Shown here one piece after another: positions 1 through 64,000 of a stretch of DNA of 64,000 bases; position 1 is the first letter of the stretch, and the number at the start of each line of letters is the position of its first letter. The position numbers were made by a program, and so were the translations under genes. Location of the stretch: the NCBI GenBank assembly GCA_045639185.1, contig JAZUCO010000115.1, forward strand, positions 17,573 to 81,572, given 5' to 3'. This DNA is from Acutalibacteraceae bacterium (GTDB lineage: Bacteria > Bacillota > Clostridia > Oscillospirales > Acutalibacteraceae). The notes below the pieces were generated by a model. That model had not been told where the DNA came from. It saw only the letters and a program-made list of their open reading frames with translations, and did not search any database.

Positions 1-1
1 C

Positions 2-325
2 TCAAGAAATAATATAAGAGTTGATGTCAACGAGTATAAACCTCTTGTTGATCAGATATTAAGTCTTACTGCAGAAAAGAATATTTCACTTGAAATCAAT
101 GCTGCAGGTCTCAGACAGCCCATAAACAGACTTTCACCTGAGTTTGATACTGTGAAGAGATTCAAAGAGCTTGGCGGTAAATATGTTTCTGTTGGCTCTG
201 ATGCTCATTTTGCTCAGCATATAGCTGTCGGCATCAAAGATGCAATGCAGGTTGCAAAAGAAGCAGGATTTGATTGCGTAACTCTTTTCCAGAAAAGACA
301 ACCTGTTGAAATTCCAATTTTATAA
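2..325 (+). CDS. PHP-family histidinol-phosphatase-like protein, C-terminal fragment (5' end outside window)
   Basis: Frame 2 is open from the window edge to TAA at 323-325. My translation (...LEINAAGLRQP...YVSVGSDAHFAQHIAVG...) resembles the C-terminal GSDAH metal-binding region of HisJ/HisK-type PHP phosphatases. Confidence 0.5.
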   Translation, partial: SRNNIRVDVNEYKPLVDQILSLTAEKNISLEINAAGLRQPINRLSPEFDTVKRFKELGGKYVSVGSDAHFAQHIAVGIKDAMQVAKEAGFDCVTLFQKRQPVEIPIL

Positions 326-1712
326 TGGAGATGAACTATTTTTGTTTGAAGCTGATAAATATTTAGATAAAGTAAAGCGTGTTCATTTTATCGGTATTGG
401 CGGATCGGGTATGTGTCCACTTGCTGAAATTCTTCATTCCAAGGGTTATATTCTTTCAGGGTCTGACAACAACGAAACAGATACGCTTGCCAGAATCAGA
501 AATCTCGGCATCGATGTAAAACTCGGTCAGTGTGCTGAGAATATTGATGGTGCAGAAATGATTATATATACAGCGGCTATTATGAGTGACAATCCTGAAC
601 TCATAGCTGCAAAAAACAGCGGTATACCCACTTTTGAGCGTTCCAAGCTCCTTGGTGCTGTTTCCCGCAAGTTCGGCAAATGTGTCGCTATTGCAGGCAC
701 ACACGGTAAAACAACAACTACTTCAATGCTCACGCAGGTGCTTATAAATGCCGGTGCGGACCCTTCTGCAGTTATAGGCGGAAGATTACCTATGACAGGA
801 ACAAACGGCATTAACGGTAATTCAGAGCTGTTTGTTTGCGAAGCTTGTGAATATTCGAATACATTTCTTGAGCTTTCACCCTCCTGTAGTGTTATTCTTA
901 ATATTGATGAAGACCATATGGAATTCTTCAAGACAATGGATAATCTGAAAGAATCTTTCAGAAAATTCTGCGATCTGAGCAAAACTGTTATTTATAATGG
1001 TGATGATAATCATACGCTCGATGTTATCGGAATGCTTAAAGATAAAGAACTTATTTCTTTTGGTATTGATAAATCAAATGACTGGTACGCTGATGATATT
1101 GTTATGAATAAAGGTGCATATCCTGAATTTGATATATATTACAAGGGTGTCAGACAGGGCAGAGCCGTTCTTAATGTGCCCGGAAATCATAATGTTCTCA
1201 ACTCACTTGCAGCGGTTGCATCTGCAGTATATTCAGGTGTTGATGCTGCATCAGCCATCAATCTTCTTCCTGATTTTACAGGTGCCGGCAGACGTTTTGA
1301 GAAGCTTGCAGAAGTGAATGGTATTGATATTGTCGATGACTATGCTCATCATCCTGCAGAGCTTAAGGTAACGCTTGAAGCTGCAAAACGAATGGAATAT
1401 AAGAAAGTTATTGCTGTTTTTCAGCCTTTCACATATTCCAGAACAGCAATGCTTCTTGACGATTTTGCAGATGTTCTCAAAATTGCTGATAAGGTTGTTA
1501 TGACCGAAATTATGGGTTCACGTGAGAAGAATACCTATAATATATATACTAAAGACCTTGCTGATAAGATACCCGGATGTGAATGGTATAATACATTTGA
1601 AGAAGTTGCCATAAGAGCTTTTGAACTTGCAGAAGAGGGTGATCTGATTATCACTCTCGGTTGCGGTGATGTTTACAAAATCGCAAAAATGATTATTAAA
1701 AACAATTCATAA
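306..1712 (+). CDS. murC: UDP-N-acetylmuramate--L-alanine ligase
   Basis: 468 aa ORF. N-terminal HFIGIGGSGM...GSD Rossmann motif, GTHGKTTTTSM P-loop and DDYAHHP motif are typical of MurC. The start is uncertain (TTG at 306, no in-frame ATG nearby). Confidence 0.9.
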   Translation: MKFQFYNGDELFLFEADKYLDKVKRVHFIGIGGSGMCPLAEILHSKGYILSGSDNNETDTLARIRNLGIDVKLGQCAENIDGAEMIIYTAAIMSDNPELIAAKNSGIPTFERSKLLGAVSRKFGKCVAIAGTHGKTTTTSMLTQVLINAGADPSAVIGGRLPMTGTNGINGNSELFVCEACEYSNTFLELSPSCSVILNIDEDHMEFFKTMDNLKESFRKFCDLSKTVIYNGDDNHTLDVIGMLKDKELISFGIDKSNDWYADDIVMNKGAYPEFDIYYKGVRQGRAVLNVPGNHNVLNSLAAVASAVYSGVDAASAINLLPDFTGAGRRFEKLAEVNGIDIVDDYAHHPAELKVTLEAAKRMEYKKVIAVFQPFTYSRTAMLLDDFADVLKIADKVVMTEIMGSREKNTYNIYTKDLADKIPGCEWYNTFEEVAIRAFELAEEGDLIITLGCGDVYKIAKMIIKNNS

Positions 1713-1752
1713 TCAGAATGGTCGATGAGATAAAACTCATCGACCATTTTTT

Positions 1753-4299
1753 TTATTTCTCTTCTGTTGGTAATATAACTTTTGCTTTGAATAAATCTCC
1801 GTCAATACTCAGTTCAAGATTGCCGTTTTGTAAAATACAAAGATCTTTAGCTATTGATAAACCAAGACCGTTGCCGTCTTTGCTTCTTGATTTATCACCA
1901 CGGACAAATCTTTCTGTCAGTTCTTCAGGTGAAATATTCAGCGGTTCACTCGATATGTTCTTAATTTCAAAAACACTGTTATTATTCTCTCTGTAAACAG
2001 AAATATAGATTCTTGTTCCTGCAGCAGAATATTTTTTTGCATTACTGAGAAGATTGGAAAGAATTCTGTATGTTTTTGAACCGTCTGCAAATACAGAAGG
2101 TGCCGTTTCGGGCTCATTAAAAATGATTTCGTTACCGTTTTTCTCTATTTCGGGTGAGAATTCTGCAATAACCTGAATTGTAAGTTCAGACAAATTCAGT
2201 ATTGTTGCATTTATTGTAACATTTCCTGAAGAAACTTTTGATGCTTCAATCAGGTCTTCAATTAGTCTTTTGAGCTTGATTGACTGGTTATGAATGACAC
2301 CGATGTATTTTTTTGCCGTTTCATCTTCAATGTTGCAATTGTTAAGCAAGTCTGAGTATGAGATAAGAGACGTTAGCGGCGTTTTAAGGTCGTGTGAAAC
2401 ATTTGTGATAAGCTCCGTCTTCATCTGTTCATCACGGACCGCTTTCTCAATTGCTTCATTAAGAGCCTCTTTTGTGTTTGTAAGATTTGATGCAAGAATG
2501 TTGAGTGATTGCGGAATGTTTTTATTATTAAAGTTAACCGATTCATGTCTGCATGATGCATCAATGATTTTATCAAGATTAATGAAGTATTCTGATAGCA
2601 TAATAATGCATACACAGTTGAATACTATAAACAAAACAACTGCAATTATAGCCAGCATTGGTTCATATATATGCATTGTCAATATGTATATGCTAAGTGC
2701 AAGTATTGAATTTATTGAAAAATAACCTGCTGTCAGCCATATTATCGATTTCTGCATTTTTTTAGGTTTGTATCTGAATACAGATAATGATTTTTTTATA
2801 CCCGAAAGAATCCTCTTGTTTATTCTACTTATTATCAAAAAAACTTTTCGTGTCAGCATATTTGCTGTATATTTTTGTGATGATTTGATTATTCTCGCTG
2901 TTGATGTAATCCATTCTGTGAAAATAAGAAATACAATAGTAAAATATGTTGCAATTGAAGTGGGGCCGTAAATATAATAAAGTTTATTATATGCTTCAGA
3001 TGTACTTTCAAGTGCAAGTATTGAATAGAAAATACCTATATATGTCAGAAATGCTATGCTTCCGAGTGAAATCAGCACATGAATGTCAGTAGGAAATTTA
3101 TCAATAAATGCTAATGAACAACAATCTGTATTTTTTTTGTGTCCGCAAATGCACATTAATGCGATAAAGAATGCAAGCGACAATAACAATGAAACTATAG
3201 CTACTGTGATTGTTGTTGTTGCTGTATTGTCAAGCATATTCATATATGCTGAGTACATAAATGAATATGTGTCTTTAGTATTGTAAAGCAGATCATCGTC
3301 AATATAAACGTATATTTTGCTGCCTTTTATATCTGACAATGCATCTGTAGCAACATTTTTCATTTTTTCAGTCAATGTTGAATGTCTGAATCCTGATTCA
3401 TCAAGGCAAATATAAACAGGTGATGCAGTGCAACTGTTTATGAATTTAGTTTCGGTTGCATTTTCAGAGTTGGTCAGAGTATTTCCCGAATTGTCGATTA
3501 TGAAATATTTGAGCACATTAAGGTTTTCGAGTACATCTAAAGAATTATAATAGTGACTTTCTGCATTACCGACTTCTGTGCTGTTGATATCTAAGTATTG
3601 TGAAAGAAAAAGTGTTTTTATTTCATTTTTGCCGAGATTATAGCCATCGTAATTTGAAAAATTTATTATGCAATAGCCATAATTTGGGCTCATGTTTAAT
3701 GTGTATGAATAATGAAATTCAGTTTCTGTGAATGCTGATTGTCTGACAAGTGCAGAATAGTCGAGAAATTCAAGACCTTCACAGCTTTCAAGCACTTTTT
3801 TAGCGGCTTCAACGTTTCTTGGCATAGGATTTCCGTTTTTATCAGTCAGCGGTTCGCTGTTGGTTTGAGAAGTTACAGGTTCGGGAATATCAACTGCATC
3901 TGCCGTATATTCATAATTGAAATATGATTCATCATAATTTTCTACTGCATATGTCAGCTCGTTTTTGATAATTTCCGCTTTTTTGTTAAGGTAAACATCT
4001 ACAACTGCATCTACAACAGCATCTTTGTTTTCTTCAAAAACGTTTGCTACAGTATCTGCATTTCCGATTGATATCTCTCTTATGTGATATAAATCTGTTG
4101 TAAGCTTTGTGTAGAACCCCTGAGATGAATAAAAATCCGGGATTGTATTTCCGAAATATTCTTCAAAACCGTAGATCTCTGATGCCATAATAACTGTTGC
4201 TGTATTGAAAATAAAACAGAAAAAGAATATGGCAGAGAAGAGAAGACAAAGTGTCTTTGTCAACAGTGAATATTTATATTTTGTCAATTTTGTAGCCAA
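1753..4299 (-). CDS. Sensor histidine kinase with a large N-terminal extracytoplasmic domain and a multi-TM block
   Basis: 848 aa. HisKA H-box VSHDLKTPLTSL, N-box LLSNAKKYS and G-box DGNGLGLSIAKD. One N-terminal TM, about 330 aa of polar sequence, then several hydrophobic helices. TTG start overlaps the end of the response regulator gene. Confidence 0.85.
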   Translation of the reverse strand: MATKLTKYKYSLLTKTLCLLFSAIFFFCFIFNTATVIMASEIYGFEEYFGNTIPDFYSSQGFYTKLTTDLYHIREISIGNADTVANVFEENKDAVVDAVVDVYLNKKAEIIKNELTYAVENYDESYFNYEYTADAVDIPEPVTSQTNSEPLTDKNGNPMPRNVEAAKKVLESCEGLEFLDYSALVRQSAFTETEFHYSYTLNMSPNYGYCIINFSNYDGYNLGKNEIKTLFLSQYLDINSTEVGNAESHYYNSLDVLENLNVLKYFIIDNSGNTLTNSENATETKFINSCTASPVYICLDESGFRHSTLTEKMKNVATDALSDIKGSKIYVYIDDDLLYNTKDTYSFMYSAYMNMLDNTATTTITVAIVSLLLSLAFFIALMCICGHKKNTDCCSLAFIDKFPTDIHVLISLGSIAFLTYIGIFYSILALESTSEAYNKLYYIYGPTSIATYFTIVFLIFTEWITSTARIIKSSQKYTANMLTRKVFLIISRINKRILSGIKKSLSVFRYKPKKMQKSIIWLTAGYFSINSILALSIYILTMHIYEPMLAIIAVVLFIVFNCVCIIMLSEYFINLDKIIDASCRHESVNFNNKNIPQSLNILASNLTNTKEALNEAIEKAVRDEQMKTELITNVSHDLKTPLTSLISYSDLLNNCNIEDETAKKYIGVIHNQSIKLKRLIEDLIEASKVSSGNVTINATILNLSELTIQVIAEFSPEIEKNGNEIIFNEPETAPSVFADGSKTYRILSNLLSNAKKYSAAGTRIYISVYRENNNSVFEIKNISSEPLNISPEELTERFVRGDKSRSKDGNGLGLSIAKDLCILQNGNLELSIDGDLFKAKVILPTEEK

Positions 4300-4963
4300 G
4301 CCCCCACACCACCTTCAAATATTTTGGTTCTTTCGGGTTAATTTCTATTTTTTCTCTGATGTTTCTAATATGTACCGTGACAGTTTTTTCGGTATGGAAA
4401 GCAACTTCATTCCATACAGTTTCATAAATCTGTGTGCTTGACAAAACTTTACCCATATTGAGCATCAGATATTCGAGAATATTGAATTCTCTTGCTGTCA
4501 GCTTTACTTCGTCACCATCAACAGTCACAATCTTGCTGTCACGGTTAAGCTCAAGTCCCCCTGTGACTAAAGTGTTTGCGCTTTTTTGCATACTTCCCAA
4601 AGTACTGTATCTTCTTATCTGAGATTTCACTCTAGCAACCAGCTCAAGAGGGTTGAATGGCTTTGTGACATAATCATCAGCACCGAAACTTAGTCCTGTG
4701 ATTTTGTCAGTATCCTCGCTTTTTGCAGATAACAGAATGATAGGAAAATTGTATTTTTCTCTTATAATGATTGTTGTTTTAAGGCCATCGAGTCTCGGCA
4801 TCATTATATCAAGAATAAGACAGTGTAGTTCGTTGTTTTTAATTATTTCAAGAGCTTCAACACCATCTTTTGCTGTCAGTATTTCATATCCCTCGTTTTT
4901 AAGATATATACAGACAGATTCAAGAATTGCTTCGTCATCGTCACATACAAGAATTTTATACAT
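4274..4963 (-). CDS. OmpR/PhoB-family response regulator
   Basis: Receiver domain (ILVCDDDE...LDIMMPRLDG...KSED) plus a winged-helix C-terminus (LTAREFNILEYL...VWGLGYK). I prefer ATG at 4963, preceded by GGAGGG, over the ORF-track start at 4975. Confidence 0.9.
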   Translation of the reverse strand: MYKILVCDDDEAILESVCIYLKNEGYEILTAKDGVEALEIIKNNELHCLILDIMMPRLDGLKTTIIIREKYNFPIILLSAKSEDTDKITGLSFGADDYVTKPFNPLELVARVKSQIRRYSTLGSMQKSANTLVTGGLELNRDSKIVTVDGDEVKLTAREFNILEYLMLNMGKVLSSTQIYETVWNEVAFHTEKTVTVHIRNIREKIEINPKEPKYLKVVWGLGYKIDKI

Positions 4964-4970
4964 AATACCC

Positions 4971-5009
4971 TCCAAAATAAAGACCGTGATTTTATGATAT
5001 CACGGTCTT
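4971..5009 (-). terminator. Rho-independent terminator after mtaB
   Basis: 11-bp perfect stem aagaccgtgat/atcacggtctt (4980-4990 / 4999-5009). On the minus strand it is followed by UAUUUUGG. Confidence 0.55.
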
Positions 5010-5050
5010 CTAAATCTACGGTAATGAAAATATTAAGAAAAAGTAAAGAT

Positions 5051-6346
5051 TTATACTAATCTGCCGATGCAATAATCATCAGATGCTTCCGTGATATAAA
5101 CATCCTTTATCTTATTTGTAAGATTTTCGGCAGTTAATACTTTTACGGGAGTGTAATTTTTTGTGTATCCGCACTGGTAACCGTCTTTGGGGGTTTCAAA
5201 CAGAACAGTAAATACTTTGTCTGTATTTCGTGTGAAGTTTCGTGCTCTGATTTCTTCACAAACCTTAGTGAGTGCGGCTGCACGTCCTGATTTTATGTTG
5301 TTTGGAAGCTGTGAATCCATTTTGGCTGCTTTTGTTCCTTCTCTTATAGAGTAAGGGAAAACATGAACCTTATCAAATTCAATGTCTTTTACAAATTCTA
5401 CGGTGGTATTGAATTCATCTTCTGTTTCACCGGGGAATCCAGTTATTATATCTGTTGTAATTGAAACATCATCAAAGGAGTTTTTAAGGTTTTCAACAAG
5501 TTCTTTGTATTCATCAGCTGTATAATGACGGTTCATACGTCTGAGTACTGTATCGCAACCGCTCTGAAGAGAAATGTGGAACTGTGGGCAGAATTTATTG
5601 CATTTTGCAAATACATCCATCATTTCTTTTGTTATATGGTCAGGTTCAAGTGAACCGAGACGTATTCTTTCAATACCGTCTGTTTCTTCTGCTGCTACAA
5701 CTGCGTCGGCTAGTGTATAGCCGATTTCTTTGCCGTATGCAGAAAGATTGATTCCTACAAAAACAACTTCCTTAAAACCACCGTCTGCAAGATTCTTAAG
5801 TTCTTTTTTTATATCGTCAAGAGGTTTTGATCGTGAGCGACCTCTTGCATAAGGAATAGCGCAATATGTACAAAATCTGTTGCATCCGTCCTGTATTTTA
5901 ACAAAAGCTCTTGTGTGTCCTTCGAACTCGCTTATAATTCCACCATTATAGGTGATTTCATTTGTGTGCTGTTTAATATCGACTATGCAATTTCTTGATC
6001 TTTGCTCTTGGAGTCTCTTTATATCTTCAATGATGCTTTTGTTGTTATTGTTTCCGAGAATAATATCTGCATAGTCTGACAATTCTATTGCTTCATCAGG
6101 GAAAGCCTGTGGCACACAACCTGTAAGAATTACTATTGAATCGGGATTTTTTGTTTTGAAATGTCTTACAGCCTGACGAGTTTTTCTGTTACTTTCTGCT
6201 GTAACTGTGCATGAGTTGACGATATATACGTCAGCTTCCTGCTTTGCATCTGTAATTTCATATCCGTTCTGTTTGAGGAGTTCAGCAATTTCCTCGGATT
6301 CGTATTGATTAACTTTACAACCAAGTGTAAAAAATGCCGCTTTCAT
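5051..6346 (-). CDS. mtaB: MiaB/MtaB-family radical SAM tRNA methylthiotransferase
   Basis: UPF0004 N-domain (FFTLGCKVNQYESE...NSCTVT), radical SAM CNRFCTYCAIP motif and a C-terminal TRAM-like region. Start moved to MKAAFF (6346). Confidence 0.8.
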   Translation of the reverse strand: MKAAFFTLGCKVNQYESEEIAELLKQNGYEITDAKQEADVYIVNSCTVTAESNRKTRQAVRHFKTKNPDSIVILTGCVPQAFPDEAIELSDYADIILGNNNNKSIIEDIKRLQEQRSRNCIVDIKQHTNEITYNGGIISEFEGHTRAFVKIQDGCNRFCTYCAIPYARGRSRSKPLDDIKKELKNLADGGFKEVVFVGINLSAYGKEIGYTLADAVVAAEETDGIERIRLGSLEPDHITKEMMDVFAKCNKFCPQFHISLQSGCDTVLRRMNRHYTADEYKELVENLKNSFDDVSITTDIITGFPGETEDEFNTTVEFVKDIEFDKVHVFPYSIREGTKAAKMDSQLPNNIKSGRAAALTKVCEEIRARNFTRNTDKVFTVLFETPKDGYQCGYTKNYTPVKVLTAENLTNKIKDVYITEASDDYCIGRLV

Positions 6347-6459
6347 ATTATCACTTCCGAATACATTATATATATGTATAGATGAAAAATCAAGCATATA
6401 ATAATCTGCATAAGAATATAAATTAGCAACATTCGGACAAATTAGAAGGGAGACAGAAC

Positions 6460-7674
6460 ATGAAAAAGTTTGTTTGTTATATAATAATGTTTGTTGTTGC
6501 TTTTTTGGGGAGTATTGATTGTTTTGCAGTGAATATGTCAGTTGAAGAATTTGAAATGATTAATTCTGTATCGGAGCTTCAGCCGATTTTAGATGCTGCA
6601 GTAATGCTTGATGCTAAGTTGAATGTTAAAGCAAAGGCTGTTGTTCTTATGGAAAAATCAACAGGTAAGGTGTTGTATGCTGAAAATGAGCACGAGAAAC
6701 TTTATCCTGCATCAGTAACAAAGATTATGTCCATACTTCTTGTGTGTGAAGCTATTGAATCTGGAAAAATAAACTTACGCGATATTGTGGTCTGTTCTGA
6801 AAATGCTGCATCAAAGGGAGGATCTCAGATATGGCTTGAATCAGGAGAAACAATGACTGTTGAAGAGTTACTGAAAGCTACTTGTGTTTACAGTGCCAAT
6901 GATGCTTGCACATTGCTTGGTGAATATGTTGCGGGTAGTGAAACGGCTTTTAATGATATGATGAATTCACGAGCTTCTGAGCTTGGAATGATTGATACAC
7001 ATTTTGATAATTGTACAGGTCTTGACGATACAACTGATACACATCTGACAAGTGCATATGATGTTGCTCTTATGTCACGTGCATTGTTGAAATATGATTT
7101 TATAAAAGATTATACAACAATATGGATGGATTCATTGCGTGGTGGTGAAACAGAACTTGTTAATACAAATAAACTTGTCAGATATTATAGCGGAATTACG
7201 GGGTTGAAAACCGGAACAACGGAAAAAGCCGGATGTTGTGTGTCCGCAACAGCTGAAAGAAATTCCATGGAACTTATTGCAGTAGTAATGGGTAGTGATA
7301 ACAGTAAAGACAGATTTTCATCTGCCGAAACATTGCTTGATTGGGGATTTGCAAATTATGAAATAATAACTCCTGCACCTGAAGGAATACCTGAAATTAT
7401 TAATGTGCTTTTAGGTGAAAATGATTCGGTGATTGTGAAATACGATAAAATAAAACCAATTCTTATCAATAAAGGTGATTCTGATAAGCTAAGTTTTGAG
7501 ATAACTGTTCCTCAGGAAATTTATGCCCCCGTGAAGTCAGATGCAAATATCGGTCATATAAGTATTAAAATCAATGAAAAAATTGTTGCAGAGTATCCTA
7601 TTGTGGCAGATGAAGATGTTGAGGCGTTATCGTTTTTCAGTGCTATGCGAAAACTTCTTGTTTCGTTTTCCTGA
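6460..7674 (+). CDS. D-alanyl-D-alanine carboxypeptidase (PBP5/DacB-like, S11 family)
   Basis: Signal peptide, then SVTK (SxxK), YSAND (SxN) and KTGTT (KTG) motifs in the canonical order. Confidence 0.85.
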   Translation: MKKFVCYIIMFVVAFLGSIDCFAVNMSVEEFEMINSVSELQPILDAAVMLDAKLNVKAKAVVLMEKSTGKVLYAENEHEKLYPASVTKIMSILLVCEAIESGKINLRDIVVCSENAASKGGSQIWLESGETMTVEELLKATCVYSANDACTLLGEYVAGSETAFNDMMNSRASELGMIDTHFDNCTGLDDTTDTHLTSAYDVALMSRALLKYDFIKDYTTIWMDSLRGGETELVNTNKLVRYYSGITGLKTGTTEKAGCCVSATAERNSMELIAVVMGSDNSKDRFSSAETLLDWGFANYEIITPAPEGIPEIINVLLGENDSVIVKYDKIKPILINKGDSDKLSFEITVPQEIYAPVKSDANIGHISIKINEKIVAEYPIVADEDVEALSFFSAMRKLLVSFS

Positions 7675-7722
7675 TTCAATAAATTTTTTATAAAAAAATT
7701 GTATAATTAGTTCAAATATCTA

Positions 7723-7751
7723 TTGAAAAATTATTTTATTCATTGTATAAT
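7723..7751 (+). promoter_or_regulatory. Sigma-A type promoter upstream of pgi
   Basis: TTGAAA (7723-7728), 17-nt spacer, TATAAT (7746-7751). Confidence 0.5.
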
Positions 7752-7784
7752 AAACAAAATATTTGTTTGTTGGAGAGGCGTTAT

Positions 7785-9131
7785 ATGTCAATAAAACTTA
7801 ATTGTAAGTATCTTGACAGATTTGTTACAGATGCAGATATTGCAAATGTTGAATCTGAAATCAAAGATGCTTATGAAAAACTTTATTCACAAAAAGCTTC
7901 TGCAGAAGGTAATGATTTCCACGGTTGGTTAACTCTTCCTGAAGATTATGACAAAGAAGAGTTTGAGAGAATCAAGCTTGCTGCAGAGCGTATCAGAAAG
8001 GATTCTGATGTTCTTGTTGTTATCGGTATCGGTGGTTCATATCTCGGTGCCAGAGCAGCAATTGAATTCTGTAAATCAAAGAATTACAATGTATTGGTCA
8101 AAGATGCACCCAAAATCTTTTTTGTGGGCAACTCATTAAGCCCCACAGAAATTTCAGAAGTGCTTGAAATATGCAAAACTTGTGATTTTTCAGTTAATGT
8201 TATTTCAAAGTCAGGCACAACAACCGAACCTGCAATTGCATTCAGAATCTTCAAAGCTCTTCTTGTTGAAAAATATGGTAAAGAAGAAGCTGCAAAGAGA
8301 ATTTATGCAACAACTGATAAGGCAAAGGGTACTCTCAAAGAAGTTTCAGATGCAGAAGGTTATGAAACATTTGTTGTTCCCGATGATGTCGGCGGCAGAT
8401 ATTCAGTTCTTACGGCAGTTGGTCTTTTACCTATCGCTGCAGCAGGAATTGATATTGATGCTATTATGGCAGGTGCACGTGATGCAATGGTAGAATACGA
8501 AAATTCAGATGTTCTTAATAATGTATGTTGCCGTTATGCAGCTATCCGTAACATTCTTCACAGAAACGGAAAGAATGTTGAGATGATGGTAAGCTATGAA
8601 CCTGATTTCACTTTGATGAATGAATGGTTCAAACAGCTCTTCGGTGAAAGCGAAGGTAAGGACAATAAGGGTATTTTCCCTGCATCAGCAATTTATTCAA
8701 CTGATCTTCATTCTTTGGGACAGTATGTTCAGGAAGGTAGAAGAGAACTTTTTGAAACAGTTGTTGTATTCAATAATGCAAAATGTGATTTTGTAATTGA
8801 AGAAGAAGCTGTTGATAATGACGGTCTTAACTTCCTTGCAGGCAAGACAATGTCTTTTGTTAACACTAAGGCATTTGAAGGTACTGTGCTTGCACATACA
8901 GATGGTGACGTTCCTAACATTGTTCTTGAAGTTGAAAAGATGGATGAGTATAATTTAGGTTATCTGATTTATTTCTTTGAAAAAGCTTGTGCTGTTTCAG
9001 GATATATGCTTGGCGTAAATCCTTTCAATCAGCCAGGTGTTGAGAGCTACAAACGTAATATGTTTGCACTTCTCGGTAAACCCGGTTATGAAGAGATGGC
9101 AGCTCAGCTCGCTGAAAGACTTAACAGTTAA
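7785..9131 (+). CDS. pgi: Glucose-6-phosphate isomerase
   Basis: Firmicute-type short PGI: [23 protein letters not shown] and GGRYSVL motifs. ATG at 7785 is preceded by GGAGAGG. Confidence 0.92.
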
Positions 9132-9162
9132 CTGTTATTATAAATGTAAAGGAGAAAAAATT

Positions 9163-9579
9163 ATGATTACATTACTTACCGGTACAAAAGGCAGCGGAAA
9201 AACAAAGAAGCTCATCGCTCTCATCGTTGAGGCAGCTAAGGCTTCAGCAGGTCACGTTATCTGTGTAGAGCAGAAAGACGCTCTCAGATACGATGTTAAG
9301 CCCAGCGTAAGACTTGTTTCCACAGATTATTATGATGTAAAAGGCTTTGATGCATTTTACGGTCTTCTCGCAGGTCTTTGCGCAGGTGATCACGATATAA
9401 CAGACATTCTTGTTGATGCAACTCTCCGTATCGGCTCAAGAGATATGGATGAACTTGCAGCATTCCTTGCAAAGGTTAACAAGCTTTCAGCAGAAGCTGA
9501 AACAAAGTTTACTTTTACAGTTTCAACTGAAACAGAAAATATTCCTGCTTCAGCTCTCGATTTTTGCGAGCTTAAGTAA
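9163..9579 (+). CDS. Small stand-alone P-loop NTPase, function unknown
   Basis: 138 aa. Walker A GTKGSGKT at residues 7-14 and a possible Walker B ILVDAT. GGAGAAAA lies 4 nt before ATG 9163. No terminator between pgi and this gene. Confidence 0.6.
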   Translation: MITLLTGTKGSGKTKKLIALIVEAAKASAGHVICVEQKDALRYDVKPSVRLVSTDYYDVKGFDAFYGLLAGLCAGDHDITDILVDATLRIGSRDMDELAAFLAKVNKLSAEAETKFTFTVSTETENIPASALDFCELK

Positions 9580-9663
9580 TTAAAAACGGCATAAATTCCT
9601 GCCGTATTGAAATATTTCATAAAAAATGGGCGGAAATTTAGTATATATTTTACTGAAAATATA

Positions 9664-9692
9664 TTGACAAAATATGTTTTTGAATATATAAT
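9664..9692 (+). promoter_or_regulatory. Sigma-A type promoter of yceD-rpmF
   Basis: Consensus TTGACA (9664-9669), 17-nt spacer, TATAAT (9687-9692). Confidence 0.6.
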
Positions 9693-9724
9693 ATTATCCG
9701 TTCGTATTATGGAGGGCTTTGCAG

Positions 9725-10207
9725 ATGAAAATTGAACTGCGCCGTTTTTTTGAGAATGATAATATCCGTCAGGATTTTACTTATTCTTTCAAAGCTGAAG
9801 ATGATCTGATTTCATCAGATGTTACTGTTGAAGGTTATGTAAAAGTCGCAACAGGTATTGTTTCATTGTCAGCAGAGGCGGTATTTGCTGTTTCGACGCA
9901 GTGTGCAAAGTGCGCTAAAGATGTCAACAAAAAGCTTAAAGTTTCTGTCAGACATTTTCTTATCGACAAACTCAACAATGAGGATAATGACGATTATATC
10001 GTTGTAGAGGATATGGTTCTTAATCTTGATGAGCTTATTCTTGAAGATATTTATCTTTCATTACCCACAATCTTTGTCTGTAAGAATGATTGTAAAGGAT
10101 TGTGTTCCATTTGCGGAGCAGATCTCAATGATGGGCCTTGTAATTGCAAGAAACCCGTTGATCCTCGTCTGGCTGTACTTCAGTCTTTATTGGATGACGA
10201 AGAATGA
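9725..10207 (+). CDS. YceD/DUF177 family protein (large ribosomal subunit-associated)
   Basis: Acidic, about 160 aa, with paired Cys motifs (CAKCAK ... CKGLCSICGADLN...CNC). It sits immediately upstream of rpmF, the conserved yceD-rpmF arrangement. Confidence 0.8.
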   Translation: MKIELRRFFENDNIRQDFTYSFKAEDDLISSDVTVEGYVKVATGIVSLSAEAVFAVSTQCAKCAKDVNKKLKVSVRHFLIDKLNNEDNDDYIVVEDMVLNLDELILEDIYLSLPTIFVCKNDCKGLCSICGADLNDGPCNCKKPVDPRLAVLQSLLDDEE

Positions 10208-10234
10208 TGTGTATATTATTAGGAGGTTTTCGAT

Positions 10235-10417
10235 ATGGCAGTACCTGCAAGAAGAGTATCCAGTACAAGAAGAGATAAAAGACGTTCAAACGTATGGAAG
10301 ATGGAAGCTCCCTCTCTTCAGAAGTGTCCTCAGTGTGGCGAATTCAAGAAGACACACAGAGTTTGTGATAACTGCGGTTATTACAATGGCAGACAGGTTA
10401 TCAGCGTAGAGGACTGA
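10235..10417 (+). CDS. rpmF: 50S ribosomal protein L32
   Basis: 60 aa: MAVPARRVSSTRRDKRRS...CPQCGE...CDNCGYY, the typical L32 zinc ribbon. Confidence 0.95.
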   Translation: MAVPARRVSSTRRDKRRSNVWKMEAPSLQKCPQCGEFKKTHRVCDNCGYYNGRQVISVED

Positions 10418-10442
10418 TTTCCTTTACTTTCTTGACATTAAA

Positions 10443-10477
10443 GGAAGGCGGAGAGGATTATCTTTTCCGCCTTTTTA
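10443..10477 (+). terminator. Rho-independent terminator after rpmF
   Basis: ggaaggcgga...ttccgcctt stem followed by TTTTT. Confidence 0.65.
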
Positions 10478-10503
10478 GTGTTGTTTGCATTGGAGGTTAA
10501 GTC

Positions 10504-11805
10504 TTGGCTGTGAAGATTCAGAAAGTTAATCCGGATTCTCTCTGCGGTAAAAAAGGTGTTACTGCGGGGTATGTTTTGCTGTCTGTAAACGGTCACGACA
10601 TTAACGATGTTCTTGATTACAGATTTTATGCAAACTCCAGAAGAATTAATGTTGTTTTTGAAACTCCTGATGGTGAAATAGTAAGCTATCGTTTCAAATC
10701 AACTCTGAATGTTGATGAATTAGGTCTTGAGTTTGAAACTTATCTAATGGATCAGCAACACTCATGCAAAAATAAGTGTATTTTTTGTTTTATCGATCAG
10801 ATGCCGCATGGTATGCGTGAAAGTCTTTATTTCAAAGATGATGATTCACGTTTATCTTTCTTTTTCGGTAATTATGTTACACTTACTAATATGACAGAAA
10901 AAGATATAGACAGGCTTATTGAAATGCATATTTCACCTGTTAATATTTCTGTGCATACAATGAATCCTGAACTCAGAGTTCAGATGATGAAAAATCCTAA
11001 TTCAGGTAAAGTATTATCTTATATTAACAAACTTGCTGATGCTGATATTGAGATTAATGCACAGCTTGTTTTGTGTCCCGGTTACAATGATGGAGATGAA
11101 TTGCTTTATTCTCTTAATAAGCTTGCAGAAATAGGCAAGGCTATTGTTTCTGTTGCTGCTGTTCCTGTCGGACTTACTAAGCACAGAGACGGTCTTTGTA
11201 AACTTCACGGATACGATAAAGCTACTGCAGGGGAAGTTATTGATATAATTGACAGATTTAATTCAGACCATTATGAGAAATTCGGTAGAAATTTCTGTTA
11301 TGCGGCTGACGAATTTTATCTTAAGGCCGAGAGAAACCTTCCTGATTATGAATATTATGATGATTTCAGACAGCTTGATAATGGTGTAGGTATGTGGCGT
11401 GATACAGAAACTCTGTTTCTCGACGCTTTGAGTGAAATCAATACTTGTTCTGATGAAAAAGTTGCTCTCATTACCGGTGTTGCAGCATCACCTCTGATGA
11501 AAGAGCTTGCGCATGCTTTCATACGGAAATTTCCCTCAAAAACAGTTGATGTGTTCACTATCGTTAATGACTTTTTTGGTCATTCTGTAACTGTGGCAGG
11601 CCTTGTTATTGCTACGGATATAATTAATCAGGTCAAGGATTTATCAGCGTATGATAAAGCTCTGATTCCGGATGTTATGCTAAAAAGCCATGATGAAAAA
11701 ATCTTTCTTGATGACGTTTCACTTGATGAATTGTCAGAGAAATTAAATGTGAAAATAATTCCGGTGTCTGACTCAGGTTCAGACCTGTTATATAAAATGA
11801 TGTAA
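10504..11805 (+). CDS. DUF512 / PDZ-radical SAM-like protein
   Basis: 433 aa with an N-terminal PDZ-like region and a CKNKCIFC cysteine motif. It sits directly upstream of der, as in many Clostridia. Non-ATG start (TTG 10504 or GTG 10510). Confidence 0.75.
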   Translation: MAVKIQKVNPDSLCGKKGVTAGYVLLSVNGHDINDVLDYRFYANSRRINVVFETPDGEIVSYRFKSTLNVDELGLEFETYLMDQQHSCKNKCIFCFIDQMPHGMRESLYFKDDDSRLSFFFGNYVTLTNMTEKDIDRLIEMHISPVNISVHTMNPELRVQMMKNPNSGKVLSYINKLADADIEINAQLVLCPGYNDGDELLYSLNKLAEIGKAIVSVAAVPVGLTKHRDGLCKLHGYDKATAGEVIDIIDRFNSDHYEKFGRNFCYAADEFYLKAERNLPDYEYYDDFRQLDNGVGMWRDTETLFLDALSEINTCSDEKVALITGVAASPLMKELAHAFIRKFPSKTVDVFTIVNDFFGHSVTVAGLVIATDIINQVKDLSAYDKALIPDVMLKSHDEKIFLDDVSLDELSEKLNVKIIPVSDSGSDLLYKMM

Positions 11806-11826
11806 AAAAATAGGGGAGTGTGAAAA

Positions 11827-13155
11827 TTGAGTAAACCTATTGTTGCTGTTGTAGGTAGACCTAATGTAGGCAAGTCTACACTTTTCAATAAGCTTTGCGG
11901 AAAAAGGCTTTCTATTGTTGATGATACTCCAGGTGTAACAAGAGACCGAATTTTCGGTGATTGCGAGTGGCTTAATAAAAGCTTTCTTCTTGTTGATACC
12001 GGTGGTATTGAGCCTCATTCAGATGATATTATTCTCTCTCAGATGAGAAGACAGGCTCAGATTGCTATTGGCAGTGCAGATGTTATTATTTTTGTTACAG
12101 ATATTAAAACAGGTGTTGTTGCTACAGACGAGGACGTTGCAACTATGCTTCTCAAGAGCGGTAAACCTATTGTTCTTGCAGTTAATAAGTGTGATACTGT
12201 TGGTGCTCCTCCCGTTGAACTTTATGAATTTTATAATCTTGGTCTTGGTGATCCTATTCCTGTTTCTGCAGCTCACGGTCACGGAACAGGTGATCTGCTT
12301 GATGAAGTTTATAAGTATATTGGTGATGTAGCAGAAGAAACTGAAGAAGATGACAGAATCAAGGTTGCTATTATAGGCAAACCCAATGTAGGCAAATCTT
12401 CTCTTGTAAATGCGATCTGCGGTGAAGAACGTGTTATCGTTTCAAATATTGCAGGTACAACACGTGATGCAACAGATACTGAAGTTGAAAATGAACACGG
12501 AAAATTCCTTCTTATTGATACTGCAGGTCTCCGCAGAAAATCAAAAGTTGATGATACTATCGAAAAATACTCTGTTATGAGAGCTGTTATGGCTGTGCAG
12601 AGAGCAGAAGTATGTGTTATTATGATCGACGGTACAGTCGGTTTTACAGAACAGGATTCAAAGGTTGCAGGTATTGCACACGAAGAAGGCAAGGCTTGTA
12701 TTATTGTAGTTAATAAATGGGATGCTGTTGAAAAAGACGGCAAGACTATGGATGCATACCGTAAAAAGCTTATGAATGACTTTTCATTTATGTCTTATGC
12801 TCCTATTATCTTTATTTCAGCAAAGACAGGTCTTCGTATCAACAGACTTTTTGAACTTATCAAGTTCGTTGATACACAGAATGCTATGAGAATCAGAACT
12901 GGTCGTCTTAATGAAGTTCTTGCTGATGCTCAGACACGTGTTCAGCCCCCCACAGATAAGGGTAAGAGACTCAAGATTTATTATATGACTCAGCCTTCAA
13001 CAAGACCGCCAACATTTGTTTGTTTTGTAAACAACAGAGAACTTTTCCATTACAGCTATCAGCGTTATATTGACAATCAAATTCGAGAAGTTTTCGGTCT
13101 TGAAGGTACTCCTACAAGATATATCGTCCGTGAACGTGGCGATGATAAAGATTGA
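11827..13155 (+). CDS. der: Ribosome biogenesis GTPase Der (EngA)
   Basis: Two tandem GTPase domains (GRPNVGKST...DTGG...NKCD and GKPNVGKSS...DTAG...NKWD) plus a KH-like C-terminus. TTG start. Confidence 0.95.
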   Translation: MSKPIVAVVGRPNVGKSTLFNKLCGKRLSIVDDTPGVTRDRIFGDCEWLNKSFLLVDTGGIEPHSDDIILSQMRRQAQIAIGSADVIIFVTDIKTGVVATDEDVATMLLKSGKPIVLAVNKCDTVGAPPVELYEFYNLGLGDPIPVSAAHGHGTGDLLDEVYKYIGDVAEETEEDDRIKVAIIGKPNVGKSSLVNAICGEERVIVSNIAGTTRDATDTEVENEHGKFLLIDTAGLRRKSKVDDTIEKYSVMRAVMAVQRAEVCVIMIDGTVGFTEQDSKVAGIAHEEGKACIIVVNKWDAVEKDGKTMDAYRKKLMNDFSFMSYAPIIFISAKTGLRINRLFELIKFVDTQNAMRIRTGRLNEVLADAQTRVQPPTDKGKRLKIYYMTQPSTRPPTFVCFVNNRELFHYSYQRYIDNQIREVFGLEGTPTRYIVRERGDDKD

Positions 13156-13260
13156 TTATTATTTAGGCAGGTGGACAAAATGATGAAGAATCTTAACATC
13201 CGAAATTGGAGAGTCGTTTTGTCCGTTTGCGATTGATACAATATCTTTCTTAACTTACAG

Positions 13261-13293
13261 GCATCTCCGTATTCTCGGAGGTGCTTATTTTTT
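13261..13293 (+). terminator. Rho-independent terminator after der
   Basis: gcatctccg/cggaggtgc stem (one G-U pair) followed by TTATTTTTT. Confidence 0.75.
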
Positions 13294-13307
13294 AATTAGG
13301 AAGCATA

Positions 13308-13808
13308 ATGAATATGAAAAAAGTAATAATTATAGGTTGCCCGGGTAGCGGAAAAAGCACATTTGCAAGAATGTTGGCAGAAAAAACAGGCTTGCCGCTT
13401 CATTATCTTGATATGATGTATTGGAATGCTGACAAAACAACAGTCGGAAAGGATGTATTCCGTCAGAGGCTTAATGAAGTGTTGCAGTCCGAAAAATGGA
13501 TAATTGACGGTAATTACGGTTCGACAATGGAAATGAGAATGGCTGTCTGTGATACTGTTTTTTTCCTTGATTTTGATGCTGAAACCTGTCTGCAGGGTAT
13601 AAAAGACCGTATCGGCAAGGTTCGCCCTGATATGCCGTGGATAGAAACAGAGGAGGATGCAGAATTTCTTGATTTTGTAAGAAATTATAACTCCGACAGT
13701 CGTCCGATGGTGCTTGAATTGCTGAATAAATATAACGATAAAAATATAATTGTATTCAGTAGCAGAAAAGAAACAGAGAAATTCAAAACACTGATGAAGA
13801 GGATATAA
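13308..13808 (+). CDS. P-loop NMP-kinase-like protein (adenylate kinase / topology-modulation FlaR-like family)
   Basis: 166 aa. GCPGSGKSTFAR Walker A at the N-terminus and a WIIDGNY motif. Same size and layout as COG0563-type kinases. Confidence 0.75.
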   Translation: MNMKKVIIIGCPGSGKSTFARMLAEKTGLPLHYLDMMYWNADKTTVGKDVFRQRLNEVLQSEKWIIDGNYGSTMEMRMAVCDTVFFLDFDAETCLQGIKDRIGKVRPDMPWIETEEDAEFLDFVRNYNSDSRPMVLELLNKYNDKNIIVFSSRKETEKFKTLMKRI

Positions 13809-13811
13809 AAA

Positions 13812-14294
13812 ATGAAAATTGCAGTTTTGGGTTATGCCGGAAGTGGTAAGACATATATGTCTGATTACATAGCACAAAAGAAAAATATTCCTGTCCTGCA
13901 TCTTGATGATATCAAGTGGGACAAGGAATGGAAGTCTATTGATGATTCAGCTGTTTTGCCTGTAGTGGCAGACTTTATGAATAACGATAATTGGATAATT
14001 GACGGATACTATAAATATCTTTTGATTGATGAAAGGCTTGAAGCTGCTGATAAAATTATCATATTGCAGCTGCCTCGTTTGACTTGTTTTTACCGTGCTA
14101 TTAAACGTTCAAAAGTCAGAAAAGCTATGGGCTATGTTAATGATATGAATTCGTGGTTTGTTAAGTTTCTGTTATTCGGTTGCAGAGATAAAGAACGAAG
14201 AAATTTTTATAAAGAAATAGCAGGGGAGTATAAAAGTAAAATACTTATTCTTAAAACAAAAAGACAGGTTGATGAATTTCTCAAAACCATATAA
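13812..14294 (+). CDS. Second P-loop NMP-kinase-like protein (FlaR-like paralogue)
   Basis: 160 aa with GYAGSGKTY Walker A and WIIDGYY. It starts 3 nt after the preceding stop. Confidence 0.75.
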   Translation: MKIAVLGYAGSGKTYMSDYIAQKKNIPVLHLDDIKWDKEWKSIDDSAVLPVVADFMNNDNWIIDGYYKYLLIDERLEAADKIIILQLPRLTCFYRAIKRSKVRKAMGYVNDMNSWFVKFLLFGCRDKERRNFYKEIAGEYKSKILILKTKRQVDEFLKTI

Positions 14295-14305
14295 TGGAGC
14301 TTATT

Positions 14306-15061
14306 ATGAATGAATATCTTAAAAATCTCAACAGAATAGAGTTTGTTATAACAATGGCCTGCACGGGAAAGTGTAAGCATTGTTCGCAAGGGGAGCATAA
14401 AAGCAATGAAAATATCGATAAAGCATTTGCTGCAGATGCCGTCCGCAAAATTGCAGAAAAATACAACATAAAATCTGTTATGACCTTCGGCGGTGAGCCT
14501 TTGCTTTATCCCGAAACTGTTTTTGCAATACATAATGCTGCAAAGGATATGTATATTCCTCACAGACAGCTTATAACAAATGGCTATTTCAGCAAAGATA
14601 TAAATCAAATTAAATCAGTAACCGAAATGCTGTCTGAATGTGGTGTGAATGATATTCTGTTATCTGTAGATGCATTTCATCAGGAAACTATTCCTATTCA
14701 ATATGTAAAATTATTTGCTGAAAATGTAGTTAAGAACAATCTATCGATAAGAGCTCATCCTGCATGGCTTGTAAGTGCAGATGATGGCAATAAATATAAT
14801 GAAAATACACAAGAATTGCTTTCTGAATTCTCAGCAATGGGCATTGAAGCAAGTGAAGGTAATGTGATATTCCCTGGCGGAAATGCTTTGAAGTATTTAG
14901 GTGAATATTTTGACTTAAACAATACCGAGCAAAATCCGTATTTGGAAGATCCTGAAGATATAAAAGTGATTTGTTTCAGCGCAAACGGAGATATTCTCGG
15001 AAGTAATGTGTATAATCAAGATATTTATGAGATATTATCATCTTATAATCCGAATGGATAA
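14306..15061 (+). CDS. Small radical SAM protein, function unknown
   Basis: CTGKCKHC (CX3CX2C) near the N-terminus and a GGEPLL motif. ATG 14306 follows GGAG; the alternative ATG 14294 overlaps the upstream stop. Confidence 0.75.
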   Translation: MNEYLKNLNRIEFVITMACTGKCKHCSQGEHKSNENIDKAFAADAVRKIAEKYNIKSVMTFGGEPLLYPETVFAIHNAAKDMYIPHRQLITNGYFSKDINQIKSVTEMLSECGVNDILLSVDAFHQETIPIQYVKLFAENVVKNNLSIRAHPAWLVSADDGNKYNENTQELLSEFSAMGIEASEGNVIFPGGNALKYLGEYFDLNNTEQNPYLEDPEDIKVICFSANGDILGSNVYNQDIYEILSSYNPNG

Positions 15062-15091
15062 TTTTATTGAAATGTATGTATTTTTGTTTTA

Positions 15092-15280
15092 TTAAATATT
15101 GATTCCGTCTATATATACCGGCAAATCAGTTTGAAAAATAGGCTTATTATCTTTTGCTTTTCTTTTTGCTTGCAAATATTGTTTTTGCGTAATAACATAG
15201 AATCTGTTATCACATAACAAAGCAAAAACATATCCTAAGGGTGGTGATGTTTTTGAGTATCCGTAACTTATACGCTGCAT
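15092..15280 (-). CDS. Hypothetical small protein (62 aa)
   Basis: AAGGAG lies 7 nt upstream of the ATG, and a TTGCAA-17-ATATAT promoter-like sequence lies further upstream. I recognise no family. Confidence 0.35.
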   Translation of the reverse strand: MQRISYGYSKTSPPLGYVFALLCDNRFYVITQKQYLQAKRKAKDNKPIFQTDLPVYIDGINI

Positions 15281-15370
15281 ATAATTTCTCCTTATTTATT
15301 ATATATAATAATAAGTTTCGAATTTGCAAAATGTAACACTTTTTAATAAAATATTTTATTTTGTACAAAT

Positions 15371-15399
15371 AAAAAAACCGTTCAAATATGAACGGTTTT
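15371..15399 (-). terminator. Terminator hairpin after tRNA-Arg (A/T-flanked, potentially bidirectional)
   Basis: aaccgttca/tgaacggtt stem flanked by an A7 run and a T5 run. Confidence 0.6.
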
Positions 15400-15476
15400 T
15401 GGCGCGCCGGAAGGGACTCGAACCCCTGACCTACTGGTTCGTAGCCAGTCACTCTATCCAACTGAGCTACCGGCGC
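15400..15476 (-). tRNA. tRNA-Arg (anticodon ACG)
   Basis: The reverse complement GCGCCGGTAGCTCAGTTGGATAGAGTGACTGGCTACGAACCAGTAGGTCAGGGGTTCGAGTCCCTTCCGGCGCGCCA folds as a cloverleaf. Anticodon loop is CUACGAA. CCA is encoded. Confidence 0.9.
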
Positions 15477-15611
15477 AGTTCTCTAATGCCTTAATATATT
15501 ACCACTACTGAAGACAAATGTCAATACCAATTTTGAAAAAATATGACACAATTTTTGTTATTATAATTGAAATTGATTTGTATATATGTTATTATTACAA
15601 AGGTGATTATT

Positions 15612-16466
15612 ATGTCAACTCAGAAGACAGTTGCCGCAATTCACGACATATCGGGAATGGGCAAGTGTTCACTTACTGCGGCTATTCCTGTTTTGTCAGC
15701 TGCGGGTGTTTCAGTATCAGTTATGCCGACTGCCGTTCTGTCAACTCAAACCGGTGGTCTTAATGAATATACCTATCGTGACCTTACTGACGATATGCGA
15801 CCTGTTATGGCTCATTGGAAGAAAATCGGAGTAAAATTTGATGCTGTATATAGTGGCTTTCTCGGTTCATCAGAACAGATAGACATAGTATGTGATTTTG
15901 TTAGTGACTTCAGACATAATAACACATTGTTCCTCTGTGATCCTGCGATGGCAGATAACGGTAGATTATATGATACATTTGATAATACATTTGTTCAGAA
16001 AATGAAATCATTATGTGCAAATGCCGATATTATCATCCCTAATTTCACAGAAGCGGCTTTTTTGCTTGATATGGATTATCTTCCCCCTCCGTATACAAAA
16101 GAGTATGCAGACGTTCTTATGCGGTCTTTGGCGGATAAATTTTGTTCTAAGTTTGTTGTGCTTACCGGTGTTGACTTCGACGGTGAATCTGTCGGCGCAG
16201 GTGCATATGATGCAGAAAATGATGTAATAACTTATTCTCTTTCTGATAAAATAGACGGAATGTTTCATTCAACAGGAGATTTGTTTGCCTCTTCTCTTCT
16301 TGGTGGCATTCTAAATGGTTATTCTGTAAATGATGCTTGCAAAAAAGCTATTGATTTTACTGTGAATGCAATAAAAGAAACTGTCAAAATCGGTGGAGAT
16401 TCAAGATTCGGTCTTGCTTTCGAACGTTGTCTGCCGATGTATATGAAAAGTCTGGAGTTAATATAA
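15612..16466 (+). CDS. pdxK: Pyridoxal/pyridoxamine kinase
   Basis: IHDISGMGKCSLTAAIPVLSAAG N-terminus and a ribokinase-like C-terminus (HSTGDLFAS). ATG 15612 is preceded by AGGTGA. Confidence 0.8.
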   Translation: MSTQKTVAAIHDISGMGKCSLTAAIPVLSAAGVSVSVMPTAVLSTQTGGLNEYTYRDLTDDMRPVMAHWKKIGVKFDAVYSGFLGSSEQIDIVCDFVSDFRHNNTLFLCDPAMADNGRLYDTFDNTFVQKMKSLCANADIIIPNFTEAAFLLDMDYLPPPYTKEYADVLMRSLADKFCSKFVVLTGVDFDGESVGAGAYDAENDVITYSLSDKIDGMFHSTGDLFASSLLGGILNGYSVNDACKKAIDFTVNAIKETVKIGGDSRFGLAFERCLPMYMKSLELI

Positions 16467-16963
16467 TGTCTGTACTCAATATTGTGCTTATAGAACCTGA
16501 AATTCCTCAGAATACAGGTAATATTGCCCGTACTTGTGCTGCAACCGGAGCAAGACTTCATCTTGTTGAGCCTATGGGATTTAAGATTGATGATAAGAAA
16601 TTAAAAAGAGCAGGACTTGATTATTGGTATCTGCTTGATATAACTTATTATAAAGATACTGACGACTTTTTTGAAAGAAACAAGGGTGGCAAATTCTTTT
16701 ATTTTTCAACTAAAGCTGACAAGACATATGCTGATGTTGATTATCCGGATAATTCTTATCTTGTATTCGGTAAGGAAACTAAAGGTTTGCCTGAAAAATT
16801 ACTTTATGAAAATCACGATACAACAGTGAGAATTCCGATGGTTGATGAGGCTAGAAGCCTTAATCTTTCAAATGCTGTTGCTGTTGGTGTTTATGAAGTA
16901 CTTCGTCAGTGGAATTTTCCCGAGTTGATAGAGAAAGGTAAATTAAGAGAATTTGAGTGGTAA
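16466..16963 (+). CDS. trmL: tRNA (cytidine/uridine-2'-O)-methyltransferase TrmL (SpoU family)
   Basis: LIEPEIPQNTGNIARTCAATG, FGKETKGLP and SLNLSNAVAV motifs. The start overlaps the pdxK stop. Confidence 0.85.
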   Translation: MSVLNIVLIEPEIPQNTGNIARTCAATGARLHLVEPMGFKIDDKKLKRAGLDYWYLLDITYYKDTDDFFERNKGGKFFYFSTKADKTYADVDYPDNSYLVFGKETKGLPEKLLYENHDTTVRIPMVDEARSLNLSNAVAVGVYEVLRQWNFPELIEKGKLREFEW

Positions 16964-16966
16964 AAT

Positions 16967-17815
16967 ATGATGTCACTTATGAAATTTATAACAGTATTTG
17001 ATGATGAAAAACAAAAATTACTGTCTTATGATATTCTTAAAACGTATTCAATTTCTGCTTATCCGTCTGCTTATTATAATGATAAAAGAGCATATATAGA
17101 TGTTCTCGGTACTAATTCTATAAAGTATTTTGAGCATCTTAATGAATTTGAAAATCTTACGGGACCTACAATTCCTGTTTCTGTTTTTCAGCATGCAATA
17201 GATAAAGCTTATGAAAATGGTTATCATGTTGTGGTAATTGTTTGTCCATTCAGAAAATGGCAACCTCAGTATTACCGTAATGCTATGATTGCTGCTGAAA
17301 ATTTCAGAAGACACATAGATGTAGATCACACAACTTTTAAGATTTGTGTTATTGACAGCAAGGCTTTTGCCGCAGGTTGTTTGTACTTTACATTGCAGCT
17401 TGCAAGACTGCATGTCAATGACGGTTGTCCGACTGGAATTGTTCTTGAAGACAGTAAAAATTTTGACAGCAAAACAATTTATCTTACAAAATCCGGTGAG
17501 AAATTCGGTTTTGAAAATGGCAAATTTGCGGCATTCAGAACTTTTGGCAAACGCTTTTATACAGACATAGATATTTCCGAATCAACTGAATATGTCAAGC
17601 TTGATAATTTTGCAAAAGCTTGTGCTAAATATATTAAAAACATAGGCGGCAAATATTGTGTCTCTGTTGGTGGTGGTTGTAGTTTTTCGGGGAATGTGAT
17701 AGGCAGAATAGAAAAGATTTTAGGGTATCCTCCTATAGCAACAATGCAGTATTCCACAACATCTGCTGCAATTCTCGGCCTTGAAACTATATGTATTCAT
17801 ATTTTTAGCAAATGA
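16967..17815 (+). CDS. Divergent DegV-like protein
   Basis: 282 aa. The central ICVIDSKAFAAGCLYFTLQLARL segment and overall length resemble the DegV fold, but the canonical N-terminal DS(T/S)xDL motif is not evident. Confidence 0.45.
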   Translation: MMSLMKFITVFDDEKQKLLSYDILKTYSISAYPSAYYNDKRAYIDVLGTNSIKYFEHLNEFENLTGPTIPVSVFQHAIDKAYENGYHVVVIVCPFRKWQPQYYRNAMIAAENFRRHIDVDHTTFKICVIDSKAFAAGCLYFTLQLARLHVNDGCPTGIVLEDSKNFDSKTIYLTKSGEKFGFENGKFAAFRTFGKRFYTDIDISESTEYVKLDNFAKACAKYIKNIGGKYCVSVGGGCSFSGNVIGRIEKILGYPPIATMQYSTTSAAILGLETICIHIFSK

Positions 17816-17947
17816 ATTGTTATATAAATGTTACATAATTGAAAAAAAATTAATTTTTTTATGTTTTAGCTATTGCAATATTTGTATAATATGTTATTAT
17901 ATATACAAGATTATTATCTTAAAAATGTGTAAAGGAGTGCCTGAACA

Positions 17948-18046
17948 ATGGAAATCATCCAGAAGCTTTACGATTTCATCATGAACTTTATCAACATGAT
18001 CAAGAACTTTGTTGCAGAAGTTAGATCAAGAAACGACGAGAGATAA
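17948..18046 (+). CDS. Unannotated 32-aa amphipathic peptide MEIIQKLYDFIMNFINMIKNFVAEVRSRNDER
   Basis: AAAGGAG lies 9 nt upstream of ATG 17948. TATAAT at 17885-17890. A strong terminator lies 12 nt after the stop. All five Ile codons are ATC and all four Asn codons are AAC, in an AT-rich genome. Confidence 0.6.
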   Translation: MEIIQKLYDFIMNFINMIKNFVAEVRSRNDER

Positions 18047-18058
18047 TTCTCAATAAGT

Positions 18059-18088
18059 GACCGACTTTTTAAGTCGGTCCTTTTTTTT
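18059..18088 (+). terminator. Rho-independent terminator of the 32-aa peptide gene
   Basis: gaccgactt/aagtcggtc stem followed by T8. Confidence 0.8.
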
Positions 18089-18090
18089 GA

Positions 18091-18121
18091 TAAAAAAGGA
18101 AGCCTGAATAATCAGGCTTCC
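18091..18121 (-). terminator. Rho-independent terminator of the GT-C/GT2 operon
   Basis: ggaagcctga/tcaggcttcc stem overlapping the stop codon. On the minus strand it is followed by UUUUUUA. Confidence 0.7.
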
Positions 18122-19092
18122 TTTTTTGCTATTCTGTCGTAAATGATATTCAAAATATTCATTCCTAAGTAGGAAAGTAAACAGGCAAGTCTTGTTCTGA
18201 TGCAGACATTTTTGTCTTTCAAAGCATAGGAACGATATTTTCTTATATTTGCCGTAATATGATCAATCTGATTTCTATATTTGTCAGGGTATTTTCTCAT
18301 TTTCATATATACCCAGAAGTTATTTTCAATCAATCTGTTTACTGCAGGTAAAAAGAGTACGGGATGGTTTTTTACTGTACTGATGAAATTATCTGAAAGT
18401 TCGATATAATCATAGAATTTATCATAATTATCTGTGTGCATGGCACTTTCTGAATGCTGGATATAATAATAATTCGGCTTGTAGAGGTGAGCTACGTTTT
18501 CAGCTTTCATAAAGCATTGATACATTGTAAAAGAATCTTCTCCCATATGATAAACAGGAAACCTAATATTATCGAAAATCTCTTTTTTATATAATTTACA
18601 ACAACAGGTTGCATAACATGTTTTACCATAAAGCATATCTGAGAGTGTCTCAATTCCTGTTTTTGTTGTTACGGTGCCGTATGATTTTTTTATCTTAAAA
18701 AGCTCTTCTGTTCTGCCGTCTGACCATATTTTGAACTGATTGGATGTTGTAATATCAGAATTGTATTTAACAGAGACTTCGTACATATCGCTAATATAGC
18801 AATCTGTTACATAGTCATCACCATCAATAAAACAGATATATTCACCTGATGAATTTTCAAGACCTTCATTTCTGGCAGATGATACGCCACCGTTGTTTTT
18901 GTGTAATACTTTAATTCTTGAATCTTCTGATGCGAGAGAGTCACAAAGTTTGCCTGAATTGTCGGGTGAACCGTCATCTACAAGAACAATTTCAATGTTT
19001 TTGTATGATTGTTCCATCAGGGATCTTACGCTTTTTTCAAGATACTTTTCAACATTGTATACAGGAACAATAACTGAAATCAACGGAGTCAT
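18112..19092 (-). CDS. Family 2 glycosyltransferase
   Basis: ISVIVPVYNVEKYL...VDDGSPDNS...IDGDDY, the canonical GT2 (GT-A, DxD) N-terminal domain. Confidence 0.85.
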   Translation of the reverse strand: MTPLISVIVPVYNVEKYLEKSVRSLMEQSYKNIEIVLVDDGSPDNSGKLCDSLASEDSRIKVLHKNNGGVSSARNEGLENSSGEYICFIDGDDYVTDCYISDMYEVSVKYNSDITTSNQFKIWSDGRTEELFKIKKSYGTVTTKTGIETLSDMLYGKTCYATCCCKLYKKEIFDNIRFPVYHMGEDSFTMYQCFMKAENVAHLYKPNYYYIQHSESAMHTDNYDKFYDYIELSDNFISTVKNHPVLFLPAVNRLIENNFWVYMKMRKYPDKYRNQIDHITANIRKYRSYALKDKNVCIRTRLACLLSYLGMNILNIIYDRIAKKEA

Positions 19093-20552
19093 TATGCTAC
19101 CTCTTCTGAAATAACTGCATCTTTTTGCTTCTTTGTTTTGCGTATGCCTTTGATTTTTTTTGAGAAAACCTCAATAACTATCAGACCGAACATATACTGG
19201 TAAACAAATCCAGCAATAACCTGGTTAAATTTTGACTGATAAGCAATGCCTATACTGTTAAAAAGTTCTCTTGCTGTGTCCTGATGGTAATACCATATAA
19301 CAGGCAGAGGTGTCAGGAGAAGTGCAAAACAGAAAATATATACCCAGTCAATTTCAGGTCTTTTTTTATTTGAATAGCCATTGCCTTTATCATCATAAAG
19401 GAACATTATGAACGGGATAATAAGGAATGTTAATGCATATGAACTTGATGCTGAAGGAATGTTAAGCATCAGATAAATAAGCAGGAAAATCTGCTGCCAT
19501 TTTTTCTTCACAAAGAAAAGTGATACAAAAGCAATTCCTTCTGTGATATAACATACAATATTTGCAAGTGTTGTGTTTTTGGGATCAAAAATGAAAATAA
19601 AGTTCTGAATGCTTACGCTGCTGAAATTAAGTCTTGCCTTCTTGTTTGATGCAAAAGACATAAGGTTTTCAATAATATTTGCAAGTGCTGAATTGTTTTC
19701 ACCTGAAGCAAGAATGTTGTTATTTACAATGTTTGCAAGAATTGGACTTGTGCTTGCAGAGATTGATGCTGTTTCGGGCTGAATGAAAAAAATAAATGGA
19801 AGTAATACTGCTATAAGACCGTAAACAACAAGTCTTGCAGCATCTTTGAATTTTTTTTCAAATAACAGCATAAGACCGAAAATAGCAGGATATAATTTTA
19901 TTCCGGCTGCAATTGCAAGTGAAATGTATGATAATTCTCTTATAACTTTATTTTCTGAATCTTTGAAAAATACAAAGAACATTGTAAATATCATACTAAT
20001 AATGATGATATTACCTCTTTCAAGGCAGTACATAACAGGATATGACAATATCATCAGGAATGTTATGAGCGTGTGATATGTTGCTTTCTGTTGATTATTC
20101 TGCCATTTCATTCTGTTAACGTATGAATTTATTACTGTGGACATTGACAGAATAAGAATAACCGCAAAAAGAATATAGATCATCATTGATCGCTGGTCTG
20201 ACTGCAATAAAGTTTTATGGACATTAGGCAGGTCAACCAGATCTTCAGAGATAAGAAAACCGAGCACCTTAAAAATCAAGAGGCCTAAGGGCGGATAGAT
20301 ATTGTTTCTTGCTGTATATACATCTTCTGCACCTGCATCACGGATGGAATTGAAAAAGTCCATATACAAGTCTGTGTATCTGCCGTTGTGAAACAACATT
20401 GCCTTCCATGAGTCACCACCGCTTGCAGCAGCAAGGACTGCACATACAAAGAAGCTTGCTAAGAAAAATACAATAAAAAATGTAAGCAAACCTTTTGTTG
20501 TAGTTGGTTTTTGAATTTTGTTCTTTTTGTTTTTGTAAATCTTAGTTTTCAT
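19092..20552 (-). CDS. Polytopic membrane protein, putative GT-C-type glycosyltransferase (DUF2029/ArnT-like)
   Basis: About 12 hydrophobic helices. The first loop carries YTDLYMDFF...YPPLGLL, reminiscent of GT-C enzymes. It overlaps the GT2 gene by 1 nt. ATG 20552 is preferred over the GTG at 20573. Confidence 0.5.
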   Translation of the reverse strand: MKTKIYKNKKNKIQKPTTTKGLLTFFIVFFLASFFVCAVLAAASGGDSWKAMLFHNGRYTDLYMDFFNSIRDAGAEDVYTARNNIYPPLGLLIFKVLGFLISEDLVDLPNVHKTLLQSDQRSMMIYILFAVILILSMSTVINSYVNRMKWQNNQQKATYHTLITFLMILSYPVMYCLERGNIIIISMIFTMFFVFFKDSENKVIRELSYISLAIAAGIKLYPAIFGLMLLFEKKFKDAARLVVYGLIAVLLPFIFFIQPETASISASTSPILANIVNNNILASGENNSALANIIENLMSFASNKKARLNFSSVSIQNFIFIFDPKNTTLANIVCYITEGIAFVSLFFVKKKWQQIFLLIYLMLNIPSASSSYALTFLIIPFIMFLYDDKGNGYSNKKRPEIDWVYIFCFALLLTPLPVIWYYHQDTARELFNSIGIAYQSKFNQVIAGFVYQYMFGLIVIEVFSKKIKGIRKTKKQKDAVISEEVA

Positions 20553-20588
20553 TGCAAACCCTTTCAAAAACACATAATTATTTAATTT

Positions 20589-20617
20589 ATTCTAGCATAA
20601 ACTGTATTTTTTTTCAA
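20589..20617 (-). promoter_or_regulatory. Putative promoter of the GT-C/GT2 operon
   Basis: On the minus strand: TTGAAA, 17-nt spacer ending in TGc, then TAGAAT. Confidence 0.4.
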
Positions 20618-20630
20618 CATATATTTTAAT

Positions 20631-20668
20631 TTTATAAAAAATATATCGGTGTAAATAATATTACACCG
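20631..20668 (-). terminator. Terminator after the 33-aa peptide gene
   Basis: cggtgtaa/ttacaccg stem 8 nt after the stop. On the minus strand it is followed by AUAUAUUUUUUAU. Confidence 0.6.
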
Positions 20669-20676
20669 ACAATAAA

Positions 20677-20778
20677 TTATTTTTCCAGAGTGGTAGTTTC
20701 GGGAGCTGTATATAATCCTAATTTTTCAAGAATAAATTTAAGAACATCTAAAAAATCTACAATAACCTGTACCCACAT
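20677..20778 (-). CDS. Unannotated 33-aa peptide MWVQVIVDFLDVLKFILEKLGLYTAPETTTLEK
   Basis: GAGGAGG lies 8 nt upstream of the ATG. A perfect TTGACA-17-TATAAT promoter lies upstream and a hairpin terminator downstream. The gene is too short for the ORF track. Confidence 0.6.
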   Translation of the reverse strand: MWVQVIVDFLDVLKFILEKLGLYTAPETTTLEK

Positions 20779-20805
20779 AATATTTACCTCCTCAATTTTT
20801 ACTTA

Positions 20806-20834
20806 ATTATATAAAATTTTATTAATAATGTCAA
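20806..20834 (-). promoter_or_regulatory. Consensus sigma-A promoter of the 33-aa peptide gene
   Basis: Minus strand: TTGACA (20834-20829), exactly 17 nt, TATAAT (20811-20806). The -35 box overlaps the nagA stop codon. Confidence 0.65.
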
Positions 20835-21934
20835 GAAACAAAATTACCATCTTTGATAATATTCCATATGGTAAAATCATTATTCAGAATTACAATATCT
20901 GCATTTCTGCCGATTTCAATCTTTCCGCACTTGTTATCTATATTGATAGATTCAGCAGGTATCACAGTTGCTGATGCAATTGCTGCCTCAGGCGGAACTC
21001 CAATATTGATAAGATTTTTAACCATTTCATAAATATTCATAGCGGATCCTGCCAAAGTTCCGTCTGAAAGCGTTGCAACACCTGCGTTGACATAAACATC
21101 TAAATCACCGAGTTTATATTTACCATCAGAAAAACCAGTTGCAGCCATTGAATCGGATATGATTGAAATTCTGTCTGAATAAGCTTTGAACATCATTCTG
21201 AGTATTGCAGGGTTGATGTGTATACTGTCACATATCATTTCTGCAACTGCTTCTGAATCAAAGAATGCACCTATTACACCCGGTTCTCTGTGATGAAGTC
21301 CGTTCATCGCGTTGAAAATATGTGTTATATGATCTGCACCATTATTTATTGCTTCAATTGCTGTTTTATAGTCGCATGCAGTGTGTGCTATTGAAGTTTT
21401 TCCTTTGAAATTTTTAATAAATTCCATTGCTTTTGAGTATTCAGGTGCGACATGAACAACTTTGATATCTTCTCCGAGAGAGTTTATAAAATTCATATCA
21501 GGTTCTTTTAATAATGAAACATCGTGAGCGCCGCATTTTTTTGGCGAGAGATACGGCCCTTCAAGATTTATGCCTTCAATTGTTGCACCGTTGTCATTAT
21601 TTATTGCTTTTTTGATATTGTTTACTGCTTTTTCTATGTTTTCATTACTTAATGCAACTGTTGTTGCAAGAATTGATGTAATTCCGTTCTTAAGGTAATA
21701 CTGTTGCATTTCTGCAATTTCATCAGCATTAGCAGATGAGAAATCATATCCGACGCATCCGTGTGTGTGAATATCAACAAAGCCGGGAATTATATATTTA
21801 TTTGTACAATCGATAAAATCCTCATCTGTAAAATTGCATTTATTTGTAATTTCTGAAATTTTACCATCTTTGATGTAAATTTGAACATCTGTGAATTTTT
21901 TTTCAATAAAAACTTTTGCATTTTTAAGTATCAT
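20831..21934 (-). CDS. nagA: N-acetylglucosamine-6-phosphate deacetylase
   Basis: PGFVDIHTHG metal-binding motif, amidohydrolase fold, and length and C-terminus (GRNADIVIL) typical of NagA. Confidence 0.85.
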   Translation of the reverse strand: MILKNAKVFIEKKFTDVQIYIKDGKISEITNKCNFTDEDFIDCTNKYIIPGFVDIHTHGCVGYDFSSANADEIAEMQQYYLKNGITSILATTVALSNENIEKAVNNIKKAINNDNGATIEGINLEGPYLSPKKCGAHDVSLLKEPDMNFINSLGEDIKVVHVAPEYSKAMEFIKNFKGKTSIAHTACDYKTAIEAINNGADHITHIFNAMNGLHHREPGVIGAFFDSEAVAEMICDSIHINPAILRMMFKAYSDRISIISDSMAATGFSDGKYKLGDLDVYVNAGVATLSDGTLAGSAMNIYEMVKNLINIGVPPEAAIASATVIPAESINIDNKCGKIEIGRNADIVILNNDFTIWNIIKDGNFVS

Positions 21935-22013
21935 ATTAATCACCAATACAATAATAGCATAATTGCAATAAAATTCAAATGTTTTTTTTATTGTTTTATA
22001 ACTAATTTTGTTG

Positions 22014-22042
22014 TTGCAGAATCTGAGAAGATGTATTATAAT
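22014..22042 (+). promoter_or_regulatory. Sigma-A type promoter
   Basis: TTGCAG (22014-22019), 17 nt, TATAAT (22037-22042). Confidence 0.5.
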
Positions 22043-22071
22043 GACATTAATAAGTAACAGAGGTGATTTTT

Positions 22072-23493
22072 ATGTCAATTGCAGATCTTGCTGCATCAGC
22101 TGTTAAAGCTATTTCAAAAAATAGTGCAAAATCTCTTAAGAGAAAAATGACTGCTCCTGAGATTGCAACTCATAATGTACATAAATTTGAAGCAGAAAAA
22201 TATAGTGTAGGTTTTGCTTGCAGAGAAGTTATGCCTGATGATATGGACAAAAAAGTGTACTGGATTGCAGGTCATGGTCCCGGTAAAAAAATTGAAGGTG
22301 TGCACGACCCCATTACTGTAAGCGCAATGTGGATTGGTTGCGGTGATAATGGTGGTATAATGATGATAAGTGCTGATATCATAGGTCTTACAAGAGTAGA
22401 AGTCGCCAAAGTCCGTGATATGTTCTCTGCATATTCAAAAAAGATAGGTTGCAAGAGTCTTAATATTTGTTGTACACATAATCATGCAGGTTTTGATACT
22501 GTAGGTTACTGGGGTAAATTACCAAAAACAGGTAAAGATCAATCCTATATGAATAAGCTTCTCAATTCAATTGTTGATATTTCAAAAGAAGCATATGAAA
22601 ACAGGCAGACGGGTGATCTGTATCTCGGTACATTGAATGTTCCTGAAGCTCAGTTTGACAAAAGAGAACCTATTGTTCTTCATGATGTTCTTACAAGACT
22701 CAGATTTGTCCCTGATAACGGAAGTAAAGAAACATGGTTCCTTAATTATGCTGCACATCCCAATACACTTGGCGGTAGTAACAGACATGTAAGTGCAGAT
22801 TATCCTTATTATCTCAGAAAAACAATTTATGAGAATAAAGAAGTAAACGTTCTTTTCGGTATTGGCGCTATTGGTGCAGTTGATCCCGGTGACTTTTGTG
22901 AAGACAAAGAAGAACGCACACGTCTTCAGGGTGAATGCCTCGGTAATGCTGCTCTCAGAATTGAAAATGACGAAAAGCTTGATTGTAAAATTTCAGTACT
23001 CCGTCAGCCGTTCTATTTCCCCGTTGATAATGGTGTTCTTGCATTCCTTGCTATGCTTAAGGTTATGAGCTCAAAGAGATATCCTTGCGAAAAAGGTGAT
23101 CTCGGTCTTGCACTCAAGTCTGAAATGACTTACATTAAAATCGGCAAACAGAAGATTCTTCTTCTTCCCGGAGAAAGTTTCCCTGAAACTGTTTACGGTG
23201 GATATGATACTGCAGAAAAGTCAGCTACAGGTAATGGCCCCGAAATTAATCCTACGCCTCTTGTGGAAATTGCAAAAGATGAAAATCTTCTTGTATTCGG
23301 TGTCACAAACGATATGACAGGATATGTTGTACCGCCCAATGACTTTACTTTACATAAAACTCAGCCATATCTCAGTAACGGACGAGACCGATTCGACAGA
23401 AGTCATTATCACGAAACTAATTCACTCGGTTTTAACGCATCAAAAACTATAGCAAATAATTTCGAATATATGGTTAAAACAATGGGTGAGTAA
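22072..23493 (+). CDS. Neutral/alkaline ceramidase-like superfamily hydrolase (putative)
   Basis: 473 aa. CCTHNHAGFDTVGYWG resembles the His-rich Zn motif of the neutral ceramidase N-terminal domain. The assignment is from motif memory only. Confidence 0.4.
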   Translation: MSIADLAASAVKAISKNSAKSLKRKMTAPEIATHNVHKFEAEKYSVGFACREVMPDDMDKKVYWIAGHGPGKKIEGVHDPITVSAMWIGCGDNGGIMMISADIIGLTRVEVAKVRDMFSAYSKKIGCKSLNICCTHNHAGFDTVGYWGKLPKTGKDQSYMNKLLNSIVDISKEAYENRQTGDLYLGTLNVPEAQFDKREPIVLHDVLTRLRFVPDNGSKETWFLNYAAHPNTLGGSNRHVSADYPYYLRKTIYENKEVNVLFGIGAIGAVDPGDFCEDKEERTRLQGECLGNAALRIENDEKLDCKISVLRQPFYFPVDNGVLAFLAMLKVMSSKRYPCEKGDLGLALKSEMTYIKIGKQKILLLPGESFPETVYGGYDTAEKSATGNGPEINPTPLVEIAKDENLLVFGVTNDMTGYVVPPNDFTLHKTQPYLSNGRDRFDRSHYHETNSLGFNASKTIANNFEYMVKTMGE

Positions 23494-23508
23494 CTCTGGA
23501 AATTTATA

Positions 23509-23538
23509 GAGAGAAGAAATTTCTTCTCTCTTTTTTTT
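23509..23538 (+). terminator. Rho-independent terminator
   Basis: gagagaagaa/ttcttctctc stem followed by T8. Confidence 0.75.
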
Positions 23539-23542
23539 ATCT

Positions 23543-23570
23543 AAAAAAGCCGCTCGTAAAGAGCGACTTT
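23543..23570 (-). terminator. Terminator of the beta-helix protein gene
   Basis: Imperfect gccgctc/gagcgac stem. On the minus strand it is followed by UUUUUU. Confidence 0.5.
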
Positions 23571-23585
23571 AATCTGAATTCAATA

Positions 23586-25211
23586 TCAATCGAACAAATT
23601 CATAATTTCATGAACAAGTGTTTCAAAAAGATTTTTGATAAATCTGATAATTCTTTCAACTGTTGTTTCTGCTGTATATTCTGCGTCAACACCGTTACCG
23701 CCATAACAACCGATGTTGTTGCTTGTAATTGGGTTGCCGAAGAAGTCTGTTGTGAGACCATCGTCAATTTTTATGCCGGCACCGATGAGAGGAGAGTCTT
23801 TTGAAAGTACAAAGCTGAGGATTTCATCTGTGTCTGTACCTGCAAAACCGGGAATTGTGTTTATTGAGTTTGTTGCAACAAGAGGTGAAAGTGCGTTGTA
23901 GAAGCAATTATTTGTGATTTTGTTGCCTCTGAAGATGTTATCGGCATCATATGCAAAAGTTTCATAATCGTTCATAACAAAGATATTGTTGGCTACGATT
24001 GAGTTATACATATTCTTGAGATGGAATGAGGCAGAATTTATGATTGTGTTGTTATAGAAATTGAGTTCATGTTCGCCTGCAGAGCCGACAGCAGTAGTGC
24101 TTCTGCCTCCGTTGTCGTTGATTGAGAGACAGTAACGAACAGTGTTGCCGTGATGACCGCTGTAATTAGGGTTGTTACAGACAAATCTCATATTGTCATG
24201 AGAGTAGATATACTGATAGGTACAGTTGTGTGAATATGAGTCGAAGTCAACAGTCATGCCGTCACCGTAGTTTTTCTGACCTGCAATTTCGCAATACTGA
24301 ACAGTACTGTTTACACTGCCCCAGAACCAACAAGCTGCAGTAAAGAACTGAATTTCACCGTTTTCATCAAGACCTTCACCCTGACAAGTGTCGATCATAC
24401 GGCAGTTTGTAACGAGCGCACCGTCGCATATGCCGATGAGTATAGCTTCAGCATCCATATCGTGAAGGTAACAATCTGTGATAAGAAGACCTTCGTTGAA
24501 TACAGGATCAATATCTTTTTCATCTTCTACCCATGCGTTGCCTTCCTCATTCCAGGAACCCCAGATTATGAAGCCATTAGCAATGTTATCAACTTCACAA
24601 TTGCTGATTGTGAGATCATTTACAGGGTATCTTGATGCTTTAGGGAATGACTTTACCATAACAGCAGCTCTTGCAACAGCTGCACCGCTCTGACAATCTG
24701 AACGACCTGTTACTTTTCCGTTAGGCATATCGTGGAAATAAATATTATCAAGAGTGATTCCTTCTGATGTTTTGTTTTTTGTATTTATCCATATGCCGCC
24801 ACCGTTAGGAGCAGTGATTTCAAGATCTGAAATTGTGATATATGAACTGTCTACAAGTGTTATAACTTCAGTAGGTAAGTCAGTACGGAGAATTGCAGCT
24901 TCGCCTTCACCATATGATGAAATGATAATGGGATTTTCTTTTGTACCCTGCCAATCAGTGATTACTATCGGGTCTGAATATGTACCGCCGTTTCTGAAAA
25001 GGAAAGTGTCGCCAGGGTTAACGCTTTCAAGTCTAAGGCCGTAAATAGTTTTTACAGCATCTTCGGGACTCATTGCGCTGTTTTCATCATTACCGTTTAT
25101 TGAGTCTATGTAGTATGTCTTTGCTGTGTTTGCAAAAGATAAAATACTCATACAGCCAAAAAGAATACTGATAGTAAGTACAATACTTAATAATTTGAAT
25201 GATTTTTTCAT
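23586..25211 (-). CDS. Secreted right-handed parallel beta-helix repeat protein (pectate-lyase fold, possible polysaccharide-active enzyme)
   Basis: Signal peptide MKKSFKLLSIVLTISILFGCMSILSFA. Repeated short I/V-x-N/D-C/N turns (ITISDLEI, LTISNCEV, LITDCYL, LVTNCRM, VQYCEI) are typical of beta-helix coils. Confidence 0.65.
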   Translation of the reverse strand: MKKSFKLLSIVLTISILFGCMSILSFANTAKTYYIDSINGNDENSAMSPEDAVKTIYGLRLESVNPGDTFLFRNGGTYSDPIVITDWQGTKENPIIISSYGEGEAAILRTDLPTEVITLVDSSYITISDLEITAPNGGGIWINTKNKTSEGITLDNIYFHDMPNGKVTGRSDCQSGAAVARAAVMVKSFPKASRYPVNDLTISNCEVDNIANGFIIWGSWNEEGNAWVEDEKDIDPVFNEGLLITDCYLHDMDAEAILIGICDGALVTNCRMIDTCQGEGLDENGEIQFFTAACWFWGSVNSTVQYCEIAGQKNYGDGMTVDFDSYSHNCTYQYIYSHDNMRFVCNNPNYSGHHGNTVRYCLSINDNGGRSTTAVGSAGEHELNFYNNTIINSASFHLKNMYNSIVANNIFVMNDYETFAYDADNIFRGNKITNNCFYNALSPLVATNSINTIPGFAGTDTDEILSFVLSKDSPLIGAGIKIDDGLTTDFFGNPITSNNIGCYGGNGVDAEYTAETTVERIIRFIKNLFETLVHEIMNLFD

Positions 25212-25327
25212 TTTGATTTCTCCTTTCGGAATCTTCTTGCATATATATTATCACTTAAACAATTAATAATCAATATAAATTACCCAAATTTAAATTATAG
25301 TAATCTTAAAAAAATTAAATAAAACTC

Positions 25328-25355
25328 TTGACAAATTAACTTTTTGTGCTATAAT
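25328..25355 (+). promoter_or_regulatory. Promoter of the tRNA pair
   Basis: TTGACA (25328-25333), 16-nt spacer ending TGc, TATAAT (25350-25355). This is an extended -10. Confidence 0.65.
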
Positions 25356-25374
25356 AATTTAGCAACAGAGATTT

Positions 25375-25451
25375 GGGCCATTAGCTCAGTTGGTTAGAGC
25401 AACCGGCTCATAACCGGTTGGTCCGGGGTTCGAGTCCCTGATGGTCCACCA
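25375..25451 (+). tRNA. tRNA with CAU anticodon (Met, or more likely lysidine-dependent Ile2)
   Basis: GGGCCATTAGCTCAGTTGGTTAGAGCAACCGGCTCATAACCGGTTGGTCCGGGGTTCGAGTCCCTGATGGTCCACCA. The GGxCC...GGTCCACCA acceptor and TTGGTTAGAGC D-arm resemble Bacillus tRNA-Ile2(CAU) as I recall it. Confidence 0.85.
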
Positions 25452-25460
25452 AGTTAATAT

Positions 25461-25536
25461 AGGGGTATAGCTCAGTTGGTAGAGCAGCGGTCTCCAAAAC
25501 CGCGTGCCGAGGGTTCGAGCCCTTCTGCCCCTGCCA
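25461..25536 (+). tRNA. tRNA-Trp (anticodon CCA)
   Basis: AGGGGTATAGCTCAGTTGGTAGAGCAGCGGTCTCCAAAACCGCGTGCCGAGGGTTCGAGCCCTTCTGCCCCTGCCA. Anticodon loop is CUCCAAA. Confidence 0.9.
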
Positions 25537-25543
25537 TAAAGAA

Positions 25544-25572
25544 ACAGTTCTGAATAATCAGAGCTGTTTTTT
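25544..25572 (+). terminator. Terminator after tRNA-Trp
   Basis: 10-bp stem acagttctga/tcagagctgt (one G-U pair) followed by a T-run. Confidence 0.7.
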
Positions 25573-25684
25573 ATTGTTTAATTATGACTTTATTTCTGAG
25601 TTGAAGAAGATAATTATGTCTTTGCCCTGGGATGAAGCAAGAGCGCTTGAAAATGATATAGAAACACTTGATTAAATAAGAGCA

Positions 25685-25867
25685 ATGGCAGAAACTGCGG
25701 CGGCAGGGGAGACCATGGCACAGCTTATCAAGGAAAATCATAATCTGCGTGTTGCAAATGCGTTGCTTAAAAAAGAGCTGCAGCTTACACAATGCAAAAT
25801 GATATCATTTGATAATGCCAAGGAAATAGCAAAATATCTGACAACAGAATACAGCTCTGAATATTGA
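25685..25867 (+). CDS. Hypothetical small coiled-coil protein (60 aa, or 50 aa from the second ATG)
   Basis: The ORF ends 1 nt before a strong plus-oriented terminator. The RBS is weak. It is in frame with a 19-codon ORF at 25616-25675 across a single TAA. Confidence 0.3.
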   Translation: MAETAAAGETMAQLIKENHNLRVANALLKKELQLTQCKMISFDNAKEIAKYLTTEYSSEY

Positions 25868-25907
25868 GTACAGCGCAGATTTTGAAAAATCTGCGCTGTA
25901 CTTTTTT
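25868..25907 (+). terminator. Rho-independent terminator (13-bp stem)
   Basis: gtacagcgcagat/atctgcgctgtac stem followed by TTTTTT. It abuts the stop of the convergent lipoprotein gene. Confidence 0.8.
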
Positions 25908-26730
25908 ATTCTGTAAAACCGTTATTAAATGTAATTGTATTGAGTATTTCAACAGATGTTTTATCAACAGTTGAACCTGCTACGGAAAAATCTGTAAGAT
26001 TAATTGTTACAGTATAGAACCAAGTACCGTTGATAATCTTTCCGCTTTCATCTATAGTGACATTTACATATGCATTTTTGTATGTCATAGAAATATTTTC
26101 ATCTGAAATTTCAAGTGGGAGACCTGAGTCAGACAATTGACCCATAACTGAGCTTAAATCACCGATAACAGATATCGCATGACCTACGCTGCCGCTGTTT
26201 ATATCTGTATTTACAGTGTCTGTCTGCTCATTCATTGTAAGTTTCAATGATTTTGTAGTACTGTTTGTTTTTATCTCTGCAGATTTCACATCACTTTCAG
26301 TCATATTCTCATAACCGCCTGTAATACCGTTAAATTCTGTTGAATTTGCAGAAACAACACCTGAAATAATTGGTTTTACCATGTTGATAATGCTGTTTGC
26401 AAAACCTGAGCCGTCATTTATTGTGATGGAATTTAGTGAAATATTCTGTACAGATACGACGGAATCGGTCGTCTTTTTTGCCGCATTGATATATGTGCTA
26501 ATTATCTCAGCTTTGCTCAGAGGTGCTTCTGTAGGACTGTTAACACTATTATCAGGTGTCTGAATTGCCTGATTTGTAGTATTATCTGCATTGCTTGTAG
26601 TTGTTGGTTGTGTTGATGCAGTTGTGTTCTGATTTATATTGTCAGTATCTGTATCTGCAGGTGTCTTTATGCAACCGGTTAATGTAAGAATAAGTAAGAT
26701 TGCTAATGCAACTGACAAATTTTTTTTCAT
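25906..26730 (-). CDS. Lipoprotein, function unknown
   Basis: MKKNLSVALAILLILTLTGC lipobox, then a T/N/Q/D-rich linker. GGAGGCG precedes ATG 26730. The longer ORF-track version would overlap ung. Confidence 0.7.
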   Translation of the reverse strand: MKKNLSVALAILLILTLTGCIKTPADTDTDNINQNTTASTQPTTTSNADNTTNQAIQTPDNSVNSPTEAPLSKAEIISTYINAAKKTTDSVVSVQNISLNSITINDGSGFANSIINMVKPIISGVVSANSTEFNGITGGYENMTESDVKSAEIKTNSTTKSLKLTMNEQTDTVNTDINSGSVGHAISVIGDLSSVMGQLSDSGLPLEISDENISMTYKNAYVNVTIDESGKIINGTWFYTVTINLTDFSVAGSTVDKTSVEILNTITFNNGFTE

Positions 26731-26752
26731 TATTTTTACGCCTCCGAAAAAG

Positions 26753-27418
26753 TTAATCCAGTCTCCAATCAACGAGATCATCTGCAAGAAATTCATTAGT
26801 TTTTGAGAATGGTCTGCTGCCGAAAAATCCGTTATATGCTGAGAGAGGGCTCGGATGTGCCGCTTCAAGAATAAAGTGATTTGGATTTGTAATAAGTTTT
26901 TTCTTATCTCTTGCAAATCTGCCCCAAAGTATAAACACAATTGGTTTTTCTCTCTTGTTGAGCAGTTCAATTATTCTGTCGGTAAAAATCTCCCAACCGA
27001 GACCACGATGACTTGCAGCTTCTCCGCCACGGACAGTTAATACCGTATTGAGAAGAAGAACTCCGTTTTCTGCCCATTTTGTAAGATCACCGCTAAGGGG
27101 AACAGGAAAACCAAGATCGTCGTGATATTCCTTAAAAATATTCACGAGTGACGGGGGAGGCTGAATACCGTTTTTTACAGAAAATGATAAGCCATGTGCC
27201 TGACCCGGACCGTGATAAGGATCCTGACCGAGTATAACAGCCTTAACAGAATCATAATCAGTTATTTTTAATGCATTGAAAATATCATACATATCAGGAT
27301 ATACATCGTAAGCAGGATTTTTATATTCTTTTGCAAGAAAGCTTCTTATTTTGAGATAATATTCTTTTTCAAATTCACCATTCAGAATATCATCCCAATT
27401 GTTATTAAAGCTTACCAT
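26753..27418 (-). CDS. ung: Uracil-DNA glycosylase
   Basis: [18 protein letters not shown] and HPSPLSA motifs of family 1 UDG. Confidence 0.93.
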
Positions 27419-27439
27419 TTGTATAACCTTCTTTCATAA

Positions 27440-28297
27440 TCAGAATTCGACAACGGTAATTTCAGGACAGTTAAAAAGTCTGGGGATGTTGTTGTATCCG
27501 TCAAAGCCAGAGCTGATAATAAGTTTTATATTGCCGATGTCATATTCGCCTTTGTCATACTGAGGAAAAATGCCTTGTTCGGGAGCTATAATACCACCGA
27601 TTATAGGAAATCTCCATAATCCGCCGTGTGTATGTCCGCTCAGTACATAATCAATATCCCAAAGTGAAGCATCATCGTAAATAAAACTGTCAGGTCTGTG
27701 ACAAAGAAGGACCGTTGTTTTATCTGTCGATGTAAAATCAACAAGGAATTTGTATGTAGAGTCATTCTGCCACTCTTCATCAGGTACATATTGCTGATTG
27801 AATGCATAATCAAACATTCCGCCGAGACGGATTGGACAGCCGTTTATTTCAATATCAACATATTCCTCTTCGAGAATCGTACAACCCGTATTTTCAATGA
27901 GAGGAGAAACATTATCACCGTACGCATTTATGTAATTAAGGTCGTGATTACCGTATGAAAAATAGGTTGGTGCAATTTCCTTAAGTTTTGTGAGAAGTGT
28001 TATAAAATCAGAAATTTCTTCATCTGTCGCTTCGTCATTAATGAAATCTCCGCCAAGGCAGATTAAATCAGGATTCTGTTCTACGATTTTATCGAGTAAT
28101 TCGGAATTATCTTCACCAAAACTTCTGCTATGTAGGTCTGATATAAAGACGATTCTGCATAAACCTGAGTTGTCTGTTGCGTAATTATATTTTTTTACGA
28201 CAATATGATTTTCAGAAATCAAGACAGACAGCAATATAAAAACAATTGCTGTCGTCAAGGATAATGTGATTTTTAATTTTTTGTTTTTTGCAGACAT
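27440..28297 (-). CDS. Membrane-anchored calcineurin-like metallophosphoesterase
   Basis: N-terminal TM, then the DLH...GDF...GNHD...GHTHGG motif series. ATG 28297 leaves a 4-nt gap to the upstream stop. Confidence 0.8.
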   Translation of the reverse strand: MSAKNKKLKITLSLTTAIVFILLSVLISENHIVVKKYNYATDNSGLCRIVFISDLHSRSFGEDNSELLDKIVEQNPDLICLGGDFINDEATDEEISDFITLLTKLKEIAPTYFSYGNHDLNYINAYGDNVSPLIENTGCTILEEEYVDIEINGCPIRLGGMFDYAFNQQYVPDEEWQNDSTYKFLVDFTSTDKTTVLLCHRPDSFIYDDASLWDIDYVLSGHTHGGLWRFPIIGGIIAPEQGIFPQYDKGEYDIGNIKLIISSGFDGYNNIPRLFNCPEITVVEF

Positions 28298-28301
28298 CTG
28301 A

Positions 28302-29039
28302 TTATTCAGCGAGATTGTTATCAATCATATATCTCTCAACCTGAACACGGTCTTTGGGAGTGTCAACAGAAAGAGATTTGCAATGCGCATTGATATAATA
28401 ACATTCCTTGCGGTTTTCGATGAATCTGAAAGAGTCGTTTTCTTCGATTTTTTCAATAGGTCCGCGAGGAGTATTGTGATAATATTCGAGAGCTTCAGGT
28501 GTGAATGCACCGACGCCTACAAATTTCTGGTAAGTGTAATTCATTTCGCCCTTGGGGAAGGGAATGGGTGAACGAGAAATAAAGAGGCAGATGCCATCTT
28601 TATTTGTGACAATTTTAAGATTTGTAGGATCAACAACTTCAACAGGATTTGAGAAGTCTGTCATAAGATTGGAAACATAGAAACCGTCTTCAGGAATAGA
28701 TTCGGGAATACATTTTACGATGTCTTCAGCCTTTACAAGAGGTTCATCACCGTTGATCATAACATAAAGGTCAGCAGGCACCTTTTTGTACACTTCATAA
28801 AGACGTTCTGTTGCAGTTTCGCAATCGCTTGATGTCATAATTACTTTTGCACCGAAGCCTTCTGCAACTTCCTTGATTTCATTGCTGTCAGTTGCGACAT
28901 ATACTTCATCAAAGCATTCAACATCTTTTGAATGCTTCCACACCCAGTATACCATAGGCTTACCGCATATAAGCGCCAAAGGCTTGTTGTTAAAACGTGT
29001 TGATTCACTTCTTGCAGGTATCATACCGATAATTTTCAT
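28302..29039 (-). CDS. kdsB: KdsB-like CMP-sugar synthetase (3-deoxy-manno-octulosonate cytidylyltransferase family)
   Basis: MIPARSESTRFNNKPLALICGKPMV...VATD...TERLYEV...INGDEP parallels E. coli KdsB IPARYASTRLPGKPL..INGKPMI...VATD...TERLAEV...VQGDEP (recalled sequence). Confidence 0.65.
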   Translation of the reverse strand: MKIIGMIPARSESTRFNNKPLALICGKPMVYWVWKHSKDVECFDEVYVATDSNEIKEVAEGFGAKVIMTSSDCETATERLYEVYKKVPADLYVMINGDEPLVKAEDIVKCIPESIPEDGFYVSNLMTDFSNPVEVVDPTNLKIVTNKDGICLFISRSPIPFPKGEMNYTYQKFVGVGAFTPEALEYYHNTPRGPIEKIEENDSFRFIENRKECYYINAHCKSLSVDTPKDRVQVERYMIDNNLAE

Positions 29040-30589
29040 GTTTCAGAACCTCTCTTAATTCGTAATATTTTAAGTATTTTTAAAATAGGTTTATTAATTA
29101 ATTCTTTTTCATAACTGTTGAATATAATAAAATAATTCAATATTCCGTAAACAGTTGTAAAAATAATTATGCCTGTAAATAAAATAAATAGATTGTTGAA
29201 ATCAATATATTGTGAACAGATTGATGTTATAACTGATAATAAAACAGGTACAACAAAAATGGGCAACATATTTATCCAGAATCGACCGACATCAAGTTGC
29301 ATTTTTGTTTTATAGAAGATGTTCATTATCAGTCCTTGTCCCAACAACAGCGCTGCACCTGTTACCAATGCTGCACCGATAATTCCCATTGAATTCAATA
29401 ATAACCAGGTACCGACAATATTTATCAATGCAATAAACAAGTATAATAAGGAACGGAATCTGTGCATATTCTTTGCAACAGTAATACTAAGAAATACACT
29501 CTGAATCAAAGGAACTATATTTGGCACCATCATTAGCAGTGCAACATAATATGCATCTTCATAACCTTCACCTGCATAAAATGTAAGAAATGGCTTACCG
29601 AATGAAATAAATCCGGAAATCAACAGCATAATTATATAACATTGTAATCTGCCGATTTTTATTGCAATATCAGATAATTCTTTATCTGAAGCATTACTGA
29701 ATACCATCTTGTTGATTTTAGGACCAAGAAGACTCGAAACACCTGTTGTGATGCTTATAATAATATTATTGAATGTTGCTCCGATGTTATATACAGCAAC
29801 TCCTGCTGTTGCAAGTGACGGTATTGCACCGATAAGTACTGTATCTGTTGCATTATAAAGTTGTGTAACAATATTTGCAACAAATATCCAGAATGAAAAT
29901 TTTAATATTTCCTTTAGAATACCTGTCGGCATATTTTTAAATATGGGCTTGATATTCATTGATTTTCTTACATAGAAAACATAAGAAATGTTAATTGCAA
30001 GACTCATTATCATACTTGATGAAACAAGTCCGATTGATGCATATCCGAGATATAACATCAACAGATTGACTAACGGAGTAGCGCAAGTTGTTAAGATATT
30101 GGTTATCTGGATAAAAATGAATTTTTCATGTGAATTAACAACAGAAATAAACGGAGATATGACAAATGAAACTGCCATATTTATTACCATCATAAAAACA
30201 AGAATTTTCATTCTTGATATTTCTTCTGATGATAATGAATTTCCGTAGAAAAATCCGAGACAAAGAGTAAGTATTGTACCGACAATCAATGATGCGATAC
30301 CAATTACAGAGAAGATAACAGAAAAAAGACCGAATATTTTCTGTTCAGCTTCTTTTCCTTCTTCAGTTCGGCTTTTGATAAGATATCTGGTCATTGCAGA
30401 ACCGATACCTAATGACATCAATGAAACATAACTTGTGACACTTGATGCTAATTTATAAAGCCCGTATTCATCCTGACCGAGCAACTCCAGCATAATCGGA
30501 GTGTAAAAAATCGGAATAAGATTGCCGACAATCAGGTTTATGTAGTTTAGAATAATACCGATTTTGAGTTGGTCTTTGATTTTTCTCAT
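29036..30589 (-). CDS. wzx: Wzx-type polysaccharide flippase (MOP superfamily)
   Basis: 517 aa with about 14 predicted TM helices, located inside the EPS operon. Confidence 0.75.
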   Translation of the reverse strand: MRKIKDQLKIGIILNYINLIVGNLIPIFYTPIMLELLGQDEYGLYKLASSVTSYVSLMSLGIGSAMTRYLIKSRTEEGKEAEQKIFGLFSVIFSVIGIASLIVGTILTLCLGFFYGNSLSSEEISRMKILVFMMVINMAVSFVISPFISVVNSHEKFIFIQITNILTTCATPLVNLLMLYLGYASIGLVSSSMIMSLAINISYVFYVRKSMNIKPIFKNMPTGILKEILKFSFWIFVANIVTQLYNATDTVLIGAIPSLATAGVAVYNIGATFNNIIISITTGVSSLLGPKINKMVFSNASDKELSDIAIKIGRLQCYIIMLLISGFISFGKPFLTFYAGEGYEDAYYVALLMMVPNIVPLIQSVFLSITVAKNMHRFRSLLYLFIALINIVGTWLLLNSMGIIGAALVTGAALLLGQGLIMNIFYKTKMQLDVGRFWINMLPIFVVPVLLSVITSICSQYIDFNNLFILFTGIIIFTTVYGILNYFIIFNSYEKELINKPILKILKILRIKRGSET

Positions 30590-30597
30590 AGCTATCC

Positions 30598-31386
30598 TTA
30601 AAATAACGTATCAAAATCTACTCTCGGGAAAACTTCAAGTTTTCCTCCGCGAGTTGCATTAAAAACTTTTATATTGCGTGCATCGCAATGTTTTTTCATT
30701 GCAACGTAAGTTAATGTGCTTTTTTCTGTGTTAGGAATGTATAGGTTATCTTTATCTGTATTGTATTTATCAGAAAAGTAATCTTTTACAGTGTTATCAA
30801 CCACAATTTCACCTTTACTGTTAATGCTTGTCTGAAAATGATGATCAACACCAATGAAATATATCTCTGAAAAGCCCATATAAGCAGCAATCTGTGCTGC
30901 TGTATACATAACGGTTGATGAGTTGTAAATAACTTCAGAAATATCATCAGAAAAAAGATATTCTTCAGGATTTTCACTTATTTGATTTTTGATGTTAAAA
31001 TAAACTGCATCATTTATTGCAATATCAAAATACCATTTATGTTGAATTGGAATAAATTTGTTGGGAAGCTCAATATTGTTGATAATATCGCGACAACCTG
31101 CGAGCATTTTTTCATCCTGAGATATATAAAATGTAGGTCTCCACGGTGTATCGTCAAAAATATTATATACTCTGTTGAATCCGAATGTGATATCACCGTT
31201 ATTATGCAATTTTGTGAGATCATCAGCTTTTAGACTGGGACCATTACCTACAAAAAAACAACGTTTTTTATTGTGAATATCATTAAATTTCTTTATATCT
31301 TTTGAATATGTTGTTAACTGATAATTCTTGAGAAGATAATTTTTTGTTCTAGCTTCAATAGATTTTAATATTCTCAACTTTACCAT
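30598..31386 (-). CDS. DUF115 / MptE-like (Maf-type) protein, putative nonulosonate/octulosonate transferase
   Basis: CFFVGNGPSL near residue 45 and YFIGVDHHF...NATRGG later match my recollection of the PF01973 pattern. Confidence 0.55.
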   Translation of the reverse strand: MVKLRILKSIEARTKNYLLKNYQLTTYSKDIKKFNDIHNKKRCFFVGNGPSLKADDLTKLHNNGDITFGFNRVYNIFDDTPWRPTFYISQDEKMLAGCRDIINNIELPNKFIPIQHKWYFDIAINDAVYFNIKNQISENPEEYLFSDDISEVIYNSSTVMYTAAQIAAYMGFSEIYFIGVDHHFQTSINSKGEIVVDNTVKDYFSDKYNTDKDNLYIPNTEKSTLTYVAMKKHCDARNIKVFNATRGGKLEVFPRVDFDTLF

Positions 31387-31407
31387 CCTTGCTTTAATAT
31401 ATGTTTG

Positions 31408-32568
31408 TTATATTTTATATATCAGCTTCATTATGTTTTTAGGTGAATAACGTGAAACAGTTTCATATGCATTAGCGATTATTGATTCTTTTTCAGGATA
31501 TTCAATCATTTTCTTTACACTTGATATCAAACTATCAGGATCTGGTTCTGCAAGTATGCAATTTTTTTCATTCACAGCAAACTCTTCAGTGCCAATTGAA
31601 CGTGTTATTATGCAAGGTGTTCCGATAGCCATAGATTCCAATACAACAAGTCCTTGTGATTCAACATATGATGTGTGAACAAGAAAATCTGCTTTTTTCA
31701 TATAGACATATGGATTTGGCTGATTGCCATGTAATGTTACATAATCAGACAGATTCAAATCTTTGATGAGATTGATTAATAGCTCCATTTTTTCGCCGTC
31801 GCCCACAAAGTGCCACTTGAAATCAGTATATCCGCTGTCAACAAGGTTTTTAGCTGCATAAACTGCATTTTCCATATGTTTTTCGGGTGCTAGTCTTCCG
31901 ACAGTTACAATATTTGTTTTATCACTTTGGAAGTTGAGATTGTCGATAGTCATTGATTTTTCCTGAACTTTATCTATGTCTACCATATTTTGAATAACAT
32001 CGAATTTATCAGCTAATTCCGGAAATTTTTCCGAAAGCATAATTTTGCAACCTTCGGAAACACTGATCATTTTGTCTAGATTTTTAATGTCTGTTACAAA
32101 ATCAACAGTCTCATTTGCTGTAAGGTTGTATTCACCATGGTGCCACCAGCCGATTGATTTCTCGCAATTTACAGCAAAAGCTGCAATATTCATACATATA
32201 CCGGGTCGAAAGCCGATAGCTATGTCATAATGCTTATTATTTGTAAAGATTTTTTTTGCTAATCTGATATTATTTATGCCATATAATTTAGTTATTAAGA
32301 AGATGATACGTAAAATGAAAGATTTCCAATCCTTAGATTTAATACATTTTAAGAGCGAGTCTTTTACACTGCCATAAGTATTGTGCAAATCTATCAATTT
32401 TATGTTTACATCTTCAGGAATTTCACTAAGGTAATCACCATATTCCTCGAGTAAGAGTAAATCCACATTGTAGTTGGTGTAATCAAAATTCTTTAAGATA
32501 TCAACTAAAGATCTTTCAACACCGCCACAGTTCAAATGGCCATTTATAAACAATACATTTTTTTTCAT
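31408..32568 (-). CDS. Family 4 (GT-B) glycosyltransferase
   Basis: NGHLNCGGVERSL N-terminus and C-terminal HTSYVESQGLVVLESMAIGTPCI (EX7E region). Confidence 0.8.
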   Translation of the reverse strand: MKKNVLFINGHLNCGGVERSLVDILKNFDYTNYNVDLLLLEEYGDYLSEIPEDVNIKLIDLHNTYGSVKDSLLKCIKSKDWKSFILRIIFLITKLYGINNIRLAKKIFTNNKHYDIAIGFRPGICMNIAAFAVNCEKSIGWWHHGEYNLTANETVDFVTDIKNLDKMISVSEGCKIMLSEKFPELADKFDVIQNMVDIDKVQEKSMTIDNLNFQSDKTNIVTVGRLAPEKHMENAVYAAKNLVDSGYTDFKWHFVGDGEKMELLINLIKDLNLSDYVTLHGNQPNPYVYMKKADFLVHTSYVESQGLVVLESMAIGTPCIITRSIGTEEFAVNEKNCILAEPDPDSLISSVKKMIEYPEKESIIANAYETVSRYSPKNIMKLIYKI

Positions 32569-32572
32569 AGAT

Positions 32573-33622
32573 TTATTTTCTTTCATAGTATCGTAGTATA
32601 AAATTAATTCCTATTTTGTATTTGTAACAATAAGTTAAGATTTTTTGTTTTTTAGAAATTGTTAATGCAGATATTTTGATTTCATTAAACATTGATGAAA
32701 GCTCATTTGTATTTAATATTTTATATATAATTTTTTTCTTTACTTTTCGAGAAACTGATTTTGTTTGCAATATATCTCCGACTGAATTATACAAGAAAAA
32801 GAGCAAAAGTCTGTTTATCTGATCGCTTAAATCAAATTCTTTAAAATCAGTAAAATAATTTTTAATTTTGTTATGCAACATTAAATAATTATCCCATTTT
32901 TTTGGATTAAATGTGTGCGTTGCAGATGAATCATTTGCAACATAATGATAAAAACATTTATCTTTCAGATAATAGAATGATTTAGCTTTTGAAATAACCT
33001 GCGCACCAAAAAACAAGTCTTCAGAATACTTAACACCATCAGGATATTTGCATATTAACTGATCATTTTTCTTTATACACTCAGATTTTATCATTAAAAG
33101 CCAATTTGAAATTGCTGGTGGATATTCACAATCAGGTGTAATAAGAAGGTTTGGATAATATTTATTTTTCAAATCCTCATAATCATAATAACCTGATCTT
33201 ATGTTATGGGAATATTTCTCCTGATGACTACCAAATTCTTTTAAGCAATCACACATAACAATGTCTACGGAATGTTTAATGGAAATACTTATCATGGTTG
33301 AATACATATCATTATCTATGTAATCATCACTGTCTACAAATGTTATATAATCTCCTGTACAATGAAACAAACCGTCATTACGTGCTGCGGATACGCCGGC
33401 ATTCTTTTTGTGAATAACAATAAATCTTGAATCTGATTTTGCGTAAGAATCACATATGGCAGGACTGTTATCTGCTGAACCGTCATCTATAAGTATTATC
33501 TCAAGATTAGAATATGTTTGTGACTTTATTGAATCTAGGCATCTTACCAAATATTTTTCAGAATTATACACAGGAACAATAACACTTATTTTTTTTTGTT
33601 CATAATGATTCATATTTCTCAT
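32573..33622 (-). CDS. Family 2 glycosyltransferase
   Basis: ISVIVPVYNSEKYL...IDDGSADNS...VDSDDY. Confidence 0.85.
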   Translation of the reverse strand: MRNMNHYEQKKISVIVPVYNSEKYLVRCLDSIKSQTYSNLEIILIDDGSADNSPAICDSYAKSDSRFIVIHKKNAGVSAARNDGLFHCTGDYITFVDSDDYIDNDMYSTMISISIKHSVDIVMCDCLKEFGSHQEKYSHNIRSGYYDYEDLKNKYYPNLLITPDCEYPPAISNWLLMIKSECIKKNDQLICKYPDGVKYSEDLFFGAQVISKAKSFYYLKDKCFYHYVANDSSATHTFNPKKWDNYLMLHNKIKNYFTDFKEFDLSDQINRLLLFFLYNSVGDILQTKSVSRKVKKKIIYKILNTNELSSMFNEIKISALTISKKQKILTYCYKYKIGINFILRYYERK

Positions 33623-33624
33623 TC

Positions 33625-34827
33625 CTAATTATCTATAATATTGTAGAGCTTATCAATTTCCGATTTATTTGAGTAATCACTTTTTGCAGCATTTTCTGCA
33701 ATTTTTCTTATTAGTTCAGGATTGTTGATAATTTCAACAATTTTTTCTGCACATTTTTGATTATCAAGAGGAACAATAATCCCATCATAACCATCTTTTA
33801 ATTGGCTTTTTGCTGTAGGGTAGTCTGTTATAATTACAGGTTTGCCTAAACACTGGGCCTCCTGGACAGTTATTGCTTTGCCCTCATATCGGGAAGGTTG
33901 AATGTATATATCACAATTTTTGATATATGGGTACGGATTATCTTTTTTGCCAAGAATTATAACATTGTTTTCAACATTAAATTCTTGGATTTTGTCATTT
34001 ATAAGTTGTTCATCATTGCCGAATCCGATTATATACCATTTAATTTTAACGCCTTTATCTAAAATTGCTTTGCAAATGCTGGGTATGTTATCAAAATTTT
34101 TAGCTGAACAAAATCTGCCAACAGAAAGTAGATTTAATTCTTCATCAGATGGATTGAATAAATCAAAATCTTTTGATTCTGCTTGTTCTTTAATAAAATT
34201 TGGTGCAAGTAAATTTTCTATATGAACCAGTTTGTTTTCTAATGAAGGATATTTCTTTAAGAAACCTTTTGTGCAATCATTAGAAAGTGATGCTATGTAA
34301 TCAAACTGAGACCACATTTTTTCTTCAGATTTCACATCAGTCATTACATATGAATAATCTGTGTGTATCCAAGCTAATTTTTTATTAGCTTGAACTTTTT
34401 CTGCAACAAAGTAGTGTGGTGTAAGATAACTTATTGCAAAATCATAGTGCTTATCTGAAATATTCGGCATATATTTATTTGTGTATTTGTGGCTGTATTC
34501 AAGTTCAATACAATTATCTGATGTAATATTATTGCGTTTCCTGTAAATAAGTGCTTTTATTTTTGCAAGAAGTCTTCCGAATGCAATTTTGAATTGTTTC
34601 TTTTTTAATACCGTTATAAAAGGTATTGCTAATGACGCATACTCAGGTATTTCACGCAACAAGTTAACTTTATCGGGGATAAATTTCAACAAAGGACCTG
34701 AGTGACGCATAAGAAATAAATCTACATCATATTGATCATAATCAAAGGTGCTTAAAAGAGAAAGAAGAGCTCTTTCTGCACCACCGATTTCCATTGCATG
34801 CATTGCAATAAATATCTTTTTCTTCAT
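33625..34827 (-). CDS. Family 4 (GT-B) glycosyltransferase
   Basis: MEIGGAERALLSL N-terminus and QPSRYEGKAITVQEAQCLGKPVI C-terminal motif. Confidence 0.8.
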   Translation of the reverse strand: MKKKIFIAMHAMEIGGAERALLSLLSTFDYDQYDVDLFLMRHSGPLLKFIPDKVNLLREIPEYASLAIPFITVLKKKQFKIAFGRLLAKIKALIYRKRNNITSDNCIELEYSHKYTNKYMPNISDKHYDFAISYLTPHYFVAEKVQANKKLAWIHTDYSYVMTDVKSEEKMWSQFDYIASLSNDCTKGFLKKYPSLENKLVHIENLLAPNFIKEQAESKDFDLFNPSDEELNLLSVGRFCSAKNFDNIPSICKAILDKGVKIKWYIIGFGNDEQLINDKIQEFNVENNVIILGKKDNPYPYIKNCDIYIQPSRYEGKAITVQEAQCLGKPVIITDYPTAKSQLKDGYDGIIVPLDNQKCAEKIVEIINNPELIRKIAENAAKSDYSNKSEIDKLYNIIDN

Positions 34828-35531
34828 TTCTTTAACCACCTGAAACAATCGACGCCGAATATTCTATGTATTGGTTTTGTCAATGTGCTGCGAATAATAG
34901 CTTTTTTTGATAACCAAGATTTTGAATACCAATGTATACTGATTGTGTTATCTGTAATATTTAATTTGCCTGTTGGGTCATCATATGGATTCATATAATC
35001 TACAGGCAAGACGACGAGATTATCAATAATCTGCTTTTCACCTGTCATTTTGAAGCCATATTCAACAAGAGCGGAAGTATTTAATTTTGGACAACCAATA
35101 AGGGGATAATCATTATTGTCGTCTTTTGGCAGTTTTTCATAACTATTTATTAAGAATTTTAATGATTCATTTTTTGCTTCAGAACCAAAACCTAAACCCG
35201 AAGCAATATATTCATTTGTTTCAAAAGCATAAAAAGCATTAAAATTAAGAAATTCATCAGGCTTTTTAATTAATTCAACATCCGTATCAAAATATATACC
35301 ACCATGCTCGTAAACGATAAGAAGTCTTGCAAAATCACTTAAAAAAGCATATTTTTTATTTTCATAACAATATTTTAAGTATGGATGTTGGTTTATGTCA
35401 AAGTTGCTTTCATTCCATTCAATTATTTCATAGTCAGGACAGAGTTTTTTCCAACTGTTTATACATTTTTGAATTTTTTTGCTTTTTTCATTTGCTCCAA
35501 ACCAGCAGTAATGTATTTTTTTAGGAATCAT
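34824..35531 (-). CDS. Family 32 glycosyltransferase (OCH1/capsule-type, DXD)
   Basis: IPKKIHYCWFG...FLSDFARLLIVYEHGGIYFDTDVE, the classic GT32 signature. Confidence 0.8.
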   Translation of the reverse strand: MIPKKIHYCWFGANEKSKKIQKCINSWKKLCPDYEIIEWNESNFDINQHPYLKYCYENKKYAFLSDFARLLIVYEHGGIYFDTDVELIKKPDEFLNFNAFYAFETNEYIASGLGFGSEAKNESLKFLINSYEKLPKDDNNDYPLIGCPKLNTSALVEYGFKMTGEKQIIDNLVVLPVDYMNPYDDPTGKLNITDNTISIHWYSKSWLSKKAIIRSTLTKPIHRIFGVDCFRWLKK

Positions 35532-36427
35532 CTAATTTTCCTTGCTTTCTTTATTGTGATCTTTGAAAGTATTATTCCAGGAATAATACATATGAGTGTC
35601 ATCAGTTTTTTTGGTGATTCTTTTATCATATTTTTGTTGTTTGCGATTATACAACTTGATACATAATGGATGCAATCAATAATTAATCTTTTTTTTGATG
35701 TTGGATACTGCATACATATTTTTCGCCAAAAAGCAAATCCTTTTGGGTTTTTATAGTATTGTTTCCACATTGTCGCACTTGAGCCATCCTGTTGATATTC
35801 AACGTTACATAGTACTTCATTCAATGTTGCGAGTTTGTAATCCTGGTCTATCAATTTGTATTTATAGGCTAATGCAACATATTTTTCATTATCAAATACC
35901 GGATACTTAGGATATTTGTTTATTATTTCAGTCTTATAAACAAGTTTTTTATCACCTGCACCACCATTAGCATAATATTCGCTAAGTGTTGTGAATTTAT
36001 TTATTTTTGAAAAATCGGTGCCTATAAGATTGTTATTAAAATCTGCATCCAAACCGATTATTCCAGCACATAAAGGGTTGTCTTTTACAGTAATCCATTT
36101 GTCATATATTTGCTGTATTGCATTTTTCGCCAGCATATCATCTGAATCTATGCAAATATTAAGCTCTGTAGCAATATTTTTGTATGCTTCGTTATGAGCC
36201 GTATGCATACCACCATTGTTTTTGTAAATATATTTAATCGTAAATTCTTTTTGTTCTAAAATCCAATTTTCAACTAAAGCTTTTGTGTTATCTGTTGAGC
36301 CATCATCAATAATGAGCCATATGAAATTTTTGTTATCTTGTGAGCATAATGATTTGTATGTTCGTGACAACGTATGTGCTCTGTTATAAGCAGGAGTAAA
36401 AATTGTTATAAAAGGTGCTTCATTCAT
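35528..36427 (-). CDS. Family 2 glycosyltransferase
   Basis: ITIFTPAYNRAHTL...IDDGSTDNT...IDSDDM. Confidence 0.8.
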   Translation of the reverse strand: MNEAPFITIFTPAYNRAHTLSRTYKSLCSQDNKNFIWLIIDDGSTDNTKALVENWILEQKEFTIKYIYKNNGGMHTAHNEAYKNIATELNICIDSDDMLAKNAIQQIYDKWITVKDNPLCAGIIGLDADFNNNLIGTDFSKINKFTTLSEYYANGGAGDKKLVYKTEIINKYPKYPVFDNEKYVALAYKYKLIDQDYKLATLNEVLCNVEYQQDGSSATMWKQYYKNPKGFAFWRKICMQYPTSKKRLIIDCIHYVSSCIIANNKNMIKESPKKLMTLICIIPGIILSKITIKKARKIR

Positions 36428-37521
36428 AAATTATTTACCTTTTCAATGTAATAATTTTCAAGCCATTTTGCATTCTCTTTGATATCAAATCCGGCTTGAA
36501 TTATTTTTTCGGCATTGTTTTTCTTATTGTGATTTTTGAATTCCAAGATTCTTTTTGCCCAAAGTTCAGGTGATTCATTTAATGATAAAAAATAAGCATC
36601 ATCTGAAATGTTGCAATCTGGTGTTATAGTGTCAGACATAATACAGGGGAGTCCTGCAGCTTGTGCTTCAACAGATGTTACAGGAAAACCTTCATATAAT
36701 GAAGGAAAAACAAACACATCAAATGCTTGAAGAATTTCATGAACATCATCACGTGAGCCTAAAAAAAGAACAGTATCTGTTAAACCATATTTTTCAACTT
36801 TATTTTCAATAGACTTTTGAAGATCTCCGCTGCCAACTAAAACTAATTTTGCAGTATTATCGCATTTGTATACTTCATAGAAAATATCAATAAGAAAATC
36901 ATGGTTTTTTTGTGGATTAAATCGTCCTATGTGTCCGATTACAAAATTGTTAGTCAAATTCAACTGATTTCTGATTTCTAATTCTATAAATTTATTGTAT
37001 ATAAATTTAGAAGTATCGATTGCATTATTGAAAATTGAAAAATGATAATTTCCAAACATCCATTCTCCTGCAATTTTACTACATGCAAACAAGTCTGTAG
37101 AAAAAAACGGTATGAACTTTTTAGCAAATACCTTGATAATATATTTAAAATTTTTATCCTGAGAAGAATTGTGAGAATGAGCAATTCTTACAGGTATATT
37201 GCATTTCTTTGCAACAGAAAGAGGAATTGCACTCATGCAATCTAAATGACAATGAACAATTTTGTATCGATTTTCAGAAAAGAACTTATATAGTTCTTTA
37301 TAATAAGAAATTGAAAAAGGATTTAGTTGACTAATGCGAAATATTTTTCCTCCGAGACTTTCAATTTCATCGTCATAATCAGCTTTAAAATCTCTATGTA
37401 CAAGAAAATCAAACTGAACTTTTGATCGATCGATATTTCGATAATAGTTCATTAACATTGTTTCCAGGCCGCCACGTCCCATATATGTGACAATATGCAA
37501 AATTCGTATTGGTTGCTTCAT
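36424..37521 (-). CDS. Family 4 (GT-B) glycosyltransferase
   Basis: MGRGGLETMLMN N-terminus and FPSLYEGFPVTSVEAQAAGLPCI C-terminal motif. Confidence 0.8.
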   Translation of the reverse strand: MKQPIRILHIVTYMGRGGLETMLMNYYRNIDRSKVQFDFLVHRDFKADYDDEIESLGGKIFRISQLNPFSISYYKELYKFFSENRYKIVHCHLDCMSAIPLSVAKKCNIPVRIAHSHNSSQDKNFKYIIKVFAKKFIPFFSTDLFACSKIAGEWMFGNYHFSIFNNAIDTSKFIYNKFIELEIRNQLNLTNNFVIGHIGRFNPQKNHDFLIDIFYEVYKCDNTAKLVLVGSGDLQKSIENKVEKYGLTDTVLFLGSRDDVHEILQAFDVFVFPSLYEGFPVTSVEAQAAGLPCIMSDTITPDCNISDDAYFLSLNESPELWAKRILEFKNHNKKNNAEKIIQAGFDIKENAKWLENYYIEKVNNL

Positions 37522-37532
37522 AAATACTTACT

Positions 37533-38633
37533 TTACCCCCAAGCAATAAATACTGAATAAATAAAATATAAAGAATAGCATATGTATAGTGAAGATTTAG
37601 CTAATTTTGAAATATTTTTATTGAAAATGTGATCAATTTCCCACGGTAGTAATATGTAGCTGAAGAGGGAAAAATAAATTGGTAGCCTACCAATAAAGAT
37701 ACCACTTGTGAACATTGATACAACATAGATGCCTGCAGATGCAATAGACATATTTGTGCAGACATTTATAACCGGATCATTTTCTTTATCTATAGTCTTT
37801 TTGCCGTAAAGCGAAATAATAGCGGGAACAGAGTAGACAAGAACTCTGAGAATATTTGTACCATCGTCCTGACCTTGTGTCCAGTCTGAAACAACATTCT
37901 GATACTGTGTGTCACTTAGTGCACTGTCAAGGATATCGGTAAACTGATCAACAAAGGAAACAGCAATTATAACACCAAATAAAAACAGTAATGTTTTTTT
38001 ATTCCATGCTTTACCTTGAACAATGAAAATAAACGGAATCACCAAAAGAGCAGAACCGTGGAAAAATGAAGCAAATAGTATAACAAGAATAGCATAGATA
38101 TGTTTTTTTGTTAATATGAAATTAAATGCAAACAGAATTATTGTAACAGCAGTAAATTGTCTGAGTCCGTTGAACATCCATGAAAGATAGTCAGTTGAGG
38201 CAACAAACAAAAATATACTCATGAAAAAATCAGAAGAATATTTTCTGTAAAGTTTAGCAAGCGAAAGCATCTGAAATGCAGCTAAAATCCCGAGATAAAC
38301 TTCATAATTATTTGTTATAAAAATTTTAATAATAAGAGATACAAATGAAAATAATTCGTCTTTCGAAACCGTTTGCATATATGCCTGTAATTCATCGAAT
38401 TTTGTAGGCATTGCCTTAAATCCGGTGATATATGCGGTTGTGTCTGCAAAATAGCCTCGTTGAGCTGCTATTATTATCAATGGAATTGAAAGTAACAGAA
38501 CCCATGTCCATGATACTCGAGGTTCAGTTTTACGTAATACACGGACAGGTACTTTTTTTGCTCCGGTCATATTGTAGAGTAATGCGACAACAGCCGGCCA
38601 TATTAATGTGAATATATATTTACCGGTTGTCAT
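37533..38633 (-). CDS. EpsG-family polysaccharide polymerase (Wzy-like)
   Basis: 366 aa, about 10 TM helices, with the DTTAYITGF and NGLRQFTAV loops typical of EpsG-type polymerases. Confidence 0.7.
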   Translation of the reverse strand: MTTGKYIFTLIWPAVVALLYNMTGAKKVPVRVLRKTEPRVSWTWVLLLSIPLIIIAAQRGYFADTTAYITGFKAMPTKFDELQAYMQTVSKDELFSFVSLIIKIFITNNYEVYLGILAAFQMLSLAKLYRKYSSDFFMSIFLFVASTDYLSWMFNGLRQFTAVTIILFAFNFILTKKHIYAILVILFASFFHGSALLVIPFIFIVQGKAWNKKTLLFLFGVIIAVSFVDQFTDILDSALSDTQYQNVVSDWTQGQDDGTNILRVLVYSVPAIISLYGKKTIDKENDPVINVCTNMSIASAGIYVVSMFTSGIFIGRLPIYFSLFSYILLPWEIDHIFNKNISKLAKSSLYICYSLYFIYSVFIAWG

Positions 38634-38648
38634 TAACAGTTCACTCGC

Positions 38649-39728
38649 TTAAATGATTTTATCGATTGTATTTTTTACAACCTGTTTTTTATCAAACTCG
38701 TTTTCCATTTTTGTTCTTGCATTTCTACCCATTTCTGCTTTTTCATTTGCAGAAAGAAGAATGAATTTCTTCATTTTTTCATATAGGTCATCAGAATCTT
38801 TAACATTTACAAGATAACCTGTTTCATTATCATTAACAGCCTCTTTACAACCCGGAATATCTGATGTGATTACAGGTCTGCCCGTTGCAGATGACTCAAG
38901 AAGAACATTGGACAAACCTTCGTGATAAGAGGGAAGTACTACACAGTTGCAATTCTTATAATAGGGAATTGTGTCAGTCTGAAAACCGTGAAAATTTATG
39001 ATTTTCTTTTTTGAAAGTTCTTCTGTAATTTGTTTATATTCATCCTCGAAAAATCCGACTACGTCTAAAGAAACCTTATCACCGAATTCATCTTTCAATC
39101 TCATAAAAGCATCAAAGAGTTCGTCAATACCTTTTTCTTTCATAATGCGTCCGAGATAAAGGAATTTAACTACGGAATCGTCAGGGTATTCAGAGTATTT
39201 GTATGTATCCAAATTTATACCGGCTCCGTTCAAAACAGTAATTTTATCTTTTTTAATTATTTTTTTATCGATAAAAATCTGCGCATTTGCATTGTTTTCA
39301 AAAAATATGGATTTTGCTTTACCTGTACCAGCTTTGTACATAAAAGATACGATTGCAGCTAATTTTTTGTTCTGAAATGCAGTTCCTAATCCCTGTACAT
39401 TGATATAGTACGGGATTTTTTTTAATCTTGCGGCAAGACCGCAGTAAATGTTTGGTTTTATTGAGTATGTGACAATTTTGTCAGGTTTTTCCTGCTTAAT
39501 CTGATTGAAATAAGTAAGCAAAAGCTTCAGATCGGTTTTAGGATTTATACCTCTGCGATCAATATCAGTGTTGATGCACTTGCAACCCATTGCTTCAAAA
39601 TCTTTTTCATGACCGACAAAAGGCATACTTAAAGTAACAGAATTATCCTTGAGTAATTCAGCAATAAGTTCTTTTCGGAAACGATATAACATATATGAGT
39701 GATTTGTTGCAATGAAGATTTTAGCCAT
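38649..39728 (-). CDS. GT4 glycosyltransferase, PglA/WbuB-like (second sugar transferase)
   Basis: MAKIFIATNHSYMLYRFRKELI...KPDKIVTYSIKPNIYCGLAARL...VQGLGTAF resembles PglA-type enzymes. ATG 39728 lies 4 nt after the upstream stop. Confidence 0.7.
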   Translation of the reverse strand: MAKIFIATNHSYMLYRFRKELIAELLKDNSVTLSMPFVGHEKDFEAMGCKCINTDIDRRGINPKTDLKLLLTYFNQIKQEKPDKIVTYSIKPNIYCGLAARLKKIPYYINVQGLGTAFQNKKLAAIVSFMYKAGTGKAKSIFFENNANAQIFIDKKIIKKDKITVLNGAGINLDTYKYSEYPDDSVVKFLYLGRIMKEKGIDELFDAFMRLKDEFGDKVSLDVVGFFEDEYKQITEELSKKKIINFHGFQTDTIPYYKNCNCVVLPSYHEGLSNVLLESSATGRPVITSDIPGCKEAVNDNETGYLVNVKDSDDLYEKMKKFILLSANEKAEMGRNARTKMENEFDKKQVVKNTIDKII

Positions 39729-39732
39729 AATA

Positions 39733-40344
39733 TTATTCCTTGTCTTTTTTCTCGAGAGTGCCTGTACCGCCTTCAACAACACCTTCATGTTTGATAACCT
39801 GAAGAGCGGTAGCAATAATGCATTTTATATCAAAGGGCAGACTCATTTTTTCAACATATTCGCCGTCAAATTTTGCTTTGACGTCTATTTCAAGTTCATC
39901 TCTGCCATTGACCTGCGCCCAACCTGTAAGACCCGGGCGGATATTGTTTGCTCCGTATTTATCACGTTCTGCAATAAGGTCTTCCTGATTCCAGAGTGCA
40001 GGTCTGGGACCTACAATTGACATATCACCCTTAAGAATGTTGAAAAGTTGGGGTAGTTCATCAAGACTGGATTTTCTGAGAAATTTACCGACTTTTGTGA
40101 TAAATGCATCAGGATTATTAAGAAGGTGTGTCGGCATATCATGAGGTGTGTCTGTTCGCATCGAACGGAATTTATACATATTGAAATGCTTATTGTCTTT
40201 GCCAACTCTTTTCTGCACAAAAAGAACAGGACCTTTTGAATCAGCTTTTACTGCAATTGAACAACCCAATAAAACAGGAGATAATACAATTACAGCAAAT
40301 AGTGATACGAGAAAATCTATCATTCTTTTAACAATTTTATACAC
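39733..40344 (-). CDS. Small monotopic phosphoglycosyl transferase (PglC/WcfS-like, initiating enzyme)
   Basis: 203 aa. One N-terminal re-entrant helix, then KFRSM...DELPQLFNILKGDMSIVGPRP. Confidence 0.85.
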   Translation of the reverse strand: MYKIVKRMIDFLVSLFAVIVLSPVLLGCSIAVKADSKGPVLFVQKRVGKDNKHFNMYKFRSMRTDTPHDMPTHLLNNPDAFITKVGKFLRKSSLDELPQLFNILKGDMSIVGPRPALWNQEDLIAERDKYGANNIRPGLTGWAQVNGRDELEIDVKAKFDGEYVEKMSLPFDIKCIIATALQVIKHEGVVEGGTGTLEKKDKE

Positions 40345-42235
40345 TTAATACACCTTCGTTTTCGGGATGGTATGTCGGAACAAGTTTCATTACTGATGCT
40401 CTGATATTATCTCCGTTAAGATAGCATTCATCTCTGAGATAAGCAAGGTTTGTGAAAAATTCATCAGCATCGACATCAGATAATTTGCCGATAAAAATAA
40501 GATCATTTTTTGTTTTCTCTAGACCTTCTTCAGACATAAGTAGCTCCTCATAGAGTTTTTCGCCCGGTCTGAGACCTGTATATTCAATTTTGATATCAAT
40601 ATCGGGTTCAAAACCTGAAAGTTTTATCATTCGTCTTGCAAGATCGTCAATTTTGACCGGTTGTCCCATATCAAGAATGAAAATCTCTCCTCCGTTTGCA
40701 TAGAAACCTGCCTGAAGAACAAGAGATACAGCCTCTGGTATTGTCATAAAATATCTTATAATATCTTTATGTGTAACTGTTACGGGGCCGCCACGTGCAA
40801 TTTGTTTTCTGAAAAGAGGAATAACACTTCCGTTTGAGCCGAGAACATTACCGAAACGAACAGCAACGAATCTCGTTTTTGAAATCTTCGCAAAACATTC
40901 AATTATCATTTCACAAAGACGTTTGGAAGCACCCATTATATTTGTAGGGTTGACTGCCTTATCTGTTGATATGAGAACGAATGTTGAAACGCCGTGTTTG
41001 TTTGCAGAATTAGCAACATTATATGTACCAAAAACATTGTTTTTGATTGCTTCGTTCGGTGCGTCTTCCATAAGCGGAACATGTTTATGTGCAGCTGCGT
41101 GATATACGATATCAGGTTTGTATGTTTCAAAAAGTGAATCTACACGCTGGATATCGCGCACTGAACCGATTATTACATCAAGATCAAGCTGGGGATTATT
41201 TGCTTTCAATTCTTGCTGAATTGCATATGCATTATTTTCATAAATATCAAAAATTATAAGTTTTGCAGGATTAAAAGATGCAATCTGACGGCACAACTCA
41301 CTTCCTATAGAACCGCCACCACCGGTTACAAGTATCTTTTTGCCTGATATCATTGCTTGGATTTCAGAAAGATCAACTTTAATGCAATCTCTGCCAAGAA
41401 GGTCTTCAATTTCGACATTTCTGATTTGCTCTATCCTGACCTCACCGTTGGTAAATTGTGTGATTGAGGGAACAATGCTTAATGAGCATTTTGTTTTCTG
41501 GCACTCATCAATTATGACTCTTTTTTCTGAATTAGAAGCTGAAGGAATAGCCAGAATTATTTTATCAATTCTGTATTTATCAGCTATTTCGGGAATGTGT
41601 TCACAATTATTTACAACTTTAACACCATGAATAAATTTGCCGATTTTACTTGGGCTATTATCAAGCATACAGATTACACGACCTCTTGAGTGCGGACTTG
41701 TCTGCAACTCTCTGAGAACGCTAACGCCTGAACGACCTGCGCCTATTATCATAACTCTGTCGAGTTTATTTGAACGTTTGATATTTGTTTTTACCTTACC
41801 TGCAAAGCGGTAAGAGAATCTTAATGTTGTAATTGCACCGACAAGAAATATAAAATAGATTATAGGGTAACTTTTTGGGAAAAAGATGTTTGCTTTTGCT
41901 CTTAACAAAAAAAGTAATATAGTGTTGAGCGCAGTTGATGATATACAAGCTGCTGCGATTGTTGTGAATTCATCAAAGCCAGCATATTTCCATATACCTC
42001 TGTACAGCTTAAAAAATACAAACACTATAAGAGTAATAAGTGTTGTAGCAGGAGACACGCTGAATATACTCTGAACAAAACCTGCTGAAATTAATTCGTG
42101 CAGATTAAACTCAAACCTTACAAATAATGCAAGGAATGAAGCAAGGTTTATTAAAATTATGTCAGCAAATACCAGTGCTGCAGTTTTTAGGTTATGAAGA
42201 ATAGTATCTTTACCTGCGGGATCCAATCTGATCAT
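40337..42235 (-). CDS. Membrane-bound UDP-HexNAc 4,6-dehydratase (CapD/PglF/WbpM family)
   Basis: Four N-terminal TM helices, then two Rossmann regions (IIGAGRSG; VTGGGGSIGSEL) and an SDR catalytic region. Confidence 0.85.
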   Translation of the reverse strand: MIRLDPAGKDTILHNLKTAALVFADIILINLASFLALFVRFEFNLHELISAGFVQSIFSVSPATTLITLIVFVFFKLYRGIWKYAGFDEFTTIAAACISSTALNTILLFLLRAKANIFFPKSYPIIYFIFLVGAITTLRFSYRFAGKVKTNIKRSNKLDRVMIIGAGRSGVSVLRELQTSPHSRGRVICMLDNSPSKIGKFIHGVKVVNNCEHIPEIADKYRIDKIILAIPSASNSEKRVIIDECQKTKCSLSIVPSITQFTNGEVRIEQIRNVEIEDLLGRDCIKVDLSEIQAMISGKKILVTGGGGSIGSELCRQIASFNPAKLIIFDIYENNAYAIQQELKANNPQLDLDVIIGSVRDIQRVDSLFETYKPDIVYHAAAHKHVPLMEDAPNEAIKNNVFGTYNVANSANKHGVSTFVLISTDKAVNPTNIMGASKRLCEMIIECFAKISKTRFVAVRFGNVLGSNGSVIPLFRKQIARGGPVTVTHKDIIRYFMTIPEAVSLVLQAGFYANGGEIFILDMGQPVKIDDLARRMIKLSGFEPDIDIKIEYTGLRPGEKLYEELLMSEEGLEKTKNDLIFIGKLSDVDADEFFTNLAYLRDECYLNGDNIRASVMKLVPTYHPENEGVLSV

Positions 42236-42350
42236 TACTTTGTCTCCATGAAATTATGCATCATTATTATACACGATAATAATATCATTGGAATCGAGAA
42301 ATGTCAATATTTATATTGGTATGGTATTTTTTTTATTTTAATTATTTATA

Positions 42351-42379
42351 TTGACTATTTTTTATTTTTGCTGTAATAT
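42351..42379 (+). promoter_or_regulatory. Promoter of the cpsB-kinase operon
   Basis: TTGACT (42351-42356), 17 nt, TAATAT (42374-42379). Confidence 0.5.
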
Positions 42380-42413
42380 TATTGTGTATTTTTATGAAAG
42401 GTAATGAGTCCGG

Positions 42414-43136
42414 ATGTTTATTGATTTACATTGTCATATATTGCCCGATGTAGATGACGGTGCAGAATCTTTTAATGAAGCTGTTGATATTATCACTACA
42501 GCAAACAAATCAGGTACTACAATAATGGTACTCACACCTCATTATAATCAGATGAATAAACATCATTGTCATCTTAACAAAGAAATACTGACCGAAAAAT
42601 ACAAAAAATTCATATCAGATACAGAAAAAATTGATGCTAAAGTCAAGTTCTTTTTAGGTTCTGAATTGTTTGCAGATAAGAACATTTCGGATTTGTGTAA
42701 GAACAATGAGATTGTATCACTGAATGCATCAAGATATGTTCTTACTGAATTTTATTTTGATGAGAAAATTGGGAATATTCAAAGCTATACCGATGAACTC
42801 TTATCTTTTGGCTATATTCCTGTTATTGCTCATCCCGAGAGATATAAAGATTTATCTCAGCAAGAATATTTTTCATTAATCAACAAAGGTTGTAAATTTC
42901 AGCTGAATAAAAACAGTATTCTAGGCAAGAACGGCAATGAAGTCAAAGAATTGGCATGGTGGATGCTGAATAATGATTTTGTTCATATAATAGCAAGTGA
43001 TTGCCATAATTCAACATCCAGAAATGCTGACCTCAGCGAGCTATATGTACAGCTTCTTGATCAATTCAGCCCTGATAAAATCAGTGTCTGGATGCACGAT
43101 AATCAGAAAAGAATTTTACTTGATAGAAATATTTAA
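42414..43136 (+). CDS. cpsB: CpsB/YwqE-type PHP-family protein-tyrosine phosphatase
   Basis: MFIDLHCHILPDVDDGA N-terminus plus HPERY and SDCH motifs. Confidence 0.9.
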   Translation: MFIDLHCHILPDVDDGAESFNEAVDIITTANKSGTTIMVLTPHYNQMNKHHCHLNKEILTEKYKKFISDTEKIDAKVKFFLGSELFADKNISDLCKNNEIVSLNASRYVLTEFYFDEKIGNIQSYTDELLSFGYIPVIAHPERYKDLSQQEYFSLINKGCKFQLNKNSILGKNGNEVKELAWWMLNNDFVHIIASDCHNSTSRNADLSELYVQLLDQFSPDKISVWMHDNQKRILLDRNI

Positions 43137-43150
43137 GAGAAGGTAATACA

Positions 43151-44008
43151 ATGCGAATAATAAGACTTTTTATAGTAATTTTATTTATAATCAGTATAGC
43201 GTTCACTGTTTACATAAAACTCAGTGACAATGCTGACTATCAGGCACCTGTAATTGTTTGCAGTCAGGAGAAAATTATTGCAAGTGTTAAAGATTCTGAT
43301 GAGAAGTTATTGAGTTATGTAACAGCTAATGATGCTAAAGACGGAGACTTGACTGAAAATATAATTATTGAATCAATCTCACCATTCATAAGCAAAAATA
43401 CCGCAAAAATCACATATGCGGTCTGTGACTCAGAAAATAATGTTGCAAAGATTGAAAAAGACATTGTTTTTTTTGACTATACTGCACCTGAATTCAAGTT
43501 CAGTACTCAGCATGTATATTATGTAGGCGCTACAAAAGTTGAGCTTTTGAACGGTGTTACAGCATACGATAGTCTTGATGGTGATATTTCATCCAGAATC
43601 GTAATCTCTGATTCGGAGATAAATTTGTCCGAGCCCGGAATTTATCCGGTTACATACAAAGTTGCCACCAGTAAAGGTGTTACGGCAGAAATTACTGTGA
43701 ATGCGTATGTTTATGCAAGCCGTCTTACTGATGTAATACCTCTTAAATCCTATCTGGTTTATACTGATTTCGGTAAAGCTATTGATGCAGAAAGCTATAT
43801 TACATCAATACCTGATAAGTATTTTAACAACGAAGATAGTCTCTACAGATATGATTTTGAAATAATTGAAAATGTAGATTACAAAAAACAGGGTATTCAC
43901 TATGTCACTTACAGAATATCAAGAATAGATGAAAACGAGGAGTTTTCAGAGCCGTTTGTAATTGCAGAATCATATCTTGCAGTTGCAGTAAGGGGTGAGA
44001 ATAAATGA
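43151..44008 (+). CDS. Membrane-anchored protein with two Ig-like (DUF5011-type) domains
   Basis: N-terminal TM, then two repeats of the pattern (Y/T)xAP...A(N/Y)D..DGD(L/I)(T/S)..I.I... Confidence 0.55.
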   Translation: MRIIRLFIVILFIISIAFTVYIKLSDNADYQAPVIVCSQEKIIASVKDSDEKLLSYVTANDAKDGDLTENIIIESISPFISKNTAKITYAVCDSENNVAKIEKDIVFFDYTAPEFKFSTQHVYYVGATKVELLNGVTAYDSLDGDISSRIVISDSEINLSEPGIYPVTYKVATSKGVTAEITVNAYVYASRLTDVIPLKSYLVYTDFGKAIDAESYITSIPDKYFNNEDSLYRYDFEIIENVDYKKQGIHYVTYRISRIDENEEFSEPFVIAESYLAVAVRGENK

Positions 44009-45411
44009 GAGAAATCCGTTTTGATTATATAAATTGGTATACCATTGCTAAAGATGTATTGCGAAACGGCTGGATTATTTTGCTTGCATTCTTAACCGGC
44101 TTTTTTGGTATCAGAGCTTATTTTGATTTTACATATAAACCTGAATACAAATGTTCAGCCACAGTTGCCATTAATGCAACAGATTCCGGTCTTTATTCTT
44201 TCTCTAGCCTTAATAAAACTATCGAAGCTGCATCTACCTTTCAGGAAATGTTTCAGAGTTCTTATTTTAAGGAGAAACTTGAGGATATTACAAAAAATCC
44301 TGTTGATGGTGTAATTTCTGCTGAACAGATTTCAGAAACAAATCTTATTGTAATGTCTTACAAATGCGATTCTCCCATTGAAGCATATTCAATGCTGATT
44401 GCAGTTATTGAAAATTATAATGTAATAACAGACTACAACTTTGAGAATATGCTTATTAATGTTATATCGCAGCCTGTTGTTCCAACAGTCCCGTCAAACC
44501 CTATTTCTTATAATCATTATGATAAGATTGCAGCAGTCGCATTGGCTTTTGCTGTGCTGTTCTTTGTTGTAGTTTTTTCTTATTTCAGAGACACAGTAAA
44601 AAATGAAACTGATGTTAATTCAATGCTTGATACAAAATTGTTTAGTGTTGTATATCATGAGGAAAAGAACAAGACATTAAAAGCAAAACTCGGATTATCT
44701 CATTCAAAAGATCCGTTGTTAATAACAAACATTCTGATAAATTACAGATTTGCTGAAACATTCAGAATAGCAGCACTTAAGCTTGATTATTTTGTGAAAG
44801 CTAAAAATGTTAAAACTGTTATGATAACCAGCTGTGGTGAAAATGAAGGTAAATCAACAGCATCTGTAAATCTTGCACTTTCAATGGCAAAGATGGGAAG
44901 AAAAACTCTCCTTGTTGATGCTGACTTGAGAAAACCCGCAGTATATAAATTTTTCAACAATCAATACAATGATAAGCTTCAGGGGCTGGGTGAAGTTATC
45001 CGTGGAAATATTGCAATAAATAACGCAATTATAAAAGAACCTAATACAGGACTTTATATTATGTGCGGTAAGCAAAAATACAGAAATAGCTCAGAAATGA
45101 TTTCTACAAAGCGGTTTGAAATGTTTGTTGAATCTCTTAAAGAGCAATTTGATGTAATTATATTTGATACACCTCCCACATCTCTTGTATCTGATGCAGA
45201 AATTATTTCAGGATATATAGATGCAGCACTTATTGTCGTTCGTCAGGATATTGCTCCCGTTCCTGAAATTAATGATATGATTGAAATGATTAGTCAATCA
45301 GGTGCATCTGTTGAAGGTTGTATTTTTAATGATGTTCATGTTCTTCCTTCACTTTTCTCCAAATTAGAACAATCTTATGATGTTGATAAGAAATCGGAGG
45401 TGAATTCCTGA
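44005..45411 (+). CDS. Wzz/CpsC-like chain-length domain fused to an intact BY-kinase domain, with no C-terminal Tyr cluster
   Basis: Two TM helices flank a polar loop. Walker A GENEGKST, Walker A' LLVDADLRKP, Walker B VIIFDTPP. The C-terminus ...LFSKLEQSYDVDKKSEVNS has one Tyr. The ATGA overlap couples it to the upstream gene. Confidence 0.8.
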   Translation: MREIRFDYINWYTIAKDVLRNGWIILLAFLTGFFGIRAYFDFTYKPEYKCSATVAINATDSGLYSFSSLNKTIEAASTFQEMFQSSYFKEKLEDITKNPVDGVISAEQISETNLIVMSYKCDSPIEAYSMLIAVIENYNVITDYNFENMLINVISQPVVPTVPSNPISYNHYDKIAAVALAFAVLFFVVVFSYFRDTVKNETDVNSMLDTKLFSVVYHEEKNKTLKAKLGLSHSKDPLLITNILINYRFAETFRIAALKLDYFVKAKNVKTVMITSCGENEGKSTASVNLALSMAKMGRKTLLVDADLRKPAVYKFFNNQYNDKLQGLGEVIRGNIAINNAIIKEPNTGLYIMCGKQKYRNSSEMISTKRFEMFVESLKEQFDVIIFDTPPTSLVSDAEIISGYIDAALIVVRQDIAPVPEINDMIEMISQSGASVEGCIFNDVHVLPSLFSKLEQSYDVDKKSEVNS

Positions 45412-47087
45412 TGACATCATTTCAGAAGAAATCATCAGCATTTACTGACGTTTCAGAAAATGCTTCACATCAGCCGGAAAATGTAATATTTGATTCAGCG
45501 GTTTTTGCTGTAGACTTTGCCAAGGCAATAAAAAAATTCTGGTATATAATTTTATGTTTAGCATTAATATTTGGGTTTTCCGCAGGTTCATTTAAGTATA
45601 AAAACTATCAACCTATGTATGAGTCATCTGTATCTTTTTCTGTTACAGCTGTATCTTACAGTGCTAACGGAAATGCAGTTTTTGCATCTTACTATGATAA
45701 TAATTCAGCTTCGCAGTTATCTAAAACATTTCCATATATACTCAATACAGCAATGATGAAAAATGCTCTCAAAAATGAATTACAGTCATCATACATTAAT
45801 GGTGCTATTTCAGCCTCTTCAGTTGCTGCTGATTCAAATATTTTTAAGGTTACTGTCACAAGCAATAATCCTGAAGATGCATACAATATTGTCAATGCTG
45901 TAGTTAATGTATATCCTGAAGTTGCTGTTTTTGTTGTAGGAAATATCAGTCTTAAAATTCTGATTCAGCCGACATTGCCTACTGAACCTTATACAACAAA
46001 TAACTTTATCCGAACCGGTATAATTATGGCACTGGTAGGTGTTGGTTTTGGATTTGGACTTATTGCTGTTTATGCATTTTTCAGAAATACGGTCAGAAAA
46101 AAAGAAGATTTCAAAAACAAACTGAATCAGAAGTGTTTTGTTGAAGTTCCGTATGTTACATTCTACAGAACATCCAAAAGAGAGAAGAAAAATGAGCATG
46201 TTGTCAGAATTAATGACAGACATCCGACATTCAAAGAGTCGTTCAGATTGCTCAGAAAAAGACTTCTCAGAAATCTTTCAACAGATGATAAAGTTATAGC
46301 TGTTAGTGCTGCAGTTCATGGTGAGGGCAAAACAATGGTTGCTCTTAACCTTGCTCACACGCTTGCGCTCTCAAAACATAAAACAGCTTGCGTTGATTTT
46401 GATCTGAAAACACGCAGTGTTCAGAAATATCTTAAACTTGATAAAAAGTATGGTTTTACTGACATTATTTCTGATTCTTCAGCTGATTTTTCCGCTGTGT
46501 GTTATAATGATGATGAATGTCTTGATATTTATATAGCCGGCAATTCATCATATGTGTTTAATGAGACTGAATGTATAACATTTTTTGAATATCTTAGAAA
46601 GCATTATGATTATGTAATCGTTAATGTTGCACCTGCTAAAGAAATATCTGAAGCAGTAAGCGCAACCAATTTGTGTGATTGCTTATTGCTTGTTGCATAT
46701 CAGGACAGGACTTCAATTGATAAAATCAGAAAAACACTTGAAGTTATGTCTTTCAGCACAGCAAAAATTCTTGGTTTTGTGTTCAATGGCGTCCAGGAAG
46801 GATTTAGCGGATACGGTGGTTACTACGACGGTAAATATGGCTATGGTCGTTATGGTTACGGTAAATACGGTTATGGTGCAAAATATGGCTATGGCAAAAA
46901 ATATGGTTACGGATATGGCCATCATAAAGCAAAAAACTCAGCTGGTTATGGCTATGGACATGGTTATGGCTATGGTGAAGAAAATGATGATGATGAGGAT
47001 AATGTTGACAACTCAAAAAGACTTGATGTCGCTGTTAATCACAGTCTGGCTTCATTAGATGATTTTGATATTCCGGATAATGCTTAA
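45411..47087 (+). CDS. Wzz/CpsC-like domain fused to a degenerate BY-kinase-like domain with a hyper-expanded (YGX)n tail and an acidic C-terminus
   Basis: Walker A HGEGKT is retained. A' is VDFDLKTR instead of DxDxR. Walker B is VIVNVAP (Asn where Asp is expected). The tail is GYGGYYDGKYGYGRYGYGKYGYGAKYGYGKKYGYGYGHH...GYGYGHGYGYGEENDDDEDN. Confidence 0.8.
   Translation: MTSFQKKSSAFTDVSENASHQPENVIFDSAVFAVDFAKAIKKFWYIILCLALIFGFSAGSFKYKNYQPMYESSVSFSVTAVSYSANGNAVFASYYDNNSASQLSKTFPYILNTAMMKNALKNELQSSYINGAISASSVAADSNIFKVTVTSNNPEDAYNIVNAVVNVYPEVAVFVVGNISLKILIQPTLPTEPYTTNNFIRTGIIMALVGVGFGFGLIAVYAFFRNTVRKKEDFKNKLNQKCFVEVPYVTFYRTSKREKKNEHVVRINDRHPTFKESFRLLRKRLLRNLSTDDKVIAVSAAVHGEGKTMVALNLAHTLALSKHKTACVDFDLKTRSVQKYLKLDKKYGFTDIISDSSADFSAVCYNDDECLDIYIAGNSSYVFNETECITFFEYLRKHYDYVIVNVAPAKEISEAVSATNLCDCLLLVAYQDRTSIDKIRKTLEVMSFSTAKILGFVFNGVQEGFSGYGGYYDGKYGYGRYGYGKYGYGAKYGYGKKYGYGYGHHKAKNSAGYGYGHGYGYGEENDDDEDNVDNSKRLDVAVNHSLASLDDFDIPDNA
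46800..46976 (+). repeat. Coding imperfect tandem repeat (GGT/GGC-TAT/TAC)n encoding the Tyr-Gly tract
   Basis: Repeated ggttatggc/tatggt units are visible in the nucleotide sequence. They encode 18 Tyr and more than 20 Gly in about 59 codons. Confidence 0.9.
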
Positions 47088-47092
47088 ACTCA

Positions 47093-47123
47093 AACAGCGA
47101 CATTCAAATGTCGCTGTTTTTTT
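47093..47123 (+). terminator. Rho-independent terminator of the kinase operon
   Basis: aacagcgacat/atgtcgctgtt stem followed by a T-run. Confidence 0.85.
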
Positions 47124-47124
47124 A

Positions 47125-47153
47125 TTGACATAATATATACTATTTGATAAAAT
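47125..47153 (+). promoter_or_regulatory. Promoter of the GH2 gene
   Basis: TTGACA (47125-47130), 17 nt, TAAAAT (47148-47153). Confidence 0.55.
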
Positions 47154-47184
47154 AATAGTAATAAAAAAATGAAAGGTGAACAGT

Positions 47185-49431
47185 ATGAGAGAAATTATCA
47201 AACTGAATGACGGTTGGAAATTTATTAAAGATTCCAATGACAACAAATTACCTTCAAAACCAGGATTGAAATGGCAGAAAGTTCAGCTTCCTCACACCTG
47301 GAATAATCTTGATGGTCAGGATGGCGGTTTTGATTATTACAGAGGCAAGTGCTGGTATATGAACAGCATTAAGATTGATATTAATGCTGATGAAGAAGCT
47401 TATCTTGAGTTCCTGGGTGCTGAAGCAATTGCTGAGGTTTTTGTTAATGACATAAAGGTCACAGAGCACAAGGGCGGTTTTTCTACTTTTAGATGTAATA
47501 TCACCCCTTATCTTCATAAAGGTAAAGCAAAAATTGCTGTATCTGTAGATAACAGTGAAAGTAAAGAAGTTTATCCTCAGACAGCAGATTTTACATTCTA
47601 TGGTGGTCTTTACAGAGATGTAAATCTCGTTATTGTAAACAAGACACATTTTGATCTTGATTATTATGGTGGAAACGGCGTTGTTGTAACACCCATTATT
47701 AATGATGACGGCTCTGCAACAGTCAGTGTTGAGACTTTTGTAACCGGCAATACAGACAACTATGATGTTATTATTGAAACAGCAGGTAAGTCTAAAAAGG
47801 TTAATAAAAAGACAGGAAAGTGTGAGTTCAAAATTTCTGAACCCCATCTTTGGCACGGTATAGAAGATCCTTATCTCTATAATCTTGATGCAAAAATTAT
47901 GCATAAAGGTTTTGTTATTGATAAAGTCAGCCTCAAATATGGTATCAGAACATTCTCTGTTGATCCTGAAAAAGGTTTCTTCCTTAACGGCAAATCATAT
48001 CCTCTCCATGGTGTTTCAAGACATCAGGACAGAGAGAATATGGGCTGGGCTATAACAGAAAAAGAACATCGTGAAGATATGAAACTTATTGCTGAAGTAG
48101 GTGCAAACACAATCAGACTTGCTCACTATCAGCATTCTCAGACATTTTATGATCTTTGCGATGAATACGGAATGATCATCTGGGCTGAAATTCCGTTTAT
48201 TTCAGCATTTATTAAGGGCGCACCCGCAAGAGAAAATACAATTTCTCAGATGAAGGAACTTGTTATTCAGAATTATAATCATCCCTCAATTGTATGTTGG
48301 GGGGTTGCAAATGAAATCACTATCGGTGGAGAAGATCCTGATCTTATTGATAATATTAACGCACTCAATGATCTTTGTCACGAACTTGATAAAACAAGGC
48401 TTACAACAATAGCAAATCTTACTCTTGTTGAAAATGACAGCATCTTCAATAAGATTACAGATATTATCTCATACAATCACTATTTCGGTTGGTATATGGG
48501 TTCTGTTGAAGATAATGCTCCATGGCTTGACACATTCCATAGTGAACATCCTGATATTTGTATTGGTCTTTCAGAATATGGATGTGAAGGTATTCTTAAA
48601 TATCACAATGACAATCCTCAGGTTCAGGATTACTCTGAAGAGTATCAGGCATATTATCACGAAAAAATGCTTGAAACATTCGCAACAAGACCCTATCTCT
48701 GGAGCACACATGTATGGAACATGTTTGATTTCGGCAGTGATATGCGAGATGAAGGCGGTGTAAAGGGCAGAAATAATAAAGGTCTTGTAACATTTGACCG
48801 CAAGACTAAGAAGGACAGCTTTTATATATATAAGGCGTACTGGCGTCCTGATGACAAATTTGTTCATATTTGTTCTAAGAGATATTTTGACAGAAACACA
48901 GATGCTATCACAGTTAAAGTTTACTCAAACAGTCCTTGTGTAACTCTTGAAGTAAACGGCGTCAAGGTAGATACTATTGAAGGTTCTAAGGTATTTGTAT
49001 TTGAAAATGTACCTCTCAGAAACGGTATCAATACAGTTAAGGCATTTACAGATGAATGTCAGGACTTTGCTGAATTCAACAGAACTGATGTTGTTAATGA
49101 AAGTTATGTTCTCAAAGACACAAGAAGTGGTCTTAATGTTGCAAACTGGTTTGAAGATATGTCTTCAGAAGGTGAGCTTTCATTCAAAGAAGGATATTTC
49201 TCTATCTATGATAAGCTCGGAGATATTATGAAAACTCCCGAAGGTGATGCATTTATTGGATCAATGATAGAAAAAGTTTCCGAAGCTATGAGTATGAATG
49301 TAAGCAAAGGCATGATGAATATGGCAAAAGGCTTTACAATTCAGAAAATATTTGATATGGCTGGAGGTCAGTTACCCGATGGTGTGAAGGTCTGGGTTAA
49401 TGAAGAACTTCAGAAAATTGCAAAACCTTGA
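47185..49431 (+). CDS. Glycoside hydrolase family 2 (beta-galactosidase/beta-glucuronidase-like)
   Basis: LNDGWKF...LPHTWN N-terminal sugar-binding domain, NTIRLAHY, WGVANE (acid/base Glu region) and SEYG (nucleophile region). Confidence 0.85.
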   Translation: MREIIKLNDGWKFIKDSNDNKLPSKPGLKWQKVQLPHTWNNLDGQDGGFDYYRGKCWYMNSIKIDINADEEAYLEFLGAEAIAEVFVNDIKVTEHKGGFSTFRCNITPYLHKGKAKIAVSVDNSESKEVYPQTADFTFYGGLYRDVNLVIVNKTHFDLDYYGGNGVVVTPIINDDGSATVSVETFVTGNTDNYDVIIETAGKSKKVNKKTGKCEFKISEPHLWHGIEDPYLYNLDAKIMHKGFVIDKVSLKYGIRTFSVDPEKGFFLNGKSYPLHGVSRHQDRENMGWAITEKEHREDMKLIAEVGANTIRLAHYQHSQTFYDLCDEYGMIIWAEIPFISAFIKGAPARENTISQMKELVIQNYNHPSIVCWGVANEITIGGEDPDLIDNINALNDLCHELDKTRLTTIANLTLVENDSIFNKITDIISYNHYFGWYMGSVEDNAPWLDTFHSEHPDICIGLSEYGCEGILKYHNDNPQVQDYSEEYQAYYHEKMLETFATRPYLWSTHVWNMFDFGSDMRDEGGVKGRNNKGLVTFDRKTKKDSFYIYKAYWRPDDKFVHICSKRYFDRNTDAITVKVYSNSPCVTLEVNGVKVDTIEGSKVFVFENVPLRNGINTVKAFTDECQDFAEFNRTDVVNESYVLKDTRSGLNVANWFEDMSSEGELSFKEGYFSIYDKLGDIMKTPEGDAFIGSMIEKVSEAMSMNVSKGMMNMAKGFTIQKIFDMAGGQLPDGVKVWVNEELQKIAKP

Positions 49432-49440
49432 TAATAATAA

Positions 49441-49477
49441 AAGGACGGTTGGAAATTCCAACCGTCCTTACTTTTTT
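49441..49477. terminator. Bidirectional terminator between the GH2 gene and rubrerythrin
   Basis: 14-bp palindromic stem aaggacggttggaa/ttccaaccgtcctt, with T-rich flanks on both strands. Confidence 0.8.
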
Positions 49478-49481
49478 CAGA

Positions 49482-50018
49482 TTAATAATTTTCTGCCTTA
49501 AGTTCAAAATATGCCTTGGGGTGTGCACATACGGGGCAAACGTCAGGAGCATCTGTGCCGACTACGATATGACCGCAGTTTGAGCACTTCCAAATTCTGT
49601 CGCCGTCTCTTGAGAACACAAGTCCTCCTTCGATGTTTGCAATAAGCTTTCTGTATCTTTCTTCGTGTTCTTTTTCAATTTTTGCAACTTCGTCAAAAAG
49701 GAATGCAATATGGTCAAAGCCTTCAGCTCTTGCTTCTTCTGCAAAACCTGCATACATATCTGTCCATTCATAATTTTCGCCGTTTGCTGCATCTTCAAGA
49801 TTTGTAAGAGTTGTGGGCATACCTTCGTGAAGAAGCTTGAACCAGATTTTTGCATGTTCTTTTTCATTTGCTGCAGTTTCAGCAAAAAGATTGCCTATCT
49901 GTACATAACCGTCTTTTTTAGCCTTTGATGCATAATATGTGTATTTAGTGTAAGCCTGTGATTCACCTGCGAATGCTGCCATAAGATTTTTCTCTGTCTT
50001 TGAGCCTTTAAGATCCAT
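49482..50018 (-). CDS. rbr: Rubrerythrin
   Basis: Ferritin-like di-iron domain ([16 protein letters not shown]...EKEH...EKEHEERY) plus a C-terminal rubredoxin CSNCGH...CPVCAHPK. Confidence 0.93.
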
Positions 50019-50085
50019 ATTAATTCTCCTTAAATCAAATTATAATTTAACATTAGTTTGAGCAATATATCTTTATATATTCATC

Positions 50086-50104
50086 ACTAATGATAATTAC
50101 TATT
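50086..50104. promoter_or_regulatory. Putative Fur/PerR-family operator upstream of rubrerythrin
   Basis: actaatgataattactatt matches 14 of 19 positions of the classical Fur box GATAATGATAATCATTATC. It lies about 70-85 nt upstream of the rbr ATG. Confidence 0.4.
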
Positions 50105-50140
50105 GTTAGTATATCTCTATATTTTTATTTTGTCAATATG

Positions 50141-50178
50141 TTAATTAAAAAAATTCTCCAAAATATGGAGAATTTTTT
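50141..50178 (-). terminator. Terminator of the Cys-rich protein gene
   Basis: aaattctcca/tggagaattt stem flanked by A- and T-runs, 7 nt after the stop. Confidence 0.7.
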
Positions 50179-50184
50179 CTACAG

Positions 50185-51027
50185 TTATTTATTACAGCCG
50201 CACGAGAAATTCAGTGCAGTATTTTCGTATGATGTATCATTGTCACAATCTTTTTCTGAAGGTGGGAAAAATTCACCGACAGGGAATTTGATTTTTCTGA
50301 AAGCATCGCAAGGATCTTCAGTATCGCACTTATTAGTACATTCTTTGAAGGGAATACAGAAATCATAAGCAGGAATCAATATCTGAACATCCCTTTCAAG
50401 CTGTACAATAGTGAACAGACCAATTGTAACTCTTACAGCTTTATCTGAGTTATTATTGAACTGTCCGTTAAAATATCTTCTTACACAACTGGGCATTTTG
50501 CAACAGAAGTCAGCGTGATTACAGCAACAATCACAAGGTCTGCAAAGTTTGGCATCAAGGCAAAGGGGATCAGCAACCTGAATTTTTGCTCTGGGATTTG
50601 ATGTAACAACTGAGCTGTTTTCATCCGCCTTATTTTCTGAATATTCTGATGTAAATATCTTCACATTCCCCTCACTGCCATAAAGAATACACTTTTTTGA
50701 ATAAATTGCAAGGCCGGTAACAGTTTCTGTAGGACAATTGTGGTTAATTACCGCATCTACAGTTACAGAAATAAAGAATGTAAGGTCAACAGAATAAAAA
50801 CCTTTATTAAAAGGCACTTTTTCCACATCGGTTATAACATCAATTACTTCACAACCTCTGCATTTGACCGTTACGGCATTATCTATTACTTCCTGAGCGC
50901 AATCGGTAAAATAAACACGAATATCTGCAAGACAATCCCTGTCAGCACAGGAATCATATACCTTTGCAGTATCTATGCAGACGGCTTCCTTAATTTTTTT
51001 GCAAGATGAATCAAACGTATCATTCAT
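50185..51027 (-). CDS. Cysteine-rich protein (25 Cys in 280 aa), function unknown
   Basis: GGGAGGA precedes ATG 51027. Cys clusters include CRPCDCCCNHADFCCKMPSC. No signal peptide or TM helix. I recognise no family. Confidence 0.7.
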   Translation of the reverse strand: MNDTFDSSCKKIKEAVCIDTAKVYDSCADRDCLADIRVYFTDCAQEVIDNAVTVKCRGCEVIDVITDVEKVPFNKGFYSVDLTFFISVTVDAVINHNCPTETVTGLAIYSKKCILYGSEGNVKIFTSEYSENKADENSSVVTSNPRAKIQVADPLCLDAKLCRPCDCCCNHADFCCKMPSCVRRYFNGQFNNNSDKAVRVTIGLFTIVQLERDVQILIPAYDFCIPFKECTNKCDTEDPCDAFRKIKFPVGEFFPPSEKDCDNDTSYENTALNFSCGCNK

Positions 51028-51034
51028 AAAAAAA

Positions 51035-51101
51035 TATCCTCCCGTTAAATATTGAGTCAATGCGTTCAGCAGCAACTTCAATATCATAATATGGGAGGAT
51101 A
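51035..51101 (-). promoter_or_regulatory. Inverted repeat able to sequester the Shine-Dalgarno of the Cys-rich protein gene
   Basis: On the mRNA, UAUCCUCCC (51101-51093) is perfectly complementary to GGGAGGAUA (51043-51035). The second element is the SD. The two are 49 nt apart. Confidence 0.45.
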
Positions 51102-51115
51102 AAAAATTTGTTACA

Positions 51116-52396
51116 TTATAAATCGGTTTTAACGGGAATACCACCATTATTCATTGATTCATCAGCAGCAAATACAACAAGATGACCGTTTACTGAGTCA
51201 AAAACAGATGTGCAGGAAACTGAGGTTTCTTCATTTCTGACATATTTAATAAAATCAGCAACAAGTGCATGGTCTCCACCGCCGTGACCTACAGAAGCGG
51301 AACATTTTTCAGACAAATCATGAATTTCACTGATATGATCATTATCATTATGAGGATTTATGTAAGAAACAGTGAATTTCTGCCCTTCAAAAGTGCCGTT
51401 AATTTCGCCTTTTGTGCCGATAACACGTACAATTCTCTGTGAGAATGCACAACCACCTGTAAGATTGTGACTTCCAGTAGCGCCATTATCAAATTGTATC
51501 ATAACTGTTTGGTGATCGACAACATTGTTGTCACACTTATAAGCGCATTTACCAAATGGGCTTTCATTTTTGAGAAATTCATATTTTTCATCATATGATG
51601 CTGAATGAAGGTCAGGCCATACATAGAAATCCCATCTGCCCGGAAGGTCAAGATAGATTCGTTTTGCAGAAAGATTGCAGGTGTCAACATACTTGCAGTC
51701 AACCATACATCTTTCACCGCTGTCTTCAGGAGCATTTGCTCTGTTGAAGTACATAAGACTTCCGGTACTTGTAACAAAAACTGGTTTAAGATCACCAACA
51801 AGCCACATCATCATATCAAGGTCATGACAGCATTTTGCAAGAAGCATTGAAGTGCCGGACTTTTCGCTGTTGCCCCATTTGCCTCTTACATATGAAGTAG
51901 CATAATGATGATAACTAACATCTTCACAAAGCTGAATGCTTATAATCTCACCGATATCACCGGATCTGATAACATTTTTAATTTCTTTATAAAATTCTGA
52001 ATATCTGAGCACGTGACAGATCATAACTTTGTTGCCGTTTTTTCTGACAACATCAATAAGCTCAGCCATTTCTTCTTTGTTAACGGCAAAGGGTTTTTCC
52101 AGAAGCATATCATAACCGCATTGAAGAAGGGGAATAGATGTTTTTACATGATCCTTATCCATTGTTCCGTTGATTATAACATCAGCTATTTTTCCCTTTT
52201 TAGCAAGTTCTTCAGCAGATGAAAAGCAATATTCTTCAGCTATTCCGAATCTCTCAATAGCCTGCTGAACGCGGATAGGGTCAGGATCTGCAATACCTAT
52301 AACTTTTAACTCATCAGGATGATCCTTAGAGTAATCACCGTAAATAATCGATCTGTGGCCACCGCCTACAATAATCGCTGTAATTGGTTTTTTCAT
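51116..52396 (-). CDS. Gfo/Idh/MocA-family NAD(P)-dependent oxidoreductase
   Basis: N-terminal Rossmann IIVGGGHRS...IGIADPD and the EKP motif (LLEKPFA). Confidence 0.8.
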   Translation of the reverse strand: MKKPITAIIVGGGHRSIIYGDYSKDHPDELKVIGIADPDPIRVQQAIERFGIAEEYCFSSAEELAKKGKIADVIINGTMDKDHVKTSIPLLQCGYDMLLEKPFAVNKEEMAELIDVVRKNGNKVMICHVLRYSEFYKEIKNVIRSGDIGEIISIQLCEDVSYHHYATSYVRGKWGNSEKSGTSMLLAKCCHDLDMMMWLVGDLKPVFVTSTGSLMYFNRANAPEDSGERCMVDCKYVDTCNLSAKRIYLDLPGRWDFYVWPDLHSASYDEKYEFLKNESPFGKCAYKCDNNVVDHQTVMIQFDNGATGSHNLTGGCAFSQRIVRVIGTKGEINGTFEGQKFTVSYINPHNDNDHISEIHDLSEKCSASVGHGGGDHALVADFIKYVRNEETSVSCTSVFDSVNGHLVVFAADESMNNGGIPVKTDL

Positions 52397-52420
52397 ATCA
52401 TTATATTCCTTTCACCGAAA

Positions 52421-52969
52421 TCATAAATTCACAACTGTGTAGTTATGCCCCGTAATTGAAATAAATCTTTCAATAATATCTTTTGTTTTGAATTTTAATG
52501 TTGAAGTATTTTTGCATGGGTGACAGCAAAAATATTCATTATTGAGAAGCTGCGCATCAATCAACAATGTTACATCAGATGCATTATCATTAATAAGACA
52601 CATAATACTAGCAGAACCGGGTTCTACACCGAGAATATCAATCATTTTATCTGCAGAAGCAAAAGAAAGTCTTGAAGACTGAACCTGTTTTGAAATAACT
52701 TTCGAATCAAATTTTGCATCAGGACTCATCAGAAGCAGGAAATATTTTGTTTCAGCTGAATTTCTGAGAAAAAGATTCTTACATATAACAGCATCAAGAT
52801 ATTTTTCAATTTCGTGACAATCTTCAATGGTATCAGCAGGAGAGTGTTCTATGTGATAAAAACTGAAATAGTTTTCAGATAAAAAGCTGTATATTTTTTC
52901 TTCAGTTGCTGATTTCTCAGATTCAGGTCGTCCGTAAATTACATCAGAAAATATTGAAACACTCATCAT
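52421..52969 (-). CDS. YbaK/ProX-like aminoacyl-tRNA editing domain protein
   Basis: KNLFLRNS...YFLLLMSPDAKFD...LSFASADKMIDILGVEPGS is typical of prolyl-tRNA synthetase-associated editing domains. Confidence 0.65.
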   Translation of the reverse strand: MMSVSIFSDVIYGRPESEKSATEEKIYSFLSENYFSFYHIEHSPADTIEDCHEIEKYLDAVICKNLFLRNSAETKYFLLLMSPDAKFDSKVISKQVQSSRLSFASADKMIDILGVEPGSASIMCLINDNASDVTLLIDAQLLNNEYFCCHPCKNTSTLKFKTKDIIERFISITGHNYTVVNL

Positions 52970-53040
52970 TTCACCATTTTACTACCAATTTTTCAAAATG
53001 AATATTAACATAATTAGTGATATAATTCAAGATATTTTAA

Positions 53041-53083
53041 TTATTTTTATAAAATAAAGGTATCCTTAGATTCAAGGATACCT
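53041..53083 (-). terminator. Terminator of the GPH transporter gene
   Basis: aggtatcctt/aaggatacct stem. On the minus strand it is followed by UUAUUUUAU. Confidence 0.7.
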
Positions 53084-53096
53084 CAATTAATCTTAC

Positions 53097-54488
53097 TTAT
53101 TTGTTTTTTGAAAGATATTCTGTAATTTCTTGCATTTTCTTATCAGTAAGTTTGAACTTGAATGTAAACACAAGCAATGAAGCGAGCATAAGAATCATAG
53201 GCAGAACAAGCATCATTACACTGATTGAAGAATGCGCAGCTGCGGGATTCATTGAATGAAGCTCACCATCATAATGAGAAATTGAAAGTCCTGAATACAG
53301 AATGATGGTCTGAAGTGTGTATGCCATCTTCTGAAGGAAACCCTTCATTGAAAATGTTATGGATTCAGCTCTGAAGCCCATTTTATATTCACCGTAATCA
53401 ACTATATCTGCAAGAAAAACAGTCTGTGAAACGAACATTGATGCGGTACCTATCTGTGCAATGAGATAAGAGATATTCATAACTGTGAGGCTGTCAAAAG
53501 CTTTTGCGCCAAGAAGCATTCCTACATAACCTGCCATCGCAAGACAAAGTGAAAATTTATATGTGTTGCGTCTTGAAGTAAATTTCATCATAATTGGAAT
53601 TACTGCAAGACCAAGAATTGATCCTACAGCACCAAAAGTGTTAAATCCGCTCTGCTTTGAACTATCACCAACAACAACATCAAAGTAATATGCACCAACA
53701 CCGGAAATCATATAGAAGCCTGCATTTGAAAGCATTGCAAATAACATAAATATAAGAAGCTGGTCATTATTTTTTGCAACAGTAAAAATCTTCTTGAATG
53801 AAAATTTTTCATTTGAAGGTGTTGTGTGTTTTTCACGTACAGAAGAAACACTGATTGTGGAGAATAATATAAGTCCTATTGCACTCACTAGAGATAATAC
53901 AAGGAATGTTTTTTCATCAAAAACTTTTTCACCTGTAGCAGGGTCTGTTGTAACACTTACAACACCCATGAGAATAGGGGCACCGATTGAGATAATTCCT
54001 TGACCGAGACCTGAGAATGTACGTGCAATCGTTGCAATTATACTTCTTTCACCGGGATCTTTTGTGAATGATGGAACCATTGACCAATAAGGAATATCTG
54101 CAAGAGTATTTGACATTCCCCAGAATACATACATAACAGCTATATAAACATACAATGATACACCAGAAAGATTGAACAAGTTATTGAATAACAAGCACAG
54201 AATGATCGCATTGCAGAAAGAACCGATAAGAATCCAAGGACGATATTTGCCCATTCTGAATTTTCCGTTATCTACAATTGAACCCATCATCGGGTCATTT
54301 ATACCATCCCAAATTCTTGCAATAGGAGTCAACAGAAGAAGGAATCCAGAGCTTAACTTAAGAACGTCAGTAAGGTATTTATTAAGGTATGAATAGAACA
54401 TACCATAACTGAGATCAAGACCTACAGCACCGACACCATATCCTAGATACTTAAAAATGCCGCCTTTTTTCTTATTTTTATCTGCCAT
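53097..54488 (-). CDS. GPH-family glycoside/pentoside/hexuronide:cation symporter
   Basis: 463 aa, 12 TM helices. The N-terminal LGYGVGAVGLDL...D(G)INDPMMG motif is characteristic of MelB/YicJ-type carriers. Confidence 0.8.
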   Translation of the reverse strand: MADKNKKKGGIFKYLGYGVGAVGLDLSYGMFYSYLNKYLTDVLKLSSGFLLLLTPIARIWDGINDPMMGSIVDNGKFRMGKYRPWILIGSFCNAIILCLLFNNLFNLSGVSLYVYIAVMYVFWGMSNTLADIPYWSMVPSFTKDPGERSIIATIARTFSGLGQGIISIGAPILMGVVSVTTDPATGEKVFDEKTFLVLSLVSAIGLILFSTISVSSVREKHTTPSNEKFSFKKIFTVAKNNDQLLIFMLFAMLSNAGFYMISGVGAYYFDVVVGDSSKQSGFNTFGAVGSILGLAVIPIMMKFTSRRNTYKFSLCLAMAGYVGMLLGAKAFDSLTVMNISYLIAQIGTASMFVSQTVFLADIVDYGEYKMGFRAESITFSMKGFLQKMAYTLQTIILYSGLSISHYDGELHSMNPAAAHSSISVMMLVLPMILMLASLLVFTFKFKLTDKKMQEITEYLSKNK

Positions 54489-54621
54489 AATACACCTCCA
54501 TAATTTATGTTATAAAATTATCATAATTTAACTGATTAATCAATAGGAAATAAAAATTTTAGTCAACAGCCTTGTTTTTTTTACGAAATTATAATATAAT
54601 ATATCAAATTGGAGTGATTTG

Positions 54622-55419
54622 ATGAATTCCGAGAACAACTTTTTCAGAAATAAAAAAAATATTATTTTACTTTCTGTCATTTTTGTTTTATTGATTCTGA
54701 TTTGCATTGTAATTGCTGTTTTTAATAAAGCTGAAAATAAAAATACTCTTAATAATGAAAACACCACTGCTGCAAACGTAATAGACGATAATGTCTTTGC
54801 CGGTGACTGCAATATTCTTTTTATCTGTAATTCAGAGGGGGTTGGAAATGCAGCATTTGCCATGCTCCTTGAATTTCAGATATATTCAGAATCAATCAGC
54901 ATATCTATGATTGATATGACAACATCGGACGGGAATCAGACATTTGCTGACAGTTATTCCTATGGCGGAATAAACTCTCTTATAAATTCAATTGAGAATG
55001 TAAGAAAATGCTCTGTAAACAGATACATGATTATAGATAAAAGCGGGCTTGGACGACTGACCGAAATTCTCGGTAAAGTAAATCTGTATGTCACAGAAGG
55101 CTTTACTTATACTGCATCTGACAAAAGCTATGAAGTAGCAGCAGGAAATAATGATATGGAATCAGATATGCTCTATACATATCTTGATATTCTGAGTAAG
55201 AAAAATGATACATCAATTCTTGCTGATACGCTGTGCGATATTCTCAATTTCTATATTTCAGGAATCGGTGCAGAAAATTCCGAGAAGCTTTTCGGAGACA
55301 TATGTAATTGTGTTGTTACTGATATTACCATCACTGACTATTTTTCATCTAAAAATGATTTTGAATATCTTTTATCACACAATCCTGAGTGTTATCTTGA
55401 ACATAATGATGACATATAA
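54622..55419 (+). CDS. Membrane-anchored LytR-CpsA-Psr (LCP)-like protein, apparently degenerate
   Basis: N-terminal TM, then NILFICNSEG...SISMIDMTT...YSYGGINSLINSIEN...NRYMIIDKSGLGRLTEILGKV follows the LCP fold order. The conserved Arg/Asp residues are not evident. Confidence 0.45.
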   Translation: MNSENNFFRNKKNIILLSVIFVLLILICIVIAVFNKAENKNTLNNENTTAANVIDDNVFAGDCNILFICNSEGVGNAAFAMLLEFQIYSESISISMIDMTTSDGNQTFADSYSYGGINSLINSIENVRKCSVNRYMIIDKSGLGRLTEILGKVNLYVTEGFTYTASDKSYEVAAGNNDMESDMLYTYLDILSKKNDTSILADTLCDILNFYISGIGAENSEKLFGDICNCVVTDITITDYFSSKNDFEYLLSHNPECYLEHNDDI

Positions 55420-55461
55420 TTTATAAACTTAGCTACACATATGAAACAGAGGCGAAAATGC

Positions 55462-56019
55462 ATGGATAAAGCTAAAATTGAAAGAGCTGTCAGAGATATT
55501 CTCGAGGCAATCGGAGAAGATCCTGACAGAGAAGGTTTGATAGAGACACCTAAGCGTGTTGCAGCAATGTATGAAGAAATTTTTTCAGGCATTTCTGATG
55601 ACCCTAAACGTCACATAAAGGTTTTCTCTGAAAAAGATAATGATGAAATTGTTGTTGTAAGAGATATTCCTTTATACTCAATGTGTGAACATCATCTTCT
55701 TCCTTTTGTTGGTAAAGCACATATTGCTTATATTCCTTCTGAAGGTAAGGTTATTGGATTATCAAAACTTGCGCGAATCGTAGATTTGTTTGCAAAAAGA
55801 CCTCAGCTTCAGGAAAGACTCACTTCACAGATTGCAGATTTTCTTGACGAAGAATTGAATCCTATAGGTATTGCTGTAATTGTTGAAGCTCAGCATCTTT
55901 GTATGACTATGAGAGGTGCCAAGGCCGCAGGTTCAATGACTCAGACATCAGCTCTCAGAGGTGTAGCAAAAAAAGACGCACGCACAAGAGCTGAAATTAT
56001 GTCACTTTTGAAAGGATAA
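55462..56019 (+). CDS. folE: GTP cyclohydrolase I
   Basis: [25 protein letters not shown] and QLQERLT motifs. Confidence 0.93.
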
Positions 56020-56025
56020 AAAATA

Positions 56026-56706
56026 ATGAAAAAGATTTTTTCTTTGATGCTTGTCATTGTTTGCATTTTATCTCTGTTTACAGCCTGCACAGCAAACAGA
56101 TCTGACATATATATTACACCTGATGGTGTAGAATATATGGTTGTAAGAGATGAAAACGGAAATATTGTAATAAACGGAAATGATAAATTGAAAGTTTATT
56201 CTCTTAATGAGAATAAAAAAAGACAGAAGTCAGATACCGGTGAGTTTATAACAGAATTCATAGAATTCAATTCTCAAATAGTTATTGAGAATACAGTTGA
56301 AACTGCAGAAATGCGCTTTAATTTGCCTAAAACTTTTGTGGCTGATAATAATAATCCAGGATATTTCTATTCTGAAGATAAAAATGCAGAAATTTTTATT
56401 TCATATTATGACGGTAGTTACGGCAATATTGAAGACCACATCAACGGCTGTCAGGTAAATTGCGAGAAACTTCTCGAAAGTTACGGCAGTGAAGTTTTTT
56501 CTTATGAAAAGTATTCTGTTACAGTATCAGAAACAGAGTGCGTTGCATTCAAAACAAAATGCACATCTTCAGAATATTATAAAAATGCATATACTTTTAT
56601 CTTTTCTTATGATTCAGGATGTTATTACATAAACTGTATTATTGATACTGACAATGCTTCAAAAGTTGATTTTAATGAATTTATTAAAAATATTATTCTT
56701 AAATAA
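56026..56706 (+). CDS. Lipoprotein, function unknown
   Basis: MKKIFSLMLVIVCILSLFTAC lipobox. No recognisable domain. Confidence 0.6.
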   Translation: MKKIFSLMLVIVCILSLFTACTANRSDIYITPDGVEYMVVRDENGNIVINGNDKLKVYSLNENKKRQKSDTGEFITEFIEFNSQIVIENTVETAEMRFNLPKTFVADNNNPGYFYSEDKNAEIFISYYDGSYGNIEDHINGCQVNCEKLLESYGSEVFSYEKYSVTVSETECVAFKTKCTSSEYYKNAYTFIFSYDSGCYYINCIIDTDNASKVDFNEFIKNIILK

Positions 56707-56727
56707 ACTTTAATTAAATAACATAAG

Positions 56728-56765
56728 AAAAATGAGAAGCTGTTATTATATGGCTTCTCATTTTT
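56728..56765 (+). terminator. Rho-independent terminator
   Basis: aaaaatgagaagc/gcttctcattttt stem with a trailing T-run. Confidence 0.7.
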
Positions 56766-56867
56766 AATTAAGTTTTTTGTTGAGATTTTAATATTTCTGA
56801 TGTATAATAATTAATAATATATTTTGTATAGCTAATAACAAGATTATGAATGAGAGGAGTGAGAACA

Positions 56868-58835
56868 ATGGCAGATAAGTTTATTCTTCATTCAAAATAT
56901 AAACCTACAGGAGACCAGCCTGAGGCTATCGATAAGCTAGTTCAAGGTCTGAATCGTGGTGACAATGAACAGGTACTTTTGGGGGTTACTGGTTCAGGTA
57001 AAACATTTACAATGGCTAACATAATAGAGCGTATAAACAGACCAACACTTGTTCTTGCTCATAACAAAACACTCGCTGCTCAGCTATGTTCTGAATTCAG
57101 GGAATTTTTCCCTGAAAATGCAGTAGAATATTTTGTTTCTTATTATGATTATTATCAACCTGAAGCATATCTTCCGACAACTGACACATACATTGAAAAA
57201 GATTCAGCTATAAATGATGAAATAGACAGGCTCCGACACTCTGCAACATCAGCATTATCTGAGAGACGTGATGTTATCATAGTTGCAAGTGTATCATGTA
57301 TATATTCACTCGGTGATCCGATTGATTACAGAAGTATGGTAATCTCATTGCGACAGGGAATGGAAAAAAGCCGTGATGATTTGATAAAAAAACTAGTTGA
57401 AATACAATACGAACGCAACGATATAAACTTTACGAGAAATAAATTCCGTGTCAGGGGAGACGTTGTTGAGATTTTTCCCGTATATACCGCTGAATTTGCA
57501 ATAAGAGTTGAATTTTTTGGTGATGAAATTGATAGAATATGTGAATTTAACCCATTAACAGGCAATACAAACAATATAATTTCACACGTTGCTATTTTTC
57601 CGGCATCTCATTATGTTGTTTCACACGAAAAAATGGAAAACGCAATAAATGAGATATATTTTGAAATGCTTGAAACAGAAAAATCATTCAAAGAACAGGG
57701 AAAACTTTTAGAGGCTCAGAGGATAAAACAGCGCACGGAATATGATATTGAAATGTTGCGAGAAACAGGATTCTGTAAAGGCATTGAAAATTATTCAAGA
57801 ATTATGTCAGACAGAAAGCCGGGGGAACCGCCTTTTACGTTGATTGACTATTTTCCTGACGATTTTGTTATGATGATTGATGAATCCCACGTAACGCTTC
57901 CTCAGGTGAGAGCAATGTATGGCGGTGACAGATCCAGAAAAGATACACTTGTAGAATTCGGATTCAGATTACCGTCTGCATACGACAACAGACCTCTAAC
58001 ATTTGATGAATTCTATTCAAAGATAGGTCAGAAAATATTTGTAAGTGCAACTCCCGGTGATTTTGAATTACAGAAGAGTGTAAATATTGCGGAGCAGGTT
58101 ATAAGACCTACAGGTCTGCTAGATCCTGAAATATCTGTCCGACCCGTAGATGGTCAGATTGAAGATCTGATTTCCGAAATAAATATCAGAACAGCACGAA
58201 AAGAGCGTGTTCTGGTAACAACTCTTACCAAAAAGATGGCAGAAAGTCTTACTGACTATTTGGCTGATTTCGGAATAAAAGTCAGATACATGCATTATGA
58301 TATCGATACGATTGAACGAATGGAAATCATCAGAGATCTTCGTAAAGGGGATTATGATGTTCTTGTTGGTATTAATCTGTTAAGAGAAGGTCTTGATATT
58401 CCGGAAGTATCATTGGTTGCAATTCTTGATGCCGACAAAGAAGGATTCCTCAGATCTGAACGTTCTCTTATTCAGACAATAGGCAGAGCAGCGAGAAATG
58501 CTGAAGGTTCTGTTATAATGTATGCAGATTCTGTTACACCATCTATGGAAGCTGCCATCAGGGAAACACTCCGAAGACGTAAAAAACAGATGAAATATAA
58601 CAATGAACACGGAATTGTACCTCAGACAATCATCAAACCTGTTCATGAAATTCTTGAAATCAGTTCAAAGAATACAGCAGATGGTAAATCATCAAGACGC
58701 TTGTCAAAGGCAGAAAAATACAAGTTAATTGAAGAATTAACCAAAGAAATGAAGGCTGCAGCAAAAATTCTTGAATTTGAGCACGCTGCATATCTAAGAG
58801 ATAAAATTGAAAAACTTAAACAGGAGATAAAATAA
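56868..58835 (+). CDS. uvrB: Excinuclease ABC subunit B
   Basis: [10 protein letters not shown] Walker A, DESH box, helicase motifs and a C-terminal UVR domain ([11 protein letters not shown]). Confidence 0.95.
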
Positions 58836-61657
58836 TGGCACAAAAAAACATTGTTGTAAAAGGCGCAAGAGAGCATAATCTCAAAAATATTGACCTTGAG
58901 ATACCGAGAAACAAACTTATCGTTTTTACCGGATTATCAGGGTCAGGTAAGTCCTCTCTTGCATTTGATACAATTTATGCAGAAGGTCAGAGACGCTATG
59001 TTGAGTCTTTATCTTCCTATGCAAGAATGTTTTTGGGACAGATGGATAAACCAAATGTAGACAGTATTGACGGTTTATCTCCCGCCATTTCCATAGATCA
59101 GAAAACAACTTCAAAAAATCCTCGTTCAACCGTTGGGACCGTAACTGAAATTTACGATTATCTCAGATTGCTTTACGCCAGAATCGGCATACCGCATTGT
59201 CCTGTTTGCGGAAAAGAAATAAAACAGCAGACAGTAGATCAGATTGTAGATCAGGTTTTTTCTCTTCCTGAAGGCAGTAAAATTCAGATTCTCGCACCCA
59301 TTGTAAGAGCAAAAAAAGGAACACATCAGAAAGAACTTGAAAATGCTAAAAAATCAGGTTATGTAAGAGCAAGAATTGACGGACTCGTTTATGACCTTGA
59401 TGATTCAGTAAGTCTTGAAAAAAATATCAAGCACACTATTGAAATAATCGTAGACAGACTTGTGATAAAAGAATCTGTCAAAAGCCGTCTGGCAGATTCA
59501 GTTGAACTTGCATCAAAACTTGCAGCTGGTACTGTTATTGTAAGCGTTGTAGATGGTGAAGAATTTCTTTTTTCACAGAACTATGCGTGTCCTGATCACG
59601 GAATCAGTATTGACGAACTTTCCCCAAGGATGTTTTCTTTCAATAATCCGTATGGCGCTTGTCCGACTTGTACGGGGCTCAGCTTTTTTATGAGAGTCGA
59701 CCCTGATCTCATTGTTCCGGATAAATCAAAATCAATCAATGATGGAGCAATAAATGCGCCGGGTTGGTCTAAAACCGATTCATCTTCTATTTCTAAAATG
59801 TATTTTGATGCACTTGCTAAAAAATATGATTTTTCTTTAGATGATCCTTTTTCAACACTTTCAGAAAAAGCTGTAGATGCAATCTTCAATGGCACAAAAG
59901 GTGAAAAACTCATTATGCATCGTGCCACAGCATATGGCAGCGGTAATTACAATGCAGAATTTGAAGGCATTATCAACAATCTTGAAAGACGATATAAAGA
60001 AACAACTTCAGACTGGTCACGATATGAAATTGAACAAGTAATGACAGCCTGCAATTGCCCTGATTGTAACGGAGCCAGATTAAAGAAAGAAATTCTTTCA
60101 GTTACAGTCGGCGGAATAAATATTAACGAATTCGTAAATCTTTCAGTGAAAAAAGAGCTTGAATTTATTGATAATCTGAAGCTTTCTGACAGAGAAAATA
60201 TAATTGCAGATCAGATTGTAAAAGAAATAAAAAGCAGACTCAACTTCCTTTGTTCTGTAGGTCTTGATTACCTTACACTCGCACGCTCTGCAGGATCATT
60301 ATCAGGTGGTGAAAGTCAGAGAATTCGACTTGCTACACAGATCGGTTCTTCACTTATGGGGGTTCTTTATATCCTTGATGAACCTAGCATTGGTCTTCAT
60401 CAGAGAGACAATGACAAACTTCTTGAAACATTAAGAAATCTTCGCGATATAGGTAATACGCTCATTGTTGTTGAACATGATGAAGATACAATGTATGCAG
60501 CAGATCATATAGTTGATATCGGACCAGGAGCAGGTATTCACGGCGGTGAGATTGTTTGCAGCGGCAATGTTGAAGCTATAAAGAAGTGTAAAAACTCTGT
60601 AACCGGTCAGTATCTGAACGGAACAAGAAAAATCCCCGTACCTGATTCAAGAAGAAAAGGAAACGGTCATTTTCTCTCATTAAAAGGTGCATCAGAAAAT
60701 AATCTTAAAAATATCGATGTGGATATTCCGCTCGGTAAGTTCGTTTGTGTTACTGGTGTTTCCGGTTCAGGAAAATCCTCACTTGTGAATGAAATTCTTT
60801 ATAAAAAACTTGCAGCAGATCTCAACGGTGCTAAAAAATTCCCTGGAAAATTCAAAGAATTCCTTGGTATCGATAATCTTGATAAAGTTATCAACATTGA
60901 TCAATCACCTATAGGCAGAACACCACGTTCTAATCCTGCAACTTACACCGGTGTATTTACCGATATTCGTGATTTATTTTCACAGACTCAGGATGCAAAA
61001 ATCAAAGGTTATGCACCAGGCAGATTCTCATTCAACGTGTCAGGCGGAAGATGTGAAGCTTGTCAGGGCGACGGTATAGTTAAGATTGAAATGCATTTTC
61101 TTTCAGATGTGTACGTACCTTGTGAAGTTTGCCACGGCGCAAGATATAACAGAGAAACACTTGAAGTAAAATACAAAGGTAAAAGCATATATGATGTTCT
61201 TGAAATGACTGTTGAAGAAGGTCTTGAATTCTTCTCTGCAATGCCTAAAATTAAACGAAAACTTCAAACCCTTTATGATGTTGGTCTGGGTTATGTCAAA
61301 ATAGGACAACCCGCAACAACATTGTCAGGTGGTGAAGCACAGCGTGTCAAACTCGCTACAGAGCTATCAAAACGTCCGACAGGCAAAACCATATATATTC
61401 TTGATGAACCCACAACAGGACTTCACACAGCAGATGTACACAGACTTATTGATATTCTTCACAAACTTGCAGATTCAGGCAATACCGTGCTTGTAATAGA
61501 ACATAATCTTGATGTTATTAAATGTTCTGATTATATAATCGATCTAGGTCCTGAAGGCGGCGACGGTGGAGGAACAGTTGTTGCAACAGGCACACCTGAA
61601 GATGTTGCAGCAACAGATGCAAGCTATACGGGATATTATCTGAAAAAATATCTCTGA
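58835..61657 (+). CDS. uvrA: Excinuclease ABC subunit A
   Basis: Two ABC modules (GLSGSGKSS; GVSGSGKSS), LSGGE signatures and zinc-finger Cys pairs. Confidence 0.95.
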
Positions 61658-61687
61658 TTGTGTTTATTTATTATATATTTTAACATA

Positions 61688-61716
61688 TTGACAGAGTATG
61701 TTTTATTTGTTATAAT
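61688..61716 (+). promoter_or_regulatory. Consensus promoter of the pyr operon
   Basis: TTGACA (61688-61693), 17-nt spacer ending TGt, TATAAT (61711-61716). Confidence 0.65.
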
Positions 61717-61764
61717 AAATAAAAATTTCTGATTCGGTTAACCGGCAGTTTCTATATGTCTATT

Positions 61765-61796
61765 AGGTTCTGCCTCTCAGGTGGAACCTTTATTAT
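61765..61796 (+). promoter_or_regulatory. Leader hairpin with U-rich tail (possible attenuator) upstream of pyrC
   Basis: 10-bp stem AGGUUCUGCC/GGUGGAACCU (two G-U pairs), 5-nt loop, then UUAUUAU. It lies 30 nt before the pyrC ATG. Confidence 0.35.
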
Positions 61797-61826
61797 GAGT
61801 ATAACCGTTCAGACAAAGGAGAAAAA

Positions 61827-63090
61827 ATGTCAATACTGCTTAAGAACGCAAAAGTTTATACCTGCAACACATTAAGTAATGCTGATATTATTATTGAAGG
61901 CGGAAACATTGTTTCCGTTGGTGAAGCAGTTTCTTCTTTTTCTGGTGAAATTATTGATTGTTCAGGTAAATATATTTTCCCCGGTTTTGTTGATGTGCAT
62001 GTGCATTTCAGAGAGCCGGGTTTTTCTTATAAAGAAACAATCAAATCGGGTTCAATGGCTGCTGCAAAAAGCGGTTACACATCAGTATGCACTATGCCAA
62101 ACCTTAATCCCTGTCCCGATTCAGCAGAAAATCTGAAACTTCAGCTTGATATTATAAAAAAAGATGCTGTAATCAATGTTTATCCTTTCGGAACAATTAC
62201 TAAAGGTGAAAAAGGTGAAGAGTTAACAAATCTTGCAGAGATCAGCAATAACGTAATAGGTTTTTCTGATGACGGCAGGGGAGTTCAGAGTGATGAAATG
62301 ATGCTCGCTGCTATGATAAAAGCTAAAGAGCTTGGTAAAATCATTTCTGCCCATTGCGAAGTAAATGATCTTCTATTTGGCGGTTACATACACGACGGTG
62401 AATATGCAAAAGCAAACGGACATAAAGGAATATGCTCTGAGAGTGAATGGAAACAAATAGAAAGAGATATTGAACTCTGCAAGAAAACAGGTGTAAAATA
62501 TCACGTCTGTCACATATCCACAAAAGAGAGTGTTGATATAATCAGAAAAGCAAAAGCAAACGGTGTTGATATTACATGTGAAACAGGACCTCATTACCTT
62601 GTGATGAATGATATGATGCTTAAAGATGAAGGCAGATTCAAAATGAATCCTCCCATCAGAAGTGAAGAGGACAGAATTGCTCTTCTCGAAGGTGTGCTTG
62701 ATGGTACAGTTGATATGATTGCAACAGACCATGCACCGCATTCTGCAGAAGAGAAATCAAAAGGTCTTGCGGGTTCAAATATGGGTATTACCGGTCTTGA
62801 AACAGCTTTTCCGATAATGTATACAAAGCTTGTTCAGAGTGGCATTATTTCTCTTGAAAAACTGATTCAGATTATGAGTATTACTCCTGCAGAAAGATTT
62901 GGCATTGAAGCCGGAATCAAAGAAGGAAACAAAGCAGACATTTGCGTTTTTGACCTTGAGAAAGAATACACAATAAACTCAGCTGACTTTGTTTCAATGG
63001 GAAAAGCAACACCTTTTGAAGGTGAAAAAGTCAAAGGCAAATGTATAATGACAATCTGCAACGGTCAGATAGTTTATAAAGGTGAAACAA

Positions 63091-63098
<8 letters not shown>
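61827..63098 (+). CDS. pyrC: Dihydroorotase
   Basis: PGFVDVHVHFREPG, HVCHIST and ATDHAPH motifs. Confidence 0.93.

Positions 63099-64000
<902 letters not shown>

Follow-up and report, generated by a model that had tools for sequence, protein, structure and literature searches.

The enzyme and substrate roles that each subunit of a canonical BY-kinase ring combines appear to be split here between two adjacent genes, ORF1 and ORF2, which would go back to an ancient tandem duplication, the duplicated gene being a PCP/BY-kinase fusion, and whose products would form a directional ORF2-to-ORF1 heteromer; we give this reading as a whole a probability of about 60%. Both genes lie in the 64,000-nt stretch of DNA that was analysed (the window), in the following setting.

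25906..42235, minus strand: divergently transcribed Wzx/Wzy-type polysaccharide biosynthesis operon (Pfam matches)
42414..43136, plus strand: cpsB, PHP-type phosphotyrosine phosphatase (Pfam CpsB_CapC, E 2.3e-59)
43151..44008, plus strand: single-pass membrane protein with a bacterial surface Ig-like domain (Pfam Bact_surface_Ig-like, E 1.6e-12)
44005..45411, plus strand: ORF1 (P1), fused two-TM PCP and catalytically complete BY-kinase domain, no Tyr cluster
45411..47087, plus strand: ORF2 (P2), fused two-TM PCP and degenerate BY-kinase-fold domain, disordered Tyr-rich tail, acidic C terminus
47092..47119, plus strand: intrinsic-terminator-like hairpin and T-run at the operon end (12-pair stem, then TTTTTATT)

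cpsB is the first gene of the regulatory operon, and its product is the presumed eraser. The Ig-like protein carries its TM segment at the N terminus (residues 1-27). Pfam matches in the divergent operon are to CapD-like Polysacc_synt_2, Bac_transf, GT4 and GT2 glycosyltransferases, EpsG (Wzy-like) and Polysacc_synt (Wzx), and this operon is the presumed target of regulation; its boundary at 25906 is assumed, because the ORFs at 25906-29039 were left out of the scan. The initial annotation described ORF1 (468 aa) and ORF2 (558 aa) as translationally coupled, and both overlaps are present: the ORF1 start overlaps the stop of the Ig-like gene in ATGA at 44005-44008, and the ORF1 stop and ORF2 start overlap by 1 nt in TGATG at 45409-45413. 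GGAGG-like sites lie upstream of both starts.

ORF1 and ORF2 are full-length paralogues (25% identity over 445 aa, E 2e-30) and the only BY-kinase homologues within the window. That each combines a CapA/CpsC-like part with two TM segments and a BY-kinase P-loop domain in one chain is borne out by their TM helices, by matches to the NCBIfam BY-kinase model TIGR01007 (133.6 bits for ORF1; 89.4 bits for ORF2, under the cut-off of 108.05) and by AF2 models (pLDDT 82.8 and 78.9, respectively) that Foldseek matches to Wzc (E 3e-27 and 3e-22) and to CapAB (TMt 0.87 for each). Two features first regarded as unusual, the fused architecture for a member of the Bacillota and the "huge" Tyr cluster, turn out to be ordinary: fused PCP-kinases of about 500 aa with (YG)n tails of 10-25 Tyr are the norm in Clostridia, and BYKdb holds 281 fused "P-type" kinases in Bacillota. 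The motifs of both proteins were placed on S. aureus CapB with HMMER and MAFFT.

44056..44130, plus strand: ORF1 TM helix 1, aa 18-42 (hydropathy; AF2 helix 22-43)
44515..44598, plus strand: ORF1 TM helix 2, aa 171-198 (hydropathy; AF2 helix 169-194)
44755..44775, plus strand: ORF1 alpha2 O-motif, weakened, ETFRIAA (ExxRxxA, not ExxRxxR)
44833..44856, plus strand: ORF1 Walker A, CGENEGKS, canonical
44908..44937, plus strand: ORF1 Walker A', LLVDADLRKP, canonical, DxDxRK intact
45154..45177, plus strand: ORF1 Walker B, VIIFDTPP, canonical, DTPP intact
45516..45599, plus strand: ORF2 TM helix 1, aa 36-63 (hydropathy; AF2 helix 44-64)
46005..46085, plus strand: ORF2 TM helix 2, aa 199-225 (hydropathy; AF2 helix 199-224)
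46236..46256, plus strand: ORF2 alpha2 O-motif, ESFRLLR, ExxRxxR intact; putative donor-face docking helix
46311..46334, plus strand: ORF2 Walker A, AVHGEGKT, intact
46386..46415, plus strand: ORF2 Walker A', ACVDFDLKTR, DxD kept, Arg81-equivalent replaced by Lys
46611..46634, plus strand: ORF2 degenerate Walker B, YVIVNVAP (Asp to Asn, Thr to Val, first Pro to Ala)
46812..46973, plus strand: ORF2 Tyr cluster, (YG)n-type, 18 Tyr in 54 residues, aa 468-521
47061..47084, plus strand: ORF2 extreme C-terminal motif DFDIPDNA, specific to the Asp-to-Asn clade

As first described, ORF1 has all three motifs, each canonical on the CapB alignment, and no Tyr cluster, with Y458 the only Tyr in its final 60 residues. 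ENEGK is invariant throughout the P1 clade. The description of ORF2 likewise holds for its retained Walker A (HGEGKT), for the Asn in its Walker B (VIVNVAP) and for its cluster, in which 33% of residues are Tyr, compared with 24 Tyr across residues 1-455, and which is disordered in the AF2 model. Walker A' does deviate, by Arg to Lys, but its loss had been overstated: both Asp residues of DxD are intact, including the proposed catalytic base, and ORF2 probably still binds nucleotide. Across 16 ORF2 orthologues (52-89% identity), there is no variation in Walker A, in Asn405 of Walker B, in the alpha2 motif or in the tyrosines of the tail, nor at K275, E276, F278, R279, L280, L281, R282 and R284; such constancy of Asn405 and of the tail tyrosines means that the pattern is not due to chance. 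The kinase domain is the fastest-evolving part of ORF2; its non-synonymous divergence is two to three times that of the ORF1 kinase domain (0.33-0.59 versus 0.11-0.27) and still far under a saturated dS. ORF2 might be taken for a decaying, non-functional duplicate, given its degenerate Walker B and A' and its sub-threshold TIGR01007 score, but this conservation, a frame that is intact in every orthologue, the low dN relative to dS and a confidently modelled fold effectively refute that idea.

The residues kept by each paralogue were compared at CapB positions 23, 26 and 29 and at positions 55, 56, 77, 79, 81, 82, 133 and 157-160. ORF1 has E R A at the first set and K S D D R K E D T P P at the second, and ORF2 has E R R and K T D D K T Y N V A P. 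In CapB, E23, R26 and R29 bond to E133 and R81 of the neighbouring subunit, and K82 and P159-P160 lie on either side of the substrate Tyr (PMC2422856). Judged from these octamer contacts, the residues kept by ORF1 and those kept by ORF2 lie on opposite, complementary faces. ORF1 keeps the acceptor (enzyme) face, comprising the P-loop Lys, DxD, the Arg-Lys that follows it, the alpha7 Glu and DTPP; its Tyr tail is gone, as is part of the alpha2 docking motif. ORF2 keeps the donor (substrate) face, comprising the invariant alpha2 ExxRxxR helix and the 18-Tyr tail, and its own active site seems impaired by the Walker B Asp-to-Asn, Thr-to-Val and Pro-to-Ala changes and by Arg to Lys in A'. This mapping supports a directional ORF2-to-ORF1 heteromer in which ORF1 would be the writer, ORF2 the substrate and CpsB the eraser. 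It speaks against this reading that mutants of the CapAB alpha2 interface were not reduced in autokinase activity in vitro (PMC2422856).

The P-loop alignment thus upholds part of the earlier view of ORF2 as a pseudokinase, in that the Walker B Asp, Thr and Pro and the A' Arg are lost; the Asp-to-Asn change alone is no proof of a dead kinase, because the Walker B change D649N in A. baumannii Wzc is tabulated as "kinase activity not affected" (PMC9800525). With that precedent, and with the Walker A Lys/Thr and both DxD Asp residues kept, ORF2 could still autophosphorylate. It might then be an active autokinase, assembling into a homo-oligomer in which ORF2 subunits phosphorylate their own tails, with ORF1 acting alongside it or modulating it as a phosphorylation-independent co-polymerase/ATPase, on the model of R. 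leguminosarum PssP and Xanthomonas GumC, which have Walker motifs without a Y-cluster. The retained Walker A GK[T], DxD and alpha2 O-motif favour such an arrangement, as does PssP, which has all Walker motifs and forms heterocomplexes with PssP2. We nevertheless consider it unlikely, as ORF2 also lacks the DTPP Thr and first Pro and the A' Arg, whose CapB equivalents form the substrate-Tyr pocket and a ring contact (PMC2422856), and its kinase domain is its least constrained part. Furthermore, sister P2s that accompany tail-less P1s have lost the Walker A Lys or a catalytic DxD Asp and keep 10-16 tail Tyr, which is understandable only if the tail is the substrate of a different kinase.

These sister proteins come from a search for syntenic pairs. 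Of 81 related genome loci, 78 have an "ENEGK" paralogue (P1) with a tailed paralogue (P2) directly after it, mostly inside a cpsB/Ig-like/P1/P2 cassette; an Ig-like homologue, a conserved member of the cassette, lies directly 5' of P1 in 79/82 loci, and cpsB lies upstream of the pair in 58/82. Some related lineages carry an Ig/P1/P2 module without an adjacent cpsB. P1/P2 pairing is therefore widespread in gut Clostridia, and the arrangement, initially thought to be undescribed, is not unique to this genome, but we found no description of a split kinase/tail pair in the literature and the split is apparently undescribed so far. In most pair lineages both proteins are complete kinases, and pairs whose P1 still has a Tyr tail are catalytically canonical in both members. 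The 78 pairs comprise 26 with a tail-less P1 and 52 with a Tyr-tailed P1, and P1 never loses K55, D79 or D157 and always has Asp or Glu at position 77. P2 lacks one of K55, D77, D79 and D157 in 10/26 pairs with a tail-less P1 and in 1/52 with a tailed P1 (Fisher p = 4e-5, not phylogenetically corrected). Where P1 is tail-less, catalytic loss in P2 has occurred at least four times and at different residues: Walker B D to N; Walker A K to S; A' D to N (twice); and K to R with A' gone. The P2s beside the 26 tail-less P1s keep E23 (26/26), R26 (23/26) and R/K29 (25/26), with a median of 13 tail Tyr, and 21 of those P1s have Ala where CapB has R29. In the Asp-to-Asn clade, all eight loci with enough flank have a tail-less, intact P1 directly 5', and seven loci have the cpsB/Ig/P1/P2 cassette; P1 and P2 overlap by 1 nt in seven loci and by 4 nt in L003 and L086, the latter beginning inside a P1 that is cut by the contig end. 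In most of the other pairs the two genes adjoin, with small overlaps or short gaps. Part of the asymmetry between ORF1 and ORF2 predates the split, because the O-motif R29 position is not Arg in 28/52 Tyr-tailed P1s and most canonical P2s have Asn in place of CapB K82. Overall, the intact tail-less P1s of the Asp-to-Asn loci, the recurrent P2 losses, the dN values and the complementary faces lend support to the proposed roles of writer, substrate and eraser.

The closest known systems, S. aureus CapA-CapB, S. pneumoniae CpsB-CpsC-CpsD and E. coli Wzc-Wzb, share the P-loop fold, Walker A/A'/B, alpha2 ExxRxxR, C-terminal Tyr cluster, two-TM activator domain, PHP phosphatase CpsB in the operon and association with a Wzx/Wzy locus. 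There, however, each subunit of a homo-octamer serves as enzyme and as substrate, whereas here active site and Tyr cluster lie on two co-transcribed paralogues, each fused to its own short CapA-like membrane domain. The pseudokinases M. xanthus EcpK, C. crescentus HfsB and X. campestris GumC resemble ORF2 in having a selected, degenerate BY-kinase fold in a polysaccharide pathway, but they lack both catalytic residues and a Tyr tail and are proposed to act independently of phosphorylation (PMC12004946, PMC9800525); ORF2 keeps and even expands its tail and has a phosphatase and an intact paralogous kinase as neighbours. R. leguminosarum PssP and PssP2 are likewise two PCP-2a-like paralogues that form heterocomplexes, and PssP, like ORF1, has Walker motifs and no Y-cluster, but PssP2 has neither, so that there is no phospho-acceptor partner, and the genes lie in different clusters of a Gram-negative system (PMC4182512). 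S. aureus CapA1B1/CapA2B2 and B. subtilis PtkA/PtkB are duplicated BY-kinases with one active and one inactive copy, for which a pseudokinase-like regulatory role has been suggested; both copies, however, have Tyr clusters and canonical motifs and lie at separate loci, and complementary loss of enzyme and substrate features is not described (PMC3795738).

It is more doubtful still that ORF1 and ORF2 act independently, for example as two chain-length modes like duplicated Wzz, with the (YG)n tail being structural low-complexity sequence rather than a regulatory phospho-acceptor and ORF1 modifying other targets, among them perhaps the priming transferase or sugar dehydrogenases. Other proteins are known to be BY-kinase substrates, PCP paralogues with opposite chain-length effects exist, and the modules without an adjacent phosphatase gene would fit; translational coupling and co-occurrence in 78/81 loci, homology of the tail to the phospho-acceptor clusters of canonical partners and residue retention on two faces of one interface all argue otherwise. 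Since cpsB is co-transcribed with ORF1 and ORF2 at the present locus, phosphotyrosine cycling arguably persists. In the split-role model, ORF1 and ORF2 would co-assemble in the membrane, the alpha2 helix of ORF2 would dock on ORF1, and the ORF2 tail would be fed into the ORF1 active site and phosphorylated there. Charge accumulating on the tail would loosen the assembly, CpsB would reset it, and this cycle may tune polysaccharide polymerisation and export.

ORF1 and ORF2 lie in an operon that starts with cpsB and runs divergently from a polysaccharide locus, as follows.

25906..42235 (-), Wzx/Wzy-type polysaccharide locus, divergent from the cpsB operon (Pfam scan of 29036-42235; the 25906 boundary is assumed)
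42414..43136 (+), cpsB, PHP-type phosphatase, first gene of the operon (Pfam CpsB_CapC, E 2.3e-59)
43151..44008 (+), single-pass membrane protein with a bacterial surface Ig-like domain, second in the operon (Pfam Bact_surface_Ig-like)
44005..45411 (+), ORF1, 468 aa
45411..47087 (+), ORF2, 558 aa
47092-47119, strong terminator-like hairpin, operon end

The ATG of ORF1 overlaps the stop codon of the gene before it (ATGA at 44005-44008), the stop codon of ORF1 shares one base with the ATG of ORF2 (TGATG at 45409-45413), and a GGAGG-like ribosome-binding site precedes each of the two starts. The Ig-like membrane protein (43151-44008) gave no match in an NCBIfam scan. Pfam assigned the scanned part of the polysaccharide locus a CapD-like dehydratase, a Bac_transf priming transferase, GT4 and GT2 transferases, an EpsG/Wzy-like polymerase and a Wzx flippase; an MptE-like protein (PF01973; 30598-31386, minus strand), an unusual companion for a capsule locus, sits amid the glycosyltransferases. 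No OPX gene was found among the Pfam-scanned window ORFs (42414-47087 and 29036-42235). The sole Rfam matches in the whole window were three tRNAs, at 15403-15476 (-), 25375-25448 (+) and 25461-25533 (+), the last two adjoining the far end of the polysaccharide biosynthesis operon, and Rfam revealed no regulatory RNA near the cpsB operon. A promoter scan returned 22 sites against 26.7 expected from shuffled sequence, and no promoter is named.

The 64-kb window has no BY-kinase homologues other than ORF1 and ORF2, which are paralogous over their full length (25% identity over 445 aa, E 2e-30). Each of the two matches BY-kinases of known structure, among them VpsO, Wzc, BceF, CapB and Etk; against the NCBIfam BY-kinase model TIGR01007 (cut-off 108.05 bits), ORF1 scores above the cut-off (133.6 bits) and ORF2 below it (89.4 bits). 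AlphaFold2 models, confident for both proteins (mean pLDDT 82.8 for ORF1 and 78.9 for ORF2), give each of them two transmembrane helices, an external domain that is small and of mixed alpha/beta structure, and a P-loop domain whose fold is superimposable on CapB and Wzc; residues 472-558 of ORF2, forming the tail, are disordered. Foldseek aligned the models with full-length Wzc (E 3e-27 for ORF1, 3e-22 for ORF2) and, for both ORFs, with CapAB chimeras at a TM-score on target of 0.82-0.87. Hydropathy, AlphaFold2 and Foldseek agree on a PCP-2a topology, in which two transmembrane helices surround an extracytoplasmic domain and the cytoplasmic kinase is part of the same polypeptide. The large alpha-helical periplasmic domain through which PCP-2a proteins contact OPX partners is missing; in these proteins from a Gram-positive-type clostridial host, the external domain is about 130 aa, a CapA/CpsC-like size.

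The two paralogues differ in their active sites and tails. Walker A (GxxxxGK[ST]) is present in both, as GENEGKS in ORF1 and HGEGKT in ORF2. Walker A' (hhhhDxDxR) is VDADLR in ORF1 and VDFDLK in ORF2, which keeps DxD and has Lys for Arg, and Walker B (hhhhDxxP) is intact in ORF1 (IIFDTPP) and degenerate in ORF2 (VIVNVAP). The alpha2 oligomerization motif ExxRxxR is complete in ORF2 (ESFRLLR) and lacks its last Arg in ORF1 (ETFRIAA). The last 60 residues of ORF1 contain a single Tyr, and ORF2 has 18 Tyr within 54 aa (residues 468-521), so that neither protein combines a C-terminal Tyr cluster with an intact active site on one polypeptide. A 127-aa Met/Val-rich ORF in another frame (46675-47058, plus strand) is an artefact of the ORF2 YG-repeat region and not a gene. 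Alignment of both ORFs with S. aureus CapB, whose residue numbers are used throughout, gave the following correspondences.

Residues of ORF1 and ORF2 at functional positions of S. aureus CapB
CapB, ORF1, ORF2
E23, E, E
R26, R, R
R29, A, R
K55, K, K
S56, S, T
D77, D, D
D79, D, D
R81, R, K
K82, K, T
E133, E, Y
D157, D, N
T158, T, V
P159, P, A
P160, P, P

In the P-loop domain of ORF2, K55, D77 and D79 are thus kept, and R81, E133, D157, T158 and P159 are lost. Together with the Tyr counts, the alignment bears out the central observation of the initial annotation, that an intact tail-less kinase is paired with a degenerate tailed one. Its motif calls were likewise right, except that it had treated Walker A' of ORF2 as more degenerate than it is: both Asp residues are present and the Arg alone is replaced. 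The loss of the Walker A' Arg was rejected as a strict criterion of inactivation, since Lys or His is common there in catalytically intact clostridial homologues of ORF1, and the K82-to-Thr change in ORF2 was not counted as a loss, since most canonical homologues of ORF2 have Asn at that position.

ORF2 has thousands of relatives, nearly all of them fused PCP-kinases of 480-560 aa from Clostridia. Of the 116 listed relatives whose (YG)n tail is complete, all except one have 7-37 Tyr in it (the lower figure in P0095 and P0074), so the size of the tail in ORF2, initially thought unusual, is ordinary for the family. The initial view of the fused architecture as atypical for Bacillota is likewise wrong: fusion is the rule in Clostridia, and a review of BY-kinases had already listed 281 fused 'P-type' kinases for Bacillota. 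The relatives of ORF1 make up a clade of their own, equally large, in which the Walker A sequence ENEGK[ST] is invariant. A profile of this clade, run against one genome for each GTDB species, detected at least 577 relatives, and we analysed the loci of the best 80 of these together with L001; they come from Acutalibacteraceae, Oscillospiraceae, Lachnospiraceae, Ruminococcus, Dysosmobacter, Blautia, Roseburia, Anaerostipes and others. An ENEGK paralogue (P1, corresponding to ORF1) is followed directly on the same strand by a fused, tailed paralogue (P2, corresponding to ORF2) in 78 of the 81 loci, the three exceptions being contig ends or rearranged orders, and the pair is therefore no peculiarity of this genome. 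Apparent gaps in the 78 pairs range from about -250 to +54 nt, the large negative values being a product of longest-ORF start calls. Exact-sequence look-ups of ORF2 and of its relative P0002 returned no match, and a search of metagenome contigs by a profile of the ORF2 clade yielded a single, irrelevant contig of 1.6 kb.

In 79 of 82 loci, the gene directly upstream of P1 encodes a homologue of the Ig-like membrane protein, and in 58 of 82, cpsB lies upstream of that gene, the window being included in both counts. Together with the adjacency of P1 and P2, this synteny defines a conserved clostridial cassette, of which the Ig-like protein (about 285 aa, single-pass, found across Clostridia) counts as a third or fourth member, conserved yet uncharacterised. 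In some Acutalibacteraceae-like genomes (L005, L009 and L022, and also L004, L007, L016 and L032), the Ig-like gene, P1 and P2 form a three-gene island with apparently unrelated flanks and no adjacent cpsB or glycosyltransferase/capsule operon; among these islands is that of the lineage in which P2 no longer has the Walker A lysine. In L021 (1513-6054) and L063 (2875-7347), the order is rearranged to P2, cpsB, Ig-like gene, P1; there the P-loop of P2 lacks Lys (GEGSS or REGST) and P1 is tail-less. P1 proteins of three Oscillospiraceae loci (L043, L046 and L051) are 654-826 aa long and have C-terminal extensions of 200-380 aa past the Tyr cluster.

Comparison of the 78 pairs suggests that loss of the tail from P1 and loss of catalytic residues from P2 go together. 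Where P1 has a Tyr tail (n = 52), catalytic residues are kept in both paralogues, K55, D77, D79 or D157 being lost from P2 in only 1 of 52 pairs. Where P1 is tail-less (four Tyr or fewer; n = 26), P1 itself keeps K55, D77, D79, D157 and P160 without exception (26/26), and in 10 of the 26 pairs a strict catalytic residue has been lost from its P2 partner (Fisher p = 4e-5, a value that ignores shared ancestry). The P2 partners of tail-less P1 proteins keep R81 in 8, E133 in 4, T158 in 4 and P160 in 13 of the 26 cases, and E23 in 26, R26 in 23 and R/K29 in 25, with a median of 13 tail Tyr. On a neighbour-joining tree, the P2 losses differ in kind between branches: Walker B Asp is replaced by Asn in the window's clade and kept in the sister locus L012; Walker A Lys is replaced by Ser in L004, L005 and L007, nested among Lys-keeping relatives; the catalytic Asp of DxD has become Asn twice, in L010 and L070; and L079 has Arg for the Walker A Lys and no Walker A'. 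Some of the asymmetry between P1 and P2 is ancestral, since the alpha2 oligomerization motif is already weak in many Tyr-tailed P1 proteins and K82 is Asn in most canonical P2 proteins.

In the window's own clade, defined by the Walker B Asp-to-Asn replacement, an intact tail-less P1 lies directly upstream of P2 in all eight loci with enough flanking sequence (in L086, P1 is cut by the contig end), and the two genes overlap by 1 nt in seven loci and by 4 nt in L003 and L086. Sixteen orthologues of ORF2 (52-89% identity) show no variation at the Walker B Asn, in the alpha2 stretch K-E-x-F-R-L-L-R-x-R, in EGKT of Walker A, at either Asp of DxD or at most tail Tyr. Because dS is saturated (>1.2 or undefined), we report relative dN and no dN/dS ratio. 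Against three orthologues, dN is 0.33, 0.43 and 0.59 for the kinase domain of ORF2, compared with 0.11, 0.14 and 0.27 for that of ORF1; within ORF2, the kinase domain evolves faster than the membrane domain and even the tail, at values far below the saturated dS. These data mark ORF2 as a protein under selection whose active site is relaxed, and not as a pseudogene. A C-terminal motif, D-x-[DE]-I-P-D-N, lies at the C terminus or within about 10 residues of it, behind an acidic or basic spacer, in ORF2 (aa 551-558; 47061-47084), P0002-P0015, P0017 and P0021, and in loci L083-L085; it is missing from the clade member P0016 (locus L086) and from the distant P2 relatives inspected (P0019, P0020 and P0022-P0027). 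It may be a docking peptide.

The gene neighbourhood around the operon is stable in this clade. A GH2 glycoside hydrolase gene (47176-49431, plus strand) lies directly 3' of the operon, as in L001, L083 and L086, followed by genes for a rubrerythrin (49482-50018, minus strand) and a GFO/IDH/MocA oxidoreductase (51116-52396, minus strand), as in L001 and L084. A 320-aa ORF at 50185-51147 (-) has a very high Cys content and many CxxC-like spacings; its positional counterparts in L001 (280 aa) and L084 (279 aa) had no Pfam match.

In the CapB octamer, each subunit bonds through E23, R26 and R29 with E133 and R81 of its neighbour, K82 and P159-P160 enclose the substrate Tyr, and D79 is positioned for its deprotonation (PMC2422856). 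From these contacts, a donor face (alpha2 and the tail) can be distinguished from an acceptor face (R81, K82, E133, DTPP and the P-loop). In ORF2 the donor face is kept, and R81, E133, D157, T158 and P159 are gone from the acceptor face; in ORF1 the acceptor face is whole, and the tail and R29 are gone from the donor face. The simplest explanation would be a directional interaction of ORF2 with ORF1, in which ORF1 would phosphorylate the ORF2 tail and CpsB would reverse the reaction. The two proteins may alternate in a ring or may form several heterodimers that the membrane domains hold together. Such an assembly would be unlike the canonical C8 homo-octamer. ORF2 probably still binds nucleotide, because its Walker A is intact. 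It may also have residual autokinase activity, because it keeps both Walker A and DxD, and the Walker B mutant D649N of A. baumannii Wzc is tabulated in a review as 'kinase activity not affected' (PMC9800525). In CapAB, alpha2 interface mutants were not reduced in in vitro autokinase activity (PMC2422856). The initial annotation had cast ORF1 as writer and ORF2 as pseudokinase substrate or scaffold; that interpretation is borne out in part, the predicted split into writer and substrate being well supported by comparative and structural-homology evidence. The fuller proposal is that, in gut Clostridia with the cassette, P1 and P2 form an obligate directional heteromer in which the roles of enzyme (P1) and substrate (P2) have separated in several lineages, P2 repeatedly becoming a tail-bearing pseudokinase, and to this we assign a probability of about one half.

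Described systems resemble this arrangement in part. The BY pseudokinases EcpK, HfsB and GumC have neither catalytic residues nor a Tyr tail and have been proposed to act independently of phosphorylation (PMC12004946); ORF2 also lacks the Walker B Asp and the Walker A' Arg, but it has 18 tail Tyr and is co-transcribed with a phosphatase. R. leguminosarum PssP, which has Walker motifs but no Tyr cluster, forms heterocomplexes with PssP2, which has neither (PMC4182512), and a pseudokinase-like role has been speculated for the inactive duplicates S. aureus CapB1 and B. subtilis PtkB (PMC3795738). The operon in the window shares with the Streptococcus CpsB-CpsC-CpsD system a PHP-family phosphotyrosine phosphatase, CpsB, encoded with the kinase, but has two fused modulator-kinase proteins in place of a separate modulator (CpsC) and a single autokinase (CpsD). 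A full-text literature search of incomplete coverage found no description of a tail-less kinase in tandem with a tail-bearing degenerate one, of the clostridial cassette itself or of heteromeric clostridial BY-kinases.

BY-kinases control capsule and exopolysaccharide production, and in the accepted model every subunit of a homo-octameric ring is both enzyme and substrate, so that the two roles are hard to separate experimentally. If active site and acceptor tail lie on different polypeptides, the coupling between trans-phosphorylation, ring assembly and control of polymer chain length could be tested directly. If correct, our reading would describe the first natural BY-kinase system consisting of a writer and a dedicated substrate-pseudokinase, and a clear case of subfunctionalisation in which a bacterial pseudokinase remains a phospho-substrate. 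Public annotation calls both paralogues 'polysaccharide biosynthesis tyrosine autokinase', 'CpsD/CapB family tyrosine-protein kinase' or 'AAA family ATPase', and the reading would call for re-annotation of proteins in 577 or more species-level genomes of Clostridia, many from gut commensals whose capsules shape host interaction.
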